A stretch of DNA of 59,156 nucleotides from positions 1 to 59,156 of the IMG/VR virus record IMGVR_UViG_3300042559_001610. One strand, 5' to 3'. This document shows, piece by piece, positions 1-59,156 of the stretch. This DNA is from a virus. Its lineage: Duplodnaviria > Caudoviricetes. Numbering within the stretch: the first letter of the stretch is position 1; every line of letters starts with the position of its first letter. Both the position numbers and the translations under genes were made by a program. The notes beneath the pieces are model-generated. The model saw only the letters and a list, made by a program, of their open reading frames with translations, did not search any database and had not been told where the DNA came from.

Positions 1-3000
1 CAGATGTTCCACTAGATCCTGAAGTTCCTGAAGATCCTGAAGATCCTGAGGTTCCAGAAGAACCGGAAGTTCCTGAAGATCCTGAAGATCCAGAAGAACC
101 TGATGTACCTGAAGAACCTGAAGTTCCACTAGCTCCTGATGATCCACTTGTTCCTGAAGATCCAGATGTTCCTGATGAACCACTAGATCCTGAGAAACCT
201 GAGCTTCCAGATGTTCCTGAGCTTCCAGATGAACCACTTGTTCCACTAGATCCTGATGAACCACTAGTTCCTGAAGAACCAGATGTTCCACTAGATCCTG
301 AAGTTCCTGAAGTTCCTGAAGTTCCTGAGGTTCCAGAAGAACCTGATGTACCTGAAGAACCTGAAGTTCCACTAGCTCCTGATGATCCACTTGTTCCTGA
401 AGATCCAGATGTTCCTGACGAACCACTAGATCCTGAGAAACCTGAGCTTCCAGATGTTCCTGAGCTTCCAGATGAACCACTTGTTCCACTAGATCCTGAT
501 GAACCACTTGTTCCACTAGATCCTGAAGATCCTGAAGTTCCTGAAGATCCTGAAGATCCTGAAGAACCAGATGTTCCACTAGATCCTGATGAACCACTAG
601 TTCCTGAAGAACCAGATGTTCCTGAGGTTCCTGAAGATCCAGAAGAACCTGATGTACCTGAAGAACCTGAAGTTCCACTAGCTCCTGATGATCCACTTGT
701 TCCTGAAGATCCAGATGTTCCTGAAGAACCACTAGTTCCTGAAGAACCAGATGTTCCACTAGATCCTGATGAACCACTAGTTCCTGAAGAACCAGATGTT
801 CCACTAGATCCTGAAGTTCCAGAAGAGCCAGATGTTCCAGAAGTTCCAGAAGAGCCAGATGTTCCTGACGAACCACTAGATCCTGAATTTCCACTAGATC
901 CTGAAGATCCAGATGTTCCAGATGAGCCTGATGTTCCTGATGAACCAGAGGATCCAGAAGTTCCTGATAATCCTGAGGTTCCTGATGTCCCGCTTGATCC
1001 TGATGTCCCCGCGATTGCACCAACTGAGGTTAAGATAAATGAGTAGTATGAATTACCTTCAGTGTAATAAACAACCGACATTGAACTAGATTCGTTACTA
1101 TTAAGATATAGTCTAATAATCATTCGGTTGGTAGGATCGATCGATGTTGTTGGTAATACAATATCCATATTGACCTCAACTGGAATTACTGAAGTAACCC
1201 AACCGATTAGAGAAACGTTTGAGGTTATTGTTGGACCAATAGGAGTTCCTGCTGAATCTGCTAATTGTATTTCAACATAAGCATCAATATCATCATTACT
1301 TGCCTGTTTTAAATAGTGTAAATGAAATCTTTGTACACCACTTGGAATTACACTAAATCCTAATTGAGATGTAATATAATCAGAAACCAATACGTTTTGT
1401 TGATTACTAGTTAAATTGGTTGTTACTGTTTGTTGAGCAGCTCCAGATGGTGTAGTAGAAGCTACTTTATAACCTGAAACATCTGAATTTTGACTTTCGT
1501 TAAGGTAGTATACTTGTCCGGCTGAAATACCATTCTGTCCAGTAGCTCCGGTAGCTCCAGTAGCCCCAGAAGTTCCAGATGATCCAGATGATCCTGATGA
1601 ACCAGATGTTCCAGAAGATCCTGATGAACCTGATGTTCCTGAAGAACCACTTGTTCCAGATGATCCGGAGGTTCCTGATGAACCACTAGATCCTGATGCT
1701 CCTGATGTTCCTGAAGAACCTGATGTTCCTGAAGAACCACTTGTTCCAGATGAACCAGAAGTTCCAGAAGTTCCAGAAGAGCCAGAAGAACCTGATGTTC
1801 CTGAAGAACCTGATGTTCCTGAAGAACCACTTGTTCCACTAGCTCCTGATGAACCACTAGATCCTGATGAACCAGAAGAACCTGATGTTCCTGAAGAACC
1901 ACTTGTTCCACTAGCTCCTGATGAACCACTAGATCCTGATGAACCAGAAGAACCTGATGAACCAGAAGATCCACTTGTTCCAGAAGATCCTGAAGTTCCA
2001 CTAGATCCTGATGCTCCTGAAGAACCACTAGATCCTGATGCTCCTGAAGAACCAGATGTTCCAGAAGATCCACTAGATCCTGAAGCCCCACTAGATCCTG
2101 ATGAACCACTAGTTCCAGATGTTCCTGAAGAACCACTTGATCCACTTGTTCCTGAAGAACCAGAGGTTCCTGAAGATCCTGAAGTTCCAGAAGATCCTGA
2201 AGATCCACTAGTTCCTGATGAACCTGATGTTCCAGATGTTCCAGATGAGCCTGAAGTTCCACTTGATCCGTCTGCTCCTTGAGCTCCCCCTAGATTCACA
2301 TCCCACGAAGGGAATGTTCCGGATCCAAAGATTGATGTAATGTCTCCAACCAGTGCACCTGTTCCGGAGTTATAACTGGTAACAGTTCCCTCCATTCTAT
2401 TAGTAGGTGAGTTTGCAATTACCAGTGATTGTCCTGTAGTATAAGATAACCCTGTTCCTACAGTTAAGCTTTGAGCTCCTGTTGCTATTGTTAAGCTTGT
2501 AACTGAGGTTGTTGCATATCTGTCTCCCGATAGACCAGAAGTTCCTGAAGAACCACTTGTTCCTGAAGAACCGGACGATCCAGAAGTTCCGGAAGAACCG
2601 GATGTTCCTGAAGTTCCAGATGAGCCTGATGTTCCAGAAGAACCAGATGTTCCGGACGATCCAGAAGTTCCGGAAGAACCAGAAGTTCCTGAAGAGCCAC
2701 TAGCTCCCGATGATCCTGAAGAACCAGAGGTTCCTGAAGAGCCACTAACTCCTGATGATCCTGAAGAACCAGAGGTTCCTGAAGAGCCACTAACTCCTGA
2801 TGATCCTGAAGAACCAGAGGTTCCTGAAGAACCAGAGGTTCCTGAAGAGCCACTAGCTCCTGATGATCCTGATGATCCTGAAGAACCAGAGGTTCCTGAA
2901 GAGCCACTAGCTCCCGATGATCCTGATGATCCTGAAGTTCCACTTGTTCCTGAAGTTCCAGATGAACCTGATGAACCAGCATCTCCTGATGTTCCTGAAG

Positions 3001-3045
3001 AACCAGAAGTTCCTGAAGAACCTGACGAACCAGCAGTTCCTCCTG
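1..3045. repeat. 9-bp-period coding repeats (Gly-X-Y) with longer internal duplications
   Basis: Units such as cctgaagaa/ccagatgtt/ccactagat; the block starting at 91 recurs at 334 and partly at 640. Confidence 0.9.
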
Positions 3046-3889
3046 TGATAGTTACAGTAACAAAGTCCCCGTCTGCAGATACAGATTGAACTCCTGCTCC
3101 CGTAAATAAAATTCCGGTTGCTCCGGGGGAAGCTAATCCGGTAGGACCATATATTCCAACAGGAGATCCTGTTCCCCCACCTCCACCAGTAATATTGTCG
3201 GTGATGTAGAGAGTATCTAAGTTGTAGATTGCTTCTTGTGCTCCGTCCTGAAATTCATATCCTAGATCTGCTGAGATCTGCCAAGAAAATAATTTATTAG
3301 GTGTCGGCTCAGAAATTGGATTTTGAACGTCTCCTCCTAGTGGGGTAGTTCCTGAAGCCAATTCTGTCCCAGGCTCATCCCAGGTTAAAAAAAAGTCTAT
3401 GGTCTGTAAAGAAGGATCTGAATTTACAACTTCTGTAATTCTATATTTATGAAATCCTCCAGGGATAGGAAGACCAGTATTATTGTTTACTGAAGAAGTT
3501 AAAATAATAAATCCGGAGGTAATATCCGAAACAGTACTTTGACCGGTAATATCTAAATATTCTGCTCCAGTAACTATGTAATTTCCAGGGGTCTCGAGAA
3601 TTTGAAATGTTGCTGTCCCGGTAGCTCCTGAAATCTCAGAAACTGTAATTTCCCCAAGAAGGGAATCTAGAGATTGAATGTATGCAGTTCCTCCAAATCC
3701 GGTTGAACCTGATATTAGCTGAACTATTTGACCTTCCCTTATGTAGTTAAATTCTCCACTCCCGGTAGGAACCCCTGTTATAACATTACTTCCTATTGAT
3801 AAATCCCCATAGGTAGAAGGAGCCCCCGAGATAGGAACGACAGTTCCATACTCGTAGATTGTTATTCCTCCTGTTATAATGTTTGACAT
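1..3889 (-). CDS. Large tail-fibre/collagen-like virion protein with (Gly-Ser/Thr-Ser)n blocks; 3' end runs off the window
   Basis: Absent from the ORF track because there is no stop in the window. ATG at 3889 (MSNIITGGITIYEYG...), frame consistent down to position 2. Three GSS/GTS triplet blocks (~3040-2535, ~2280-1540, ~1010-1) are separated by globular segments (DRYATTSVTSLTIATG...; ISAGQVYYLNES...). Confidence 0.85.
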   Translation of the reverse strand, partial: MSNIITGGITIYEYGTVVPISGAPSTYGDLSIGSNVITGVPTGSGEFNYIREGQIVQLISGSTGFGGTAYIQSLDSLLGEITVSEISGATGTATFQILETPGNYIVTGAEYLDITGQSTVSDITSGFIILTSSVNNNTGLPIPGGFHKYRITEVVNSDPSLQTIDFFLTWDEPGTELASGTTPLGGDVQNPISEPTPNKLFSWQISADLGYEFQDGAQEAIYNLDTLYITDNITGGGGGTGSPVGIYGPTGLASPGATGILFTGAGVQSVSADGDFVTVTITGGTAGSSGSSGTSGSSGTSGDAGSSGSSGTSGTSGTSGSSGSSGASGSSGTSGSSGSSGSSGASGSSGTSGSSGTSGSSGSSGVSGSSGTSGSSGSSGVSGSSGTSGSSGSSGASGSSGTSGSSGTSGSSGTSGSSGTSGSSGTSGTSGSSGTSGSSGSSGTSGSSGTSGLSGDRYATTSVTSLTIATGAQSLTVGTGLSYTTGQSLVIANSPTNRMEGTVTSYNSGTGALVGDITSIFGSGTFPSWDVNLGGAQGADGSSGTSGSSGTSGTSGSSGTSGSSGSSGTSGSSGTSGSSGTSGSSGSSGTSGTSGSSGSSGASGSSGSSGTSGSSGASGSSGSSGASGSSGTSGSSGTSGSSGSSGSSGSSGSSGSSGASGTSGSSGTSGSSGSSGSSGSSGASGTSGSSGTSGSSGTSGSSGSSGTSGTSGSSGTSGSSGTSGSSGTSGASGSSGSSGTSGSSGTSGSSGTSGSSGSSGTSGSSGSSGSSGTSGATGATGATGQNGISAGQVYYLNESQNSDVSGYKVASTTPSGAAQQTVTTNLTSNQQNVLVSDYITSQLGFSVIPSGVQRFHLHYLKQASNDDIDAYVEIQLADSAGTPIGPTITSNVSLIGWVTSVIPVEVNMDIVLPTTSIDPTNRMIIRLYLNSNESSSMSVVYYTEGNSYYSFILTSVGAIAGTSGSSGTSGTSGLSGTSGSSGSSGTSGSSGTSGSSGSSGNSGSSGSSGTSGSSGTSGTSGSSGTSGSSGTSGSSGTSGSSGSSGTSGSSGTSGSSGTSGSSGTSGSSGASGTSGSSGTSGSSGSSGTSGTSGSSGTSGSSGSSGTSGSSGSSGSSGTSGSSGSSGTSGSSGSSGTSGSSGSSGTSGSSGFSGSSGSSGTSGSSGTSGSSGASGTSGSSGTSGSSGTSGTSGTSGTSGSSGTSGSSGTSGSSGSSGTSGSSGSSGTSGSSGFSGSSGSSGTSGSSGTSGSSGASGTSGSSGTSGSSGSSGSSGTSGSSGTSGSSGSSGTSGSSGTS

Positions 3890-3961
3890 CTGTGAATTTT
3901 TCTCTTTTTTTAATTAAGTTCTTAGAGTATTTATCCTCCAAGTAAATTTGATCTTCTAGGA

Positions 3962-4903
3962 TTAGAAGTCGAATCTGATAAGGGTATTTAGAGAAGAACT
4001 TAAGTTCTGAACACTAAATACATTCGGACTTCCTGTCAAAGTCATAGAAGCAGCAACAATTGCTCCGGAAGAAACTAGTTGTGCTCTAATTATTGGAAAA
4101 TAACTATTTAAAATAGTAGTATTTAAACCTGCTCCATTTGTAGAACTTTGAGGAAGAGTTAAAGCATAAGAAGGACCTGATCTAGCCCCGGTAGAAACCA
4201 GCATTGAAAGTAGCTGGCAGTCTGCCCCAGACGGAGCACCCACTGTGCATCCGGTTGAAGATACAGAAGAGGTTTTAAATGCTTTGCTATATGCCCCATC
4301 AGATCCGCTGAAAGCTCCGGAATTTGCAACAGTAACTGTGAAATTCGAAGCAGTTACTGCAGTTACGATAGCATAAACATTATCCACGTTACAATTTCTA
4401 ACGATTACATAATCACCTACAATTAATCCACCTGGATCAGTTGTAATTGTGAGACTTGTTCCTGATCTTGTCCATGCTAGACTGTAGTAAACTGTAGAAC
4501 TAGAAACCGCCCATATTTGAGAATCTGTTAAGTTGTCATACATTTGATATCTAGAAACCGAGTTGTAGGATTGTCCAGAACCAACTACTCCAGTTGCTCC
4601 TCTTTCTCCTGCTGCTCCAGTTGCACCGGCAGATCCGGTTGCTCCAGCTGGTCCAGCAGATCCAGTTGCACCAGGTGATCCAGCTGGTCCAGCTGGCCCA
4701 GTTCCAGCAGGTCCTACAGGTCCAGTTGGTCCTGCATTTCCACCAGGAGCAAAATATGGTAAATCGTTCCAAGGATCGATACCATTTCCAAATTTAGCCT
4801 GATTGGTGTCTGTTTCGTATCCCATTTCCGCCAGCAACAAAACCGGATTGTTTATTTCCCAGTTTGCTGAGGTGTCTCTTCTCATTTGAATTCTAAAAGC
4901 CAT
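3962..4903 (-). CDS. Tail fibre protein: Mtd_N/hyaluronidase-type N-terminal domain plus short collagen repeat
   Basis: IQMRRDTSANW..NPVL...EMGYETDT...KFGNG..PWNDLPY motif followed by GPTGPVGPAG repeats. Confidence 0.8.
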   Translation of the reverse strand: MAFRIQMRRDTSANWEINNPVLLLAEMGYETDTNQAKFGNGIDPWNDLPYFAPGGNAGPTGPVGPAGTGPAGPAGSPGATGSAGPAGATGSAGATGAAGERGATGVVGSGQSYNSVSRYQMYDNLTDSQIWAVSSSTVYYSLAWTRSGTSLTITTDPGGLIVGDYVIVRNCNVDNVYAIVTAVTASNFTVTVANSGAFSGSDGAYSKAFKTSSVSSTGCTVGAPSGADCQLLSMLVSTGARSGPSYALTLPQSSTNGAGLNTTILNSYFPIIRAQLVSSGAIVAASMTLTGSPNVFSVQNLSSSLNTLIRFDF

Positions 4904-4923
4904 TTACTTGTTGTATTTTTTGA

Positions 4924-5109
4924 TTATGCCGGACCTGTAGCTCCGCCAAGGCAGATAAAGTAGGGAAGAGAATTCCAAGCTGTAACTCCATCCCCGATTT
5001 TTAAACAATTGCTTGTTAAATCTAGAGCAAGTTCTGCTTCTAAAAGAACAGGATTTGTTGCTGCCCAGTTAACAGCTGTGTCTCTTCTAATTTGTATTCT
5101 AAAGGCCAT
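4924..5109 (-). CDS. Stand-alone Mtd_N-like domain (short paralog of the adjacent fibre N-terminus)
   Basis: MAFRIQIRRDTAVNWAATNPVLL...KIGDGVTAWNSLPY is near-identical in motif to 3962..4903. Confidence 0.7.
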   Translation of the reverse strand: MAFRIQIRRDTAVNWAATNPVLLEAELALDLTSNCLKIGDGVTAWNSLPYFICLGGATGPA

Positions 5110-5191
5110 CCGATATCTTATTATTTTCTTTGTATATATCCACCAAAGTAAATAATAAGTAAAGGGTTATATCGAATAATATGAATTAAAA

Positions 5192-6091
5192 TTATTTCTG
5201 ATACACAGAAAATGATCTAATAATCATTGTGCTTTCGTCCGGGTTCTCAGGATAATCTTGATGCAGACCGTGGTTAAAAATAACAAACATCTGATCCTTC
5301 TCCCCGTTAAAATACTGAAGAATTTTTGGATTTGTGCACTCCAGGATTAAACCTCCGTCGTAGTAGATTCTGATAAAATCTTTTTCCCAATGACAAACAT
5401 ACTGAACAAATCTCTCTGTGCACTTTGCAACAGGAACGTCGTATGATCTGTAGTTGTCTTGGTTTGCATAGTAGATGTTCGGCTGAATTTTTCTGCCTGG
5501 TTTCTTTCTCCACTTTTCAAACAGAGTGTAGCCTTCGTATTTCGGTCCAATGTAGGAATACCCTTCTAAAATGTCAATTTCAGGTGGCCAAGAATTTTGA
5601 CCTGCCATCCAAAATGCAGGCCAGTAGCTTTGACCTTCTGGAAGTTTAATCCAAGCTTCGAACCAGCCATACTGCCAGGATTTTTTAGTGGAGACAAACC
5701 CAACCCCAACTGGAATTGTAAACTCGTCTGGCATTGCTGGGGTTCTTCTCCATTCAGGAAGATCTGATTTCTTCCAAGTCTTGGGAGATTTTTTAAGATC
5801 TAGAAGTAGACCTTCAGGTGAACAACGGCTTAGGGTTCCGTCGGTGTCGTAGTATTGATGAAGATGGGAAGGGTGGAAATCCCCCCATGGCATTCCATAT
5901 CTCCAATCTTCTACATATAATTTCTTTTGGAATTTTTCGGATAGCACAGGAGAATACCCTGCAGGAACAGAGACTTTTCTTTCTTCCCCGTTATAATTCT
6001 TAGCCCTCTTCTCAGCAGACCAAAGGGTTTTAAGATTTTTAATTACCTCCTTGAAGGGATGTTTTTTGAAGTGAATCCATCTGATATCCAT
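5192..6091 (-). CDS. Glycoside hydrolase family 16
   Basis: YGWFEAWIKLP, WPAFWM and catalytic EIDILE motifs. Confidence 0.85.
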   Translation of the reverse strand: MDIRWIHFKKHPFKEVIKNLKTLWSAEKRAKNYNGEERKVSVPAGYSPVLSEKFQKKLYVEDWRYGMPWGDFHPSHLHQYYDTDGTLSRCSPEGLLLDLKKSPKTWKKSDLPEWRRTPAMPDEFTIPVGVGFVSTKKSWQYGWFEAWIKLPEGQSYWPAFWMAGQNSWPPEIDILEGYSYIGPKYEGYTLFEKWRKKPGRKIQPNIYYANQDNYRSYDVPVAKCTERFVQYVCHWEKDFIRIYYDGGLILECTNPKILQYFNGEKDQMFVIFNHGLHQDYPENPDESTMIIRSFSVYQK

Positions 6092-6128
6092 AATACAGTT
6101 TTATTTACTGTATTTATCAATTGATTTT

Positions 6129-6377
6129 TTAATCGTTAGATTTCCTGCTTATCTTTACTATTATCCCAGCAGGTCCGGATGAAATTTCATAGGTGTTGTA
6201 TCTGTTATCATTAATCCAACCAAGGTCTCTAAATTTAAAAATAATAACATCTTGATTCTCATACCAACCGTGAATTGCATTGGTTGCATAGTCAATGTGA
6301 AGACTACTCACATATTGCATTTTATAGGCAGCTCTGAATTCTTCTACTAATTCTTCCGGTGAAATAACAATTAACAT
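6129..6377 (-). CDS. Hypothetical protein
   Basis: ORF track; consistent strand and packing. Confidence 0.6.
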   Translation of the reverse strand: MLIVISPEELVEEFRAAYKMQYVSSLHIDYATNAIHGWYENQDVIIFKFRDLGWINDNRYNTYEISSGPAGIIVKISRKSND

Positions 6378-6574
6378 TTATCGATTTAGGATCATTTTTT
6401 TCTGGATGGAATTTTATTTATCAATGCTATTAAAACGTCTCCTAGTATTACTAGACTTACCATGAACAATGCTCCTAAGAACATGGTTAAAAAGGGATGA
6501 CTTCCCATTACTTCAAATGCTTCTTTCATTTATGTTCTATTTATTCTTATTGAAAAGTTTCCGATTATTAATTT

Positions 6575-7099
6575 TTAAGTGTGCATCTTTTTACCTATCA
6601 AACCACATAGAAATTCAGTAACCAATTCAGCTTCAGGGTTTCTCCAACCGTGACTTAGATAAACATCTGCTTTTTTGTGATAGTGATAGTAGTTTAGATC
6701 CAGATGTTTTTGAGCAGCTTTAGCTGTTAAAAATGAATTTGTAAAGAAAGGTTCTAGAGAATATGAACACTCCTTTAAATCAGGACAATTCTCTTCGATC
6801 CAATCAGGAAGTCCAAAATCTTTGTCATCATTCCAAAGATTGGTTAGCTCAGTTTCGTCGTGCTCAATTCCCTTAGACTCCAAATAGCTTTTAAGATCTT
6901 CTAGAGATTCAATTTCCTCTTCATAGTCTCCTATCCAAATTCGGGTATCCCCATTTAGAGACCAATCATAAACCATTCTCCAATCTCTGATTTGAAATAT
7001 GTGAGGCATTCTGGTTGCTCTCGGATCCTGAGTTGTCATCTCTTTTGCAAGCTGAATAAGCTTTTCATACATTTCCTCTGATACTGTTATTGTCTTCAT
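6575..7099 (-). CDS. Hypothetical phage protein
   Basis: 174 aa ORF, tightly packed. Confidence 0.7.
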   Translation of the reverse strand: MKTITVSEEMYEKLIQLAKEMTTQDPRATRMPHIFQIRDWRMVYDWSLNGDTRIWIGDYEEEIESLEDLKSYLESKGIEHDETELTNLWNDDKDFGLPDWIEENCPDLKECSYSLEPFFTNSFLTAKAAQKHLDLNYYHYHKKADVYLSHGWRNPEAELVTEFLCGLIGKKMHT

Positions 7100-7100
7100 T

Positions 7101-7562
7101 TTATAAATCTTTTTTCATCGGTCTTCCCGAAGAATCAAAAGAACCCACCAGGTTCTCATATTGCTTGAACATTCTTTCCAGAACTTCTTTGCCAACTTTT
7201 TTCTCTCTAGATTCGTCTCTTTCTAAAGCTTCATTTAAAGAGATGTCAAAGATCTGAAACTCTACAGAAGCATAAGGTTGAACCAATTTAGCGAAGTGTT
7301 CAATGTACTTCTTTTTCAAGTTTGTGTTGTCAATAACGACATTTATCCCTTTTGCCAAAGCGTCTAAGATCACGGAGTCTTGGATTGTGTTAATTAGACT
7401 TTCGATCTTGGGTTCACAGATCGGTTGATCTTTCAACATGAATCTAAAATCATCTCTGCTAACTCTAACCCAGTCAGGATTTGTTCTAACAAAGTCTAAC
7501 GACCAGGTGGATTTGCCCGAAGCCGGCACACCTATCAAGATGAGAACTTTCAAATTTTCCAT
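7101..7562 (-). CDS. Polynucleotide kinase, kinase domain only (T4 PseT N-terminal-like)
   Basis: GVPASGKST Walker A, VSRDDFR, VVIDNTN, R-D-SR lid. Confidence 0.85.
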   Translation of the reverse strand: MENLKVLILIGVPASGKSTWSLDFVRTNPDWVRVSRDDFRFMLKDQPICEPKIESLINTIQDSVILDALAKGINVVIDNTNLKKKYIEHFAKLVQPYASVEFQIFDISLNEALERDESREKKVGKEVLERMFKQYENLVGSFDSSGRPMKKDL

Positions 7563-7593
7563 TTTATAAATATACGGTTCTCTTATTAATAAC

Positions 7594-8627
7594 TTAATTT
7601 TTAAATATTGCTGTGAAATGAACGACCGAATACTTGGACCCTTCTATCCTAACAATTTTAGAGCCGACCATCATCTCTCCGTTGCTCTGAACCGTTGCAA
7701 TATCTTCTACAACTCTAGAGAGATGCCTTAATTTGTCTAATGGAAAAGAAGGATCTTCGAAAACCGAATGATCTGAAACTATGCATTCTCCAACATCAAA
7801 TAGCTGGTCAACTACAAAATTTGCAATTCTAGTTGTTCTTCCTGATCTTCTGGGGTTTATTTCGTACATATTCTTTAATAAAATATACGACTACAAAGGG
7901 ATTATTTCTATTTTTCTTTAGACTTATTTTCCTTTAAAGCCCACTTCGTAAATATTAATCTTGTCAATTGAATTATTGTCCAGGAAATCCAAATACTCAA
8001 AGTGACCCTGGTAGCTGTCTGGAAATTTAGGGTCGTAAGGATACCATCCTAATCTTTTACCGTCACTGCCATAGTACTCATCGATCATACTTAGGAGGGA
8101 TTCCCAATTGTCAGAAGAAGCTATTGGACAGTGATTTTGCTCGTGATAAGCTACGTAAACCCAGTTCATATTATTCATTCTTGTGTAAATTTTTGTTCTA
8201 CTTCGATTATTTGCGGTGCCATGTATAAGTGCATCAGGATCCCTGCTTTATCCGAGTCCAAACCTATCAACCAATCTTTACCCAGACCCTTGATGTCCTC
8301 CTTATTGATTAAGAAATCGTGAATGTACTGGCTTTGTCTAATCAGTTCTTGTTTTTGTTCTTCTGTTTCTACTATTATTTTCATGGTTTAATTAGATAAA
8401 GGTGGTGAGATTGATATTCTATATTTCAAAGATCTATCGTTAACATCTATAATACCAAAAGTAACTGATTTATCCTCGGGATTAATTAGAGTTCCTATTA
8501 TATCGTAACCGTCCATTTTACCAAGCACTTGTTCAACTTCATTGACTAAATCCATAGGAATTTTAGTTTCAACCTCAGATTTTTCAAATGTCTCCGGGTG
8601 GTAATAATCTCCTTTGTATGTTTTCAT
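7594..8627 (-). CDS. Four small hypothetical proteins (7594-7869, 7924-8178, 8175-8384, 8388-8627)
   Basis: Contiguous minus-strand ORFs. Confidence 0.6.
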
Positions 8628-8631
8628 ATTT

Positions 8632-9942
8632 TTAATTTGATAATGGGGCTTTGATTGTCGGATGGGACTTATAATTTTCTAGAATTACATCATTGGTTGA
8701 ACTGCAGAAAATACCATCTCTGACATGAACCGTTGGTAACTCAAATGGCTCTCTAGTTCTTCTTGGAATGCACCATTGATCAATTTCGGAATGAGATAAT
8801 GTTGAGCTATCCCCTGCTGTATAGATTTGACTAAACATTTCTGGGCTAACCAGATCCCTTCTTTCTTCCAGGGTCAATTCCCTTCCAATCTGTTCTTTTG
8901 CTTGTTCAAGGTGGTTAAGGTAAAGGTGGGTGTCACCCAAATTACCAATTAATTCATCAGGAACCATATTCACCTCGTCTGCAATCATCATTAGGAGTAG
9001 CCCATAAGAAGCTATGTTGAAGGGAAGTCCCAAAAAGGTATCTATGCTGCGCATATTAAACATTAAAGAGATTGCTCTGGTTGGAATATTCCATCCATTC
9101 AAATCTTCATGTTCAAAATTTTCAATATGTCCTTTTGGTTCCCACCCAGCTTTAAGTCCTAATTGTATTCTTTCAAGTCGATTCAACTCTCTTGTATAAA
9201 CTTGAAATCCATAATGACATGGAGGGAGCAACATCTGCGAAATTTCAGATACGTTCCAGCTATTAACCATTAGACGTCTTGAGTCTGGGTTTGTTTTAAG
9301 GTCGTTGATTAGGTTTGCGATTTGGTCTATTGGTTGATTTTTGTCTCTTTCTTTTATTAATCTACTAGCTTCCTCATGAAGATATTCGTCTGTAATTCCA
9401 TTACCAACTTCAATAAGAGTATCTATAACAGTCTCTAATGATATAGAGTCTATTTTAGGTATAGACCAACTTCTCCACTGCTTACCATAAATTGGGCCTA
9501 GTTCTCCAAATCTTTTAGAAAACTCATCATCTGTTTTGATTTTGTTGATGAATTCTTCTTGTGATAAAGGTGCCCATTGTAACCCGCCATCAACCAACTT
9601 CAACCATTTGTTAGACTGTTCTTCAGTTAAGTTACAACTACCATCTGATTCTTCCCACCATTTGGTATAAAACTTATAGCAGTCTCCGTCCCAAATATGA
9701 CAGTTATTTTCCAAAAGGTACCTTAGATCGGTTCTGCCCTGGAGGAACCACAGAAGCTCTGCTACTACCGAATTCCAGTGAATTTTTTTGGTGGTAATTA
9801 AGGGGAACCCTCCAGACATTTTATGACGAATTTGTCTACCAAATACTGAAATGGTTCCAGTTCCTGTGCGGTCTCCTTTTTGTACACCATTATCAAGAAT
9901 GTCTTGTAATAGGTCTGTGTATGATTTATCTAGGTTGTTCAT
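8632..9942 (-). CDS. thyA: Thymidylate synthase with large insertions
   Basis: DRTGTGT, ELLWFL, GPIYGKQWR, DSRR, LPPCH, RSIDTFLGLPFNIASY, DTHLYLNH. Confidence 0.95.
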   Translation of the reverse strand: MNNLDKSYTDLLQDILDNGVQKGDRTGTGTISVFGRQIRHKMSGGFPLITTKKIHWNSVVAELLWFLQGRTDLRYLLENNCHIWDGDCYKFYTKWWEESDGSCNLTEEQSNKWLKLVDGGLQWAPLSQEEFINKIKTDDEFSKRFGELGPIYGKQWRSWSIPKIDSISLETVIDTLIEVGNGITDEYLHEEASRLIKERDKNQPIDQIANLINDLKTNPDSRRLMVNSWNVSEISQMLLPPCHYGFQVYTRELNRLERIQLGLKAGWEPKGHIENFEHEDLNGWNIPTRAISLMFNMRSIDTFLGLPFNIASYGLLLMMIADEVNMVPDELIGNLGDTHLYLNHLEQAKEQIGRELTLEERRDLVSPEMFSQIYTAGDSSTLSHSEIDQWCIPRRTREPFELPTVHVRDGIFCSSTNDVILENYKSHPTIKAPLSN

Positions 9943-10159
9943 TTGTTAAATTTTTTACTTGTATCACATCGATGATGGATTTCAGGTGATTTGCCATTCT
10001 CTGATTAGGTTTACATCTTTCTACTGACGAGATGTATTTGTGGAAAAAATATTTCAAGCTATCAACATCAGATAATTCAGCTCCTGGTAATGAGACTTCA
10101 ACTTCTATATTGTCAAAAACATATTCTTTTTGGTAGGGTAGTTTGTTTAATTTACTCAT
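9926..10159 (-). CDS. Hypothetical protein
   Basis: ORF overlapping the thyA start. Confidence 0.6.
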   Translation of the reverse strand: MSKLNKLPYQKEYVFDNIEVEVSLPGAELSDVDSLKYFFHKYISSVERCKPNQRMANHLKSIIDVIQVKNLTNEQPR

Positions 10160-10538
10160 AACTTTCTATTGTTTTATCGTTGTATGTTATTGTGATTAGT
10201 TTGGTTGGAATGTTCCTTGTTGTTAATTTAGCATCAATAAAATTATCAAATGGCGGTTCATAATTATTTTTAACCCCACCAGTATATTCTTTACAGTATA
10301 AATCAATTCTTTCATCCCTACTCAACTCTCGTTCTTCAATCTTTAATCCCCACTTTTCGGAGAATGTTTTATCGTAAGTACATAAATCAACAAACATTTC
10401 TTTGTTGGGTTTTCGGTAGGTTGATTTACCATCCAATCGTTTAACTAAAAGACACATCCCAATAGAATTATCCTTTTCATATTCCTTTGAATAATTCTCA
10501 TAAGCATCATTCAATAATTCTTGTTGTTCTTTATTCAT
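10152..10538 (-). CDS. MNKEQQELL family paralog (ThyA-insertion-like)
   Basis: Conserved ends MNKEQQELL..AYENY / WGLKIEERELS / NIPTKLITITYNDKTIESYE. Confidence 0.8.
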   Translation of the reverse strand: MNKEQQELLNDAYENYSKEYEKDNSIGMCLLVKRLDGKSTYRKPNKEMFVDLCTYDKTFSEKWGLKIEERELSRDERIDLYCKEYTGGVKNNYEPPFDNFIDAKLTTRNIPTKLITITYNDKTIESYE

Positions 10539-10926
10539 AACTTTCTATTGTTTCGTTGTTGTATGTTATTGTGATTAGTTTGGTTGGGATATTGTTTTTA
10601 TCCATTGTTATTTGTTTCACATCATTGACTGAATGTTGAATAAAAACTTCTTTTCCAGAAGAATACATTCCTTCTAATCTAGCAATTTGAATTTCACATC
10701 GCTCTTCAAAACTCAACTCTCGTTCTTCAATCTTTAATCCCCACCTTTCAAAGAATTCTGTGTCGGTTTTACATTTGTTGATGAATTGTTCTTGCGTATA
10801 AGGTACGGGTATATTCATCTTACCAGCAGGAGTATTAACTTCCATCTGATTCAACCATTTTATGTGGCCTCCTTTTAGATAGTTTTCGTAAGCCTCATCC
10901 AATAGCTCTTGTTGTTCTTTATTCAT
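10531..10926 (-). CDS. MNKEQQELL family paralog
   Basis: Same conserved blocks. Confidence 0.8.
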   Translation of the reverse strand: MNKEQQELLDEAYENYLKGGHIKWLNQMEVNTPAGKMNIPVPYTQEQFINKCKTDTEFFERWGLKIEERELSFEERCEIQIARLEGMYSSGKEVFIQHSVNDVKQITMDKNNIPTKLITITYNNETIESYE

Positions 10927-11260
10927 AACTTTCTATTGTTTTATTAAAATACATTAAATCTTTACCAATAGTTTTTTTGAACATTTTTTCTATATTCGGA
11001 ATGGGATTTGATTTATCCGTTTTACCATTTTTAGCCCACCCATGGTCACAACTAAAATAGTGAATTTCACCATTTTTTTGATAAACATCATAATCATAAT
11101 CTTGCCACGAAATGGTATGTATGTCCTCAAGTTTATCGGGAGTAGAATCCCAAGAAAAGGCTTTTGGTACAATAACCTCTTTTCTAGTATATTTTTTTCC
11201 TCTATACTCTACATAATGAGAGTATTCAATTTTTTTACTTGGATTACGTAATTCATTCAT
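10919..11260 (-). CDS. Hypothetical protein ending in the shared KTIESYE tail
   Basis: Unrelated body, shared 3' junction sequence. Confidence 0.7.
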   Translation of the reverse strand: MNELRNPSKKIEYSHYVEYRGKKYTRKEVIVPKAFSWDSTPDKLEDIHTISWQDYDYDVYQKNGEIHYFSCDHGWAKNGKTDKSNPIPNIEKMFKKTIGKDLMYFNKTIESYE

Positions 11261-11639
11261 AACTTTCTATTTTTTTATCGTTGTATGTTATTGTGATTTG
11301 TTTGGTTGGAATGTTTGATTCATTTAATACTAATTCATCTTCTATAATTAATCTTCCATTTCTATCATAAAAATCTTTCTTATTATCACTCTTACTTACA
11401 AGAATTTTCGTTCTCTCTTCCAAACTCAGCTCTCGTTCCTCAATCTTTAATCCCCACCTTTCAGAGAAGTCAGAATCAGTTTTACATTTGTTGATGAATT
11501 CTTCTTGTGTGAATTTAACCATTGTGGCAAACGGAAGTTCTCCAACTAACTTACCTGCAGTCGTCATCGGGTTTGTTCCCCAACACTTGCAATAATTCTC
11601 ATAAACCTCATCCAATATCTCTTGTTGTTCTTTATTCAT
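11253..11639 (-). CDS. MNKEQQELL family paralog
   Basis: Same conserved blocks. Confidence 0.8.
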   Translation of the reverse strand: MNKEQQEILDEVYENYCKCWGTNPMTTAGKLVGELPFATMVKFTQEEFINKCKTDSDFSERWGLKIEERELSLEERTKILVSKSDNKKDFYDRNGRLIIEDELVLNESNIPTKQITITYNDKKIESYE

Positions 11640-12846
11640 AACTTTCTATTGTTTTATCTGTTGATGATATCGTAATTGGAATATCTAAATATTGTAATGA
11701 CATTTTTGGCTGTACCATAATATCATAGGATAAAACGTTTCCGTCATCATCAAACTTTGGTTTAATATTATAATCTACAATTTCCTGACCAACTAGACTT
11801 TCAATCCAATCTACAAATTTTTCTTTTTTATCCGTTTCTCCGTCCATAGGTTTCATACATTCCCCCGTACAACTATCACCGCAGTTATACATGCATCCTT
11901 TTGTTCCAAAATTCATAATTTTCTATTGTTTTGGTTTAAAACTTTGTAATTCACTAGCAATTGTTTTAGCACTTACATTTTTAACAATTGGAAAAGAAAG
12001 TGAGTCCCAATCAATCGGATGACTCTCAGCTTTTGGAATTATAATAAATTCCTCATTTTTCCATTTATAATCATCAGAACCAATATTCCAAAGACCTGAT
12101 GCGTATTGAGTAGCACGTAATCCAGTTTTGGTAATATATTCGGTATAAAATCCATATACAAAATTATGGCCGCAACCAGTTTCATATAAATTCTCACCAT
12201 TAAAAGAAAAGATTGAAACTTTATCTTCTGTGATTTCTGTTACTAATTTTTTTGTTTCATTCTTTATGTCCTCTTCAGTCACATAAACCAGATGAAATTT
12301 GTTTTGTTCTTTATTCATAACTTTCTATTGTTTTGTTTTTTCAAATAACACCTTCAACTGGTCTCGAAAAACCGTCATTACTAAATCTTCCGCTAAAAGA
12401 TGTCCGATTGGATTAAGCATATCTTCGCAATGCTGACATCCTAAGAAAACATTTTCCTCTAAACCTAGTAAGGTCATTTTTGTTGAAACACCTAATTGAC
12501 CGATTGGATAATGTTCAGATGGTTCTCCTCTTTTCATATCACTCAGAAATTCTACTTCTAAACCTTCATTAACTTGTTTCATTAAATCTACGGCAGAGAT
12601 AATGATAGGACTAATTTCTTTATTCATAACTTTCTATTTTTTAATGGGGTCAATACTTATTGGGAGACCTGATTCTGGGTTTGACAAACACACATTATAC
12701 CATCCTGGGATTAGTCCATAATAAAAATATACTTGTCTAATGGTTACAATTTCTAACCAATACCACCCGCCATCAAATCTTTTAGGGAACCATAAAAACT
12801 TAGTTTTATATCTATAGTCACCATCTTTTGGTCTATTAATTTTCAT
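11632..12846 (-). CDS. Four unrelated hypothetical genes inside the junction-repeat array (11632-11916, 11923-12318, 12325-12627, 12634-12846)
   Basis: Each is bounded by the AATAGAAAGTTATG junction repeat. Confidence 0.7.
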
Positions 12847-13264
12847 AACTTTCTATTTTTTTATCGTTGTATGTTATTGTGATTAGTTTGGTTGGGATGT
12901 TAAGTGAATTGAATCTATCGTGTGATAGTTCTGATACACCTGGTTCCCATTGTCTTTTATACACATTATTTCTTTCTTCCAAACTCAATTCTCGTTCTTC
13001 AATCTTTAATCCCCACCTTTGAGAGAACTCAAAATCGGTTTTACATTTGTTGATAAATTCTTCTTGGTTATATGTTCTATACCCATATGCAAAAGATGGA
13101 TTTGTGAAATGTTCATAATATACATCATACTCAACTAAACATCCATCTAAATACCCCTTAATTTTATCTAACCCTGTTTCAATTCCATTTATAGTATATT
13201 CAAGATATTTCTCATAAGCCTCATCCAATAACTCTTGTTGTTCTTTATTCATTATTATTTCCAT
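12836..13264 (-). CDS. MNKEQQELL family paralog (true start probably 13252)
   Basis: Same conserved blocks. Confidence 0.8.
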   Translation of the reverse strand: MEIIMNKEQQELLDEAYEKYLEYTINGIETGLDKIKGYLDGCLVEYDVYYEHFTNPSFAYGYRTYNQEEFINKCKTDFEFSQRWGLKIEERELSLEERNNVYKRQWEPGVSELSHDRFNSLNIPTKLITITYNDKKIESYEN

Positions 13265-15581
13265 GATTTGGTTGAGGCTAAACCACTATAGTGGCAAATT
13301 GATTCTTCTTTTAGTTCCTTTAATTTTTCTATAATCTCATCAGAAAAATAAACTCCATCACTTTCTATATCTGCAATTGTTTTATGAATCGTTTTGACCT
13401 TAATGGGGGTTGATTTTTTAAATTGTTTAATTATTATTAAAATATTTTTCAATTGCTTCCAATTTATCGTCAGCTTCAACTAGAAGTTGTAAAGCTTCAG
13501 TTGCGTCTTTCAAGAAATCGTTTGCAGTGTGATCCCCTATGCCAACCCCCTGATTTTCTAATAAATCTAACACCATAAGTGCCTTCTCTTTGTCAGCCAT
13601 CGCTTGTGCTTTTAAAGCTGATATTACTTTTGTTTTTCTCATATTCTTTTATTATTTTTATTCAATCGACCAAGTTACCTCCCCAAGTTCAACATTTGAA
13701 TTCATTTCAACCTCCAAGAAATTTAATCCCATCTCTAATCCAATCAAAGTTATAGAATATCCAGAAAAAGTTTCCTCCTCTTGATTTATTCTGCTCTGCT
13801 CTGAAAGGTGGTCCTTTAGAATTTCAGACTGTTCCTCTGTCAGGTTAATTATCAACTTTTTGTTTTTCTCTTTCATTTTATCTTTCATCAATTTAATTTT
13901 ATTTTTCTAATCTCCTCCAATAGAGCTAAACCTACTCTAACATCAGAGTCAAACATTCTGGTTAAATCCCTTTCCAGCTTTACAATTCTTATCATTTCAG
14001 ATTCCAAATTAGCTTTAAATAGGCGAGAAGGAAGCCATTGTTTTGCAAACTCTGCATCGGTTTCTATCCTTTTGGCAAAGCTTCCATACAGAACTGCATT
14101 GTCTGTTGTGTTCTCGATGACATAATTTGTATATGCTAATTTTAATTCTTCTTCGTTAATTTTCATTTTGTTAGGATTTATTTTTTTGCTAGGATTTAAT
14201 TTAGATCCCAGCAAATTTCAGTTAATAACTCGTCTCCTTCTCCAAGTACAACAACTTCTCTTTTGTGCTGATCGTTGAATGATTTTGTTGTTTTGATTTT
14301 CTCGTCATCCCTAGGCATCCACAAGTTGGGTTGATCGTAATGATTAAGTTTAGCTAATCGAACTAGCTCATTATAGTCTTTGTCCTGAAGATGTCCTTTT
14401 AAAGGCATTAGACCCCCGACGCAAGTATTCCAAGTTAGCTTTCTACCGTTATAGGTGATCCAATAATAATCCCATTCATCTTCGCCTATTGCTACCAATC
14501 TTTCGATTTTCCAGCTAGCATTAATTACAAATTGTCCCTTTAGCCTTTCGAATTCTTCTATTATTCCGCCTTTATTATCATTCATGATTGTAAAATTCTT
14601 CTAAGTTTATACCGTCAATCTCTCCAGATGTTCCGATAATGATTGGTTTTCCGGCTGTTTTATCCGATAAAACCGGAAATGCCTGATCCCACATTTGGAC
14701 CAGAACCTCTGGAGGGTATCCCAAAAAAAGTTCGTCTTCTGCGGAAATGTGGTTAGGTCGTCTACCGTTTTTCATCTCTTTTTCTTAGTCCTAATATTCT
14801 CATTTTTTAAACTTGTATGTAATTTGATAACCCCATAATCTCTTCATATGCACATCCATACTCGAAACAAATGCCGTGGATAATTTTTGGATTATCCCCT
14901 GTGTACCTATAAATCTCATATCCGGTTAATTTGGATTTCCCTGCTGGGATTAAATATGGGGAATTTATTCTTTCCGAGGTTAAAAAAGTAACCATCGGGG
15001 ATTCCTTATAAGAAGGGGCTTCGTATATTTTCTCAGGAGGTTTGACCGGAGCTATGACTTCAGAAATGATCTTATGGGGCTTCCTTTCGATAAATGATTC
15101 TTCTACTAAGGGTCTATTAACTAAGGTTTTAACAGCCGATGCAATTTCTTCTATTGCAGGCTGTGGGGATTTCTTAGGTTTTTTCTTTAAAAAGCTCAGC
15201 ATTTTATCTTTTTATTTTCCAGTTGATAAGAAACCAAAGGGTAAACATTCCGGGGATAAGCATCCACCAAATCCATTCTAGATGATTGTGTTGGACACCA
15301 GCCATTTTCTGAGCTAAATAAAATACTGTCGGGATAATCCAAATATGAATTGTTCCTGTTGGGCTAAAATTTTCTCTTTTTTCTATTTTCATTTCTTATT
15401 TTATTTTAGTGGCCCAAACAGAGTCTGGGAAAACTTCGGATCTTAATTTTAGTAGCTCGTCTCTGTGTGCTTGGAATTCGTCACCGTGAGAAGGCTGATG
15501 CCCCTTAATGATTGCTGTAGTCATTTCTAGATCTAGCTTTATGATGCGAGAAGTTTTTTCTTGGTATTCTTGAAAGTCCAT
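13255..15581 (-). CDS. Run of about nine small hypothetical proteins
   Basis: Contiguous or overlapping ORFs; 13888-14214 has a remote AYTNY...ETDAEFAKQW similarity to the MNKEQQ family. Confidence 0.6.
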
Positions 15582-15653
15582 TTTTACTATTAATTATATT
15601 GATTTGATCTAAAATGTTTCTTTAAAAAAATATATAAGGAAAACACAAACACT

Positions 15654-15935
15654 ATGAAAGATATTAGCAAATTCTCCTGGGCAGAAATGACATCCAACGA
15701 GTCAGGTAAGACATCAGCGAGCGGAACAATAGGGGTTATTATTTCCCTTGTTGGAGCTCTTGGGTTTTTACTTGGAATAATTGATAAAATGTTTCTTGAC
15801 GAGTCTGTCGAAATTTTAAATCAATCGATCTTCGTAATTGGGATTGGAGTAGGACTGCTAGGTTTTAGGAAGGGTAAAGATCCAAGGTCAACTGATAAGA
15901 CTGAAGAACCTAAGGAAGAACCTACTGAGGTTTAA
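15654..15935 (+). CDS. Small membrane protein (2 TM, holin-like); the only convincing plus-strand gene
   Basis: Two hydrophobic helices and a charged C-terminus; fills the gap between minus-strand genes. Confidence 0.65.
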   Translation: MKDISKFSWAEMTSNESGKTSASGTIGVIISLVGALGFLLGIIDKMFLDESVEILNQSIFVIGIGVGLLGFRKGKDPRSTDKTEEPKEEPTEV

Positions 15936-16637
15936 AGACTATCTTTTACCTCCTCAACTTTAACCTTGTTAACTGGCCTTGTTCTCCAAACTGTATCGTG
16001 AATTCTAATTTCCTTTGGTGGGGAAGGAAGATAAATTGTGTCCCTTCCACAATTATAGTCCTGAACTATCTCTGAATTTTCTTCATAAGGGGTTACGTAC
16101 CTGTAGATATTTACTGCAATCATTGAGATAAATCCTGCAAGAACAATAATGATGAAAATACCCAAGTAAAGAGAATTTCTAAATCCTGTATTTCTTTGTG
16201 GGGTTTTATTTTTCATTTGTAGTAGTCATTGAATTTAAAATGTTCTTCAGGGATTTTTTAATGTTAGCTGTAATTTCAACTTCAAATTCTTCGCTTCTTC
16301 TTTCTTGCTCCTCGTTGAATTCCCTGTCTACTTTTTCCCAGGATTTGTCGTCCAAGTGGATAGTGTAGCTGTAAACATGATTGATTATATCAGCATTTCT
16401 CTTATGAAGAACCACAGTGATACCAAACTTTTCATTTTTTAGATACCTCTTAGCTGAGATCGGAGCAAGCAGAAGCTCTGTTTCTTTGTCCTTGATTAAT
16501 TTTTTGTGGATGGCCATAAATTCGTGAATGTATTCAGACTTAGGCTCCTCGGGGATTTTAGTTTTTCTGCGGAATTCAATGTAGGACTTTTGAATTGTTC
16601 TCTTTAGAGAATGCATTAGCTTATCTAATATTTCCAT
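15932..16637 (-). CDS. Two hypothetical proteins (15932-16216 with TM helix; 16206-16637)
   Basis: ORF track. Confidence 0.6.
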
Positions 16638-16677
16638 TTATAATATGTTTTATACAGTAATATACGGTTAAGCCCAC

Positions 16678-16714
16678 AAAAAACCCCGAAATATTTAAAA
16701 ATATTTCGGGGTTT
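16678..16714 (-). terminator. Intrinsic terminator
   Basis: aaaccccgaaatattt/aaatatttcggggttt inverted repeat with a T-run on the minus strand. Confidence 0.8.
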
Positions 16715-16738
16715 AAGCTTTGCCTTTTACCAGTTTAT

Positions 16739-17611
16739 TTAGTTATTTTCGGTTCCGCAATTAGGGCAGAACTTCCAGGTGGTTTTTTTCATTCTAGATC
16801 CACATCCTGTACAGTAAGATCTAATTTCCTGTGTTTCCACAGGTTTTTGGGATAGAGGAATAATCTGAACCTCTGAGGTGTAAGCAGCCCAAGAGTAGAA
16901 ATCACCGTAGCCATTTTTAAACTCTTGATCGGATTTACCACCTTTCTCTACTCTTCCAGTTTCGAATGAACTGTCCAGGGATAGAGTTTTAACGTTGGAT
17001 TCCATTCCGGTTGAACAATAAAAAGAGTTAGCTGTATTTGATGTAAACGTTGAATTTGATAAATTCGCAGTATCAAAAGTTACAGTGGTAGATGAACCTG
17101 AATTTGATGTTGTTAGTTTCCCAGCGAGATTAGAAGACCCTGTACTTATTGTTCCATTATACAGGTTCCAGTTAGGAGTTCCTGAATTGTACCAGTAGTT
17201 TGGAGGGGTGTATGTTCCGTTCCATTGGTTTAATTTAACCTCAACTTCTGCAAAGAATTCAACTTCTAGCAGCCCATTTTTTTCTGTGGCCTTCTGATTA
17301 GTTTTGGTGTTCTCAACTTCGTAGGTTTGAAAGGCTAACTTTCTGTCTTCGTCAATAAATCTGTCTAAGAAATATCTTTGACCTGGATTAAGGATTAAGC
17401 CTCGGTCACTCTGGTACTTTCCGTTGATTTTGAATTTTACCAGATACCTATTTGAAGTTGGATTATAGAGTTCAATTTCAAACTCTTGTCCATCTTTAAG
17501 ATAGATTTTGGAAGGGGTAGAACCCTTGCCGTCATAAATTTTTTGCCTGTTTCTCTTGATGGCAACCCAAGCTTGTGGGGTGTCGTTTGACCCCGATTTT
17601 GTTGTTTTCAT
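16739..17611 (-). CDS. Hypothetical protein with C-terminal zinc ribbon
   Basis: CTGCG...WKFCPNCG. Confidence 0.75.
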   Translation of the reverse strand: MKTTKSGSNDTPQAWVAIKRNRQKIYDGKGSTPSKIYLKDGQEFEIELYNPTSNRYLVKFKINGKYQSDRGLILNPGQRYFLDRFIDEDRKLAFQTYEVENTKTNQKATEKNGLLEVEFFAEVEVKLNQWNGTYTPPNYWYNSGTPNWNLYNGTISTGSSNLAGKLTTSNSGSSTTVTFDTANLSNSTFTSNTANSFYCSTGMESNVKTLSLDSSFETGRVEKGGKSDQEFKNGYGDFYSWAAYTSEVQIIPLSQKPVETQEIRSYCTGCGSRMKKTTWKFCPNCGTENN

Positions 17612-17753
17612 TTTACTTTACCTTTGTTATTTTTATTTTAAAATCCCCTCATGACCCCTAATCGATCATTCAAAAGCCATTTCTGACTCGGGACGTCAAA
17701 CGGTAAAAGGCACCGCTTAATTTTTTTATATTTAAGAACTAAAAAAGTTTCAT

Positions 17754-18149
17754 TTAAACCACGATTTTATCGCTGGTTGTCATGAAATCTTTTTTTCTCA
17801 TGATTGTCTTTAGAACCAGATCAAGTCCTCCTCTTCTGTCATACTCAATGACAAATGGAGTATTTAGATCTGTTCTCATGTCCTGAATTACTGCTTCTGC
17901 ATCAGGAGGCATTTCTGAAATCTTCTTGCCTGCTTTTTCATAGGACCTTTTAAAAAGCCCTATAAGCTCCGCTGCGCTAACTTCTTTCTTGTTCCTTGGA
18001 TCATTTAGTCTTTCCCTAAAATGTTTACTAAACTCAACGTCAAGTCCCAATTTTTTGAATAATTTATCAGCATACTCCTCCACTTTATTCATTTGGTCCA
18101 AAGTAATGTTTTCGTTGAGTGTTTCCCACTCTTTCCAGTTGTAGACCAT
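17754..18149 (-). CDS. Hypothetical phage protein (HF.ERL..RN motif)
   Basis: 131 aa ORF. Confidence 0.65.
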   Translation of the reverse strand: MVYNWKEWETLNENITLDQMNKVEEYADKLFKKLGLDVEFSKHFRERLNDPRNKKEVSAAELIGLFKRSYEKAGKKISEMPPDAEAVIQDMRTDLNTPFVIEYDRRGGLDLVLKTIMRKKDFMTTSDKIVV

Positions 18150-19060
18150 TATGCTGTTTTCGTGTCGTCTATTTTGAATTGATTAGAAGCTGCTACTGCT
18201 TTACTGTAAGTCTCTCTAAAAAATCCTTTAGTAATGTCAGCTCCCGGTCCTGCATTGACATTCACAACTGCTTTTAAGGCTGTATCAAAATCTTTAAAAT
18301 CGTTAGGACCTTTATTTCCATATTTTCTTTGGATAGTAGGATTCAATAATCCCATTAGAAAGAAAAGAGCATTTACCTCTGCAGCAACTTCTTTATTCGT
18401 ATTCAGAAGAGTTGGATTAGCAATTATATCAGCGTTAACCCCGTTCTTCTTAAGAAGTTCGTTATATTTTTGATAATTCCCTCTCCCTGTAATTCCATTA
18501 AATCCTCTTCCAACATATTTGGCTCCGTCTCCTGGTTGTGTGTTTCCTAGATTTTTCCTTCCCCATTCTCCTCCATAAACTTTTTCCCAAAAAGCATCAT
18601 CGTCTTGCTTCACCTTGTTTATTTCTTCATCGGACATTCCTGAAAATCTTTTTCCAAAAACCTCTCTAATTCTTGCGGGTGAAGTTCCTTTGTAGGTAGT
18701 TTCTTTAAATTTTTCAAATCCAGATTCTTTTCCTATTGTTGATAAAATTGCTTTCTGAACAATAGGATTTGTTATCTGGTATTTATTGAGATATTTGATA
18801 ACAAGATCTACCATTTCTTTCTTTGATCCAGAGAAGCTAGATTTAACCTCCCCACTTTCTGTTGATCCTGGATTAGCCTGGCTAGCTTGAGGAGATTGAG
18901 GAGTACCTTCTCCTTCAGATCCCTCTTCATTTTCTTCGGGTTTTTTTGCCCCCAGATCTATCCCTGTTAAACTCTTTAATTTACTAGTGTAGGCATCAAA
19001 TTGCTTTGTAAGATCTGCAGCTGCGTCTTCAAGTAGAAAATCTTTATAACTTTTAATCAT
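18149..19060 (-). CDS. GH19-like lysozyme/chitinase-fold muralytic enzyme
   Basis: KESG.....E, LGNTQPGDGAKYVGRGFNGITGRGNY. Confidence 0.8.
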   Translation of the reverse strand: MIKSYKDFLLEDAAADLTKQFDAYTSKLKSLTGIDLGAKKPEENEEGSEGEGTPQSPQASQANPGSTESGEVKSSFSGSKKEMVDLVIKYLNKYQITNPIVQKAILSTIGKESGFEKFKETTYKGTSPARIREVFGKRFSGMSDEEINKVKQDDDAFWEKVYGGEWGRKNLGNTQPGDGAKYVGRGFNGITGRGNYQKYNELLKKNGVNADIIANPTLLNTNKEVAAEVNALFFLMGLLNPTIQRKYGNKGPNDFKDFDTALKAVVNVNAGPGADITKGFFRETYSKAVAASNQFKIDDTKTA

Positions 19061-19085
19061 CTTTTGGTTTTATTTAGTCTATATA

Positions 19086-19883
19086 TCAATTCCATCCTTC
19101 CAAAGAGGAATAATAAGTTTCATCATCCACAAATCTGTACTTGAAAGAATGCTCTCTTATTCTCACAGCTACGTCTAGTTCTTTACCTTTGTGATCCGAG
19201 AATGAAGTAATTTCTCTAGAGATCATTGGCCAAACTGTATAGTTTTTAATTGGAACGGTATTTGAAGTTAAGAAATGGTCAAAATCTCTCTTGAAAGGAT
19301 TTCCCTCTCTGGATTTTTCGTGATCTTTTATTTTCTGAAGGATAGTCTTTCTATAAACACCAAAGTTGGCCGTTGAAGCTCTATCTGTGGGTCTTGCTAT
19401 GCTGTCGGTGAGAATTTCCATCAGACCAAAGAAATAATGGTTTCCTATGAGGACGTCCCAATCGTCCGGAAGATCCTTCCAGGCTTCTCTTAACTTTTCA
19501 ATTCCTCCTTTAGCTAAATATGCATCGTCCTCCATTATAATAATGGATTCATCTTCAGAAAATCCAAATTCCATACAAGTCACAAAGCTTTGGAAGATTG
19601 CATCTACTACATCAGACCCAGGACGAAACTCTGGGGTTACTGCTTCCCATCTTTGGACATCAAATGTTTGATATAGTTCAGAATTGTTTTCCTTAAATTT
19701 TTCCATCCGGTCTTCTCTTTCAGACCTATTGATAACAAAAACTTTAGTTGGAAATGAGCATTTATTTTTTGGCCCTAAGTTGACTTGGCCTCTGAGATCA
19801 ACGATAGACTTTTCGTCCTCGATTTTGTTTTTTAAAGATTTTAATCTAAATCCTCCGAAGGAGGATCCTAATGGGTTGTTCAT
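19086..19883 (-). CDS. Glycosyltransferase family 25-like
   Basis: VFVINRSEREDR, IIIMEDDA, LPDDWDVL. Confidence 0.75.
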   Translation of the reverse strand: MNNPLGSSFGGFRLKSLKNKIEDEKSIVDLRGQVNLGPKNKCSFPTKVFVINRSEREDRMEKFKENNSELYQTFDVQRWEAVTPEFRPGSDVVDAIFQSFVTCMEFGFSEDESIIIMEDDAYLAKGGIEKLREAWKDLPDDWDVLIGNHYFFGLMEILTDSIARPTDRASTANFGVYRKTILQKIKDHEKSREGNPFKRDFDHFLTSNTVPIKNYTVWPMISREITSFSDHKGKELDVAVRIREHSFKYRFVDDETYYSSLEGWN

Positions 19884-19890
19884 AAGCTAT

Positions 19891-20343
19891 TTAATTCCAC
19901 TCGTCATTCCACTCATCCCATTCATTTTCCCAGTAATTTCCGTCGTCCCAAGACTTATCCTCTTCAATGTCCTCAAGATCCCAAGAATAGTCTTCTCTGA
20001 CCCATTTTACAGGAGCATTAGAAAATTCCTCAGCATAGCTAAAATAGCTTCCTGTGGTAAACCCTCCGACTTTGGATTCTACTGATTTAATAAACGAAAG
20101 AACATCTTCTGGCGAGTCTTCATTTATAGCACCATCTTCAATATAAATTTCAATTTTTCCCTCTCTTGTTAGTTGAGAGGTTTCTGAGATAACTGTGGAG
20201 ATAGAAAAATCCTCTCCAATTTCCAGAATTTTTTCTTTTAATTTCTCTAAGCGCTCCGGGGTAAATTTACCTTTCGAGGTGAGATCTAAATTAAAAAGTA
20301 TTTTCTTTTGCATGGAAATTTTTTTATTTCCACTATATAACAA
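19891..20343 (-). CDS. Hypothetical protein with acidic/Trp-rich C-terminus
   Basis: ORF track. Confidence 0.6.
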   Translation of the reverse strand: MLYSGNKKISMQKKILFNLDLTSKGKFTPERLEKLKEKILEIGEDFSISTVISETSQLTREGKIEIYIEDGAINEDSPEDVLSFIKSVESKVGGFTTGSYFSYAEEFSNAPVKWVREDYSWDLEDIEEDKSWDDGNYWENEWDEWNDEWN

Positions 20344-20735
20344 ATTAGAAACGTTAAAAAATTAACTTTCTGAAAAAACTCTGCCTTTTCTATTAGAATT
20401 TTTAACGAATTCTCTTCTCAGTAAAACTAATTCTTCTTCTAGTCTTAGAATTTCTGATTGATTTTTTTCTTCCTTTGCAGATTTTAGCTTTTCGAAAGCT
20501 TCGTAAATAAGATCCATTGTGTCTGCCATAATAGTCTTAAATTCCGATGTGAATTTCCTCCCCTTCTTCTGTAAAGAAGGTGTTCTTAAATAGATTTCTT
20601 CTCTTTCTCTTTACAGAGAATTTAAAAATTAAAAATGATCCGACCGAAATTATTCCAGCCGAAACAAGAATCGAAGAAAAGATTAACCAATGGGACATTT
20701 AAATAAGGATTTGAATTGTCCTATATATCTAAATT

Positions 20736-21772
20736 TTATTTGGTTTTTAGTGAATTTATGACCTGATTTACTTTAATTTCCTTTTCTACTTGATCAAAAA
20801 ATTCCGAGACAAATTTGCACTTCTCAAATTCTTCGGTTGACTCATAATAAGAGATTAAAGATTTCTTTATCACGTCCCTCTTTTCTAAAAGATGAGGAAT
20901 CATAATAGATTTAACCCCGAACTTTTCCATTCTGTCAAGGGCATTCTCGTAGATCACTCTTTCTATTGCTGCTTTTCCTTCGCTCATTTTTTCTTCTTTT
21001 TGGACAATTTAGAAAGTATTCCAGGTTCATTATCCTTCAAAATGTGTAAAATATCAGAGCACTTTTCGTATTCCTCAAATTCTTCTAGAATATGAAGACA
21101 CTCTTCGCTTTCTTCCAAAACACTACTATCCAATCCATATTTCACTATGTCGGAGTAGATGTTCAAAGCCCAATTAAGCTGCGATATATTTTCTTCCTGT
21201 TCCAATTGTACAGTTTATATATTCTCAGCTCAAAAAAGATTATCCCATTAAGAAGGACAGAGAATCTGCAGGTAAAAATCTAGTCTGACCGTTACCCCCT
21301 GGTTCTGTATTTTCGCACTCTATGTAGTATGCTCCGTCTGTATATCTTCTGTATACAGAAATAACTTTTAAAACTCTTCTGGTAGCATTTTCTCTTAGCA
21401 TGTCTCCACTTTGTACCCTCATGGTACCGGAAGGGCTATTTAAATAGACTGAAGCAACCAGTCCTAATTCTTTTCTTTCCATTTTTCTAATTTATTTAAT
21501 ATTTTTTTAGCTTCTATGCATTTTTCATATCTCTCCAGTCCTTCAGACCACATCAGAAAATTCTGGAGAAGAATTTCATACTGATCATAAGTAATGATAG
21601 CCGAATATCCCTCTCCTGAATCGTCTTTTTCTGAAATTAGACCATCAAAGATGACTGCAAAATTCTGTTTTTGAATTACTGCTGCTGAGATTTTCTCGTA
21701 GAGAAGAGTCCAAATTTTGTCTCTTTCTTCGAACGGAATTCCGTCATCCTGATATGAATCTGAATTTATCAA
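20736..21772 (-). CDS. Three small UVR-like (E.(Y/F)EKC) proteins plus one hypothetical
   Basis: EEFEKC, EEYEKC and ERYEKC in 20736-20987, 20984-21205 and 21464-21772. Confidence 0.55.
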
Positions 21773-22818
21773 GCTTCTACTGCCGAAACAGATTTAATTG
21801 CATTTGTGATGTGATAAACCACTTTATAAGGATTTGCATTAGAAGCTGGCCTTCTATCTTCTAAATAACCTTTCCAACCTTCTTGCGGAACTGCAACTGG
21901 AATTCTGATCGAAGCTCCTCTGTCGCTAATTCCCCATGAAAATTTATCCATGCTTTGGGTTTCGTGTTTACCTGTTAATCTCAAGTGATTGTCAGATCCA
22001 TAGTCTTTGATTGCTTCCGAGTGGGTTCCTCTGAAAGCCTCACAGATAGATTCAAATAGATCTTCCCCCCCAATTTCTCTCATCTCTGAGTTAGAGAAAT
22101 TAACGTGCATTCCAGAACCATTCCAGTCACCTTCAGTTAAAGGTTTTGGTCTCAAGTCAATTTGAACCCCGTATTTCTCTGCAATTCTCATCAAGATAAA
22201 TCTGCTGATCCAAAGATCGTCTGAAGCTGATTGCTGACCTTTTCCTAGAATTTGATATTCCCACTGTCCAAGAAGAACTTCTGCATTTGTTCCTGTAATA
22301 TGTAATCCGCAAGAAAGACAAGCATCTAAATGCTCTTCAGAAATTTCTCTTCCTGCTGACCAAGGGTAACCAACTGAGCAGTAGTATTTTCCTTGAGGGT
22401 CAGGTTCACCTTCTTTAGGAAATCCTAGAGGCTTACCGTCTCTGCTTAGAACATATTCTTGTTCAAATCCAAACCAGTAGTCTTCGTCGTTACCAAGACC
22501 GTGTCTGTGATTTGAAGCATGTGGTGTTCCGTCTGGATTTAAAACTTCGCAGAAGACAAGAAATGAGAATCCACCTTTGGTTGGATCCTGGTAAATTCTA
22601 ACCGGCTTTAGTACGCAATCAGAAGAATTTCCCTCAGCCTGCTGAGTTGAACTTCCATCGAATGACCAAAGAGGTAAATCTTCTACCGAAGGTAGAGCAA
22701 AAAGTGGATTTTGTAGGGATTTTTCAGACTCCGATAAGTCATGAATCTTAATTTTAGATCTTAAATTTGGTTCTGGTTTATATCCATCAAGCCAAATGTA
22801 TTCAAGTTTTAATTTCAT
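21769..22818 (-). CDS. glnII: Glutamine synthetase type II
   Basis: EYIWLDG, WSFDGSST, GFEQEY, NAEV..GQWEYQ, DWNGSGMH, RLTGKHET, EDRRPASN. Confidence 0.95.
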   Translation of the reverse strand: MKLKLEYIWLDGYKPEPNLRSKIKIHDLSESEKSLQNPLFALPSVEDLPLWSFDGSSTQQAEGNSSDCVLKPVRIYQDPTKGGFSFLVFCEVLNPDGTPHASNHRHGLGNDEDYWFGFEQEYVLSRDGKPLGFPKEGEPDPQGKYYCSVGYPWSAGREISEEHLDACLSCGLHITGTNAEVLLGQWEYQILGKGQQSASDDLWISRFILMRIAEKYGVQIDLRPKPLTEGDWNGSGMHVNFSNSEMREIGGEDLFESICEAFRGTHSEAIKDYGSDNHLRLTGKHETQSMDKFSWGISDRGASIRIPVAVPQEGWKGYLEDRRPASNANPYKVVYHITNAIKSVSAVEA

Positions 22819-22858
22819 ATTTTTTATTTATAGTTGTTATTTCAATTTTTGTTACACA

Positions 22859-22888
22859 AAAAATCCCTTTTCTGACGGAAAGGGATTA
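22859..22888 (-). terminator. Intrinsic terminator
   Basis: aatcccttt...aaagggatt hairpin with T-run. Confidence 0.7.
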
Positions 22889-22915
22889 AATATTTTTTAA
22901 TTTTCAGTGCATCTC

Positions 22916-23867
22916 TTACGCTTGGAAAAACATCAATTTTGTTAGGATACCAACGATGGCAGTAAATACTATCCACATTGCTTTGGTCATTGCATTCTTC
23001 CAGATTAGAAGATCTTTATGCTGATCTATAATTTCGTCATAATAGTCTTCTAATTCTTTCTTGTCTGTAATATACTGACCGTGTTGGTTGAGCTTAACTA
23101 CTACACCCGTTTCCGGATCTAATAATCTTTTCTTCATTTCGGAAAGATCGCTTTTCATAGAGTCCTGGGAGGTCTTAAGATCATTAATAGTAGTCTGGAT
23201 AACTTTAAGTTCTCCGTTAGGAAGTTTAGCTTTCATCGAAGCTAACTCTTCCAGAATTTTTTCCATCATTTTGGTGTTTTCGTTAGTACTTGACATATTT
23301 ATAATTCTGGTTTGATCCCCATCTCTCCAAAACTTATAATTATATATCTACCGAAAATATCAAAATTTTGAGGATTTAATCCTCTGATTATCAATTTATT
23401 CTCTAGGAATTTCTAGAGTTAATCCAGGAACATAATAAAGAGCTTCTATTAAATCTGGAGACCCGTCTAGCAAGAAAAACCCATAGTTTTCCTCCTCTGA
23501 AATAATTCCAGAATCTACTATCCTCGGGCAAAATGTTTTAATTGCACTGCAGATTAGTAGATGTGATTTTGGGTCTACCGATTTAACTTTGAACTCCAAT
23601 TTAGTTTCCTAATACCATGCTTGTAACCTCGTCGCAGTGAACAACATAACATGTTCCGTCCAACTGTGATTCAATAACCATTTCATAGGCATCGATCGTT
23701 CCTAACAGCTTAAATGGTGTGTTGCTATAGGTAAACTCTGCACCAAGATGATTAGATTCCAATTTAGATCTCCTCATAAATTTCATTTGATTACGGGTAA
23801 AAAGTTTTTCATAGTGCTTTCTTAGCGAATCTGATGGCGGGTTGATTTTTCTCCAGGTTTTTTTCAT
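22916..23867 (-). CDS. Three hypothetical proteins (22916-23296 coiled-coil plus C-terminal TM; 23396-23599; 23601-23867)
   Basis: ORF track. Confidence 0.6.
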
Positions 23868-23920
23868 TTTTTATTTTCTATTTTTTCTATTTTTTCTATT
23901 TTTAATTTGTAAAATAAAAA

Positions 23921-24511
23921 TTAAAAAGACTGAATTTTTACACTTCTGTATAAATCTTTTTTGCAAGTTTTAATATTTGCTTGACTTGTTATTGAAATCA
24001 AACTGTCTTCAATACAATATTCCTTAGCCAGTATATATTTCATGTATACTGCTCTGTCATTAGCTAACTGTACATTAATCAATGAATCTCCAGACAAATC
24101 GGAATACCCTGTTATACAAAACTTTAATGATTTAGTTTGATTTAATTGTTTTTGAACCATCCATGATTTTAGTGTATTTTCAGACTCCTCTTTTATATTT
24201 ATTGTAGATGTATTAAAAAAAACCAAACAAATGTCATCTATTTTAATGGTATCAATTACTTCTTTTTTTAATTTTAAACTATCTAATTGCGTTTGAAATG
24301 CCTTAATTTTTAAAGACAATTGTAAATTTTCTTTTTTTACCAATTCAAACTCTTCTTGAGTTTCTTGTTCTAAAAGCTCTCTGGTTTGTAATTCTACCAA
24401 CTTAGATAATTTTGATTCTTTGTATTTAGTTGGTGTGTTTATCATACAAGAATTCATAGTTGTAATTGAAAGTGTTAAGATTAACACTAATTTAAAATTT
24501 GTTTTTTTCAT
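23921..24511 (-). CDS. OmpA-family (peptidoglycan-binding) lipoprotein
   Basis: Signal peptide with NSC; ITGYSDLSGDSLINVQLANDRA OmpA_C motif. Confidence 0.7.
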   Translation of the reverse strand: MKKTNFKLVLILTLSITTMNSCMINTPTKYKESKLSKLVELQTRELLEQETQEEFELVKKENLQLSLKIKAFQTQLDSLKLKKEVIDTIKIDDICLVFFNTSTINIKEESENTLKSWMVQKQLNQTKSLKFCITGYSDLSGDSLINVQLANDRAVYMKYILAKEYCIEDSLISITSQANIKTCKKDLYRSVKIQSF

Positions 24512-24716
24512 TTTATTTTTATTTTTTTTATTTTTTATTATTTAAGATTTTGGTGAGTATTTAAGAATTTCTAGATCTTTGATTTCTTTTCCGTCTTTAT
24601 AGATGGAAAGAATTTTTCTAACTTTAGATCCAAGAACGTAGTTGTTCGGCTCCATTTTTTCAACCTTCATTAAAAGGGTGAAAATTCGAATTTGTTTTAT
24701 GATTCTTCTAATCATT

Positions 24717-25493
24717 TTAGTATTTATTTAGTTTTAGGATTCCTTTTTCTTTATTGAAACAGTGAAGAGATGTGATGTGCATTGCATAATAACCTGGGGT
24801 AACGTCTCCCCATCTTTCAGGGTCTCTGTTTTTCAATTCGTCTAATACCCACATTAATTTTCTGCAAGCCATATAAATATCATCCCTAAAGTGTCTGATG
24901 TAGTCACAGGATCTAATGTAATATACGATATGAAGGTGATTTCCTCTTCTCATAAAATGATATCCGATTGTGCAAGGAACTCTTTCCCCATGAACTACCC
25001 CGGTGTCTTCCGGAAACCACATTGGAAGAAAAGCCTGTCTAGTAAAAGGTTCTTTCTGAAGTAGATTCAGAACATCTCCAAAATCCCCATAGTCATACCT
25101 GATCCCTTTCATGACTGTATTGGGTTCTTTGTCTGCATATCTAGGCCAAAGTCTTTCTGGATAAGTGTGGGAGAATTGACTGTGCCCTCCAAATTGCTCG
25201 TTGTTCTTCTGAGCAAAAGGCCACCACTCATGAGAAGGGGGAGGATTTAAAGGAAGACCTCCGATTCTTTCTTCAAAGTGATCGTCAGCCCAAGGTAAAT
25301 TTGGACGAACTTCTTCTCTTAACTCTTCTAGGGTTTGAGGTATGAAACACTGAAACGAGTGATTCATAATCTCGTTCATATCGTCAGGGGAATCTATCCC
25401 TTGCCACTTTTCAGTTTTAACAACGTATCCGTGATTGGAAAGTTTTTCTTTAGACCATTTGATTGCGTCTGAGAACTTTGAGAATGTCTTCAT
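24717..25493 (-). CDS. Thymidylate-synthase-fold nucleotide-modifying enzyme (probable dCMP hydroxymethylase-like)
   Basis: TRQA, VPCT, IRSCD...DD, ITSLH; Asp at the position of E. coli ThyA N177. Confidence 0.7.
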   Translation of the reverse strand: MKTFSKFSDAIKWSKEKLSNHGYVVKTEKWQGIDSPDDMNEIMNHSFQCFIPQTLEELREEVRPNLPWADDHFEERIGGLPLNPPPSHEWWPFAQKNNEQFGGHSQFSHTYPERLWPRYADKEPNTVMKGIRYDYGDFGDVLNLLQKEPFTRQAFLPMWFPEDTGVVHGERVPCTIGYHFMRRGNHLHIVYYIRSCDYIRHFRDDIYMACRKLMWVLDELKNRDPERWGDVTPGYYAMHITSLHCFNKEKGILKLNKY

Positions 25494-25537
25494 TGAGGAT
25501 TATATCTCAGAAGACGAAAAAGTTTTCTTTTCTACAC

Positions 25538-26128
25538 TTAACTTTTAGGCCAAGATTTAATTTTGAACTCTTTGAAGTCAGAAGATTTTGGTTTGACGTT
25601 AGGAAAGTAATACATGCTGGTATCTTTTCCTGCAATTATTCTTTTATAGAAACCCGAAGGAACGGTAGCTCCAGTGGGTAATTTAATTGGATTTTTATAC
25701 TCGAGTTTGATTAGAACATTAACTTTATCTTTTTCCCCAGAAATCCTTCTTTCTTCTGCTTCTAAAAGTCTCCACGTTCCTCTGTTTAGATATTGATCTT
25801 GAAGAGCACAATTAAGGTATGAGAATGTTTTTCTTAGCATCTCCGTACTGCAAGTAAAAGCTGCCGCAGGAGCCATGTGTCCTTTATCGTAGACGTTATT
25901 TTCATAGTCTGCATTATCTGAAGTGATGATGGAATCGTTAGTGTAGAAGTCCATTCCTTTTCTTGAAGCGGTCCCATTTGGACAAAGAACTGTGTATTCT
26001 ACGCTTAAAGGTTGCTGATAAGCCTCGGAATAATTAACCGTAAAAATGTCGGTCTTTACCAGAACACTAGTCCTTGGCGTTAAAGATAAGAGGATAAGAA
26101 TTATTGGTATCAGAAAAAATCTTTTCAT
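25538..26128 (-). CDS. DNA/RNA non-specific endonuclease with signal peptide
   Basis: YDKGHMAPA, N...Q...LNRGTWRLLE. Confidence 0.9.
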   Translation of the reverse strand: MKRFFLIPIILILLSLTPRTSVLVKTDIFTVNYSEAYQQPLSVEYTVLCPNGTASRKGMDFYTNDSIITSDNADYENNVYDKGHMAPAAAFTCSTEMLRKTFSYLNCALQDQYLNRGTWRLLEAEERRISGEKDKVNVLIKLEYKNPIKLPTGATVPSGFYKRIIAGKDTSMYYFPNVKPKSSDFKEFKIKSWPKS

Positions 26129-26175
26129 GAATTTTTTGTTTTTCTATATATTAAAAACACAGAATCTAACTGCAC

Positions 26176-26205
26176 AAAAAAGACCGATAATTTTTATCGG
26201 TCTTT
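26176..26205 (-). terminator. Intrinsic terminator
   Basis: aaaagaccgataa/ttatcggtctttt inverted repeat. Confidence 0.75.
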
Positions 26206-26226
26206 TAATATATTCTAAAATATCAC

Positions 26227-26535
26227 TTATTGTGATTTTTTAGGTCTTCCTTTTTTCTTCGCAGGAGATTTCTCGGTCTCTGTAGTTTTCTTTGCCTTTG
26301 TAGTTTTCTTAGGTTTGCTAATTGCTTTAACCTCTTTAACTGGCTCTTGTACGGGAATTTCCTCAACAATTGGTTCTTCTTTAACCTCTTCTTCTGGTGA
26401 CCAGGTTTCAATAGGTAGATCTAATTCGGGAATTGTGGTTTCCTCTGAGGATAATTCTTTTTCGTCTTTCTTTAGAAACTTGTAAGCTCCAAAAATAAGT
26501 AAAGCGATTACTGTGATTAAAATTATTTCTGTCAT
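26227..26535 (-). CDS. Membrane-anchored protein with Lys-rich tail
   Basis: N-terminal TM, KKGRPKK tail. Confidence 0.65.
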   Translation of the reverse strand: MTEIILITVIALLIFGAYKFLKKDEKELSSEETTIPELDLPIETWSPEEEVKEEPIVEEIPVQEPVKEVKAISKPKKTTKAKKTTETEKSPAKKKGRPKKSQ

Positions 26536-26555
26536 ATTATTTTTAGATTTATACC

Positions 26556-26996
26556 TTAAAGTGAGGAAAAAATTTCATCTACCATTGGAATATATCTTGG
26601 TAATGTTCTTCTCTGGCACTCTTCATAATCCATGAAAACTGCATCTGAAAGTTCTTCTTCCTGAAGCATATACTTTGGAATTTCCCCTTTTATCAATGTG
26701 GGTATTCCTAATTGATCCAGAGAATCAATTCTGCATTCAAAGATATAAACTTCTTTATAAGCTTTTGCCCCTTGAGCATTGGTGTACCTTACCAAGTGTT
26801 CTTTTCCGAGCATGTCTATCGGAACTTTAATTCCGCATTCTTCCTCTACCTCTCTAATTGCAGCTTCTTCTTTTGTCTCACCTTCTTCCAACTTACCTTT
26901 TGGAGGCATCCAGCTTCTAAACCAAGGAGAACGAGTTGCATGGGACAGGAGGATTTTCCCGTCGTAAATGATTGCTATTCCAGCTGACTTTTCCAT
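26556..26996 (-). CDS. NUDIX hydrolase
   Basis: GKLEEGETKEEAAIREVEEECG Nudix box. Confidence 0.9.
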   Translation of the reverse strand: MEKSAGIAIIYDGKILLSHATRSPWFRSWMPPKGKLEEGETKEEAAIREVEEECGIKVPIDMLGKEHLVRYTNAQGAKAYKEVYIFECRIDSLDQLGIPTLIKGEIPKYMLQEEELSDAVFMDYEECQRRTLPRYIPMVDEIFSSL

Positions 26997-27039
26997 GGTT
27001 TATATATTCAAAATAATTTTGTGGGGGCATTGGCATACT

Positions 27040-27978
27040 TTAAAAGAATGTCCCCGTGACATGATTTAGGCTTAGATATTCTATTAGATTATCGTAATTT
27101 TTATCCACGATAAACATAAAATTATACCCTCTCTTTTTACATTCTTTCTCCTTCTCTAAATTACATTCTAAATCAGAATTAAGTGTATAGGTAGATTTAA
27201 TTTCTATTATAAGATTCAAATCATCAATAATAAAATCCGAATGGTAAACTCTATTTTTCTTATTAAAATTATAAGATAATGAAGGACCATTGTTTACTTT
27301 AATTGAATTAGATTCGCAAAATTCTAAAAAATCCAATTCGTAATCTCCCTGATAAGTTAAATCTGTGTCTTTGTATCTACAGACTCTAAAAGAGGATTTT
27401 TGAATTTTTTCCCAGATTTCTGGAATTTGGTTCGTGTGCCTTACCCCATATTTTAATAAGCAGGTTTCTTCTTTTTTCTCCTGATTGTTATAATTTTCGT
27501 CTCCGTGTTTATTTAACTTAGTTTCTTTCCTTTTCTTCTGATTATTATATGTTTCGTCACCGTGTTTCCTTTTTAAAGTTTCTTTTCTTTTCTCTGGGTT
27601 ATTATAATTTTGGTCTCCGTGTTTATTTAACTTAGTTTCTTTCCTTTTGTCTAAAGATTTTTTATTATTTCTTAAACTAAGCTCCCTTTGTAAAACCGGA
27701 TTTCTAAAAACAGATCCATTTTTAGAAATTCTATCTTTATGAATGCAGGATTTACATTCGTATGTAAAATTTATTTTGTCCCGTACCCCTCTAAACTCTA
27801 TATTTTCTATTTTTCCACATTTGTCGCATTCGGCATTTACCCTTACATGGCTTCCCTTTGGAAGGTGTAGAGAGTTTATATCTAATGTATCTGACATTTT
27901 AGCCTCATAGCCAAGATTTCTATAATATTTTAGATGGTTCGAATTTACTTTAATAGTAATTATTTCTTTTAAAATCAT
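27040..27978 (-). CDS. Putative homing endonuclease (KETxLxKHG repeats plus PD-(D/E)XK-like domain)
   Basis: Tandem KRKETKLNKHGD.NYNN repeats; YHSDF....LIIEIKS. Confidence 0.7.
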   Translation of the reverse strand: MILKEIITIKVNSNHLKYYRNLGYEAKMSDTLDINSLHLPKGSHVRVNAECDKCGKIENIEFRGVRDKINFTYECKSCIHKDRISKNGSVFRNPVLQRELSLRNNKKSLDKRKETKLNKHGDQNYNNPEKRKETLKRKHGDETYNNQKKRKETKLNKHGDENYNNQEKKEETCLLKYGVRHTNQIPEIWEKIQKSSFRVCRYKDTDLTYQGDYELDFLEFCESNSIKVNNGPSLSYNFNKKNRVYHSDFIIDDLNLIIEIKSTYTLNSDLECNLEKEKECKKRGYNFMFIVDKNYDNLIEYLSLNHVTGTFF

Positions 27979-28023
27979 ATATTATATATCTTTATGCTAT
28001 CCTAAAAAATGTCACGGATAGAA

Positions 28024-28359
28024 TCAGAATAATTTAGAAGGAGCATTAGCATATTTTAGAAGTATATCTCCGTGGCATCTTCTATAGGGCTTACAGAAAC
28101 ATCCGAGGGTCTTTCCCTTTAGATCAGATAGTCTAGCCATTAATTCTTCATTAGACGTGAGGTATTGCTCAAATTTTTTAATGGCTTCTTCTCTATCCTT
28201 GACTACAAATTTGGCTAAAGTTCCTTCTTTGTGAGAATATGGATTTCCCCAAATTGAACCCCTTCCGATGAAAACATCAAAGGGTTCTTTCTGGCAATGA
28301 ACTACTCTGGGCTTATCCAGCATTGAACGAAGATAAGATAACCCCTTTCTTTTGATCAC
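28024..28359 (-). CDS. DUF4326-family protein
   Basis: VFIGRGSIWGNPY, LKGKTLGCFCKP..CHGDIL. Confidence 0.85.
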   Translation of the reverse strand: MIKRKGLSYLRSMLDKPRVVHCQKEPFDVFIGRGSIWGNPYSHKEGTLAKFVVKDREEAIKKFEQYLTSNEELMARLSDLKGKTLGCFCKPYRRCHGDILLKYANAPSKLF

Positions 28360-29766
28360 TGTTGGCAGTTCCTATTTCTTCGCAAGTGATAGAAGAAGCT
28401 TTCAAAGCCCAAGATGTTCTCCAAGATCCTCTTTTTCCTGCGGTCTCTACGAAAATTCCACCTTCAGGAGAGATTGTCTTTGCTTCTTTCTCGTCCTTAG
28501 CACAAACTATACACGAATCGTAGGTATCATATCCGTTGTTGTCGTTCTGAGTTAGCAGATATAATTTCAATCTCATTTTTTGATGATTAGTGAGTGATAA
28601 CTTCGAAATCCCTTCCAGAAGAATCTTTCAAGGACTCTATCCATTTTGAAGCTTCTTTTCCAGTTTCAAAACTTCGTTGAACTTGGATCTCGTGTTTAAG
28701 GTAAACCGTGACGTAAGGTTTATTACAAACCCTGTCGTTTATTCTTTCTCCCCAAGGGTAAACCAAGTATCCAAATCTTTTAAGATCTTCTTCTGAATAG
28801 AATTTTCTATCAAACCAGGAATCTCTATCTACAAATCCAGCTGGGGTTGCCTTTTGTTTAATCCTTAAACCGAAAAAAGATCTGATCTCTGGTTTGGCTT
28901 CTACCCAATGAAAAGAGGTTGGTCTTTCCGGGACAAATTTAATTTTTACTATTTGACTTGGGTCAAAGTGTTCTTGTATTTCCATTTTTATTCTTCTATT
29001 TCTTTTCTTTTGTTGAACCATTCTACGAATTCACAAACTGCTCTAAACGTTGCTTCGATTTTGGTTGGATATTTCTCATCGAATGACTTGGGGTTAATGG
29101 TAAATCCTGGATCTAACTGAAGATTCACGTAAATCCAGCAGCTTTTGTTCTCAATTTCGACGCTAATTCCCTCGAAATTATACTCGGTCTCTCCATCTTC
29201 TCCTTCCCAAGAATACATTTCTTTTGAAAGGTCTAAGCTTTCGATTTTTTCCACTGCGGTCATCAACCATTCCCAAGATCTGTGATAGGCTAAATCCTTA
29301 TGGACTCTTCCTAAATAAGTTCCCGAAACTTTCGGATGAGCTTTTTCTTTCCTCCATCCCGGTAGGGTTTCTTCCCTCGTGTGAGGGTAGTAACCATAGC
29401 CCATAAATTCGGCTATTAATTTGTTTCCTTCTAGTATTTCTTCTGGTGTCATTTCGTATCTGGTTCGAATTCTGCTTTTAATCTTAGGTAGCTCTTGAGT
29501 CTTTCCTCTTTTGCCCATTTATCTTGTCGTTCAATATCCTTCATTCTTTTTTGAAACTGTTCATCAGTTTCTTCAACCATTCGAGTAATATAACCTCCCC
29601 AATTTCCTTCATTTTCATCCTCTTCCCATGAAGAATAAATTAAGTCATCATCTTCTAATTGAAGGTGTTTAATATCACCCCATTTTAATTGAGTATTAAG
29701 TTGATGCCAATAAATGTGTGTTTCTTTTTTAATTTTCTCTTTTGATTTTCTATCTTTTTCGAACAT
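28313..29766 (-). CDS. Four hypothetical phage proteins
   Basis: 28313-28576, 28587-29021, 28988-29518, 29449-29766. Confidence 0.6.
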
Positions 29767-29771
29767 ATTTT

Positions 29772-30353
29772 TTATTGTTTAAAACCTTCTATTTCTGCAA
29801 TTGTTTTCATTAGCTTATTGAGGTTGCAGTTCTTCACCAGAGTGCTTGAACTAATTCCCATTTTCTTAACTATCTTAGCAACATATCCGTCTGTATTGTT
29901 CTCAAACGAAGGGGCATATCTACTGATACAATCCCGGATTGAACTATTCCAGTACACTTTCTTTAGAACAATTTCCAGAGCTTTGTAACCGTGTTGCTCA
30001 TTGGCAAAATGTAGAAATTCTCCTGAGGGTGCTTGAACAGTTCCTATTGCTAGATCATTCACTTCTTTAATTGACGAGGGTCGAAGTGCCCCCGGATTGT
30101 TACAGAAGGTCGGAATATTAGCATTTCGATCCACTGTGATTTCCGTTAGACCGTGTTTCATGACAACTAATTGCTCGACTGTGTCATGAACTACTACCTC
30201 TTTGTAAATGAACTTTTGTTGGATTGGAATAAATGATGATAATATCACCAGTATCATTAAAGACACAAATAATCCGGCTAGTACGTTTTTAATTTTGTAA
30301 TTGAAGGTAATGTCCTTGACTGACATGTCCTCATTTTGTTTATAAATTCTCAT
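29772..30353 (-). CDS. Membrane-anchored lysozyme-like/virion protein
   Basis: NNPGALR...F....G..A...YAPSFENNT..Y motif. Confidence 0.6.
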   Translation of the reverse strand: MRIYKQNEDMSVKDITFNYKIKNVLAGLFVSLMILVILSSFIPIQQKFIYKEVVVHDTVEQLVVMKHGLTEITVDRNANIPTFCNNPGALRPSSIKEVNDLAIGTVQAPSGEFLHFANEQHGYKALEIVLKKVYWNSSIRDCISRYAPSFENNTDGYVAKIVKKMGISSSTLVKNCNLNKLMKTIAEIEGFKQ

Positions 30354-30381
30354 AACCTTTTATTTTTATTTAAATATACGG

Positions 30382-31070
30382 TCAGGGTTTTCTATAGACG
30401 TAGAGGGTGTCAACTTTATTATCTTTGATGATTAGTTCTATCTCAGGAACCATTGGGGAAGTTGTTCTGATTGCGTCGTCAATAAAGATCCAATCTATTA
30501 ACTCCCATGCTCCCCAGACTGATAGACCGATAAAAAGTCCTCCTACTACTAATGCTGTGAAAACTCCGTCAAAATTGTACATAATTATTTTTCTAGAATT
30601 ACTTTTGCAAATGTTGAGTCCACTTTCATCTTTTCAACAATTTCCGTGGCGGTCATTGTTTTTGCTTGCTCTAGAATTTTCTCTTTTTGATTTTGGATTC
30701 CAAGGTCAACTTGGGCTTCCTTAGCCATATTTTTTAATTCTGATACTACAAAGCTAGAAAGCTCGTGTGGAATCTGCTTGGCAGTTGAGTCAGTGGTTAA
30801 GAAATTCATCGTTTGACCTCCTGCAATAATTAATAGTGCATCTTTTCTGTCCGGGGTAAAGATGAATAGGGACCAAAAGAAAATCATAAATGGATAAGAC
30901 CACCACATCCATTTTCGAGACATTCTCTGTGAATCTGGTTCATCACCGTTAAATATATATGCAATAGTCGCGATTACCGCAATTGCCGTAAATATAGTTA
31001 TAAACGTGATAAACATCGTTTTAGCGTTGTCGGCTACTGTTAGCCAATAGAATAATTTAGTATAATTCAT
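30382..31070 (-). CDS. Two membrane proteins (30382-30582; 30585-31070)
   Basis: Hydrophobic helices. Confidence 0.6.
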
Positions 31071-31089
31071 TTTTTATTTAAATATACGG

Positions 31090-31632
31090 TCAAGACACAA
31101 GTTTAGAATACTCTTTGATGATAAAATTAACAATAGTTTCTTTGGAAGTTTCTGCTCCGTCCACAGTAAGGTGAATCTTATCTACCTCTTCTACCCTTTG
31201 TTTTATTTTAGCATCTAGGTCGATAGCCTCATCTAAGGTTTGGTTCCTTCCCTTTGGGTTATAATTTTTAACCCTATTAAGCATGATGTTGATGGTTGGT
31301 CTTCTAAAGTATTCGCTGATCACAAGATCTTTAAATTCCCTGCTAGTTTCGGTCTCTCCGTAAACTGTACTTAGGAGAAGTGGGGAATCTGTTATAATGA
31401 TGTCAACTTTTCCGTCCAGTCTCCAAATTCTGTGCTGCTGTTTTCCAAACACATAAATTTGATCCCTTAGGACATTGTACGATTCTCCCCAGGTTAGATC
31501 TTTTGCATACTCAGTTACAAGTTCTACATTGTAGTCAAGATCTTTTAGAGCTGAAAAAATTCTAGCTGAATTGGTGGATTTTCCACTCCCCGGTCCGCCA
31601 TATAGGTTAACGATTAAAGTTTTTGATTTCAT
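31090..31632 (-). CDS. P-loop kinase/ATPase (NadR-like AAA)
   Basis: GGPGSGKST, EYAKD, ITDSP, GRNQ. Confidence 0.8.
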   Translation of the reverse strand: MKSKTLIVNLYGGPGSGKSTNSARIFSALKDLDYNVELVTEYAKDLTWGESYNVLRDQIYVFGKQQHRIWRLDGKVDIIITDSPLLLSTVYGETETSREFKDLVISEYFRRPTINIMLNRVKNYNPKGRNQTLDEAIDLDAKIKQRVEEVDKIHLTVDGAETSKETIVNFIIKEYSKLVS

Positions 31633-31834
31633 TCATCTTAGTAGATGAAAATAGACTCAAATGTTTCTTTTTTCTTTGGATTTTTTGATTTCATATTCCC
31701 AAAGATCCTGGTACATTCCTGCTTCAAACTCCTTCTCTTTTGCAAGGTACAAAGCACCTTCCATGGTCCTCTTTTGGTCTTCTGGCTTAACCGGGTAGCC
31801 TCCAAAGGCCAGCTGGCAAATAAAAATTTCCCGC

Positions 31835-32359
31835 TTATTCATTCAAGAATTTTATAATTTTATCTCTTACTCCAGATTGTTTGATTCCCTCGTAAGATCT
31901 AGGTGTTAAAACAAAGTTTGTTAAACCCCATCCATCCCTCATAGACATATCCAAGTCGTCAACGGCAACCCATTTGGTAATTTCTGGATGCTCTTCTAGG
32001 TATTTCAGGATCTCTAAAGATCGGGTTTGTGCTAATTCAGTCATGTAAAACCAAGGAAAATCATCAGGGGATCTAACAGGACCTTTAGTTGTCATTCCGA
32101 TTGGAACTTTGATAACTCCAGAATCCCGATAAACTTGTTGAAGCAATTCCAAATCTCCATGAAATCTCCAGTCGGAAGAAATAACTATCTCCGCATCTGT
32201 TACTTCCAGGATTTTGTTTAAAACCTTTACAGCTTTAAGATCAAATCCATCAAAAACAGATTTCCATCCATCAGACGGAGTAAACTTCCGTCTTCTACCC
32301 CATTGAGCAGAAAGACAAATTACACCATCGTGATCTAAAAATATAACTTTAGAATTCAT
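31835..32359 (-). CDS. HAD-family phosphatase (RNA-repair-associated type)
   Basis: FLDHDGV, IVISSDWR, VAVDD. Confidence 0.8.
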   Translation of the reverse strand: MNSKVIFLDHDGVICLSAQWGRRRKFTPSDGWKSVFDGFDLKAVKVLNKILEVTDAEIVISSDWRFHGDLELLQQVYRDSGVIKVPIGMTTKGPVRSPDDFPWFYMTELAQTRSLEILKYLEEHPEITKWVAVDDLDMSMRDGWGLTNFVLTPRSYEGIKQSGVRDKIIKFLNE

Positions 32360-32543
32360 TTAGGACCCTATTTTTTTAACTGAGTATTTATGACCTGAGT
32401 CTGTGTTAGTGTTCATGATGTCTGCAAAGTTTAAAGCTTCAGCTTCCTTTTCAAACTCAAGAATTTCTGCATGACCGTTCAACATAATGACAGGCAATTT
32501 TGTGCCTTTGCTAGATTCGATTTCTTTGATTATTATATACATT

Positions 32544-33083
32544 TTATTTCTTTATCCAATTGTAATTTTCTTTTAGTATTTCTCTTGAGTATCTGTTTAG
32601 ACACGGAGATCCAGTGTTATAAGCACCAAATGCTAAACCCCAATCCCCATGAATTTTATACCAGTCTTTCATCATGCTCATAGAAACCCTGACGTTGAGT
32701 TTGATGTCGTTCCTTAACTCCTTTCCAGTTACCTTTCTTCCGGCATGTTTACGGGCATATCTGGGCATAATCTGCATAGGACCAACCGCTCCAGCTGATG
32801 AGGTCTGTTTGTGGTTGTACGAGGAATCTAGAGGACCTTGATATCTCGTCTCCTGATAGGCAATCCCAAAGGCATATTTTTCAGGAATCCCATACTCTTT
32901 GCAATATTTTTTGATGTAGTAGTACACCCTAATTGAGGGGATAGATTTATCGATCTCCTCCTCCGTCATGTTCCCTATATAAGGGTCTTTTGGTTCCTCC
33001 CTTGGGAATAAAATCAAAGCAAGACAAACTATAATACCTGTTATAGTTGCTGCTACAATTTTATTTCTCTTCTGAGATTCCAT
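32544..33083 (-). CDS. Lytic transglycosylase (SLT)
   Basis: QET, SSAGAVGPMQIMP, AYNTG. Confidence 0.85.
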   Translation of the reverse strand: MESQKRNKIVAATITGIIVCLALILFPREEPKDPYIGNMTEEEIDKSIPSIRVYYYIKKYCKEYGIPEKYAFGIAYQETRYQGPLDSSYNHKQTSSAGAVGPMQIMPRYARKHAGRKVTGKELRNDIKLNVRVSMSMMKDWYKIHGDWGLAFGAYNTGSPCLNRYSREILKENYNWIKK

Positions 33084-33103
33084 TCATATAAGTATACGGT
33101 CAT

Positions 33104-33982
33104 TTAGAACTCAGTGCATTTTCTTTTGCTGTTGATATTGGATTTGTATTTTTTACCAGATCCAAATCCAAAGTTTCCATTTTTTCCTAGAGTATAATTA
33201 AAGCCAAAGGTAAAGAAAAAGAAATTGTCGTTGTTCTTATAATCACCTCTGATTGACCCGGGACTGCTAAATCCTGGAATGGTTGAAATGTTTCTGTCCG
33301 CTAATGCTGCAGATGTTGGGCCAAGTAAATTTGGATCCACGTAGAACGTGCTCACGTCATCGATATAGTCCGTTTGAGTTTTTCTACCATTAACCTCAAT
33401 TGTAAAGTAAGATCTCCTGCTAGTGACAAATTTACAACCAAATCCGAGAGGAAAACAAACTGAATATAGGGAATATGGAGATTTTCCAGGAAGAACATAC
33501 TGGCCTTCGGTTCCCCAGTCTCTTAGGGTATAAACCTGACCGTTCATTCTAGTTTTTGGGTTAAAATGGAAATATCCAACCCCACCAAGAACATAGAAGA
33601 TTTTCTTTTTGTTTGGTGTTCTGTAGATGTTGGCCTCAAGGGTTAAATCTGCTTCATAGATCTCACTAAAGAAATTTAGATTTCTTCCTCTTCTCTCTCT
33701 GTTGATGGTGTATTTGTCATCGCCATAAAGTCTTGCATACCAAAAATTTGTTCTCACAGAAAATGTTTTTCCAATTCCAAACCTAAGTCCAGCATCCAGT
33801 GCGTATCTAGTAGAACCAAAATCTAGGTCTTGAAGGTCGTTAGTTCCCAAAAAGGGTTTACCCCCAAGATCCCCAAGGAAATGACTGGTTGATATTCCTC
33901 CCATCAGATCCACCTTCTGGGATTTTAAATTTACAGGGAGCAAAACAAAAATCCCCAATACTAAGCTAAAGATAATTTTCAT
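33104..33982 (-). CDS. Outer-membrane beta-barrel protein (DUF6089/PorT-like, Bacteroidota type)
   Basis: Signal peptide, FLGDLGG, RNLNFFS, GTEGQ, TDYIDDVS, NDNFFF. Confidence 0.75.
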   Translation of the reverse strand: MKIIFSLVLGIFVLLPVNLKSQKVDLMGGISTSHFLGDLGGKPFLGTNDLQDLDFGSTRYALDAGLRFGIGKTFSVRTNFWYARLYGDDKYTINRERRGRNLNFFSEIYEADLTLEANIYRTPNKKKIFYVLGGVGYFHFNPKTRMNGQVYTLRDWGTEGQYVLPGKSPYSLYSVCFPLGFGCKFVTSRRSYFTIEVNGRKTQTDYIDDVSTFYVDPNLLGPTSAALADRNISTIPGFSSPGSIRGDYKNNDNFFFFTFGFNYTLGKNGNFGFGSGKKYKSNINSKRKCTEF

Positions 33983-34027
33983 ATAGCTTATGTATCGGGG
34001 ATTTTCTAAATTGTTTCAAACCCTATG

Positions 34028-34288
34028 TTATTCTTTCGTAAATTTATAACCATTCGAAGTGTAGTAAATCTTTCCTTCCTCTGCATAATTCTGAAGAAAA
34101 TCCTTGTACAGACCTTCAAAAATTAGTCTTTCATTTTGATAAACCCCAGAGGAGGTTACCGATTTTACTGAAAGGGTGTAGATGCTATCTGTTTGAGCAG
34201 AAGCATGAATCGGGATTAACGATAACAGGATAAATAGTATCCAGTTAAAAATTGACTTTTTTTGTTTCATGTTGGTGTTATAATTCAA
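34028..34288 (-). CDS. Small secreted hypothetical protein
   Basis: Signal peptide ending ASA. Confidence 0.55.
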   Translation of the reverse strand: MNYNTNMKQKKSIFNWILFILLSLIPIHASAQTDSIYTLSVKSVTSSGVYQNERLIFEGLYKDFLQNYAEEGKIYYTSNGYKFTKE

Positions 34289-34356
34289 TTTATATACCCA
34301 ACAGAGCCTATACTTTTAACCCCTTACTAGAAAAATAATTTTTATCCTTTCGTCAA

Positions 34357-35619
34357 TTATAAGAATTTGGAATTGGACATTTCGTGAGACTTTAAGATTG
34401 CCTGGTGAAGGGTTTCATTAAGCTCGTCTATCTTGTCCATGTCAATATTTCCGATTGATATTCTAAACCAACCCTTGTTGTCTTTAGATCCAAAGTATTC
34501 AAAAGGAACTATTCCAAGCCCACAAGTGTTGATCAGGAAAGCGAGATAATTCTCGGTGGAAGAAAAGCAATTGACATAGTCCAAATAGATCGAAATGTAA
34601 ATTCCCCCTTCTGGTCTCTGACAATCAACTCTAAATCCTGTTTCTTTCATTTCTTCTAATTTAGAACAGATTTTACCCACGATGTAACCATACTGACCTT
34701 TCTTGTCCTCGATATACCCAACCATGTCTTCGTATTCGTCTAGATATCTAGAAACTGCATTTTGTTCAGGTTTAGGTGCCCAAGCCCCGATGTGGGAGAA
34801 CAGCTCAGTCATTTTTCCGATAATGTCTTGAGGTCCAAAAACCCAGCCAACTCTAATTCCAGTTGCACAGAGGGATTTAGAAACCCCGTCCACACAGATC
34901 AAATATTCTCTAATCTCTGGACATAGTTTTGTTGGATGAACGAACGAAAATCCAACTGAAAGATCTGAGTAGATCTGATCAAAGAATAGGTAGCAAGGTC
35001 TGGAATTGGTTTCTTTTCTCTTCTTGTTTTCTTCCACTATAGCTTCGCAGATTCCTTTTAAGACCTCTTTATCAATTACCCTTCCCGTTGGGTTTTGAGG
35101 TGAGCACAGACAAACTAATCTTGCTTCAGCGTGGAGCCTTGATTTCACATCCTCCACAGTTGGGAAAAAAGAATTTTCTGGTGTGCACTCAATCGGAACT
35201 TTCTTGGCGTGATGTAAAAAAGAGTAGTGATTATTGTTCCAAGAAGGAACAGGATATAAAACAGATTCTCCTTCGTCTACGATAGACTTGAAGATTGTGT
35301 AGATTAAAGGACGAACCCCTCCACCGATGAGAATTTCATTCTCTGAATATTTAATTCCTTGGCGGTTGCTAAGGTAAGTCGAAACTGATTTTCTAAGGTT
35401 TAATTCCCCTGCTGATAGAGGGTAGTTGGTTAGATCCTCTTGGTAGCACTTGATAATTTCGTCTCTCAGAGGTGTTGGGATTGGATTTATCTTGGAATCA
35501 AAATCACCAATGGTTAAATTTTGAACCGACCTTGTCTTTGAAATTTCTTTGATTTGCTGGGAGATTTTAATGATTTCGGATCCCACGATTCCGTTTCCTA
35601 TAATTGATAATTTGTCCAT
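34357..35619 (-). CDS. PLP-dependent aminotransferase class I/II (aspartate aminotransferase-like)
   Basis: SPQNPTG, DQIY, SKSLCATGIRVGW, WFRIS. Confidence 0.9.
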   Translation of the reverse strand: MDKLSIIGNGIVGSEIIKISQQIKEISKTRSVQNLTIGDFDSKINPIPTPLRDEIIKCYQEDLTNYPLSAGELNLRKSVSTYLSNRQGIKYSENEILIGGGVRPLIYTIFKSIVDEGESVLYPVPSWNNNHYSFLHHAKKVPIECTPENSFFPTVEDVKSRLHAEARLVCLCSPQNPTGRVIDKEVLKGICEAIVEENKKRKETNSRPCYLFFDQIYSDLSVGFSFVHPTKLCPEIREYLICVDGVSKSLCATGIRVGWVFGPQDIIGKMTELFSHIGAWAPKPEQNAVSRYLDEYEDMVGYIEDKKGQYGYIVGKICSKLEEMKETGFRVDCQRPEGGIYISIYLDYVNCFSSTENYLAFLINTCGLGIVPFEYFGSKDNKGWFRISIGNIDMDKIDELNETLHQAILKSHEMSNSKFL

Positions 35620-35924
35620 TCTTGATTTATATACCCTGTCGGTATTTTAGACAAAACCTGAATTTCTGTTTCAAATAAAAACACCCTAATTTATTCAACT
35701 TACAGGTGTTATGGCTGTCCTCTTGTAACCTACCACTATGAGCACGAGCTACAGGAGTTAGAACTAAACTTACTGAGATACGTTGGTTTCTTCATCTCAT
35801 TTGATATTTCCCACAGATAGTCAATCTGAGTATACCGGCCCGTAATACTAGGAGACTCATATAGGCATCACCCTATTTCTCATCGTTCAGAGTTGAACTA
35901 TCCGCTGTCATGTTTCGGAACGTG

Positions 35925-36055
35925 TAGTCAGGACAGGACTCGAACCTGCAAGCCCTTATTTATTATAGTGATTCTATAAGGCCTCTCTCACTCGGGGAGT
36001 GCGTTTACCACGATACGTTCGCTCACCACTACTAATATCTTTCCGCCACCTGACT
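35925..36055 (-). ncRNA. AGTCAGG-family tRNA-like RNA (D-loop insertion)
   Basis: Acceptor AGTCAGG/CCTGACT-A, T arm GCAGG TTCGAGT CCTGT, non-canonical interior. Confidence 0.7.
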
Positions 36056-36135
36056 ATGTTGCTCGTCTTTCCGAGCTGTCAGCTATTTAGTGTACGTTTT
36101 TGAGGTCGTTTAGCATAGCTGCCGTTCTTTCCTCG

Positions 36136-36249
36136 TAGTCAGGACAGGATTCGAACCTGCACGTAGTGCTAATCTCTACACAATCTCCACCTTAGCTGGG
36201 ACCGATCTCGTAAGTACCTCTTGTGCGTCTACCATTCCGCCACCTGACT
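36136..36249 (-). ncRNA. AGTCAGG-family tRNA-like RNA (expanded anticodon domain)
   Basis: Leu-type D arm GCGGAATGGTAGACGC, intact T arm, no 7-nt anticodon loop. Confidence 0.7.
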
Positions 36250-36323
36250 ATGTTGCTGTCTTTCCAGCAGTCAACCACCTTATCTCATATTGGAGTAATC
36301 ACCTCAAGTTAAGCAGGATTTTG

Positions 36324-36414
36324 TAGTCAGGACAGGACTCGAACCTGTCATCCGTTCTATCACCGTTTCTAGAGGGATTCGAACCCCGATAGATAGGACT
36401 GCCATCACCTGACT
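36324..36414 (-). ncRNA. AGTCAGG-family tRNA-like RNA with two TTCGA loops
   Basis: GGGG TTCGAAT CCCT plus ACAGG TTCGAGT CCTGT. Confidence 0.65.
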
Positions 36415-36593
36415 ATATTTTAATATCCGTAATCTTGTTCTCCACACATGCAATAATCAGCATAAGTAGATTGATAGATTTTACTACCGCAACTGGGGCA
36501 AATCCCACAGTATTGGTCTGACCTTTCATTCCATTCTTCTAATGGAGATTTATATTCCTCTTCGTCGTAGTCTTCGTCTTCCATTTTATTATT

Positions 36594-36748
36594 TTAATCT
36601 TCTAGATCAAATTTATTATTGTCTCTACGTTGAGAAGAAGTAAAATAAGTTAGCCCTTTAATTCCTTTGCCAACCCACTTCATAAAGTATGCACCTCTAC
36701 CCCAATGTAGTCTTTTATCAGATTTTCTTTTTTTGTTCTCAGATGCCA
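36594..36748 (-). CDS. Small basic hypothetical protein (start MASENKK)
   Basis: The upstream in-frame extension in the track overlaps a tRNA-like gene. Confidence 0.45.
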
Positions 36749-36765
36749 TAATTTTATTTCTTTTG

Positions 36766-36912
36766 TAACCGGGCCAGGATTCGAACCTGGTTGAACTCAC
36801 TCTAGAGCTTATTTACTACATATCTTTCGATCTGCAGCTGAGTTCTCATCTCCTCGAGGACGTCTCCCCTTACAGACTGACTCTGTAGCGTATACCCTTC
36901 CGCCTCCCGGTT
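36766..36912 (-). ncRNA. tRNA-like RNA with very large variable region
   Basis: AACCGGG/CCCGGTT-A acceptor, D arm, CCAGG TTCGAAT CCTGG. Confidence 0.65.
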
Positions 36913-37114
36913 ATGCTTTCTTTCTCACAGTTAAAAGATGATATTGGTGACAATGAGTGCATTTGTAAGCAACCAATTTAGTTCCCAATTTCGGATCTTT
37001 TTCGTTAACTATTTTAGCTGCACTTATTGCTGCCTTGTCATCCGGATAAGCTTTTTTAGCAAGCCCATTTCTAGAAATACAAGTCCATTTTCCTTTATCA
37101 GTACATTTAACCAT
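36911..37114 (-). CDS. Small zinc-ribbon-like protein
   Basis: AYKCTHCHQYHL. Confidence 0.6.
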   Translation of the reverse strand: MVKCTDKGKWTCISRNGLAKKAYPDDKAAISAAKIVNEKDPKLGTKLVAYKCTHCHQYHLLTVRKKA

Positions 37115-37139
37115 TTTATTTATCTAAATATACGGTTAG

Positions 37140-37224
37140 TAGTCAGGGAAGGAATCGAACCTCCAACGCAAAACCCGTCTTAACGTGGGTGAACTGCCAT
37201 TTCTCCATTATATGCCACCTGACT
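37140..37224 (-). ncRNA. AGTCAGG-family tRNA-like RNA
   Basis: Acceptor and T arm conserved. Confidence 0.65.
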
Positions 37225-37371
37225 AAATTTAAGAACAAGGCATATCGGTCGTTCCCTCTATATTGACTAACCCCTGCCATATTCTTTGCCCCGCTAAAGG
37301 CATACCTTTTGAGATGTTGGTCTGAGATTGAATTGGCTATTACGTAATTTACCTCATCAATTTATTCTTAG

Positions 37372-37476
37372 TAGTCAGGGCAGGAATCGAACCTGCGAGT
37401 GCTTTGCCATAAAGAGTGCCATTAGCTGTTAATCTCAACCTTGGGAGGTGCCACGTTACCACTACGCCACCTGACT
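37372..37476 (-). ncRNA. AGTCAGG-family tRNA-like RNA
   Basis: Acceptor, D arm and T arm conserved; aberrant anticodon domain. Confidence 0.65.
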
Positions 37477-37622
37477 ATATTTGACCACTGGTGGGATTTG
37501 AACCCCGAAGACCTTACGTATCGGTCACCCTCCTGTTCGTCCGTTCCAAACGTAACTTACATCAGTGATTTTTAATCAATAGGGGGACTACGAATCCCTA
37601 GAACAGGTACTCCTATTGAAGT

Positions 37623-37702
37623 TGGTAGTCAGTGCAGGATTCGAACCTACTTGTAGGATTTTCCGCCCTACTTTTCCAGGTGTCTTGTACTTCGACCTGA
37701 CT
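37623..37702 (-). ncRNA. AGTCAGG-family tRNA-like RNA with encoded CCA
   Basis: AGTCAGG...GTAGG TTCGAAT CCTGC ACTGACT A CCA. Confidence 0.6.
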
Positions 37703-37904
37703 ATATTTAAAAAATCCGAGGGGGCCTCACCGTCCCTCTATGTGGCTGAGTTAAACTCTTCTCTCAAGAGGAGATACCATCATGTGCCGGCCTATTACTT
37801 GTTTACACTACCGGATTCTTTTTGTCTTTTACTATTTCAAATAACTTTTTGTTTCGATTAAATATACGGTCGATACCGAGATTTAATTCTGATCTGGACC
37901 ACAT

Positions 37905-38550
37905 TTATTGTAATTCCATTTCTTTTAATTCATAGACTACAATTTCGCAATCAATTTCTCCAAAATCTTTGTTTGTTGGATTTGGAGGTGTTTTCCATCC
38001 CTTATGGGTGTCAAACAATTGATTACCCATTTCCGGTGTTATCCTTTCTAAAACCCCCTTTTCTTTCCAAACTTTAATACCCGCTATTTCAAGTTTTATT
38101 CTAAGGAATTTACCAGTAGGAATATGTCTTATTTTATACAATTTACTCATATTGATGACTGTTGTCTTTAATGTATTCAAATGCTGCTGAATAAGCTTCT
38201 TGTGGTGAATTAAATTCCCCTCCAAATCCGCCATATTTATGCCCTTTTAATTGTAATAATCTGATGTTAAATTTCCAATAAGTGGATCCTTCTTCTCTGT
38301 CCACACAAACCCAAATTCCATGGTTAACTCTTAACCATTCAACTACTTGCCATTGTTCAGGTACAGGAATCCATTTATCATCTGGAAATACTTCTTCTGA
38401 AAAATCACTTTCATGACATCTTCCTTGTATATCTTTATCATAATAATCGTAATAACTTGCAAAGGCCTGAAATATTTTATGATAGTTAAATCCTTTTTCT
38501 TTAAGCCATTTAGCTTGTTCAAAGGTTACATACTTTGGTTTTATTTCCAT
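37905..38550 (-). CDS. Two hypothetical phage proteins (about 37905-38150; 38143-38550)
   Basis: ORF track; VTFEQAKWLKEKGF phage-type motif. Confidence 0.6.
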
Positions 38551-38588
38551 ATATTAGAATATACGGTCGGGGATTAGGATCCCCAGCA

Positions 38589-38662
38589 GGGTGAATACTG
38601 GGAATCGAACCCAGATTACTGGCACCACAAACCAGTGTCTTGACCGTTAGACGATACTCACC
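38589..38662 (-). tRNA. tRNA-His(GTG) with G-1
   Basis: Cloverleaf, loop TTGTGGT, C73. Confidence 0.9.
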
Positions 38663-38676
38663 ATATTTATTTTTTG

Positions 38677-38747
38677 AACCCCCGGCAGGACTCGAACCCG
38701 CATCAGACGATCCGTATTCGCCCATTCTTCCGTTGAACTACAGGGGC
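38677..38747 (-). tRNA. tRNA-Arg(ACG)
   Basis: Cloverleaf, loop ATACGGA. Confidence 0.85.
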
Positions 38748-38754
38748 AGTTCGA

Positions 38755-38967
38755 TTAGACTATCCATCTAATCAAAAGCTTTGCTGGCATATGAAGCAGA
38801 AAGTCCGAATCTCCCATATCAGAAACTGGGATCTCGAATCTAACCTCATGCTCGTAGTCATCCACATCTACTACAACAGCGTAGTAAGCAGTTCCCTTTC
38901 GGATCATCTGGAAGTTTGCTTCCGGATTCTGTTTATACAGAGCTTTCTTTATTTCATTTTTTTCCAT
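38755..38967 (-). CDS. Hypothetical protein (start MEKNEIKK)
   Basis: The track's upstream extension overlaps tRNA-Trp. Confidence 0.6.
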   Translation of the reverse strand: MEKNEIKKALYKQNPEANFQMIRKGTAYYAVVVDVDDYEHEVRFEIPVSDMGDSDFLLHMPAKLLIRWIV

Positions 38968-38984
38968 AGTTTCTTCTTTAGCAG

Positions 38985-39055
38985 CACGAGCGGAGGGACT
39001 CGAACCCCCATCAACGGTTTTGGAGACCGGTATGCTACCATTGCACCACACTCGT
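38985..39055 (-). tRNA. tRNA-Trp(CCA)
   Basis: Loop CTCCAAA, G73. Confidence 0.9.
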
Positions 39056-39064
39056 GTATATTTG

Positions 39065-39140
39065 AGGTCAAACTCAGAATCGAACTGAGATTAAGTAGAT
39101 TTTGCAGACCTACCCCTATACCAGTATTGGGTATTTGACC
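39065..39140 (-). tRNA. tRNA-Cys(GCA)
   Basis: Loop CTGCAAA, U73. Confidence 0.85.
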
Positions 39141-39152
39141 ATAGCAGTGGAT

Positions 39153-39374
39153 TTACTTCCACTGTGTTTTTCTGTTGTGTTTCCAGGTCCTGTACATTCT
39201 CATCTTGTAAGACTCGAGTCTTTTTCCTGGATTCTTAAATCCTCTTCTCCAAGAGGGATATAGGTTTAACCCATCGTCCCAATAAGGAGGGTAATTTTCT
39301 TCTAGCCAAAGAATTCTATATTCTCTGGAAGTTTTTGCTTCATCTAAGAAGCTGCGTTTTCTGTTTTTTGACAT
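39153..39374 (-). CDS. Small basic hypothetical protein
   Basis: Ends RTWKHNRKTQWK. Confidence 0.6.
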   Translation of the reverse strand: MSKNRKRSFLDEAKTSREYRILWLEENYPPYWDDGLNLYPSWRRGFKNPGKRLESYKMRMYRTWKHNRKTQWK

Positions 39375-39431
39375 GATCTATTAGAGTTACCTAATAGAAG
39401 TCCATTTCTTTTTTCATATTTGAATATACGG

Positions 39432-39520
39432 TGGCGGAGAGCTGAGGTGTCGATCCCCATACATTTTTCAGTACCCACAGTTTTCAAGACTGCGACTCAG
39501 GCCGCTGAGTTTAACTCTCC
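39432..39520 (-). tRNA. tRNA-Ser(TGA)
   Basis: Loop CTTGAAA, long variable arm, GCCA end. Confidence 0.85.
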
Positions 39521-39528
39521 ATTTTTTG

Positions 39529-39600
39529 CAGACCAGGTAGGTTTCGAACCCACAGCCTCAGGGATTGGAATCCTGCGCTCTACCGTTGAGCTACTGGCCT
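39529..39600 (-). tRNA. tRNA-Trp(CCA), second copy
   Basis: Loop TTCCAAT, G73. Confidence 0.85.
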
Positions 39601-39607
39601 ATTTTTG

Positions 39608-39690
39608 TGGGTAGGGAGGGACTCGAACCCCCAAGGCCCGAAGGCGGCAGAGTTACAGTCTGCTGAGCCAACCAATTGCTCAACCTACCC
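39608..39690 (-). tRNA. tRNA-Tyr(GTA)
   Basis: Loop CTGTAAC, long variable arm. Confidence 0.9.
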
Positions 39691-39742
39691 ATGGTGGCTA
39701 TCTAAACTCATATAGAGAACTTCGCCGATTAGTTTTTTTTAG

Positions 39743-39828
39743 TAGCTCCACCCGGACTCGAACCGGGATTCTACTTCTCGTCTCCACTTTGTAAGAGTGG
39801 GATGTTTATCCAGTTACACCATAGAGCT
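39743..39828 (-). tRNA. tRNA-Val(TAC), enlarged variable loop
   Basis: CCACT CTTACAA AGTGG. Confidence 0.8.
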
Positions 39829-39836
39829 ATTTTTTG

Positions 39837-39913
39837 TGACCCCGGTGGGAATCGAACCCACATTTACACGAGTTAAAAGCTCGTTCCTATGGCCAGTATA
39901 CGGGTACGAGGTC
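39837..39913 (-). tRNA. tRNA-Lys(TTT)
   Basis: ACGAG CTTTTAA CTCGT. Confidence 0.85.
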
Positions 39914-39919
39914 ATTTTG

Positions 39920-39991
39920 CGGACCCTCCCCGGATCGAACGGGGGCTACCAGGGCTTCACTCTGGCGCTCTACCATCTGAGCTAAGGGTCC
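39920..39991 (-). tRNA. tRNA-Phe(GAA), atypical loop
   Basis: Loop GTGAAGC. Confidence 0.75.
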
Positions 39992-40018
39992 ATTTTTTCT
40001 AGTATGTCAAATAACTTT

Positions 40019-40094
40019 TGGTTGTCTGGGAAAGACTCGAACTTTCAACTTTCTCCGTATCAGGGAGATGCTCTAACCATTGAACTACCAGACA
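40019..40094 (-). tRNA. tRNA-Ile(GAT)
   Basis: TCTCC CTGATAC GGAGA, CCA encoded. Confidence 0.9.
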
Positions 40095-40096
40095 AT

Positions 40097-41062
40097 TTAT
40101 TTTTTTCTATATTTACGAGAACAAGAATTATTACAAAAAGTGTTTATTCTTTTACATTTGGACCCACAATATTTACAAGTCCCTGAATATAAAGAATTAT
40201 TTTTATCCTCGTATAGCTTTATAAAGTCGTTTCCATATTTAGTTTTAACATATTCTAATATAGGTTTCATTTCCCTTTTATAAAAAACTATAACGTCAGG
40301 GTTTTCTTTATGTTTTTGTTCCCATTCTTTTGTTTTAAATCCTTTTATTTCTACAATCCCCTCCTGGGTTACAAAGTCTGGCAAATATTTTCTAGTTTTC
40401 CCTTCCAATGTATATTCTCTCCATTCGGTGTTTCTTTCTATTTTTTCCCCCATATCTTTTTTATAAATAACAAAAGCTAACTCCCAACTACTGTCACAGA
40501 ATATCCCTTTATACCATCCTTTCTCCCCTCTTCCAGACCCTTCTCTTTTTCCGCCAGATACTTTTTTAAAGCATTCCCCGTGATATTTTCTATCTGGATA
40601 TGTACTAATTATATTTTCATTACAATGTAAACATTTTGCTTCATATCTTTGGGCTCTAAGAGGTTTTTTTGCATTTTTTGCTGCTTCTATAACCTTTGGA
40701 TTTCCTTTTAAACCTTTTGATATATTTTCTCTCCTTTTTTCCAGATTAGCATTAGCTGCATATTTATTAGCACAATTTCTTCCGCAAAAGTATTTTTCTT
40801 TCTTCGGGGATTTCCTGTTATATTCTAAAACACTAAATCCAATCTTACAGGTAAAACAATTAACATCAAACTCTTTATATTTTAATTTATTTTCTTTTTT
40901 TACTTTTTCTATCCCTTCTCGAGCTTTTTCGCTTTTTGATAGAGAATTTCTTATTTTATCCCTATGCTCTTGCGTTATTTTTCTTCCTTTTTGAGAACAA
41001 CTTCTAGAGCAATGCATTCCATTTTTTTCATGGGGATTTCCACATTTTTTACAGTTTTTCAT
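40097..41062 (-). CDS. Putative homing endonuclease (Zn fingers, NUMOD-like, PD-(D/E)XK) inside the tRNA array
   Basis: CSRSC motifs, DSSWEL, YLPDF....VEIKG. Confidence 0.75.
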   Translation of the reverse strand: MKNCKKCGNPHEKNGMHCSRSCSQKGRKITQEHRDKIRNSLSKSEKAREGIEKVKKENKLKYKEFDVNCFTCKIGFSVLEYNRKSPKKEKYFCGRNCANKYAANANLEKRRENISKGLKGNPKVIEAAKNAKKPLRAQRYEAKCLHCNENIISTYPDRKYHGECFKKVSGGKREGSGRGEKGWYKGIFCDSSWELAFVIYKKDMGEKIERNTEWREYTLEGKTRKYLPDFVTQEGIVEIKGFKTKEWEQKHKENPDVIVFYKREMKPILEYVKTKYGNDFIKLYEDKNNSLYSGTCKYCGSKCKRINTFCNNSCSRKYRKK

Positions 41063-41102
41063 ACTCTATATATCTTTCGAACCCTAATTTTTTTAATGAT
41101 TG

Positions 41103-41176
41103 TATTACCGCACAGAATCGAACTGAAATTTCCGCAGTGAAGTTGCAGTGTCCTAAACCATTTAGACGACGGTAAC
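41103..41176 (-). tRNA. tRNA-Glu(TTC), atypical loop
   Basis: CTGCA ACTTCAC TGCGG; Glu-type D arm GTCTAAATGGTTTAGGAC. Confidence 0.75.
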
Positions 41177-41227
41177 ATTTTTTTCTAATATTTCAAATAA
41201 CTATTTTTTTTATTTTTAGGGACAAAC

Positions 41228-41256
41228 AAAAAAGGAACCTTTTGAGGGGTTCCTTT
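41228..41256 (-). terminator. Attenuator terminator of tRNA operon 1
   Basis: AAAGGAACC-CCTCAAAA-GGTTCCTTT-TTT. Confidence 0.85.
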
Positions 41257-41281
41257 AAAATATCTGTATAAAAATTTCTTC

Positions 41282-41410
41282 TTATTCAAAAATCTTATGA
41301 AACCCATTTAGACGCTTAAAGCAAATCCAATAGACGATCACCTCAACTTCATGTACGAAGCTTGAGAACGATTTCTCTGATTTCTTTAATATGTTAATTA
41401 AGTTTCTCAT
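41282..41410 (-). CDS. Leader peptide (42 aa) of tRNA operon 1
   Basis: MRNLINILKKSEKSFSSFVHEVEVIVYWICFKRLNGFHKIFE*; GATATATA motif at 41425-41432; terminator just downstream. Confidence 0.8.
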   Translation of the reverse strand: MRNLINILKKSEKSFSSFVHEVEVIVYWICFKRLNGFHKIFE

Positions 41411-41578
41411 TTCTTTGATTGGTTTATATATCTTATTAGTTGTGTAAATATACGGTAGTTATACTGTTTTTTGGTAAAAAATTTCAAATATTTTCAATTA
41501 TTTTCAAACTTTTTTGATTTTTTTATTTGTTTTATTGAATATACGGTGATTATACACAAGATTTAGAAAAAGTTTCAA

Positions 41579-44500
41579 TTATTTTCTTATCTCCCCTAGC
41601 TTTTGAATTACATCTCCAAAGACTCTAGCCGTTTCGGATCTGTCTACAAATCTGTTATAATCTTTGGGCTTTACGTGAATAGCATAACGATCTGATGCAA
41701 ACACGGAGTTTCCATCAATTCCGGAACTATAATTATCAGGGATTCCAAAATCTTTTGGCCTTTTAAAAGTGTATGCTTGCCCATATGGTATAATGTCCCC
41801 TTTATAGAATAGGAAATCAAAAAGATCCGAAGACATGGCTGGATATTCTTTCCCAGTTATTTCTGTTCCAAATCCAACTCCATTAGGTCCATGTCCAAAT
41901 CCAAAATCTTCTCCAAAGGACCATTTTGTCTTGTGACCTATGTCATGTAGGGTGTCCTGAAGATCTCTAAGTTCTTCTTCTGAGTAGTCTTCAAATACTT
42001 TGATGTGCTTCATTTTTTTAGTTCGTTATAAAATTTCAGAAGAGATTCTGTGTAAGTTTCTTCGTGAGGACCATTTTTAAAAAATTGGTTTGCATAGTTT
42101 GTATTTCCGTCAAAACCATCCCCAGTGATGAGTAGTTCTGGTGATCCCCAGCCTGCGTATGTCGGAATTGTTAAATCAATTTTAACTCCGTTGCTCAGGA
42201 TCAAATGAAGATCTGCAAGAAAGTGAGATCCCATCTCACCATCTACGGAAAGAAGGGCAACGTCACTCTTGTAATTTCTGGCAAATTCTTCTTCTCTATC
42301 TCGTTCCTTTTTATACATTGCATCAGAACGAACATTAAATTTTAAATCGTGATGCCCTATTCCTCTAAGGTCTCCAATTAGATCCCCGAGTTCTTCTTCT
42401 GAGTAGTCTTCAAAAAGTTTAATGTGCTTCATGATTTAAGTTCTGATAAGTATTTTTCAATTTTTAGATATCTTGATTTAGCATTACTCGCATAAAATGC
42501 TATTCTAAATAGGTTTGTTCCAAATAAAGTTATAGCAGCTTTAATTTTTGGATCGGTAAATTGATAATAATTTGCATCTGGATTTGGTTTGGCTATTATC
42601 CCTTTATCCTCTAACTTTTTAATTCCTAATTTAGTGAGATATAAGGGATATCCCTGGCTAGCACCATCATGAAGAGCCGTTCCATATCCAAAATCCCTGC
42701 CCTTTTGAAGGAGTTTGTACTCATGACCAATCCCCTCTAGATCAACTTGGAGTGCCCTAAGTTCTTCGTCTGAGTAGTCTTCAAAAAGTCTAACGTGTTT
42801 CATTTTCTAATAGAAGATAGATAGTCAAAAACCTCCTGAGCAAAATCTTTCTTTATTTTTAGTCTTTCTTCAGTAGAAAGTCTGACGTGGGGTTTTACTT
42901 CAAGAGAATAGTCTCCTTCTGAGGGATCAAAAATACCCTGTTGAAAATAACGATAGACTGAATAGCTTGGGTATTTCAAAGAAAGTCCTACAGAGTCATC
43001 AAAATAAATAGCTCCTGGGGTGTGTGAGTCTCTTTTCATGAGGCCCTTTTTAAGCATATCCTCCACAACTGATTTTTTTATCACCAGATCTTCATATCCT
43101 GTATTTGGTCTTTTCATAAACCACTTCCTTTGCTGCTGTATGTCCTTTCCAAATCCAAAGTCTTCTCCAGGAATAAGCCTGTATGTGTGTCCAATGGTTT
43201 CTAAGTCCCCTAAAAGGCCCTCTATTTCTTCGTCTGAGTAGTCTTCAAATAGTTTGATGTGTTTCATCATATTAGTTTATCATATAGTGAGAGAGCGGAT
43301 AAAATCCATCCTCCTGGATATTCAAACATTTCATCTCCTACGGTTTCTTTGATTTCTTTTCCTCCAGTAAAGATGGTGATGTGTCCTAGATATCTATTAA
43401 AGGAATTATTTCCAGTATTTTTGAATTCAAATTCAAATTTGTCTCCGTTGGATAAATCCAGATTTAGCTGGATATCTTCTGGGTCGTTTTTATTGATTAT
43501 GTGTCCTTCAACTCTAACAACATGAACACCAGGATTTTCTTCAGAAACCCAATTTTCGCATTCATCTTTTTCAACTTTAGGATTTCCCCATGATTTGGAC
43601 AAATCAACATTAAAAATTAGATTGCTGTGACCAACACCTTTAAGATCTCCCATGAGATCTCTAAGCTCTTCTTCTGAGTAGGACTCTTTAAGACCTAGCT
43701 TTGACTTTATTCTTTGCAGAAAGGTTGGGTTTTTACTTCTGGATTTGTTAGCCAAATGACGTTCGTATCTCGTCAGAGCAGCCAAGGTGTGTGGATATTC
43801 CACGATTCCCATGTTATAGTTTTCGTTGTCATATGGGGAGTCGTCTTCATCATCTTCTAAATTGAGTATGGGATTTCCATTGACAGAAAAAGAGACCCCT
43901 TCGTAATTGTCTGTCACTGTTTCGATGACATCACCATTGGAAAGGTTTAGGGCAACAAGAACCTTATTGTCCGGGAGAATTTTGAGAGACCCAGATTTAA
44001 CTTTAATTTCCCCTCCTGGGGTTGGAAAAGACCAGGAATTAACGATGTCCCTCTCTTCTTGTTTATCCTTCTCCTTCATCCCAAATAAATGACCATAGTC
44101 TATATCCATACGAACTTCAGACTGCCCAACAGATCTCAGATCTCCAATGAGGTCCCTAAGTTCTTCATCCGTGTACTCCTCAAATAGTTTAATGTGCTTC
44201 ATCTTCTAAAAATGCTTCTCCTTTAGATTTGATTCCGTCGTAGAGATCAAGACAAGCTCTAACTACACTTCCAGATTCTAATAGCTCCAAATATTTTTCT
44301 TTAACCTCATAGTATCTGTCGTTGAGAGTAAAAGTCCCCTCGTCCTTATTGTCAGATCCTTTGTTTCCAGGCCCAGATTGGTAATAAAAGTAGAGATTAG
44401 CACGGTCACCGTTGGAAAAAACAAAGTCTAGATCAGTAGTTTCCTCGCTGATCTCTCCAGAAACTGATTTCAAGTAGGTACCTGGGCTAGATTTGGATTT

Positions 44501-45374
44501 CCAAAACTCTGCTTGCTTTGCCTCTTCTTCTGCCAATTCTGGATAGTCTATGTGATCTATATCCACCTCGACAACATTATGTCCAATCCCATAAAGGTCC
44601 TTCATCAGAGAATCTAAATCTTCTTCTGAGTACTCCTCAAAAATTCGGATGTGCTTCATTTCATTTAATCTAATATATCAATCGGGCTTCCCTGAAGAGA
44701 TCCATATCCCTTCATTTTTTTTGCTATTTCAACTAGAAAACCCCCTACTTCCTTTTTTCCCTTGAACTTTTTAATTTCCTCTGGACTCATTCCCAGTATT
44801 TTCCCGAGCTTTCCAATAACCGGGTAGAGCATGGCTGGGTTTAACCTGTGAACTTTATTTCCATATCTAGTCCCTATCTTTAGCGGAGATTCTGCAAGTC
44901 CTACTGAGGATAGATCATCTATTAGATCCCCTATCTCTTCTTCTGTGTAGTCTTCGAATAGTTTAATGTGCTTCATTACCTCTTGTTTTTATTGTAGTAG
45001 TCAGACATTTTGAGGTAGAGCTTGTAGAGTGGCTCCTGTTCTATTTTAGAGGTCGACCATCTTTCGTACGTTCCCATTCTCATGGGGCCACTCAGATTGT
45101 ATCTAGCGTGGTCTTCCACTGAGTTTTCATAAAGGTACCAGATCATGTCGTAGTAGTCTCCCTTCGTGTCTATATCAAAGTCTTCTGGGTTGGTGTAGTA
45201 GTCGTATAGGTACTCCGCATAGTCCTCAGCAGACATTCCCCCACCAAATTGGTTTATGAACTTTAGCATGTCCTCTTCTTCTTCAGTCAGAGCATGCCCA
45301 ACCGATCTTAGGTCCCCGATCAGGTCCTTTAGTTCCTCGTCTGAATAGTCTTCAAATAGTTTAATGTGTTTCAT
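41579..45374 (-). CDS. Tandem array of eight MKHIKLFEDYSEEEL..L..DL..IGH proteins (putative capsid-targeted internal proteins)
   Basis: 41579-42013, 42010-42432, 42429-42803, 42800-43270, 43267-44202, 44189-44659, 44665-44976 and 44976-45374 share a ~27 aa N-terminus; the bodies are mostly unrelated. Confidence 0.85.
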
Positions 45375-45385
45375 TTAATAATCTT

Positions 45386-45520
45386 TTATTTAGGCATTTC
45401 TCTCACACAATTCGGAACTACTCTGCCATTCTTCTTTTTGGTTCCAATTTGCTTATATCCCTTCCAGCATGGATTTTTTTCCTCCAGCACAAATTCGTTA
45501 TATTCTCTAAGAAATTTCAT
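45386..45520 (-). CDS. 44-aa PCWKGY-motif phage protein (below the track cutoff)
   Basis: MKFLREYNEFVLEEKNPCWKGYKQIGTKKKNGRVVPNCVREMPK, downstream of GATATATA at 45525-45532. Confidence 0.7.
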   Translation of the reverse strand: MKFLREYNEFVLEEKNPCWKGYKQIGTKKKNGRVVPNCVREMPK

Positions 45521-45544
45521 AATCTATATATCCTTTTATTCCAC

Positions 45545-46045
45545 TTACTTGGCGGAATAAATTTCAACTACAGATCCATCAGATCGAAAAATTCTAACGT
45601 CTGGTGATGTCCAACCATATTCGTCTGCCAAATACTGTGCATAAGACTCTGGAGTTGCAAAGACCACATCCCAATTTCTGTCCTTCCATCCTCCTTTAGA
45701 CGCTGCTACCGATGCTCCGTACTTCTCAGCAACCGAAGCTGCTTCTTTCTCAGTCATTGAACCGTAAGAACGAGGAAAGGACACCTCATGACCGCTGTAC
45801 CATCGGTCTCCGCAGCAAGGACAATCCATTCCCTCGTCTACTCCATTGAAGTAAACACCCATAGACTCGGCTTTAAGTTCTGCTTCTGCTTCGGAAGCAG
45901 CTTCTATTAGAAGTCTATGACAAACTTGAGAATTTGTAACGAAACTTCCACCTGTGTTGTTCTGGCTGAACTCGTAAAATTTTTGTAGTTTAGATTCTTT
46001 GACTGTTGATTTTATTTCTTTCATATTGTTTAAATTCACGTTCAT
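45545..46045 (-). CDS. Conserved phage hypothetical protein
   Basis: QNNTGG...YFNGV...DCPCCGDRW. Confidence 0.7.
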   Translation of the reverse strand: MNVNLNNMKEIKSTVKESKLQKFYEFSQNNTGGSFVTNSQVCHRLLIEAASEAEAELKAESMGVYFNGVDEGMDCPCCGDRWYSGHEVSFPRSYGSMTEKEAASVAEKYGASVAASKGGWKDRNWDVVFATPESYAQYLADEYGWTSPDVRIFRSDGSVVEIYSAK

Positions 46046-46214
46046 AAAAACCGGACCAGTTTCTGAAACGTCTTCCAGTCTTTGTCCGGGGTGTCAATAT
46101 AGGTTATGCCTTGGGCTATTCCCTTGTTTGACTTGAAAACACCTCAGGAGTGAGCAGATCTAACGGTATGCTTCGAGGCAATTTGTTCCTTTGAACTATT
46201 AGAAAAACCAGGTG

Positions 46215-46288
46215 TGTCGAGAACAGGAGTTGAACCTGTGACCTTGAGGTTATGACTCTCACGCTACTACCAACTGAGCTACCTCGAC
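46215..46288 (-). tRNA. tRNA-Met(CAT)
   Basis: Loop GTCATAA. Confidence 0.75.
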
Positions 46289-46350
46289 ATGGAGCCGGCA
46301 CCAGGATTCACTGGTGGATCGCCCGGCATTTATTTCCCAATTAGGGGTCG

Positions 46351-46423
46351 AGCGAGAAACCAGGTACGATCTGGCAACCTCCGACTTGGAAGGACGGCGC
46401 TCTACCAATTGAGCTACTCTCGC
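46351..46423 (-). tRNA. tRNA-Gly(TCC)
   Basis: Loop CTTCCAA, U73, atypical T loop ATCGTAC. Confidence 0.8.
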
Positions 46424-46537
46424 ATGGCGGACAAGCGAGTAATTTAATACTTCCTCTCATCCATAGTCACATCTTAGATTTAACTCCGCTTGTGCTAAGC
46501 TCGGACTGTATACCGGCATTTGTTCTGTTAAGAACCG

Positions 46538-46612
46538 TGGAGCAAGTGATAGGAATCGAACCTACGTCTCAGGCTTGGAAGGCTAGAGTAATAACCACTA
46601 TACGACACTTGC
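46538..46612 (-). tRNA. tRNA-Gly(TCC), second copy
   Basis: Loop CTTCCAA, TCCA end. Confidence 0.85.
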
Positions 46613-46624
46613 TTGTAAAAAATA

Positions 46625-46764
46625 CAGGATTGGGGTTTTTTTCCTGCTCTAACCAACTGAGCTACTCTGAACGATGCCACTTAAGGCTGTGTTCAAAGGA
46701 AGGACTCGAACCTCCGACCCGGGCATTATAAGTGCATTTTTTTAATTTTTGCTGTAACAATCCT
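46625..46764 (-). ncRNA. Y-RNA-like RNA 1 (stem-ACAGCAA scaffold plus permuted tRNA, TAT loop)
   Basis: AGGATTG/CAATCCT closing stem; T arm precedes D arm. Confidence 0.8.
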
Positions 46765-46775
46765 TTAATAAGTTT

Positions 46776-46904
46776 CAGGTTTCAGGTTTTTTGACCAGTG
46801 CGTCTACCAATTTCGCCATCGGGGATTTCTCCCTCTGTGGGGCTCGAACCCACACATCCTTTCGGATATCGGTTTTGATTATTTTTTCTTGCTGTAAGAA
46901 ACCT
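46776..46904 (-). ncRNA. Y-RNA-like RNA 2 (permuted Leu-like tRNA)
   Basis: AGGTTTC/GAAACCT stem, ACAGCAA, variable arm, T arm, GAAA-closed acceptor, Leu-type D arm. Confidence 0.75.
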
Positions 46905-46955
46905 TTTATTATCTTAGATCAGTAAGTGAAAATAGTTTCATTTACTGATCTTTTG

Positions 46956-47031
46956 TCTCCGCGGAGGGCTTCGAACCCCCAGTAATGTCCTCGTCCCAAA
47001 CGAGGCGACTTCCCAATTAGTCTACACGGAG
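46956..47031 (-). tRNA. tRNA-Pro(TGG)
   Basis: CCTCG TTTGGGA CGAGG. Confidence 0.85.
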
Positions 47032-47120
47032 AAATTATGGGTGGGATCAGAGGCCTTCTGCCCACCGGGACCTTCATTTTGAGATTGCTCTCAGGGAACG
47101 AAGACACTTTTTTAAAAATG

Positions 47121-47246
47121 CGGGATCGCATGTTTTTGGCCTGCTGCTCTACCAACTGAGCTACCGGGGATGCCGAAGCATTGTCCCCAGGTGAGACTCG
47201 AACTCACGACCCGCGGGTTGGATTTTTTCGTTGCTGTAACGATCCC
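47121..47246 (-). ncRNA. Y-RNA-like RNA 3 (permuted tRNA)
   Basis: GGGATCG/CGATCCC stem, ACAGCAA, T arm, acceptor closed by a TTCG hairpin, then D arm. Confidence 0.8.
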
Positions 47247-47256
47247 AATAAATTTA

Positions 47257-47314
47257 CAGGATGCTTGTTTTTTCAATTTAAAAGTTTGATTTTTTGATTT
47301 GCTGTATGCATCCT
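47257..47314 (-). ncRNA. Y-RNA-like RNA 4 (scaffold plus Lys-type anticodon stem-loop)
   Basis: AGGATGC..ACAGCAA..TCAAA CTTTTAA ATTGA..GCATCCT. Confidence 0.7.
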
Positions 47315-47324
47315 TTAATAAGTT

Positions 47325-47386
47325 CAGGTTAGTTTTTGATTTTACATCCAATTGTATAATTTTTTTAATTTTGCTGGAACTAACCT
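47325..47386 (-). ncRNA. Y-RNA-like RNA 5 (minimal)
   Basis: AGGTTAG..CCAGCAA..TACA ATTGGA TGTA..CTAACCT. Confidence 0.65.
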
Positions 47387-47393
47387 TTTTTTG

Positions 47394-47467
47394 CAGTTCG
47401 TACGGGATTCGAACCCGTGATCTCCACGATTGACAGTCGGGTATCTTAACCGCTAGACCAACGAACT
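47394..47467 (-). tRNA. tRNA-Asp(GTC)
   Basis: Loop CTGTCAA, G73. Confidence 0.85.
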
Positions 47468-47630
47468 ATGTTTAAAAAAGAAAATAATGAGGGAGTACCC
47501 GTCTCGCTCCAATCTTAATTGCTTCTTCAGTTTTAATGAGGCCTCGGCAAAGGGTGGTGCACTTCTTAAATTCCGTTCCTGGTTTGTCGACAACCGAAAA
47601 ACAGAGAAGGCCATTATTTTCTTTTATCTT

Positions 47631-48539
47631 TTATTGTTTCCAAGATTTTCTTTTGAAACAATTAATTTCATAAAATTCTGGGAGAAATCTTTTCATCCAT
47701 CCATTTATTTTTTGATCTGATAATCCAACTATTTTAGAAGCTTGAGATACCCATCCAAAGGAAGAAAAATCTATGCCTGATGAAATTAATTCTTCTGCAA
47801 TTCTTTGATTCTTTTCGTTGTATTGTATTGCATTTAAAGCTCTCTTATCTACTTTTGGGGTTTTTAATTCTTTGGATCTTATTAATCTTTCTTCTAATTT
47901 TTTAGTTTCGGAATTTGAAAGGAAGGAAATTAAGTCCTCGATTTTAAAGCTCTCTGTCTCGTCATAAGCTATTCTATAAACTCTCCATCCTGATTTTTCT
48001 AAATTATGATCCCTGGTTATGTCATGATCTATTCTTTTTTTATTTATAAAATGACATTTTCCATCAAATTCAACTGCTACTTTTTCATTAATAAAAGCAA
48101 AATCAATAAAATATGGATAAACTGGATGTTGAAAGATAACATCATACTTTGAATAAATCTTATTCTCTTCAAATATATTGTGTAACCATTCCTCTCCGTA
48201 GGTCATTAACCCGTTTGCTACTTTACCCCAAGCCGTTTTTTGGAAATTGTTTTTATCCGAAAGATATTCGAATCTTTTTTTCCTCATTTTTTCCTTAGTT
48301 TCTTCTGAATATACTTTAGTATGACTGAGTGTTTTTAAACATTTTTTATCTCCACAAGTGGAATTAAATTTTATACCTCTTCTTAATTTTCTATTTTTTT
48401 CACAATATGGGCACTTAGGAATTTTCATATTTTCATATTTTTGATAATATTCAAGAAGACTGATTCCATATTTTTTTAAACTTGTCGATAGACCTAATTT
48501 ATTTTTACAAATTGTTCCATCTATTTTAGATATAATCAT
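47631..48539 (-). CDS. Putative homing endonuclease (DUF559/Vsr-like)
   Basis: YFIDFA....VAVEFDG..H......D..RD..LEKSGWRVYRI. Confidence 0.8.
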   Translation of the reverse strand: MIISKIDGTICKNKLGLSTSLKKYGISLLEYYQKYENMKIPKCPYCEKNRKLRRGIKFNSTCGDKKCLKTLSHTKVYSEETKEKMRKKRFEYLSDKNNFQKTAWGKVANGLMTYGEEWLHNIFEENKIYSKYDVIFQHPVYPYFIDFAFINEKVAVEFDGKCHFINKKRIDHDITRDHNLEKSGWRVYRIAYDETESFKIEDLISFLSNSETKKLEERLIRSKELKTPKVDKRALNAIQYNEKNQRIAEELISSGIDFSSFGWVSQASKIVGLSDQKINGWMKRFLPEFYEINCFKRKSWKQ

Positions 48540-48596
48540 AATCTATATATCCAAATTAAGTTCGAATAATTTGTCGTTTTGCCATTTTTTAAGTTG

Positions 48597-48679
48597 TTAT
48601 CCCGTCAGGAGTCGAACCTGAATACAGCTTTCGCTTCCAGAGCCAAAATCTGGGGTGTTGCCAGTTACACTACAGGATA
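48597..48679 (-). tRNA. tRNA-Gln(TTG), long variable arm
   Basis: CCAGA TTTTGGC TCTGG, U1-A72. Confidence 0.8.
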
Positions 48680-48691
48680 ATTTATTTGGGG

Positions 48692-48765
48692 TGGGCCATA
48701 CAGGGCTCGAACCTGTGACCTTGACATTATGAGTGTCCCGCTCTGACCAACTGAGCTAAAGGCCC
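48692..48765 (-). tRNA. tRNA-Ile2/Met(CAT), probably Ile2 reading ATA
   Basis: GGGCC acceptor typical of Ile2, loop CTCATAA. Confidence 0.8.
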
Positions 48766-48810
48766 GATTTTTCTAATATGTCAAATAACTCTTTGTGAAG
48801 TAACATACGG

Positions 48811-48899
48811 TGGCAGAAGATACAGGACTCGAACCTGTACACCGAATTAACGGTGAGCTAGTTAGCAACCAGTTGCAGTACCATTATGCTTAATCTTCT
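48811..48899 (-). tRNA. tRNA-Ser(GCT)
   Basis: Loop TTGCTAA, long arm, GCCA. Confidence 0.85.
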
Positions 48900-48904
48900 A
48901 ATTG

Positions 48905-48980
48905 TGGAGCTAGTGGGAATCAAACCCACCACAGTCTGATTGCAAATCAGACTCGCCGAAGTCTTGGTACATGTAACCCC
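48905..48980 (-). tRNA. tRNA-Ala(TGC)
   Basis: G3:U70, loop TTTGCAA. Confidence 0.85.
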
Positions 48981-48989
48981 ATTTTTATT

Positions 48990-49077
48990 TGGCGGAGAGG
49001 ACAGGATTCGAACCTGCGGTACCTTTCGGTACACATGCTTTCCAAGCATGCTCCTTAAACCACTCGGACACCTCTCC
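48990..49077 (-). tRNA. tRNA-Ser(GGA)
   Basis: Canonical; loop TTGGAAA, GCCA. Confidence 0.95.
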
Positions 49078-49082
49078 AGGTG

Positions 49083-49166
49083 AGCCAGATGTAGGATTCG
49101 AACCTACGGTGTACTTTCGTATCCGGTTTACAAAACCGGCGCTATCGACCTCTAAGCGAATCTGGC
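49083..49166 (-). tRNA. tRNA-Thr(TGT), long variable arm
   Basis: CCGGT TTTGTAA ACCGG. Confidence 0.85.
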
Positions 49167-49239
49167 GTTTTTGACAAGCTTATAACTGGTCCTGTCCAGT
49201 ACTTGTCGTGTATGCCACTTTCCAGGATGAGATCAAAAA

Positions 49240-49413
49240 TTACTTACAGTCTGCACTGTCAGAACAAACTGATGTGCTGTCTGGGCAAACACAAGCAGTG
49301 TCTTTGTTACAAGTGCTGTCGCATTTACTAGCGCAATTGCTAGATTGATTTGATCCGTTAGAGCAAGAGCCCAATGCTAATGCTAAAGTTAAAGCTAAGA
49401 TTAAGTTTTTCAT
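49240..49413 (-). CDS. 57-aa Cys-rich lipoprotein (below the track cutoff)
   Basis: MKNLILALTLALALGSCSNGSNQSSNCASKCDSTCNKDTACVCPDSTSVCSDSADCK; lipobox LGSC. Confidence 0.7.
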   Translation of the reverse strand: MKNLILALTLALALGSCSNGSNQSSNCASKCDSTCNKDTACVCPDSTSVCSDSADCK

Positions 49414-49434
49414 TTTTATTTTTAAGTTGTTTTG

Positions 49435-49506
49435 CTGGGATGGAGAATTTCGAAATCTCGACCTACGGATTAACAGTCCGCCGCTCTGCCTCTGAGCTAC
49501 ATCCCA
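49435..49506 (-). tRNA. tRNA-Asn(GTT)
   Basis: GCGGA CTGTTAA TCCGT. Confidence 0.9.
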
Positions 49507-49516
49507 ATGTAATTTG

Positions 49517-49608
49517 CTGACTAAAAGGGATTCGAACCCTAAACTCCCGCCCTATTGTCTTCCGTTAAGAATATCGTCGGGCAGTGTGCTCCAATACACC
49601 ATAGCCAA
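49517..49608 (-). ncRNA. tRNA-like RNA with expanded anticodon domain
   Basis: D arm GTGT..ACAC, T arm TAGGG TTCGAAT CCCTT. Confidence 0.55.
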
Positions 49609-49657
49609 TCGAGAGTTTCGAACCTCTCAGTTTTAGGTTAATTACTCCTAAAATTTG

Positions 49658-49731
49658 TTGCGGCTCTCAGGATTCGAACCTGGTGTCTCTGGGTTATGAG
49701 CCCAGTATGTAAGCCATTTCACTCAGCCGCA
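49658..49731 (-). tRNA. Initiator tRNA-fMet(CAT)
   Basis: CTGGG CTCATAA CCCAG (three G-C pairs). Confidence 0.85.
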
Positions 49732-49741
49732 ATTTATTTAG

Positions 49742-49848
49742 CCCCTCCAGCTGGATTCGAACCAGCTTACTCGTGGATGAATTCGTCGGGGGATACCGAA
49801 AGGGCGATTCATCCGTCTCTGTGTTTTACCTCATAGAACTACAGAGGG
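49742..49848 (-). ncRNA. tRNA-like RNA with a long hairpin replacing the anticodon arm
   Basis: CCCTCTG/TGGAGGG acceptor, T arm, GGATGAAT/ATTCATCC stem. Confidence 0.6.
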
Positions 49849-49854
49849 ATTTTG

Positions 49855-49965
49855 TACAAAAGGCAGGACTTGCACCTGCATGGTTCGGTTACCCTGTACC
49901 GACCCCTGACGGGGTCACGTCTGTCTATCATCCTTTTTCGAATATGGATGCTTCCGCCACTCTTG
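49855..49965 (-). ncRNA. tRNA-like RNA with D-loop insertion
   Basis: ACAAGAG/CTTTTGT acceptor, GCAGG TGCAAGT CCTGC, GACCCC GTCA GGGGTC. Confidence 0.55.
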
Positions 49966-50102
49966 TATTTTTGGCTTTTCTAATATGTCAAAGAACCAAT
50001 AAAGATTTTTTATTGTCTTTATTGTACCTAAGTATACGGTCTTGTTTCGTAGAACCTAAGAGGAAATTAAAAATTTTTTAATTATTTTTTAATTTCTTTT
50101 TT

Positions 50103-50552
50103 TGGTGGAGCAGGGGGGAATCGAACCCCCGTCTTGTTCAGCTTGTTCAAGGACTCGTTCACATGCTTAGATCAGTTTTTCTAAACTGTCAAAATTTGTC
50201 ACCTGGATTTTTTGACTGATTCCTTGGTGACCGTTTTATCAGCGAACCTTCCGATAGTGTCGATCTGAATGGGTATTGGATTTCTCCTCAAGGTTTCACT
50301 CGGTTTCCACTTGGCGGTACTACAAACCTTTTTCCCGCATGTGAGATTTTCTGTTCCTGGGTAATCTCAAACCCGATGAGAATTAAGCTGCAATAGCTAA
50401 TTCAGCTCCTACTAAAGACATTGCATCTTCAAAGGAGAAAGTTGACTTTTCGCCGTTTACATTTTATATAGGTGATTAAAGAGTTTCCAATACTAACTCT
50501 GCATGCATCATCACGAAAATCAAGAACTGCCAATCGATGCCTGGTCTGCCCC
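50103..50552 (-). ncRNA. ssrA: tmRNA
   Basis: 5' GGGGCAG, 3' T arm plus CTGCTCC-ACCA (G3:U70); tag ORF 50383-50454 ending AIAA*. Confidence 0.92.
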
Positions 50553-50614
50553 ATAAATTAAAGAACTGTTTATCTAATATACGACTATAGATACGGACCT
50601 GTAGAAAATTTCAT

Positions 50615-50647
50615 AAAAAAACCTGAACTTTTTAAAGGTTCAGGCTT
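50615..50647 (-). terminator. Attenuator terminator of tmRNA/tRNA operon 2
   Basis: AAGCCTGAAC-CTTTAAAAA-GTTCAGGTTT-TTTT. Confidence 0.85.
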
Positions 50648-50673
50648 AGTAGAGGATCTTCTATATTTCTATA

Positions 50674-50769
50674 TCACGATATTCGAACTAAGCCTGCAGC
50701 ATCCGGGTTGCCGTCTCCTGTAGTAGAGGCTCCCATCTGATTTATATTTGCTTGACTTATCGAAATCAT
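50674..50769 (-). CDS. Leader peptide (31 aa) of tmRNA/tRNA operon 2
   Basis: MISISQANINQMGASTTGDGNPDAAGLVRIS*; GATATATA at 50792-50799; perfect 10-bp antiterminator 50687-50696/50641-50650. Confidence 0.85.
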   Translation of the reverse strand: MISISQANINQMGASTTGDGNPDAAGLVRIS

Positions 50770-50911
50770 TTTTTAGTTTTTTATTGTTTGTTATATATCA
50801 ATTTGTTTTTAAAGTTTCACATTTTTTTCCACTATAATTGAAAAAAATTGAATTATTTTCCATTTTTTTCCACTAAGGCCACATTTTTTGGAAAAATTTT
50901 CCACTATAGGC

Positions 50912-51523
50912 TTAAGCGAAGAAGGTTTTACCCTCTATATTTGAGATGTCTTGGAGTTTTCCGTCCATTTCAACCGAAAGAATTTTTAGTGGAACCCCTT
51001 TAATGAGGGTTATTTCTTTCTCGTCATCCCCAGTAAAAGGTTCGACGTTGGTGATTAGAGTCTTTTCCCAGTCAACTCCATTCTCAGGAACTTCTGCTTC
51101 TATCAAGACTTTAGATGGCTTGCTGTAGTCACCCCAGTGTGTGTCTGCTGAGTCAGAATCCCAAGTCCAATAGATACCAAGGTGTTTCCCTTCGCGTTCT
51201 AAATGATCAAGCCACGAGCTTGTAACGGTCATTGCTCTCCATATAGTCGCCTTTCCGTTTCGAATAACATCATTTTTATATACGCTAATCAGTTCTTCCA
51301 TCTTATATCTTAGATCATATTCTAACCAATTCAAGAAATCCTCTTGATCTATATCTTCGTCATCAACATCGGTTAGCTGCTCCTCGTCTTTGTAAAGGGT
51401 CATAGCCCATTCGTCTTTAGCTGCCATGTCTTCGACAAAATCTCGGGTAAGAATTGAATCCAGATTTACCGAGGATAAGAGAGACTCGGTGATGAAATTT
51501 TCAAAGAGTGTTAGGTGTTTCAT
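50912..51523 (-). CDS. Hypothetical protein with MKHLTLFENF N-terminus (possible ADP-ribosyltransferase-like fold)
   Basis: IWRAM..GIYWTW..EKEITL; the fold call is tentative. Confidence 0.55.
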   Translation of the reverse strand: MKHLTLFENFITESLLSSVNLDSILTRDFVEDMAAKDEWAMTLYKDEEQLTDVDDEDIDQEDFLNWLEYDLRYKMEELISVYKNDVIRNGKATIWRAMTVTSSWLDHLEREGKHLGIYWTWDSDSADTHWGDYSKPSKVLIEAEVPENGVDWEKTLITNVEPFTGDDEKEITLIKGVPLKILSVEMDGKLQDISNIEGKTFFA

Positions 51524-52443
51524 TATAGACCGATGTCATTTAAGTCTGCTAGAAGATCCGATTCCTCCGAATAGCCTTCTGGAAACTCTAGACCTGAGTA
51601 TCCTGGAAGTTTCTTCAGTTCTTTCCAGATTGATTTTAGTTCAACCGCCATTTTTGCTGGGTTAGCATGGATCATTTCTTGTACCTCCTCAGGAGAATTT
51701 GCCATGAAATCGCATAATCCCTGCTCTTCGTATTTTCCGTTTAGCATAAGATCTAATTTTCCTACTGGATTCCATTTCCCTTCTAATGAGACCCTAAACA
51801 TTCTTCCACCTATTACTACATCCCATATTTTAAATTGGCCTTTAACCTCGGTAGGTAAAAAGTCTTTTGCTTCGGATTTAGTTAAAGATAAATCCCTCGA
51901 AAAATCTCCTTTCCGATTATAACCTTCTCTTCCATACAAAGAAAATCCCCCGACTTCTCCAAACTTTATCCCTTCTTCCATTACATTAAGTGCCCCTTGC
52001 TTTGTTAATGTAATGTTCTTAGGAGAATCAATTCTACCGGTGGAGGGATTCAATTTAAAATCTGATGCATATCTTCTGAGAATACCATATGCTTTTTCAC
52101 TTAAACCTGTTTTTGAGGATTGACTTTCATATTTAGAATATCTGTCAATCAAATAATCTAGCATTCCTTTTAAATCTAAACCATTTTTTAGAAATCCGGA
52201 TCTTACCCCTCTATCTCTAACATATCCAGAACCAGGCTGAAGAACTATCCCTTCCGGGTAGTAATCAAATCTTCTGTTCTTTAGAATGATGTTTCCATTT
52301 TTAGCAACGATTGGGGTTGTGGAATCATAAAATCCTAGCTCTTCCAGTCTTTTCCATTCTGCAGGAAAATCTGAAGCTATGCTTGCAACGCTAGCCTCGT
52401 TTAGCTTTAAATAGGATTCAAAATTGTGGATTCTTGACTTCAT
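51523..52443 (-). CDS. Hypothetical protein; C-terminal YSEESDLLADLNDIGL resembles the MKHIK-family motif
   Basis: ORF track plus motif comparison. Confidence 0.65.
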   Translation of the reverse strand: MKSRIHNFESYLKLNEASVASIASDFPAEWKRLEELGFYDSTTPIVAKNGNIILKNRRFDYYPEGIVLQPGSGYVRDRGVRSGFLKNGLDLKGMLDYLIDRYSKYESQSSKTGLSEKAYGILRRYASDFKLNPSTGRIDSPKNITLTKQGALNVMEEGIKFGEVGGFSLYGREGYNRKGDFSRDLSLTKSEAKDFLPTEVKGQFKIWDVVIGGRMFRVSLEGKWNPVGKLDLMLNGKYEEQGLCDFMANSPEEVQEMIHANPAKMAVELKSIWKELKKLPGYSGLEFPEGYSEESDLLADLNDIGL

Positions 52444-52457
52444 CTTCTATATATCAC

Positions 52458-52482
52458 AAAAAACCCCGATTGAATCGGGGTT
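52458..52482 (-). terminator. Intrinsic terminator after Y-like RNAs 6 and 7
   Basis: AACCCCGAT TCA ATCGGGGTT TTTT. Confidence 0.8.
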
Positions 52483-52492
52483 AGAAGTTTGA

Positions 52493-52663
52493 CAGGATCG
52501 TGTTCGTTTATTTCTCCCCGGCGGGATATCTCTCTTTTGACGTCTGAGAATTTGACGGTAACCTTTTTTGAAACTGGAGATTTTACCAGGGTGCTCGATA
52601 AGGACGAATCCTTAATTAAGCTTGCATTGATTAATTGTAGTTAATTTTTGCTGTATCGATCCT
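52493..52663 (-). ncRNA. Y-RNA-like RNA 6
   Basis: AGGATCG-AT-ACAGCAA ... CGATCCT-G with internal hairpins. Confidence 0.7.
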
Positions 52664-52669
52664 TTTACT

Positions 52670-52727
52670 GGTTCCTGTGGGTTTTTCTTAATTTAATTTT
52701 AGGTTTTTAAGTTTGCTGTAAGGAACC
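52670..52727 (-). ncRNA. Y-RNA-like RNA 7
   Basis: GGTTCCT-T-ACAGCAA ... AGGAACC. Confidence 0.65.
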
Positions 52728-52897
52728 TGGGATGTTTTACCATCCAAGATGTTTTACCATCTGTATCTTATATATCAGAACGCTGATTTTGTTTCAATCA
52801 AAAAGAAGGAATTTTTTAAGGATTCCTCCTTTCTTTGGGACTTGATCCGGAGATCAACACCACCACTCTGTTTTAGGAACAGAGAAACCATTATCTC

Positions 52898-53384
52898 TTA
52901 ATTGAAAGACTTTGCTCTCTCAATTGCATCTTCGAGGGAAATCCACTTGATGTATTCGGGATTGGTATCCGCTTCTACTCCAAAGAGCATCTTTCCCTCA
53001 TCTGACTTTGCCACTGCCAGTGTCCCCAGACCTTCACAAATTTGACCCATTGCTTCGTTAGGTTTCAAGTCATTGAATAACTCCGCATAGTCGAAATCGC
53101 TGTGATCAAAACCAAATGCATCCTGATATTGTTTACTAAATTCTGCCATCTTAAAATTCCTTTATCTTTTCAAATTCTTCCTTGCTGATAAAAACTTCTC
53201 CCGAGCAATAGGAACCACCCGTTAGGATGGCCCATGCTTTGGAGATTCTTCTACCCAAGGTGTCCCCTGAATAGCTTTTATAAACAGTTACTATAGTTTC
53301 CTCCAACTCGTCGTTAAACTTGTCGAAAGCTATAATAGAGCATCCATCGGAGCATCTAACCAGTAATTCTTTTCTTTCTTCCAT
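52898..53384 (-). CDS. Two hypothetical proteins (52898-53149; 53151-53384)
   Basis: ORF track. Confidence 0.6.
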
Positions 53385-54826
53385 TATGCTTTGATAGCTT
53401 CGTATCTAGGTGAAAGAATAGTTTCGTCCATTATTGCAGATGGGCTTGTTATTTCCCCTCTAACAACAGACTTTAGAATCGATGGGCTAAATCCGGAGAT
53501 TAAAGCTGTTCCAGTCTTGTCGAAAGCTACTGGAACGTTGTCCCCTCTGGATTGGATGTTCCAGTAAACTATCTGAGGCATTTTATAACCTGCAGAAGAG
53601 TACTTTTGCTCGATCATTTGTTGAGCAGTTGGATTCCAAGAACTTCCTTCAGATCTTCCGTAGTAACCCCCTCTAGATCCGTTTGCTGCATCGAATTCCA
53701 TATCTGATAGGATCAAAACCTTAGTTGGCATTTCAGACTCAGGAACTGAGTTCTTCTTTGCTTGGTCTAGGATTAGATCAAACACCCTTTCGACGTTGGT
53801 GTTCATTCCCCATTCAGCTCTTGCAAGTTGAGCAAATCTGTCTCTCAAGTTACCTTTTAGGTATTGAAGAGTTGGGTTAGCAGAGAAGGTAACGAATGCA
53901 TCCTTGAATGCACCTTCGTTTCTTTCAGAGATGTAAAGACCTAGTGATAGGGAAACATCCATACAAGTAACGTTTTTGTTTCCTCCTGCTGGGCAACCCA
54001 TAGATCCAGAAACGTCTACCACTGGTAGGATTCTTTCTGTAGAACCTTCCATGTAGTTTGGAAGAGCTTTCCATTGCTCGATTGCTACATCTGCGTTTCC
54101 TCTTTGTAGTGACTTAGTCACGTCGTAAGGGTAAACTGCAGAAGCATTAATCTTAGCTTCTCCTTTTTGAAGAGATGCAATGTAGGCTTTGTATCCCGCC
54201 TCGTTTCTTTTCCAGAAAGCCTTTTGGTATCTAGCAGAAGCAACTGATGGCAATTTACCAAAGTCGATGCTCTCCCACTCGTTTGAACACATTTGGGTTT
54301 CTACCACCTTAGTTAATTCAACTAAAGTCTTTCTATATTGTTTTGGTGACATTTCTAAGAACTGTCTTAATCTGTTAGCAACTGGACCTTTTCTAGGCAT
54401 CCATTTTGCTGCAAGACCATTCTTGTTCTCTAAAGCCCAACGAATTTGAGTTAAAGCTTCTGTCTCTAACTTAGTTCCAACCAGAGTTAAAAGATCGTCC
54501 CATCTTCCATATTCGGAAACATAAGGAATGTTTTCCTTTAGGAATTGAGGGTGGTTTTCTGCAAGGTAAACCATGATGTCCTTGAAGATCTGACGTTCTC
54601 CAGCTCCACCTCTAATGTCTCTTACCCAAAAGAGAATTTTCATTGCTCTATTTGGATCATTTAACAAAGCAAGCGAGAACTTAGAGATCAAACGCTCTTT
54701 GTTTTGACCTCTCATAGCTCCGATTGTGAAGAATAAATCCACACAAGCGTTTAGAGAAGATGAGTTAGTTGTCATCCCGTTTTCTGTAACGGTGTTGTTT
54801 TGTCTTAATGCGTCTACAAGTTTCAT
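53384..54826 (-). CDS. DUF2828-type TROVE/Ro60-like protein with vWA domain
   Basis: TENG, RDIRGGAGER, YGRWDDL, AKWMPR, VDVSGSM (MIDAS), LSDMEFD, IVYWN, SGFSP. Confidence 0.85.
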   Translation of the reverse strand: MKLVDALRQNNTVTENGMTTNSSSLNACVDLFFTIGAMRGQNKERLISKFSLALLNDPNRAMKILFWVRDIRGGAGERQIFKDIMVYLAENHPQFLKENIPYVSEYGRWDDLLTLVGTKLETEALTQIRWALENKNGLAAKWMPRKGPVANRLRQFLEMSPKQYRKTLVELTKVVETQMCSNEWESIDFGKLPSVASARYQKAFWKRNEAGYKAYIASLQKGEAKINASAVYPYDVTKSLQRGNADVAIEQWKALPNYMEGSTERILPVVDVSGSMGCPAGGNKNVTCMDVSLSLGLYISERNEGAFKDAFVTFSANPTLQYLKGNLRDRFAQLARAEWGMNTNVERVFDLILDQAKKNSVPESEMPTKVLILSDMEFDAANGSRGGYYGRSEGSSWNPTAQQMIEQKYSSAGYKMPQIVYWNIQSRGDNVPVAFDKTGTALISGFSPSILKSVVRGEITSPSAIMDETILSPRYEAIKA

Positions 54827-55275
54827 AAATTTTTCCTTTTAATTGTCTCTATTTTATATTGGTTATACAGTTTTGTTTCGTCTCCGTCACATTTTTCTAC
54901 GATTTCTTCCCAGATATCAAGATCAAATGTTTTTATTAGTCCTTCTTTTAGAAGAGATAATCGATTTGTTTCATATCGAAGATGCTCTTCTTTTAATTTT
55001 TCAATTCTTTTATGGTAAACCTTCCATCGGTTGTTTGCAAAGTCCCTAACTGAAGCCTCGGAAATTCTAGGATTCTTGACTTTGTATTCCTTGATTTCTT
55101 TTTCCCAGTAGACCAGCTCTTTGTCTGCCATTTTCCAGTAAGGGCTCTCTTTGAAGTCCCCGTTTAGAATTTGATACCAAACTAGAGGTTCTAATGCCCC
55201 CTTGGGTTTCTTCTTCAAAGGGGGATTTACGCTTACCCCTCTTTTCCACCACGTATACGGATTAAATTTTGCCAT
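54823..55275 (-). CDS. Hypothetical protein
   Basis: ORF track. Confidence 0.65.
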   Translation of the reverse strand: MAKFNPYTWWKRGVSVNPPLKKKPKGALEPLVWYQILNGDFKESPYWKMADKELVYWEKEIKEYKVKNPRISEASVRDFANNRWKVYHKRIEKLKEEHLRYETNRLSLLKEGLIKTFDLDIWEEIVEKCDGDETKLYNQYKIETIKRKNL

Positions 55276-55401
55276 TTGCTTTATCTCTGGAGATTGCTTC
55301 CATTAATGAAATATACGATTGCCTTACCGGTCCAGGTGAGAAACTTAGTGAAAAAATTCCAAAAAGTTTCTGCTGTTTTATTTTCTTTACTATTCTACTT
55401 C

Positions 55402-56094
55402 TCATAAGAATTCTATCTCGTTAGTTTCCGGATCCCATTCTATCGTTAAAGGGGGATTGGTAAAATTATACCCCTCGTTTAGAACACAAGCATTGATGTA
55501 GTGGGTATTCCCATCAAACTTATATCCATAACTTCCGTGAATATGACCGAAGACGTGGATCTTTGGTTTTATCTTCTCTATTCTTTTCAGAAGAAGCTCA
55601 CACCCAAGATCCCGGGTTCCATATCCAGAAACGTCCAAGTGTCCCCACGGTGGTCCGTGGGTAACAAGGATGTCTGTATTGTCAGGAATCCAAGACCACT
55701 TCTCTTCTAAGTCTGGACCGTTTCTAGGAAGATTGAAACCCCAGTTATAAAACTCAGGTTGCCAAGGACTTCCCCAGATGTTCACAGTCTTGTCAGTGTC
55801 CATGTCATAGATTCCAAAACTACTATCCTGAAGGTAAATCAGATCGTTGTAGAAATCTAGAATCTCTTTGGTCATTTCCGGGTAGTCTTCAAATCCCATA
55901 TCGTGGTTACCAGCAATAAAAACTTTGAAGTTATAACCCTTTAATTCTTTATACCACTTGCAGAACTGTTGAATCTCATGCTTATATCCCATCGAAGTCA
56001 AATCTCCAGCATGGAGAATTAAATCCCCTCCAGGAAGAGAAGATGTGATCTGATTATGTTTGAGGTGAGTGTCGGAAATAAACGTGATTTTCAT
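55402..56094 (-). CDS. Metallophosphoesterase (calcineurin-like)
   Basis: ISDTH, HAGD, AGNHD, THGPP, FGHIH. Confidence 0.92.
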   Translation of the reverse strand: MKITFISDTHLKHNQITSSLPGGDLILHAGDLTSMGYKHEIQQFCKWYKELKGYNFKVFIAGNHDMGFEDYPEMTKEILDFYNDLIYLQDSSFGIYDMDTDKTVNIWGSPWQPEFYNWGFNLPRNGPDLEEKWSWIPDNTDILVTHGPPWGHLDVSGYGTRDLGCELLLKRIEKIKPKIHVFGHIHGSYGYKFDGNTHYINACVLNEGYNFTNPPLTIEWDPETNEIEFL

Positions 56095-56102
56095 TCTAAC
56101 AC

Positions 56103-57203
56103 TTATACTTCCTCCTCAGATTTAGTTTCAAACGGTCTTGAATATACAGGTTTTATCATTTGCCAGATTTTAGAATTTGGATCTCTCCCATCTGCAATCA
56201 GAAATAAAATTCCAGTGCTAATTCTCGAGTCTTTCACCGACAAAAATGCTTCAGCAATTTGCTTTCTGCTCATCTCTTCTGACTTTAAGATGGAATTTAC
56301 TTGAGCAACGTGAAGGGACTTTATAAAGGAAAATTTACTTCTAAGATCAATTTCAACTTTTCTTATCCAATCGTAAAATTCGTCTGGAACGTTATTCAAG
56401 AAAGTTTCTGGTAATTCCCCATTAGTTTTTAAAAAATCCCAAACATCATAAGTTGAAACCTGAGTTACAATTCTGTGGAGTCTCACATATTCTTCAAACT
56501 TAATTTTACATCTTAACCCAGAAGGAAAAAATCTAAGAACAAATCCCTCCTTATTTGATTCATTTCTGTCTTTTAATTTTAGAAATAAGTCTTCCTTATC
56601 TCTTTCCATTAAAGTTGGAACTATGTCCTCTTCTAAAATTCCGTTTGATTTGAACACAGATTTTGCAGTCCCCCAATTCAATTCTCCGGCTGGGGTAGAA
56701 GCAGTTATAAAAACAAAGGTCTCCAAATCCCCATAATCTACAACTATTCTATTTTCTTTAAAAATGATTTCTCCAATATAAGCAACCTCTGACATGAATT
56801 TATCTAAATTGTATTTAGATTTTATAATTTCAAACCCTCTGACGGCTTGATCTGAAGTAAAAGACCCTCTAGATGAGAATACCCATTTCCCTTTGTAGTT
56901 AAATAATATCCCCAGAGAACCGTCCATTTTTTCTTGAACGTAGATGTACTCTGAAGAATTGATTAGGTTCTCATTTTCGTCTATCCTTTCCTCGTAGTTG
57001 AAGAATTTAGGAATTGGTCTAACTAGGATTTCTCCAGTTGACGAGTCAACTATTAGACCCCGGCAAGCCAAAGTCACGTCGTCCCATTGACCATCGTATT
57101 GAGTCTTCTGAGTGTAGTTATAAATAGTCAGCGGAAGAGTTGGATGCACTTGAGACATCAACCAACCTTCAGCCACATAAGCGTCTAAAATTTCTTTGTT
57201 CAT
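56103..57203 (-). CDS. T4 Rnl1-family RNA ligase
   Basis: CRGLI, KFFNY, EKMDGS, EGFV, KIKFEEY. Confidence 0.9.
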   Translation of the reverse strand: MNKEILDAYVAEGWLMSQVHPTLPLTIYNYTQKTQYDGQWDDVTLACRGLIVDSSTGEILVRPIPKFFNYEERIDENENLINSSEYIYVQEKMDGSLGILFNYKGKWVFSSRGSFTSDQAVRGFEIIKSKYNLDKFMSEVAYIGEIIFKENRIVVDYGDLETFVFITASTPAGELNWGTAKSVFKSNGILEEDIVPTLMERDKEDLFLKLKDRNESNKEGFVLRFFPSGLRCKIKFEEYVRLHRIVTQVSTYDVWDFLKTNGELPETFLNNVPDEFYDWIRKVEIDLRSKFSFIKSLHVAQVNSILKSEEMSRKQIAEAFLSVKDSRISTGILFLIADGRDPNSKIWQMIKPVYSRPFETKSEEEV

Positions 57204-57348
57204 TATGATTTCTTTTTTCGAGAATAGATTTTACCAGAAGGTTTAACCTTGGTAATCATGTTTCTTCTGATTTGCTGAGCAAATGATCTGGTTTCTTTAT
57301 CTTGTCGTGAGTTTTGTGAGTCTTTCATATTAGAATATACGGTCAGAT

Positions 57349-58152
57349 CTAAATTGGAAGTTTAACTCTCGAAAGCATTTGATTCGAAACGTGGGTGTAA
57401 ATTTCAGTAGTCTTAGAAGATGAATGTCCTGCGATCTTTTGAATTATTCTAAGATCTGTTCCAGATTCAAGAAGGTTGGTAAAAGAGGAATGTCTAAGAG
57501 TATGGATGGATGATTTGTCATCTATATATTTCTTATAGATTTTTTGACAGCTTCCTATTGAATACTTCAGAGAATTTTGTCCATTAAAAAGATACACTTT
57601 AGGTTTAAAATTTCTCCAGTATTCTCTAAGAAGTTCCAAGACTATCTGAGAAAGTGGAACAATCCTATCTTTTCTACCTTTGGCATTTTTAATGTGAATT
57701 ATCATCCTTTTTGAATCGATATCCTCTATTTTAAGATTGATAATTTCGGACACGCGGAGTCCTACTGAGTAAGTTAATGTTAAAATTGTCTTGTGTTTTG
57801 GATTTTCAATTAAATTTAATTTAGATAAAATAAATTCCGAATCAATTACTTTAGGTAGTTTCTTTTCTGACCTTGGTCTTTTGAAAGAAACTTTATCGTA
57901 CTTTTTATTTAAAATCTCCTTATATAAAAATCGGATAGCATTAATTACTTGGTTCTGCTGCGAGATAGAGGTGAATTTATAGTTATCTAAGTAAGATTGA
58001 AAATCAGAAGAATTGCAATGTATAATCTGTTTATTATTTAAACTTTCTAAAAAAGGTTTGATATGAGATAAATAATTATCTCTTGTTCTAGGAGAATAGT
58101 TTAAGTATATAAATTTTTCTTCACAAATCTTTATAATTTTTTGATTTTTCAT
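57349..58152 (-). CDS. Tyrosine recombinase (integron-integrase-like, no obvious IntI insertion)
   Basis: YS.RT..NY N-terminal domain, GLRVSE, KGRKDR, HTLRHS, AGH....TEIYTHV. Confidence 0.92.
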   Translation of the reverse strand: MKNQKIIKICEEKFIYLNYSPRTRDNYLSHIKPFLESLNNKQIIHCNSSDFQSYLDNYKFTSISQQNQVINAIRFLYKEILNKKYDKVSFKRPRSEKKLPKVIDSEFILSKLNLIENPKHKTILTLTYSVGLRVSEIINLKIEDIDSKRMIIHIKNAKGRKDRIVPLSQIVLELLREYWRNFKPKVYLFNGQNSLKYSIGSCQKIYKKYIDDKSSIHTLRHSSFTNLLESGTDLRIIQKIAGHSSSKTTEIYTHVSNQMLSRVKLPI

Positions 58153-58226
58153 GCTGTAATCTGTTGATGATTAATGATTTATACTTTATTACATATATAA
58201 TATAGTTATAAGTAATAAAACAAAAA

Positions 58227-58409
58227 TTACGAGTATAATATTTTGCCACTCTGTTTCAACATGGGTAAAACACAAAACCTAAATTCGTGTTTATCAAATT
58301 CATCTTTTAGTTCTTTTTTAATAATCAAGTAATCAATTGATGTACCAATCAAAGGTTTTGTGTTTTCTAATGAATTAATCTCCAACACTTTTTTATTTTC
58401 TATTTTCAT
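58227..58409 (-). CDS. Cassette 1 hypothetical protein (start MKIENKK)
   Basis: Lies between the attI-like core and attC1. Confidence 0.55.
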   Translation of the reverse strand: MKIENKKVLEINSLENTKPLIGTSIDYLIIKKELKDEFDKHEFRFCVLPMLKQSGKILYS

Positions 58410-58492
58410 ATTGTATAATTTTTGTTTTACATACTTATAACAACAAATAAAACACATTAAAACGATGTTTTATTTGCAATCGTTAGTATCAA

Positions 58493-58786
58493 TTATTTTT
58501 TGCTACGTTCTGCACAAAATTTACAATTCCCCTTGTGAGTTAAAACATCGCTATTAAATGCGTTTATATGTCCAATGTATTCGCAACTATCAATAACGTA
58601 TAATCTCACATTTCTTATACCATTTCCATCAACAGATTCAATTTTATCAATAATTGGATAAATTTTGTCAATAGGTGTTAGCTCTTGTTTTGGTGTTTCG
58701 TTTCCACAACCGAAAAAAATAACAGCTACTAACAGCACATAAGCAAAAGCAAAGGTGTGATGGTAAATTGATGTTTTCGTTTTCAT
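58493..58786 (-). CDS. Cassette 2 lipoprotein
   Basis: FFGC lipobox, IDSCEYI..LTHKGNCKFC; starts inside attC2. Confidence 0.7.
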   Translation of the reverse strand: MKTKTSIYHHTFAFAYVLLVAVIFFGCGNETPKQELTPIDKIYPIIDKIESVDGNGIRNVRLYVIDSCEYIGHINAFNSDVLTHKGNCKFCAERSKK

Positions 58787-58862
58787 ATTATATTCTGTTT
58801 TTAAATTAAATTTTTCGTTTCTAAATCTTTGCCTTCGCTTATCTGCAAACCGTTAGTTGTAA

Positions 58863-59030
58863 TTATAATATATTTCTATCTTTAGCCCATTTTCTATCTA
58901 TTTCACGTTGTTTTAGTGCATCATCACCTAATTTATCAATATAACTACAACTAACATCAGATATATTCAATTGTTTTTCATATTCTTGAACTATCTGCTT
59001 TGCTTTTAAGTATTCTTCTTCTGTTATCAT
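58863..59030 (-). CDS. Cassette 3 protein (55 aa, below the track cutoff)
   Basis: MITEEEYLKAKQIVQEYEKQLNISDVSCS...; starts inside attC3. Confidence 0.6.
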   Translation of the reverse strand: MITEEEYLKAKQIVQEYEKQLNISDVSCSYIDKLGDDALKQREIDRKWAKDRNIL

Positions 59031-59156
59031 TTGTATTTTAATTTAAGTAAACAACTGAATATATCTGCAACAGTTAGGTTCAATATTCAATTTTTTCCTT
59101 TCTCATACTTAAATATACGGTCTCTTCTTCAGATCTCCAAACTTTTTTTAAGAAAA

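Follow-up and report, generated by a model that had tools for sequence, protein, structure and literature searches.

At the end of the record IMGVR_UViG_3300042559_001610 lies a module (57349-59121) that consists of a gene for a tyrosine recombinase, a 52-nt attI-like spacer and an array of three cassettes of one gene each, every cassette being bordered by a palindrome of the form TAAC...hairpin...GTTA (Table 1). The window, by which we mean the whole 59 156-nt stretch of DNA that was analysed, has the appearance of a fragment of a large lytic-type phage with 24 tRNA genes, and the contig stops 35 nt past the module. The source of this large phage is lake water. All three cassette ORFs are directed at the integrase on the strand of its own gene, as an initial annotation made from the sequence had proposed, and two of them begin within a hairpin, those of cassettes 2 and 3, whose starts fall in hairpin loops.

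Table 1. Features of the cassette module, with positions in the window
Feature	Position	Strand	Remarks
Second copy of ACCGTATATT	57334-57343	minus	6 nt past the recombinase stop codon; proximal edge of the module
Tyrosine recombinase gene, 267 aa	57349-58152	minus	simple Xer/IntI type; catalytic motifs conserved in the family
attI-like site (52-nt spacer from the recombinase start codon to the first TAAC core)	58153-58208	minus	conserved spacing; homology breaks
Cassette 1	58206-58482	minus	ORF 58227-58409, 60 aa; hairpin element 58438-58485; ends 58205-58226 / 58420-58441 (22 nt, 77% complementary, exact core 14 nt)
Cassette 2	58483-58852	minus	ORF 58493-58786, 97 aa; 126-nt hairpin element 58730-58855; ends 58482-58501 / 58714-58733 (20 nt, 85% complementary)
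Cassette 3	58853-59073	minus	ORF 58863-59030, 55 aa; 125-nt hairpin element 58952-59076; ends 58852-58867 / 58940-58955 (16 nt, 94% complementary)
Distal array end: lone cassette-end half-site ATTGAACCTAAC, with an 8-codon ORF before it	59074-59111	minus	12-nt end also in related locus L017
ACCGTATATT motif, upstream of the array	59112-59121	minus	putative promoter of the array and of the recombinase gene

The repeats of this region exceed what composition would produce. Within 58153-59110 (958 nt), exact inverted repeats of 10 nt or longer, spaced within 400 nt, form 10 pairs, against 1.35 +/- 1.22 (maximum 6) in 500 dinucleotide shuffles of the same stretch, none of which reached 10; the inverted repeats are therefore beyond chance. 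This is also the richest 1-kb bin of the window, with 10 of its 61 pairs, the next bins holding 6 and 5, and palindromes of the type TAAC..stem..GTTA occur exactly three times in all 59156 bases, each time in the array region as the hairpin element of a cassette. The three pairs of complementary cassette ends quoted in the initial annotation (for cassette 1, 58205-58214 and 58432-58441) are present with matches of 10/10, 7/7 and 10/10, and their complementarity runs further than had been noticed; the R''/R'-type signature read from them is found again at related loci. The imperfect hairpins reported to follow the cassette ends are likewise real, at 58431-58454 / 58466-58489 and, for the stem of cassette 3, at 58958-58976 / 59049-59067 (19 nt, 95%). 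The element of cassette 1 belongs to a class of 48 nt, with a stem at 58444-58454 / 58466-58476 and the minus-strand loop TCGTTTTAATG.

In cassettes 2 and 3 the hairpins extend into the coding sequences. In cassette 3 the start codon and the first ~25 codons occupy the loop and the 3' arm, and leaders of this type (..NLNISDVS) are found elsewhere fused to unrelated C-termini. The predicted protein of cassette 2 has a lipoprotein-like N-terminus, in which a putative signal peptide (charged start, hydrophobic run, ..FFGC) would span the GTTAG core. For cassette 1 the listed longer form of the ORF starts at 58457, and the start at 58409, outside the hairpin, is the more likely one. None of the three proteins belongs to a family in Pfam or NCBIfam, and that of the first cassette has no match in PHROG. 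The Rfam search returned nothing real, its one chance match (E=0.17) lying within the recombinase gene, and the DNA search of the region against isolated phages gave a single match of 68 nt, to a hairpin element of an uncultured phage of 462 kb. The elements themselves recur at related loci: a counterpart of the cassette 1 element, with 98% identity, stands between different neighbours in L009 and L029, and the cassette 3 element has a match of 90.6% identity in L005 and matches of ~70% identity in 9 further loci.

The recombinase is recognized by the Pfam models Phage_integrase (2.3e-31) and Phage_int_SAM_4 (7.1e-12), and all of its NCBIfam scores are below the cut-offs (given in brackets): XerA_Arch 172 (220), integrase_gron 159 (265), XerC 138 (335) and XerD 137 (330). 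The best-scoring model is thus that of archaeal XerA, and none of the Xer equivalog cut-offs is reached. The same is true of the integron-integrase models, TIGR02249 giving 159 bits in two stretches against a required 265 and NF011946 giving 106 against 435, so that the IntI HMM check that had been called for leaves the enzyme under the cut-off. Both by sequence and by fold, the nearest solved relatives are IntI4 (2a3v) and XerA (4a8e, 5hxy), which are the top Foldseek matches. Aligned with IntI4, residues 18-177 correspond to 17-179 and residues 210-266 to 260-316, with 178-209 opposite IntI4 180-259, and the AlphaFold model (pLDDT 83) has short elements only between helices 169-182 and 199-209. 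The enzyme was said to lack an obvious IntI-specific insertion, and this description holds, ~48 IntI residues being missing. In Vibrio IntI4, according to the account of MacDonald 2006 given in PMC8138268, the insertion contacts flipped-out bases of the folded site; its absence from the phage recombinase is a point against folded-strand recognition by that enzyme.

In public annotation the recombinase is named XerD. It is strongly conserved, with 120 clusters of 82-100% identity among the matches listed and invariant catalytic residues, and its close relatives number 3 in 185,579 species genomes versus 67 in viral contigs. A scan of the species genomes yielded 6 loci, the three close relatives being those of a Fermentimonas MAG, of Sunxiuqinia indica and of a Chitinophagaceae MAG. 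A member of the Bacteroidota is the host that we infer, and only infer because species genomes hold just these 3 close relatives.

Sixty-two non-identical related loci, the window included, were compared. The recombinase gene adjoins an array in every case, through the same spacer, and the arrays stand on its 5' side, reaching up to 12 or more elements within a 5-kb flank; in the 25 non-redundant loci where the gene has 5 kb of flank on either side, 131 elements are upstream and 3 downstream. The unique TAAC/GTTA hairpin elements number 252. Read on the recombinase-sense strand, a site comprises four cassette-specific bases, TAAC, an unpaired 5-nt spacer, a stem-loop of 11 to ~25 bp, an unpaired 2-nt spacer, GTTA and again four cassette-specific bases. 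The asymmetry of the spacers (5 versus 2 nt, the 5' one being longer) is found in at least 240 of the 252 elements. In the 48-nt class (49 elements) the 11-bp stem is 99.1% paired, with compensatory changes at 9 of its 11 pairs and a covariation score of 0.334 versus 0.114 in shuffles, 0.334 being reached by none of 500; in an 88-nt class, also of 49 elements, 16 of 24 predicted pairs display such changes. Folding with RNA parameters favours the recombinase-sense strand in 233 of the 252 elements, and with DNA parameters it is the more stable strand in 230 and the less stable in 17. This better-folding strand is the one present in the mRNA as well, and a function of the hairpins as RNA could thus account for both the covariation and the G.T pairs. 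A short sequence motif, CTAAC-N1-3-TTGCA, was tried as the general pattern; it occurs 3 times in the window, yet has only 16 matches in 664 kb of loci, and a structural scan was preferred.

Past GTTA/TAAC, the two ends of one cassette are complementary over a contiguous run of 4.54 bases on average, with a mode of 6 and a run of at least 4 in 78% of the cases (n=193). Mean runs in the controls are 0.98 for the two sides of one hairpin (4% of at least 4, n=261), 0.98 for skip-one pairs (7%, n=163) and 0.96 for other pairs of ends (4%, n=792). This pairing of a cassette's own ends beyond GTTA is the footprint that crossover at G|TT leaves on integron cassettes.

The docking site beside the recombinase gene has what characterizes an attI, namely a conserved spacer, homology breaks at the core and, in the cultured Freya phages, insertions at the equivalent junction. 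The distance from TAAC to ATG in 28 family members is 52 nt in 22 and 51 nt in 5, and one member has CAAC. In the window the core is GTTA at 58205-58208 on the plus strand, and crossover would probably take place at G58205|T58206. Two pairs of loci, L031/L033 and L048/L050 (recombinase genes 99% and 92% identical, respectively), agree fully in attI, and their homology ends at the (T)AAC core. When assembled contigs from other lake metagenomes, which are blind to circles and rare junctions, were compared with the window, they parted from it at 58205 (run X20), 58730 (X19 and X20) and 58856 (X20); in run X20, cassette 1 comes after the hairpin of another cassette and not after attI. Three other joints were considered and rejected: 58224>58421 and 58216>58943 as deletions, their short sides (24 and 28 nt) lying in inverted or similar repeats, and 58750>58830 as an excision, the ~33 other letters between its sides marking a related hairpin with a shorter loop.

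Cultured relatives provide a second view of the same junctions. The carriers in culture are the Polaribacter phages Freya and Danklef and the Cellulophaga phage Ingeline, the recombinase of Freya being 35% identical to that of the window. Freya_10 equals Freya_1 plus a block of 4921 nt (12 small ORFs) placed after ..ACAAC beside the recombinase gene, and it differs from Freya_9 by one additional cassette of 307 nt at that junction. In Danklef_1 a block of 1169 nt held in common (99.6% identity) has AACGT cores at its borders, and other shared cassettes are present in a different order; this phage has kept its array, with the recombinase gene reduced to 132 nt. A second array downstream of a truncated gene occurs in L060. 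As judged from genome comparison, the direct evidence of cassette movement comes from this more distant Freya/Danklef family and from metagenome contigs of ~91% identity. A lack of exchange at the GTT cores had been named as grounds for abandoning the integron-like reading; the homology breaks and the Freya insertions fall at the core, which is what exchange there would be predicted to leave.

Cassette content varies to an extreme degree. The 197 cassettes at related loci have a median length of 359 nt, and in 191 of them the longer ORF is the sense one, on the strand of the recombinase gene; the hairpin precedes this ORF, and from its stop codon to the end of the cassette the median distance is 12 nt. 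From 59 non-identical loci, 186 cassette proteins fall into 170 clusters, and apparent five-member protein families have only the hairpin-encoded leader in common. No whole cassette is common to non-identical loci of the window's family at at least 80% identity over at least 80% of the length. The comparison of relatives proposed in the initial annotation has thus found nearly all cassettes unshared, and the invariant content that would have spoken against its reading is not seen. Part of the cargo consists of orphan DNA methylase genes, and these are plausibly counter-defence genes; the cargo as a whole has the character of a fast-changing store of small accessory genes, probably exchanged among phage relatives.

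The motif ACCGTATATT, which had been reported to flank the array, is present there and belongs to a phage-wide set. Its 12 exact copies in the window are confined to the minus strand, where they either precede an ATG by between a few bases and ~45 nt or follow immediately on a tRNA 3' end; with one mismatch allowed there are 18 matches against 2.9 expected, a number reached by none of 100 shuffles. At the module it marks both edges and is absent inside the cassettes, and the copy upstream of the array may be the promoter from which the array is transcribed. A direct repeat at 57325-57344 / 59103-59122 (20 nt, 85% identical) was considered as an attL/attR pair and rejected, being the promoter-like motif plus a start codon. 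At the proximal edge, a contig of run X20 has this recombinase gene, with 4 differences over 864 nt, and other DNA from 57346 on.

Taken together, these data are best read as a phage-borne gene-cassette platform that is integron-like in its working and different in its parts, to which we assign a probability of about 0.8, and they uphold the initial proposal of an integron-like system with a non-IntI recombinase. In the mechanism proposed, the recombinase would join folded hairpin sites between the small genes to the attI-like site that lies 52 nt before the start of the recombinase gene, crossover occurring inside the AAC core, which reads G|TT in the direction leading away from that gene. 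Each cassette would carry its hairpin first, followed by the 5' untranslated region of a single small ORF, the ORF itself and a terminal stretch able to pair with the start of that cassette, so that an excised circle would restore a complete hairpin site. The cassette gene would be transcribed toward the recombinase, with the hairpin at the 5' end, where it would often contain the start codon along with a short leader peptide. The adjacent recombinase is the presumed catalyst of cassette exchange, and folded single-stranded DNA its putative substrate. More speculatively, the recombination site could be part of the gene, the hairpin giving the 5' untranslated region, the start codon and the leader ..NLNISDVS, in which GTTAG encodes Asp-Val-Ser; such a shared leader could act as a common address tag of otherwise variable proteins, for example for virion packaging.

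Other explanations share some of this evidence. The hairpins might be regulatory punctuation (terminator or promoter, RNA processing) with homologous recombination shuffling the genes and the recombinase an uninvolved enzyme of lysogeny or dimer resolution, a role that its public annotation as XerD would suit. Hairpins between co-oriented small ORFs that fold best on the mRNA strand fit this account, as do hairpin families 80-98% identical between loci with differing neighbours, which could be substrates of homologous exchange, and the shuffling of PeSL-flanked ORFs known in T4-type phages from the texts of PMC2839356 and PMC4122927. It leaves unpredicted, however, that 4-6 bases outside GTTA match the cassette's own far end (78% versus 4-7% in controls), that arrays are one-sided with the last core 52 nt from ATG, and that the Freya insertions fall exactly after AAC at the recombinase junction; the promoter-like motif is found outside the array only, and the carrier resembles a large lytic-type phage. 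We consider this account improbable. Marginally less probable still is a true site-specific array worked in trans by host Xer or canonical IntI, the adjacent recombinase being a passenger or remnant. According to the text of PMC9892861, IntI1 can recombine attC sites of virulent phages, and the array of Danklef_1 persists beside a recombinase remnant, as does the second array of L060 downstream of a truncated gene; arrays without a recombinase (CALINs) exist in integrons too, however, and are no argument against an enzyme in cis. The conservation of the recombinase with its catalytic residues and its constant coupling to the array by the same spacer argue against a passenger, and the scarcity of close relatives in species genomes compared with viral contigs makes a host-encoded partner not evident.

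Inversion must be weighed as well, since small genes that each lie between inverted repeats of 10-22 nt near a tyrosine recombinase gene recall phase variation of the shufflon or inverton type. Shufflons have a similar outline, with inverted repeats and a tyrosine recombinase gene. Yet the polarity of the elements is uniform, as is the strand of the ORFs, no locus has a cassette in the opposite orientation, and the differences between related phages are insertions or deletions of entire units rather than inversions, which makes this the least probable of the accounts, by our estimate very unlikely. A MITE-like reading was rejected on the same grounds as these alternatives.

The gene-cassette platform, as we prefer to read it, has its closest parallel in classical integrons, above all in sedentary chromosomal ones with homogeneous attC sites. 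Common to both are the order of recombinase gene, adjoining docking site and array of one-gene cassettes, with the same polarity of the sites; imperfectly palindromic sites that have an AAC/GTT core, stems that vary in sequence under compensatory change and an asymmetric unpaired spacer; cassette ends that pair as expected for G|TT crossover; a recombinase-sense ('bottom') strand that folds better; cargo that is small, diverse and mostly of unknown function; and IntI4 as the nearest solved relative by fold. The differences are as clear. A promoter at the attI end of a classical integron drives its genes in the direction leading away from the integrase, with attC at their 3' end, whereas the phage cassette genes occupy the opposite strand and run toward the recombinase, the hairpin being 5' of the gene and often containing its start codon; the phage core is TAAC/GTTA followed by 4 variable bases, and the carriers are probably phages of Bacteroidota instead of bacterial chromosomes or plasmids. 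Because its enzyme has no IntI insertion and a sub-cut-off IntI score, and because its genes run toward the recombinase with a 5' hairpin, the phage system is not a member of the integron family.

Two further systems resemble it in part. Xer recombinases (XerA/XerC/XerD) are also short two-domain tyrosine recombinases, and Xer-dependent modules are known in the pdif modules of Acinetobacter plasmids; their sites are dif-like duplexes of 28 bp, compared with hairpin sites of 48-130 nt here, where the gene is phage-borne and linked to an array. PeSLs, for their part, consist of an early promoter joined to a stem-loop of terminator type, and they are not known to involve a dedicated recombinase. 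As described in the texts of PMC2839356 and PMC4122927, small ORFs in hypervariable regions of T4-type phages are split by conserved stem-loops, and close relatives differ by ORF units. These 'mobile regulatory cassettes' share with our array the small ORFs of unknown function separated by stem-loops and the differences by whole units, whereas the array has a dedicated recombinase always adjacent to it, a docking site and a cassette-specific end footprint, and no early promoter of the ACCGTATATT type in each unit.

Cassette-type sites in phages have been described. Qi et al. 2023 (PMC9892861) used IntegronFinder and HattCI together with IntI1 assays and found phage genomes with attC clusters and integron fragments, the text reporting canonical IntI genes or attC clusters 'lacking an integron-integrase'. 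Some of the cargo is orphan DNA methylases, and a Polaribacter phage is among the examples; the text, the supplementary tables being outside the comparison, does not present a phage-encoded non-IntI recombinase having its own docking site and arrays. The literature search found no description of a non-IntI phage cassette platform within its scope, to which supplementary files that may hold relevant tables did not belong.

Integrons are the textbook gene-capture device of bacteria; their definition rests on IntI with its extra domain, and this domain is held to be essential for reading folded attC. The locus analysed here would represent a viral version of this logic, with a docking site, one-gene cassettes bounded by hairpins and the G|TT footprint, served by an enzyme without the IntI domain and with its genes reversed. 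A broader proposition, which we regard as tentative and put at somewhat below even odds, is that short Xer-like recombinases of Bacteroidota phages perform integron-type recombination of folded hairpins without the IntI insertion, that this activity is older or more widely distributed than IntI or was invented twice, and that phages use it to trade accessory and counter-defence genes. The cultured carriers (Freya, Danklef and Ingeline) open the question to direct testing. If the recombinase is indeed the catalyst, integrons would have to be given a broader definition and a wider evolutionary history, the very rapid replacement of small ORFan genes in large phages would have a mechanism, the arrays of these phages would constitute a searchable bank of candidate counter-defence genes, and there would be a reason why many metagenomic 'XerD' genes occur in phage contigs.

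The initial annotation had proposed an integron-like phage system with a non-IntI recombinase, and a cassette footprint, a docking site and variable units in relatives support that proposal: the array in the window (Table) is an integron-like platform lying outside the integron family. The inverted repeats quoted in that annotation were all found, most being longer than stated. Inverted repeats are about seven-fold more frequent than in dinucleotide shuffles (10 vs 1.35 ± 1.22, with 0/500 shuffles reaching 10), and the flagged 1-kb bin is the richest in the window. A search of IMG/VR with the recombinase returned 67 loci (best-segment identity 53-89%, contigs of 4.6 to 465 kb) in which BLASTN shows the recurrence of the recombinase gene, ~60 nt upstream of it and the window hairpin elements 58430-58500 and 58940-59077. 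These elements are present one to several times 5′ of the recombinase gene, and the ORFs in between are without match. In L009, one of these loci, the units follow the order ORF, stop codon, TAAC core, stem-loop, GTTA core and next ORF, and the stems differ from one another by paired changes.

Table. Features of the recombinase and cassette stretch in window coordinates
Feature	Coordinates	Strand	Remark
ACCGTATATT motif copy	59112-59121	-	first item along the minus strand, then three small ORFs
Tyrosine recombinase gene, 267 aa	57349-58152	-	after the three small ORFs
Second ACCGTATATT motif copy	57334-57343	-	after the recombinase gene
Hairpin elements, exactly three in the entire window	58438-58485; 58730-58855; 58952-59076		structural scan

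The structural scan, which looked for TAAC and GTTA at a distance of 30-170 nt and for 10 or more paired bases beside these cores, identified 252 unique elements across the 67 loci, falling into size classes of ~48, 78-90 and 113-131 nt. Within 25 non-redundant loci having 5 kb on either side, 131 elements are upstream of the recombinase gene and 3 downstream. At least 240/252 elements have the longer of their unpaired spacers at the 5′ side, and element polarity is therefore uniform. Pairing reaches 99.1% in the 11-bp stem of the 48-nt class (49 sequences), where compensatory changes affect 9/11 pairs, the 11-nt loop is close to invariant, and the bases just outside the cores of one element pair in only 51% of cases; in the 88-nt class (49 sequences), compensatory changes affect 16/24 predicted pairs and several G·T positions are conserved. 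The predicted hairpin structure is under selection. Folding with RNA parameters makes the recombinase-sense strand the stabler one in 233/252 elements, and with DNA parameters it is stabler in 230 and less stable in 17. ‘Empty’ units without ORF, ~29 nt long, with a conserved loop TCGTTTTAATG between a GTTA-side box and a complementary TAAC-side box, adjoin the docking site just 5′ of the recombinase genes in three loci (L004 ~370-428, L005 ~4940-5000 and L033 ~300-355); the invariant loop may itself serve as a binding site. Another locus, L060, has a second run of about nine hairpin elements (6867-9876) downstream of a truncated recombinase gene, so that a remnant gene can have arrays on both sides, unless the locus arose by the joining of two arrays.

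The footprint was assessed by the complementarity of the bases outside the cores, comparing the GTTA side of an element with the TAAC side of the following one. The two ends of the same cassette show a mean contiguous complementary run of 4.54, with 78% reaching at least 4 (n = 193 pairs), vs a mean run of 0.96-0.98 and only 4-7% reaching 4 in control pairs (same-element sides, skip-one and all other). Terminator function, homologous recombination or transposon-type terminal repeats might be invoked as the source of this pairing, but none of them predicts it, because the paired bases vary from cassette to cassette. Such own-end pairing is the expected product of crossover inside the core and the hallmark of integron cassettes.

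The distance from the TAAC end to the recombinase ATG is exactly 52 nt in 22/28 family members and 51 nt in 5/28. This last TAAC, the docking site, has no hairpin after it; each cassette thus has its hairpin at the recombinase-distal end, which is also the integron arrangement. Loci L031 and L033 have 99% identical recombinase genes and identical spacers, with similarity ending exactly at AAC, and the same divergence at AAC is seen between L048 and L050 (genes 92% identical). The stretch is contained in 20 runs, and contigs of four other lake metagenomes were compared with the window; being assemblies, they show alternative contexts, not excision events. Loose contig ends are found at 58205, 58443, 58730 and 58856, i.e. 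at cores or a few bases off. In one such run (X20), cassette 1 (~91% identical) is preceded by an arm of an 88-nt-class hairpin, not by attI, and on another contig the recombinase gene has 4 differences in 864 nt with other DNA from 57346 on. On this second contig, from another freshwater metagenome, the nearly identical gene and its docking site sit in a different backbone, with breakpoints 3 nt past the stop codon (57346) and at the first core (58209); the recombinase/attI module, too, seems to be mobile among phages, perhaps exchanged via the repeated promoter-like motif.

At the protein level, the closest phage isolates are Cellulophaga phage Ingeline (38%) and Polaribacter phages Freya and Leef (35% each). 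Freya_1 and Freya_10 share a 100% identical distal flank and a 99.9% identical recombinase side, and Freya_10 has an extra 4921-nt block with 12 small ORFs. This insert ends in ..TTGCTAAC and is flanked by ..TTTACAAC and by the 57-nt spacer that precedes the recombinase ATG. Freya_9 lacks just the 307-nt unit closest to the recombinase gene. Danklef_1, phage of another Polaribacter strain, has a shared 1169-nt block (99.6% identity, both breakpoints in AACGT) and two more Freya_10 units in changed order; its recombinase gene is a 132-nt remnant (L079 6849-6980), the docking site is gone and the upstream array is kept, a phage equivalent of attC clusters that lack an integrase. The same junction motif occurs 5′ of the recombinase gene of Ingeline. 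For these phages, the describing paper gives genome sizes of 44.0-48.9 kb and reads the integrase as pointing to a possible temperate lifestyle (PMC8776804).

Cassettes with a detected element at both ends number 197 (median 359 nt). In 191 of them the longer ORF is the recombinase-sense one. The median ORF has 80 aa, and a median of 12 nt separates the stop codon from the end of the cassette. Their 186 proteins of at least 30 aa form 170 clusters, including 160 singletons. A Pfam scan of 150 proteins, made up of the three from the window and the 147 longest among 177 locus-encoded ones with 45 aa or more, matched 16 families with one or two members apiece, among them two N6/N4 DNA methylases, for which PHROGs agree, a GNAT acetyltransferase and an Arr-ms-like domain. 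Hairpins of the long class contain the start codon and a ~25-residue leader in their loop and 3′ arm, with GTTAG translated within Asp-Val-Ser. Different loci carry this leader fused to C-termini that are unrelated. The claim that ORFs start inside the hairpin holds for window ORFs 58863-59030 and 58493-58786, and a putative lipoprotein-like signal peptide of the latter would span the core.

The recombinase combines Phage_int_SAM_4 and Phage_integrase domains and scores under the cut-offs of the XerA, IntI, XerC and XerD models. It aligns with IntI4 in two stretches, skipping ~48 residues that include the IntI insertion; in the integron-like subgroup of tyrosine recombinases this insertion ‘is not fully conserved’ according to a survey (PMC8138268). 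For its AlphaFold model (pLDDT 83), the best Foldseek match is IntI4 and the next archaeal XerA. The family is abundant in metagenomes (at least 120 clusters, 82-100% identity, called XerD where named), and only three close relatives, all Bacteroidota, were found in 185,579 species genomes.

The carrier window, one entire contig of 59156 nt, has all its long ORFs on the minus strand, 24 tRNA genes and genes for thymidylate synthase, a Ro-like RNA-binding protein, HNH endonucleases, an RNA ligase and a metallophosphatase. The 10-nt ACCGTATATT occurs in 12 exact copies, on the minus strand only and mostly right 5′ of start codons. Owing to this gene content, the minus-strand ORFs and the repeated motif, the window reads as a fragment of a large phage genome, with the flagged stretch at the upstream end relative to gene direction. 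G+C is 25% in 58001-59000 and 28%-48% in the remaining 1-kb bins. The motif may serve as a phage promoter or as a processing signal. In at least two places (37127-49731) it directly adjoins or overlaps the 3′ end of a tRNA: a copy at 37127-37136 accompanies tRNA-Val, which ends at 37139, and a one-mismatch copy at 48802-48811 accompanies tRNA-Ser (48811-48899). Its ACC may thus be common to motif and tRNA end. A possible RNA-repair set, consisting of the Ro-like protein (phrog_850, 4.6e-155), a calcineurin-like phosphoesterase and a T4-type RNA ligase, is encoded at 53384-57203, immediately downstream of the recombinase module and next to the 24-tRNA-gene block. The contig begins within a very long minus-strand ORF (1-3889, at least 1296 aa) whose visible DNA end consists of short repeats in which CCTGAAGA-like units abound; the encoded repeat would be acidic and of Pro/Glu/Asp type.

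The platform resembles the classical integron in the positions of recombinase gene and docking site, site polarity and folding strand, but differs from it in enzyme, gene orientation and carrier. Catalysis by the recombinase and a single-strand mechanism are putative. Full-text literature searches yielded no description of this arrangement, a phage cassette platform with a non-IntI recombinase; the nearest published report found concerns phages with canonical integron parts and with attC clusters that lack an integrase (PMC9892861).
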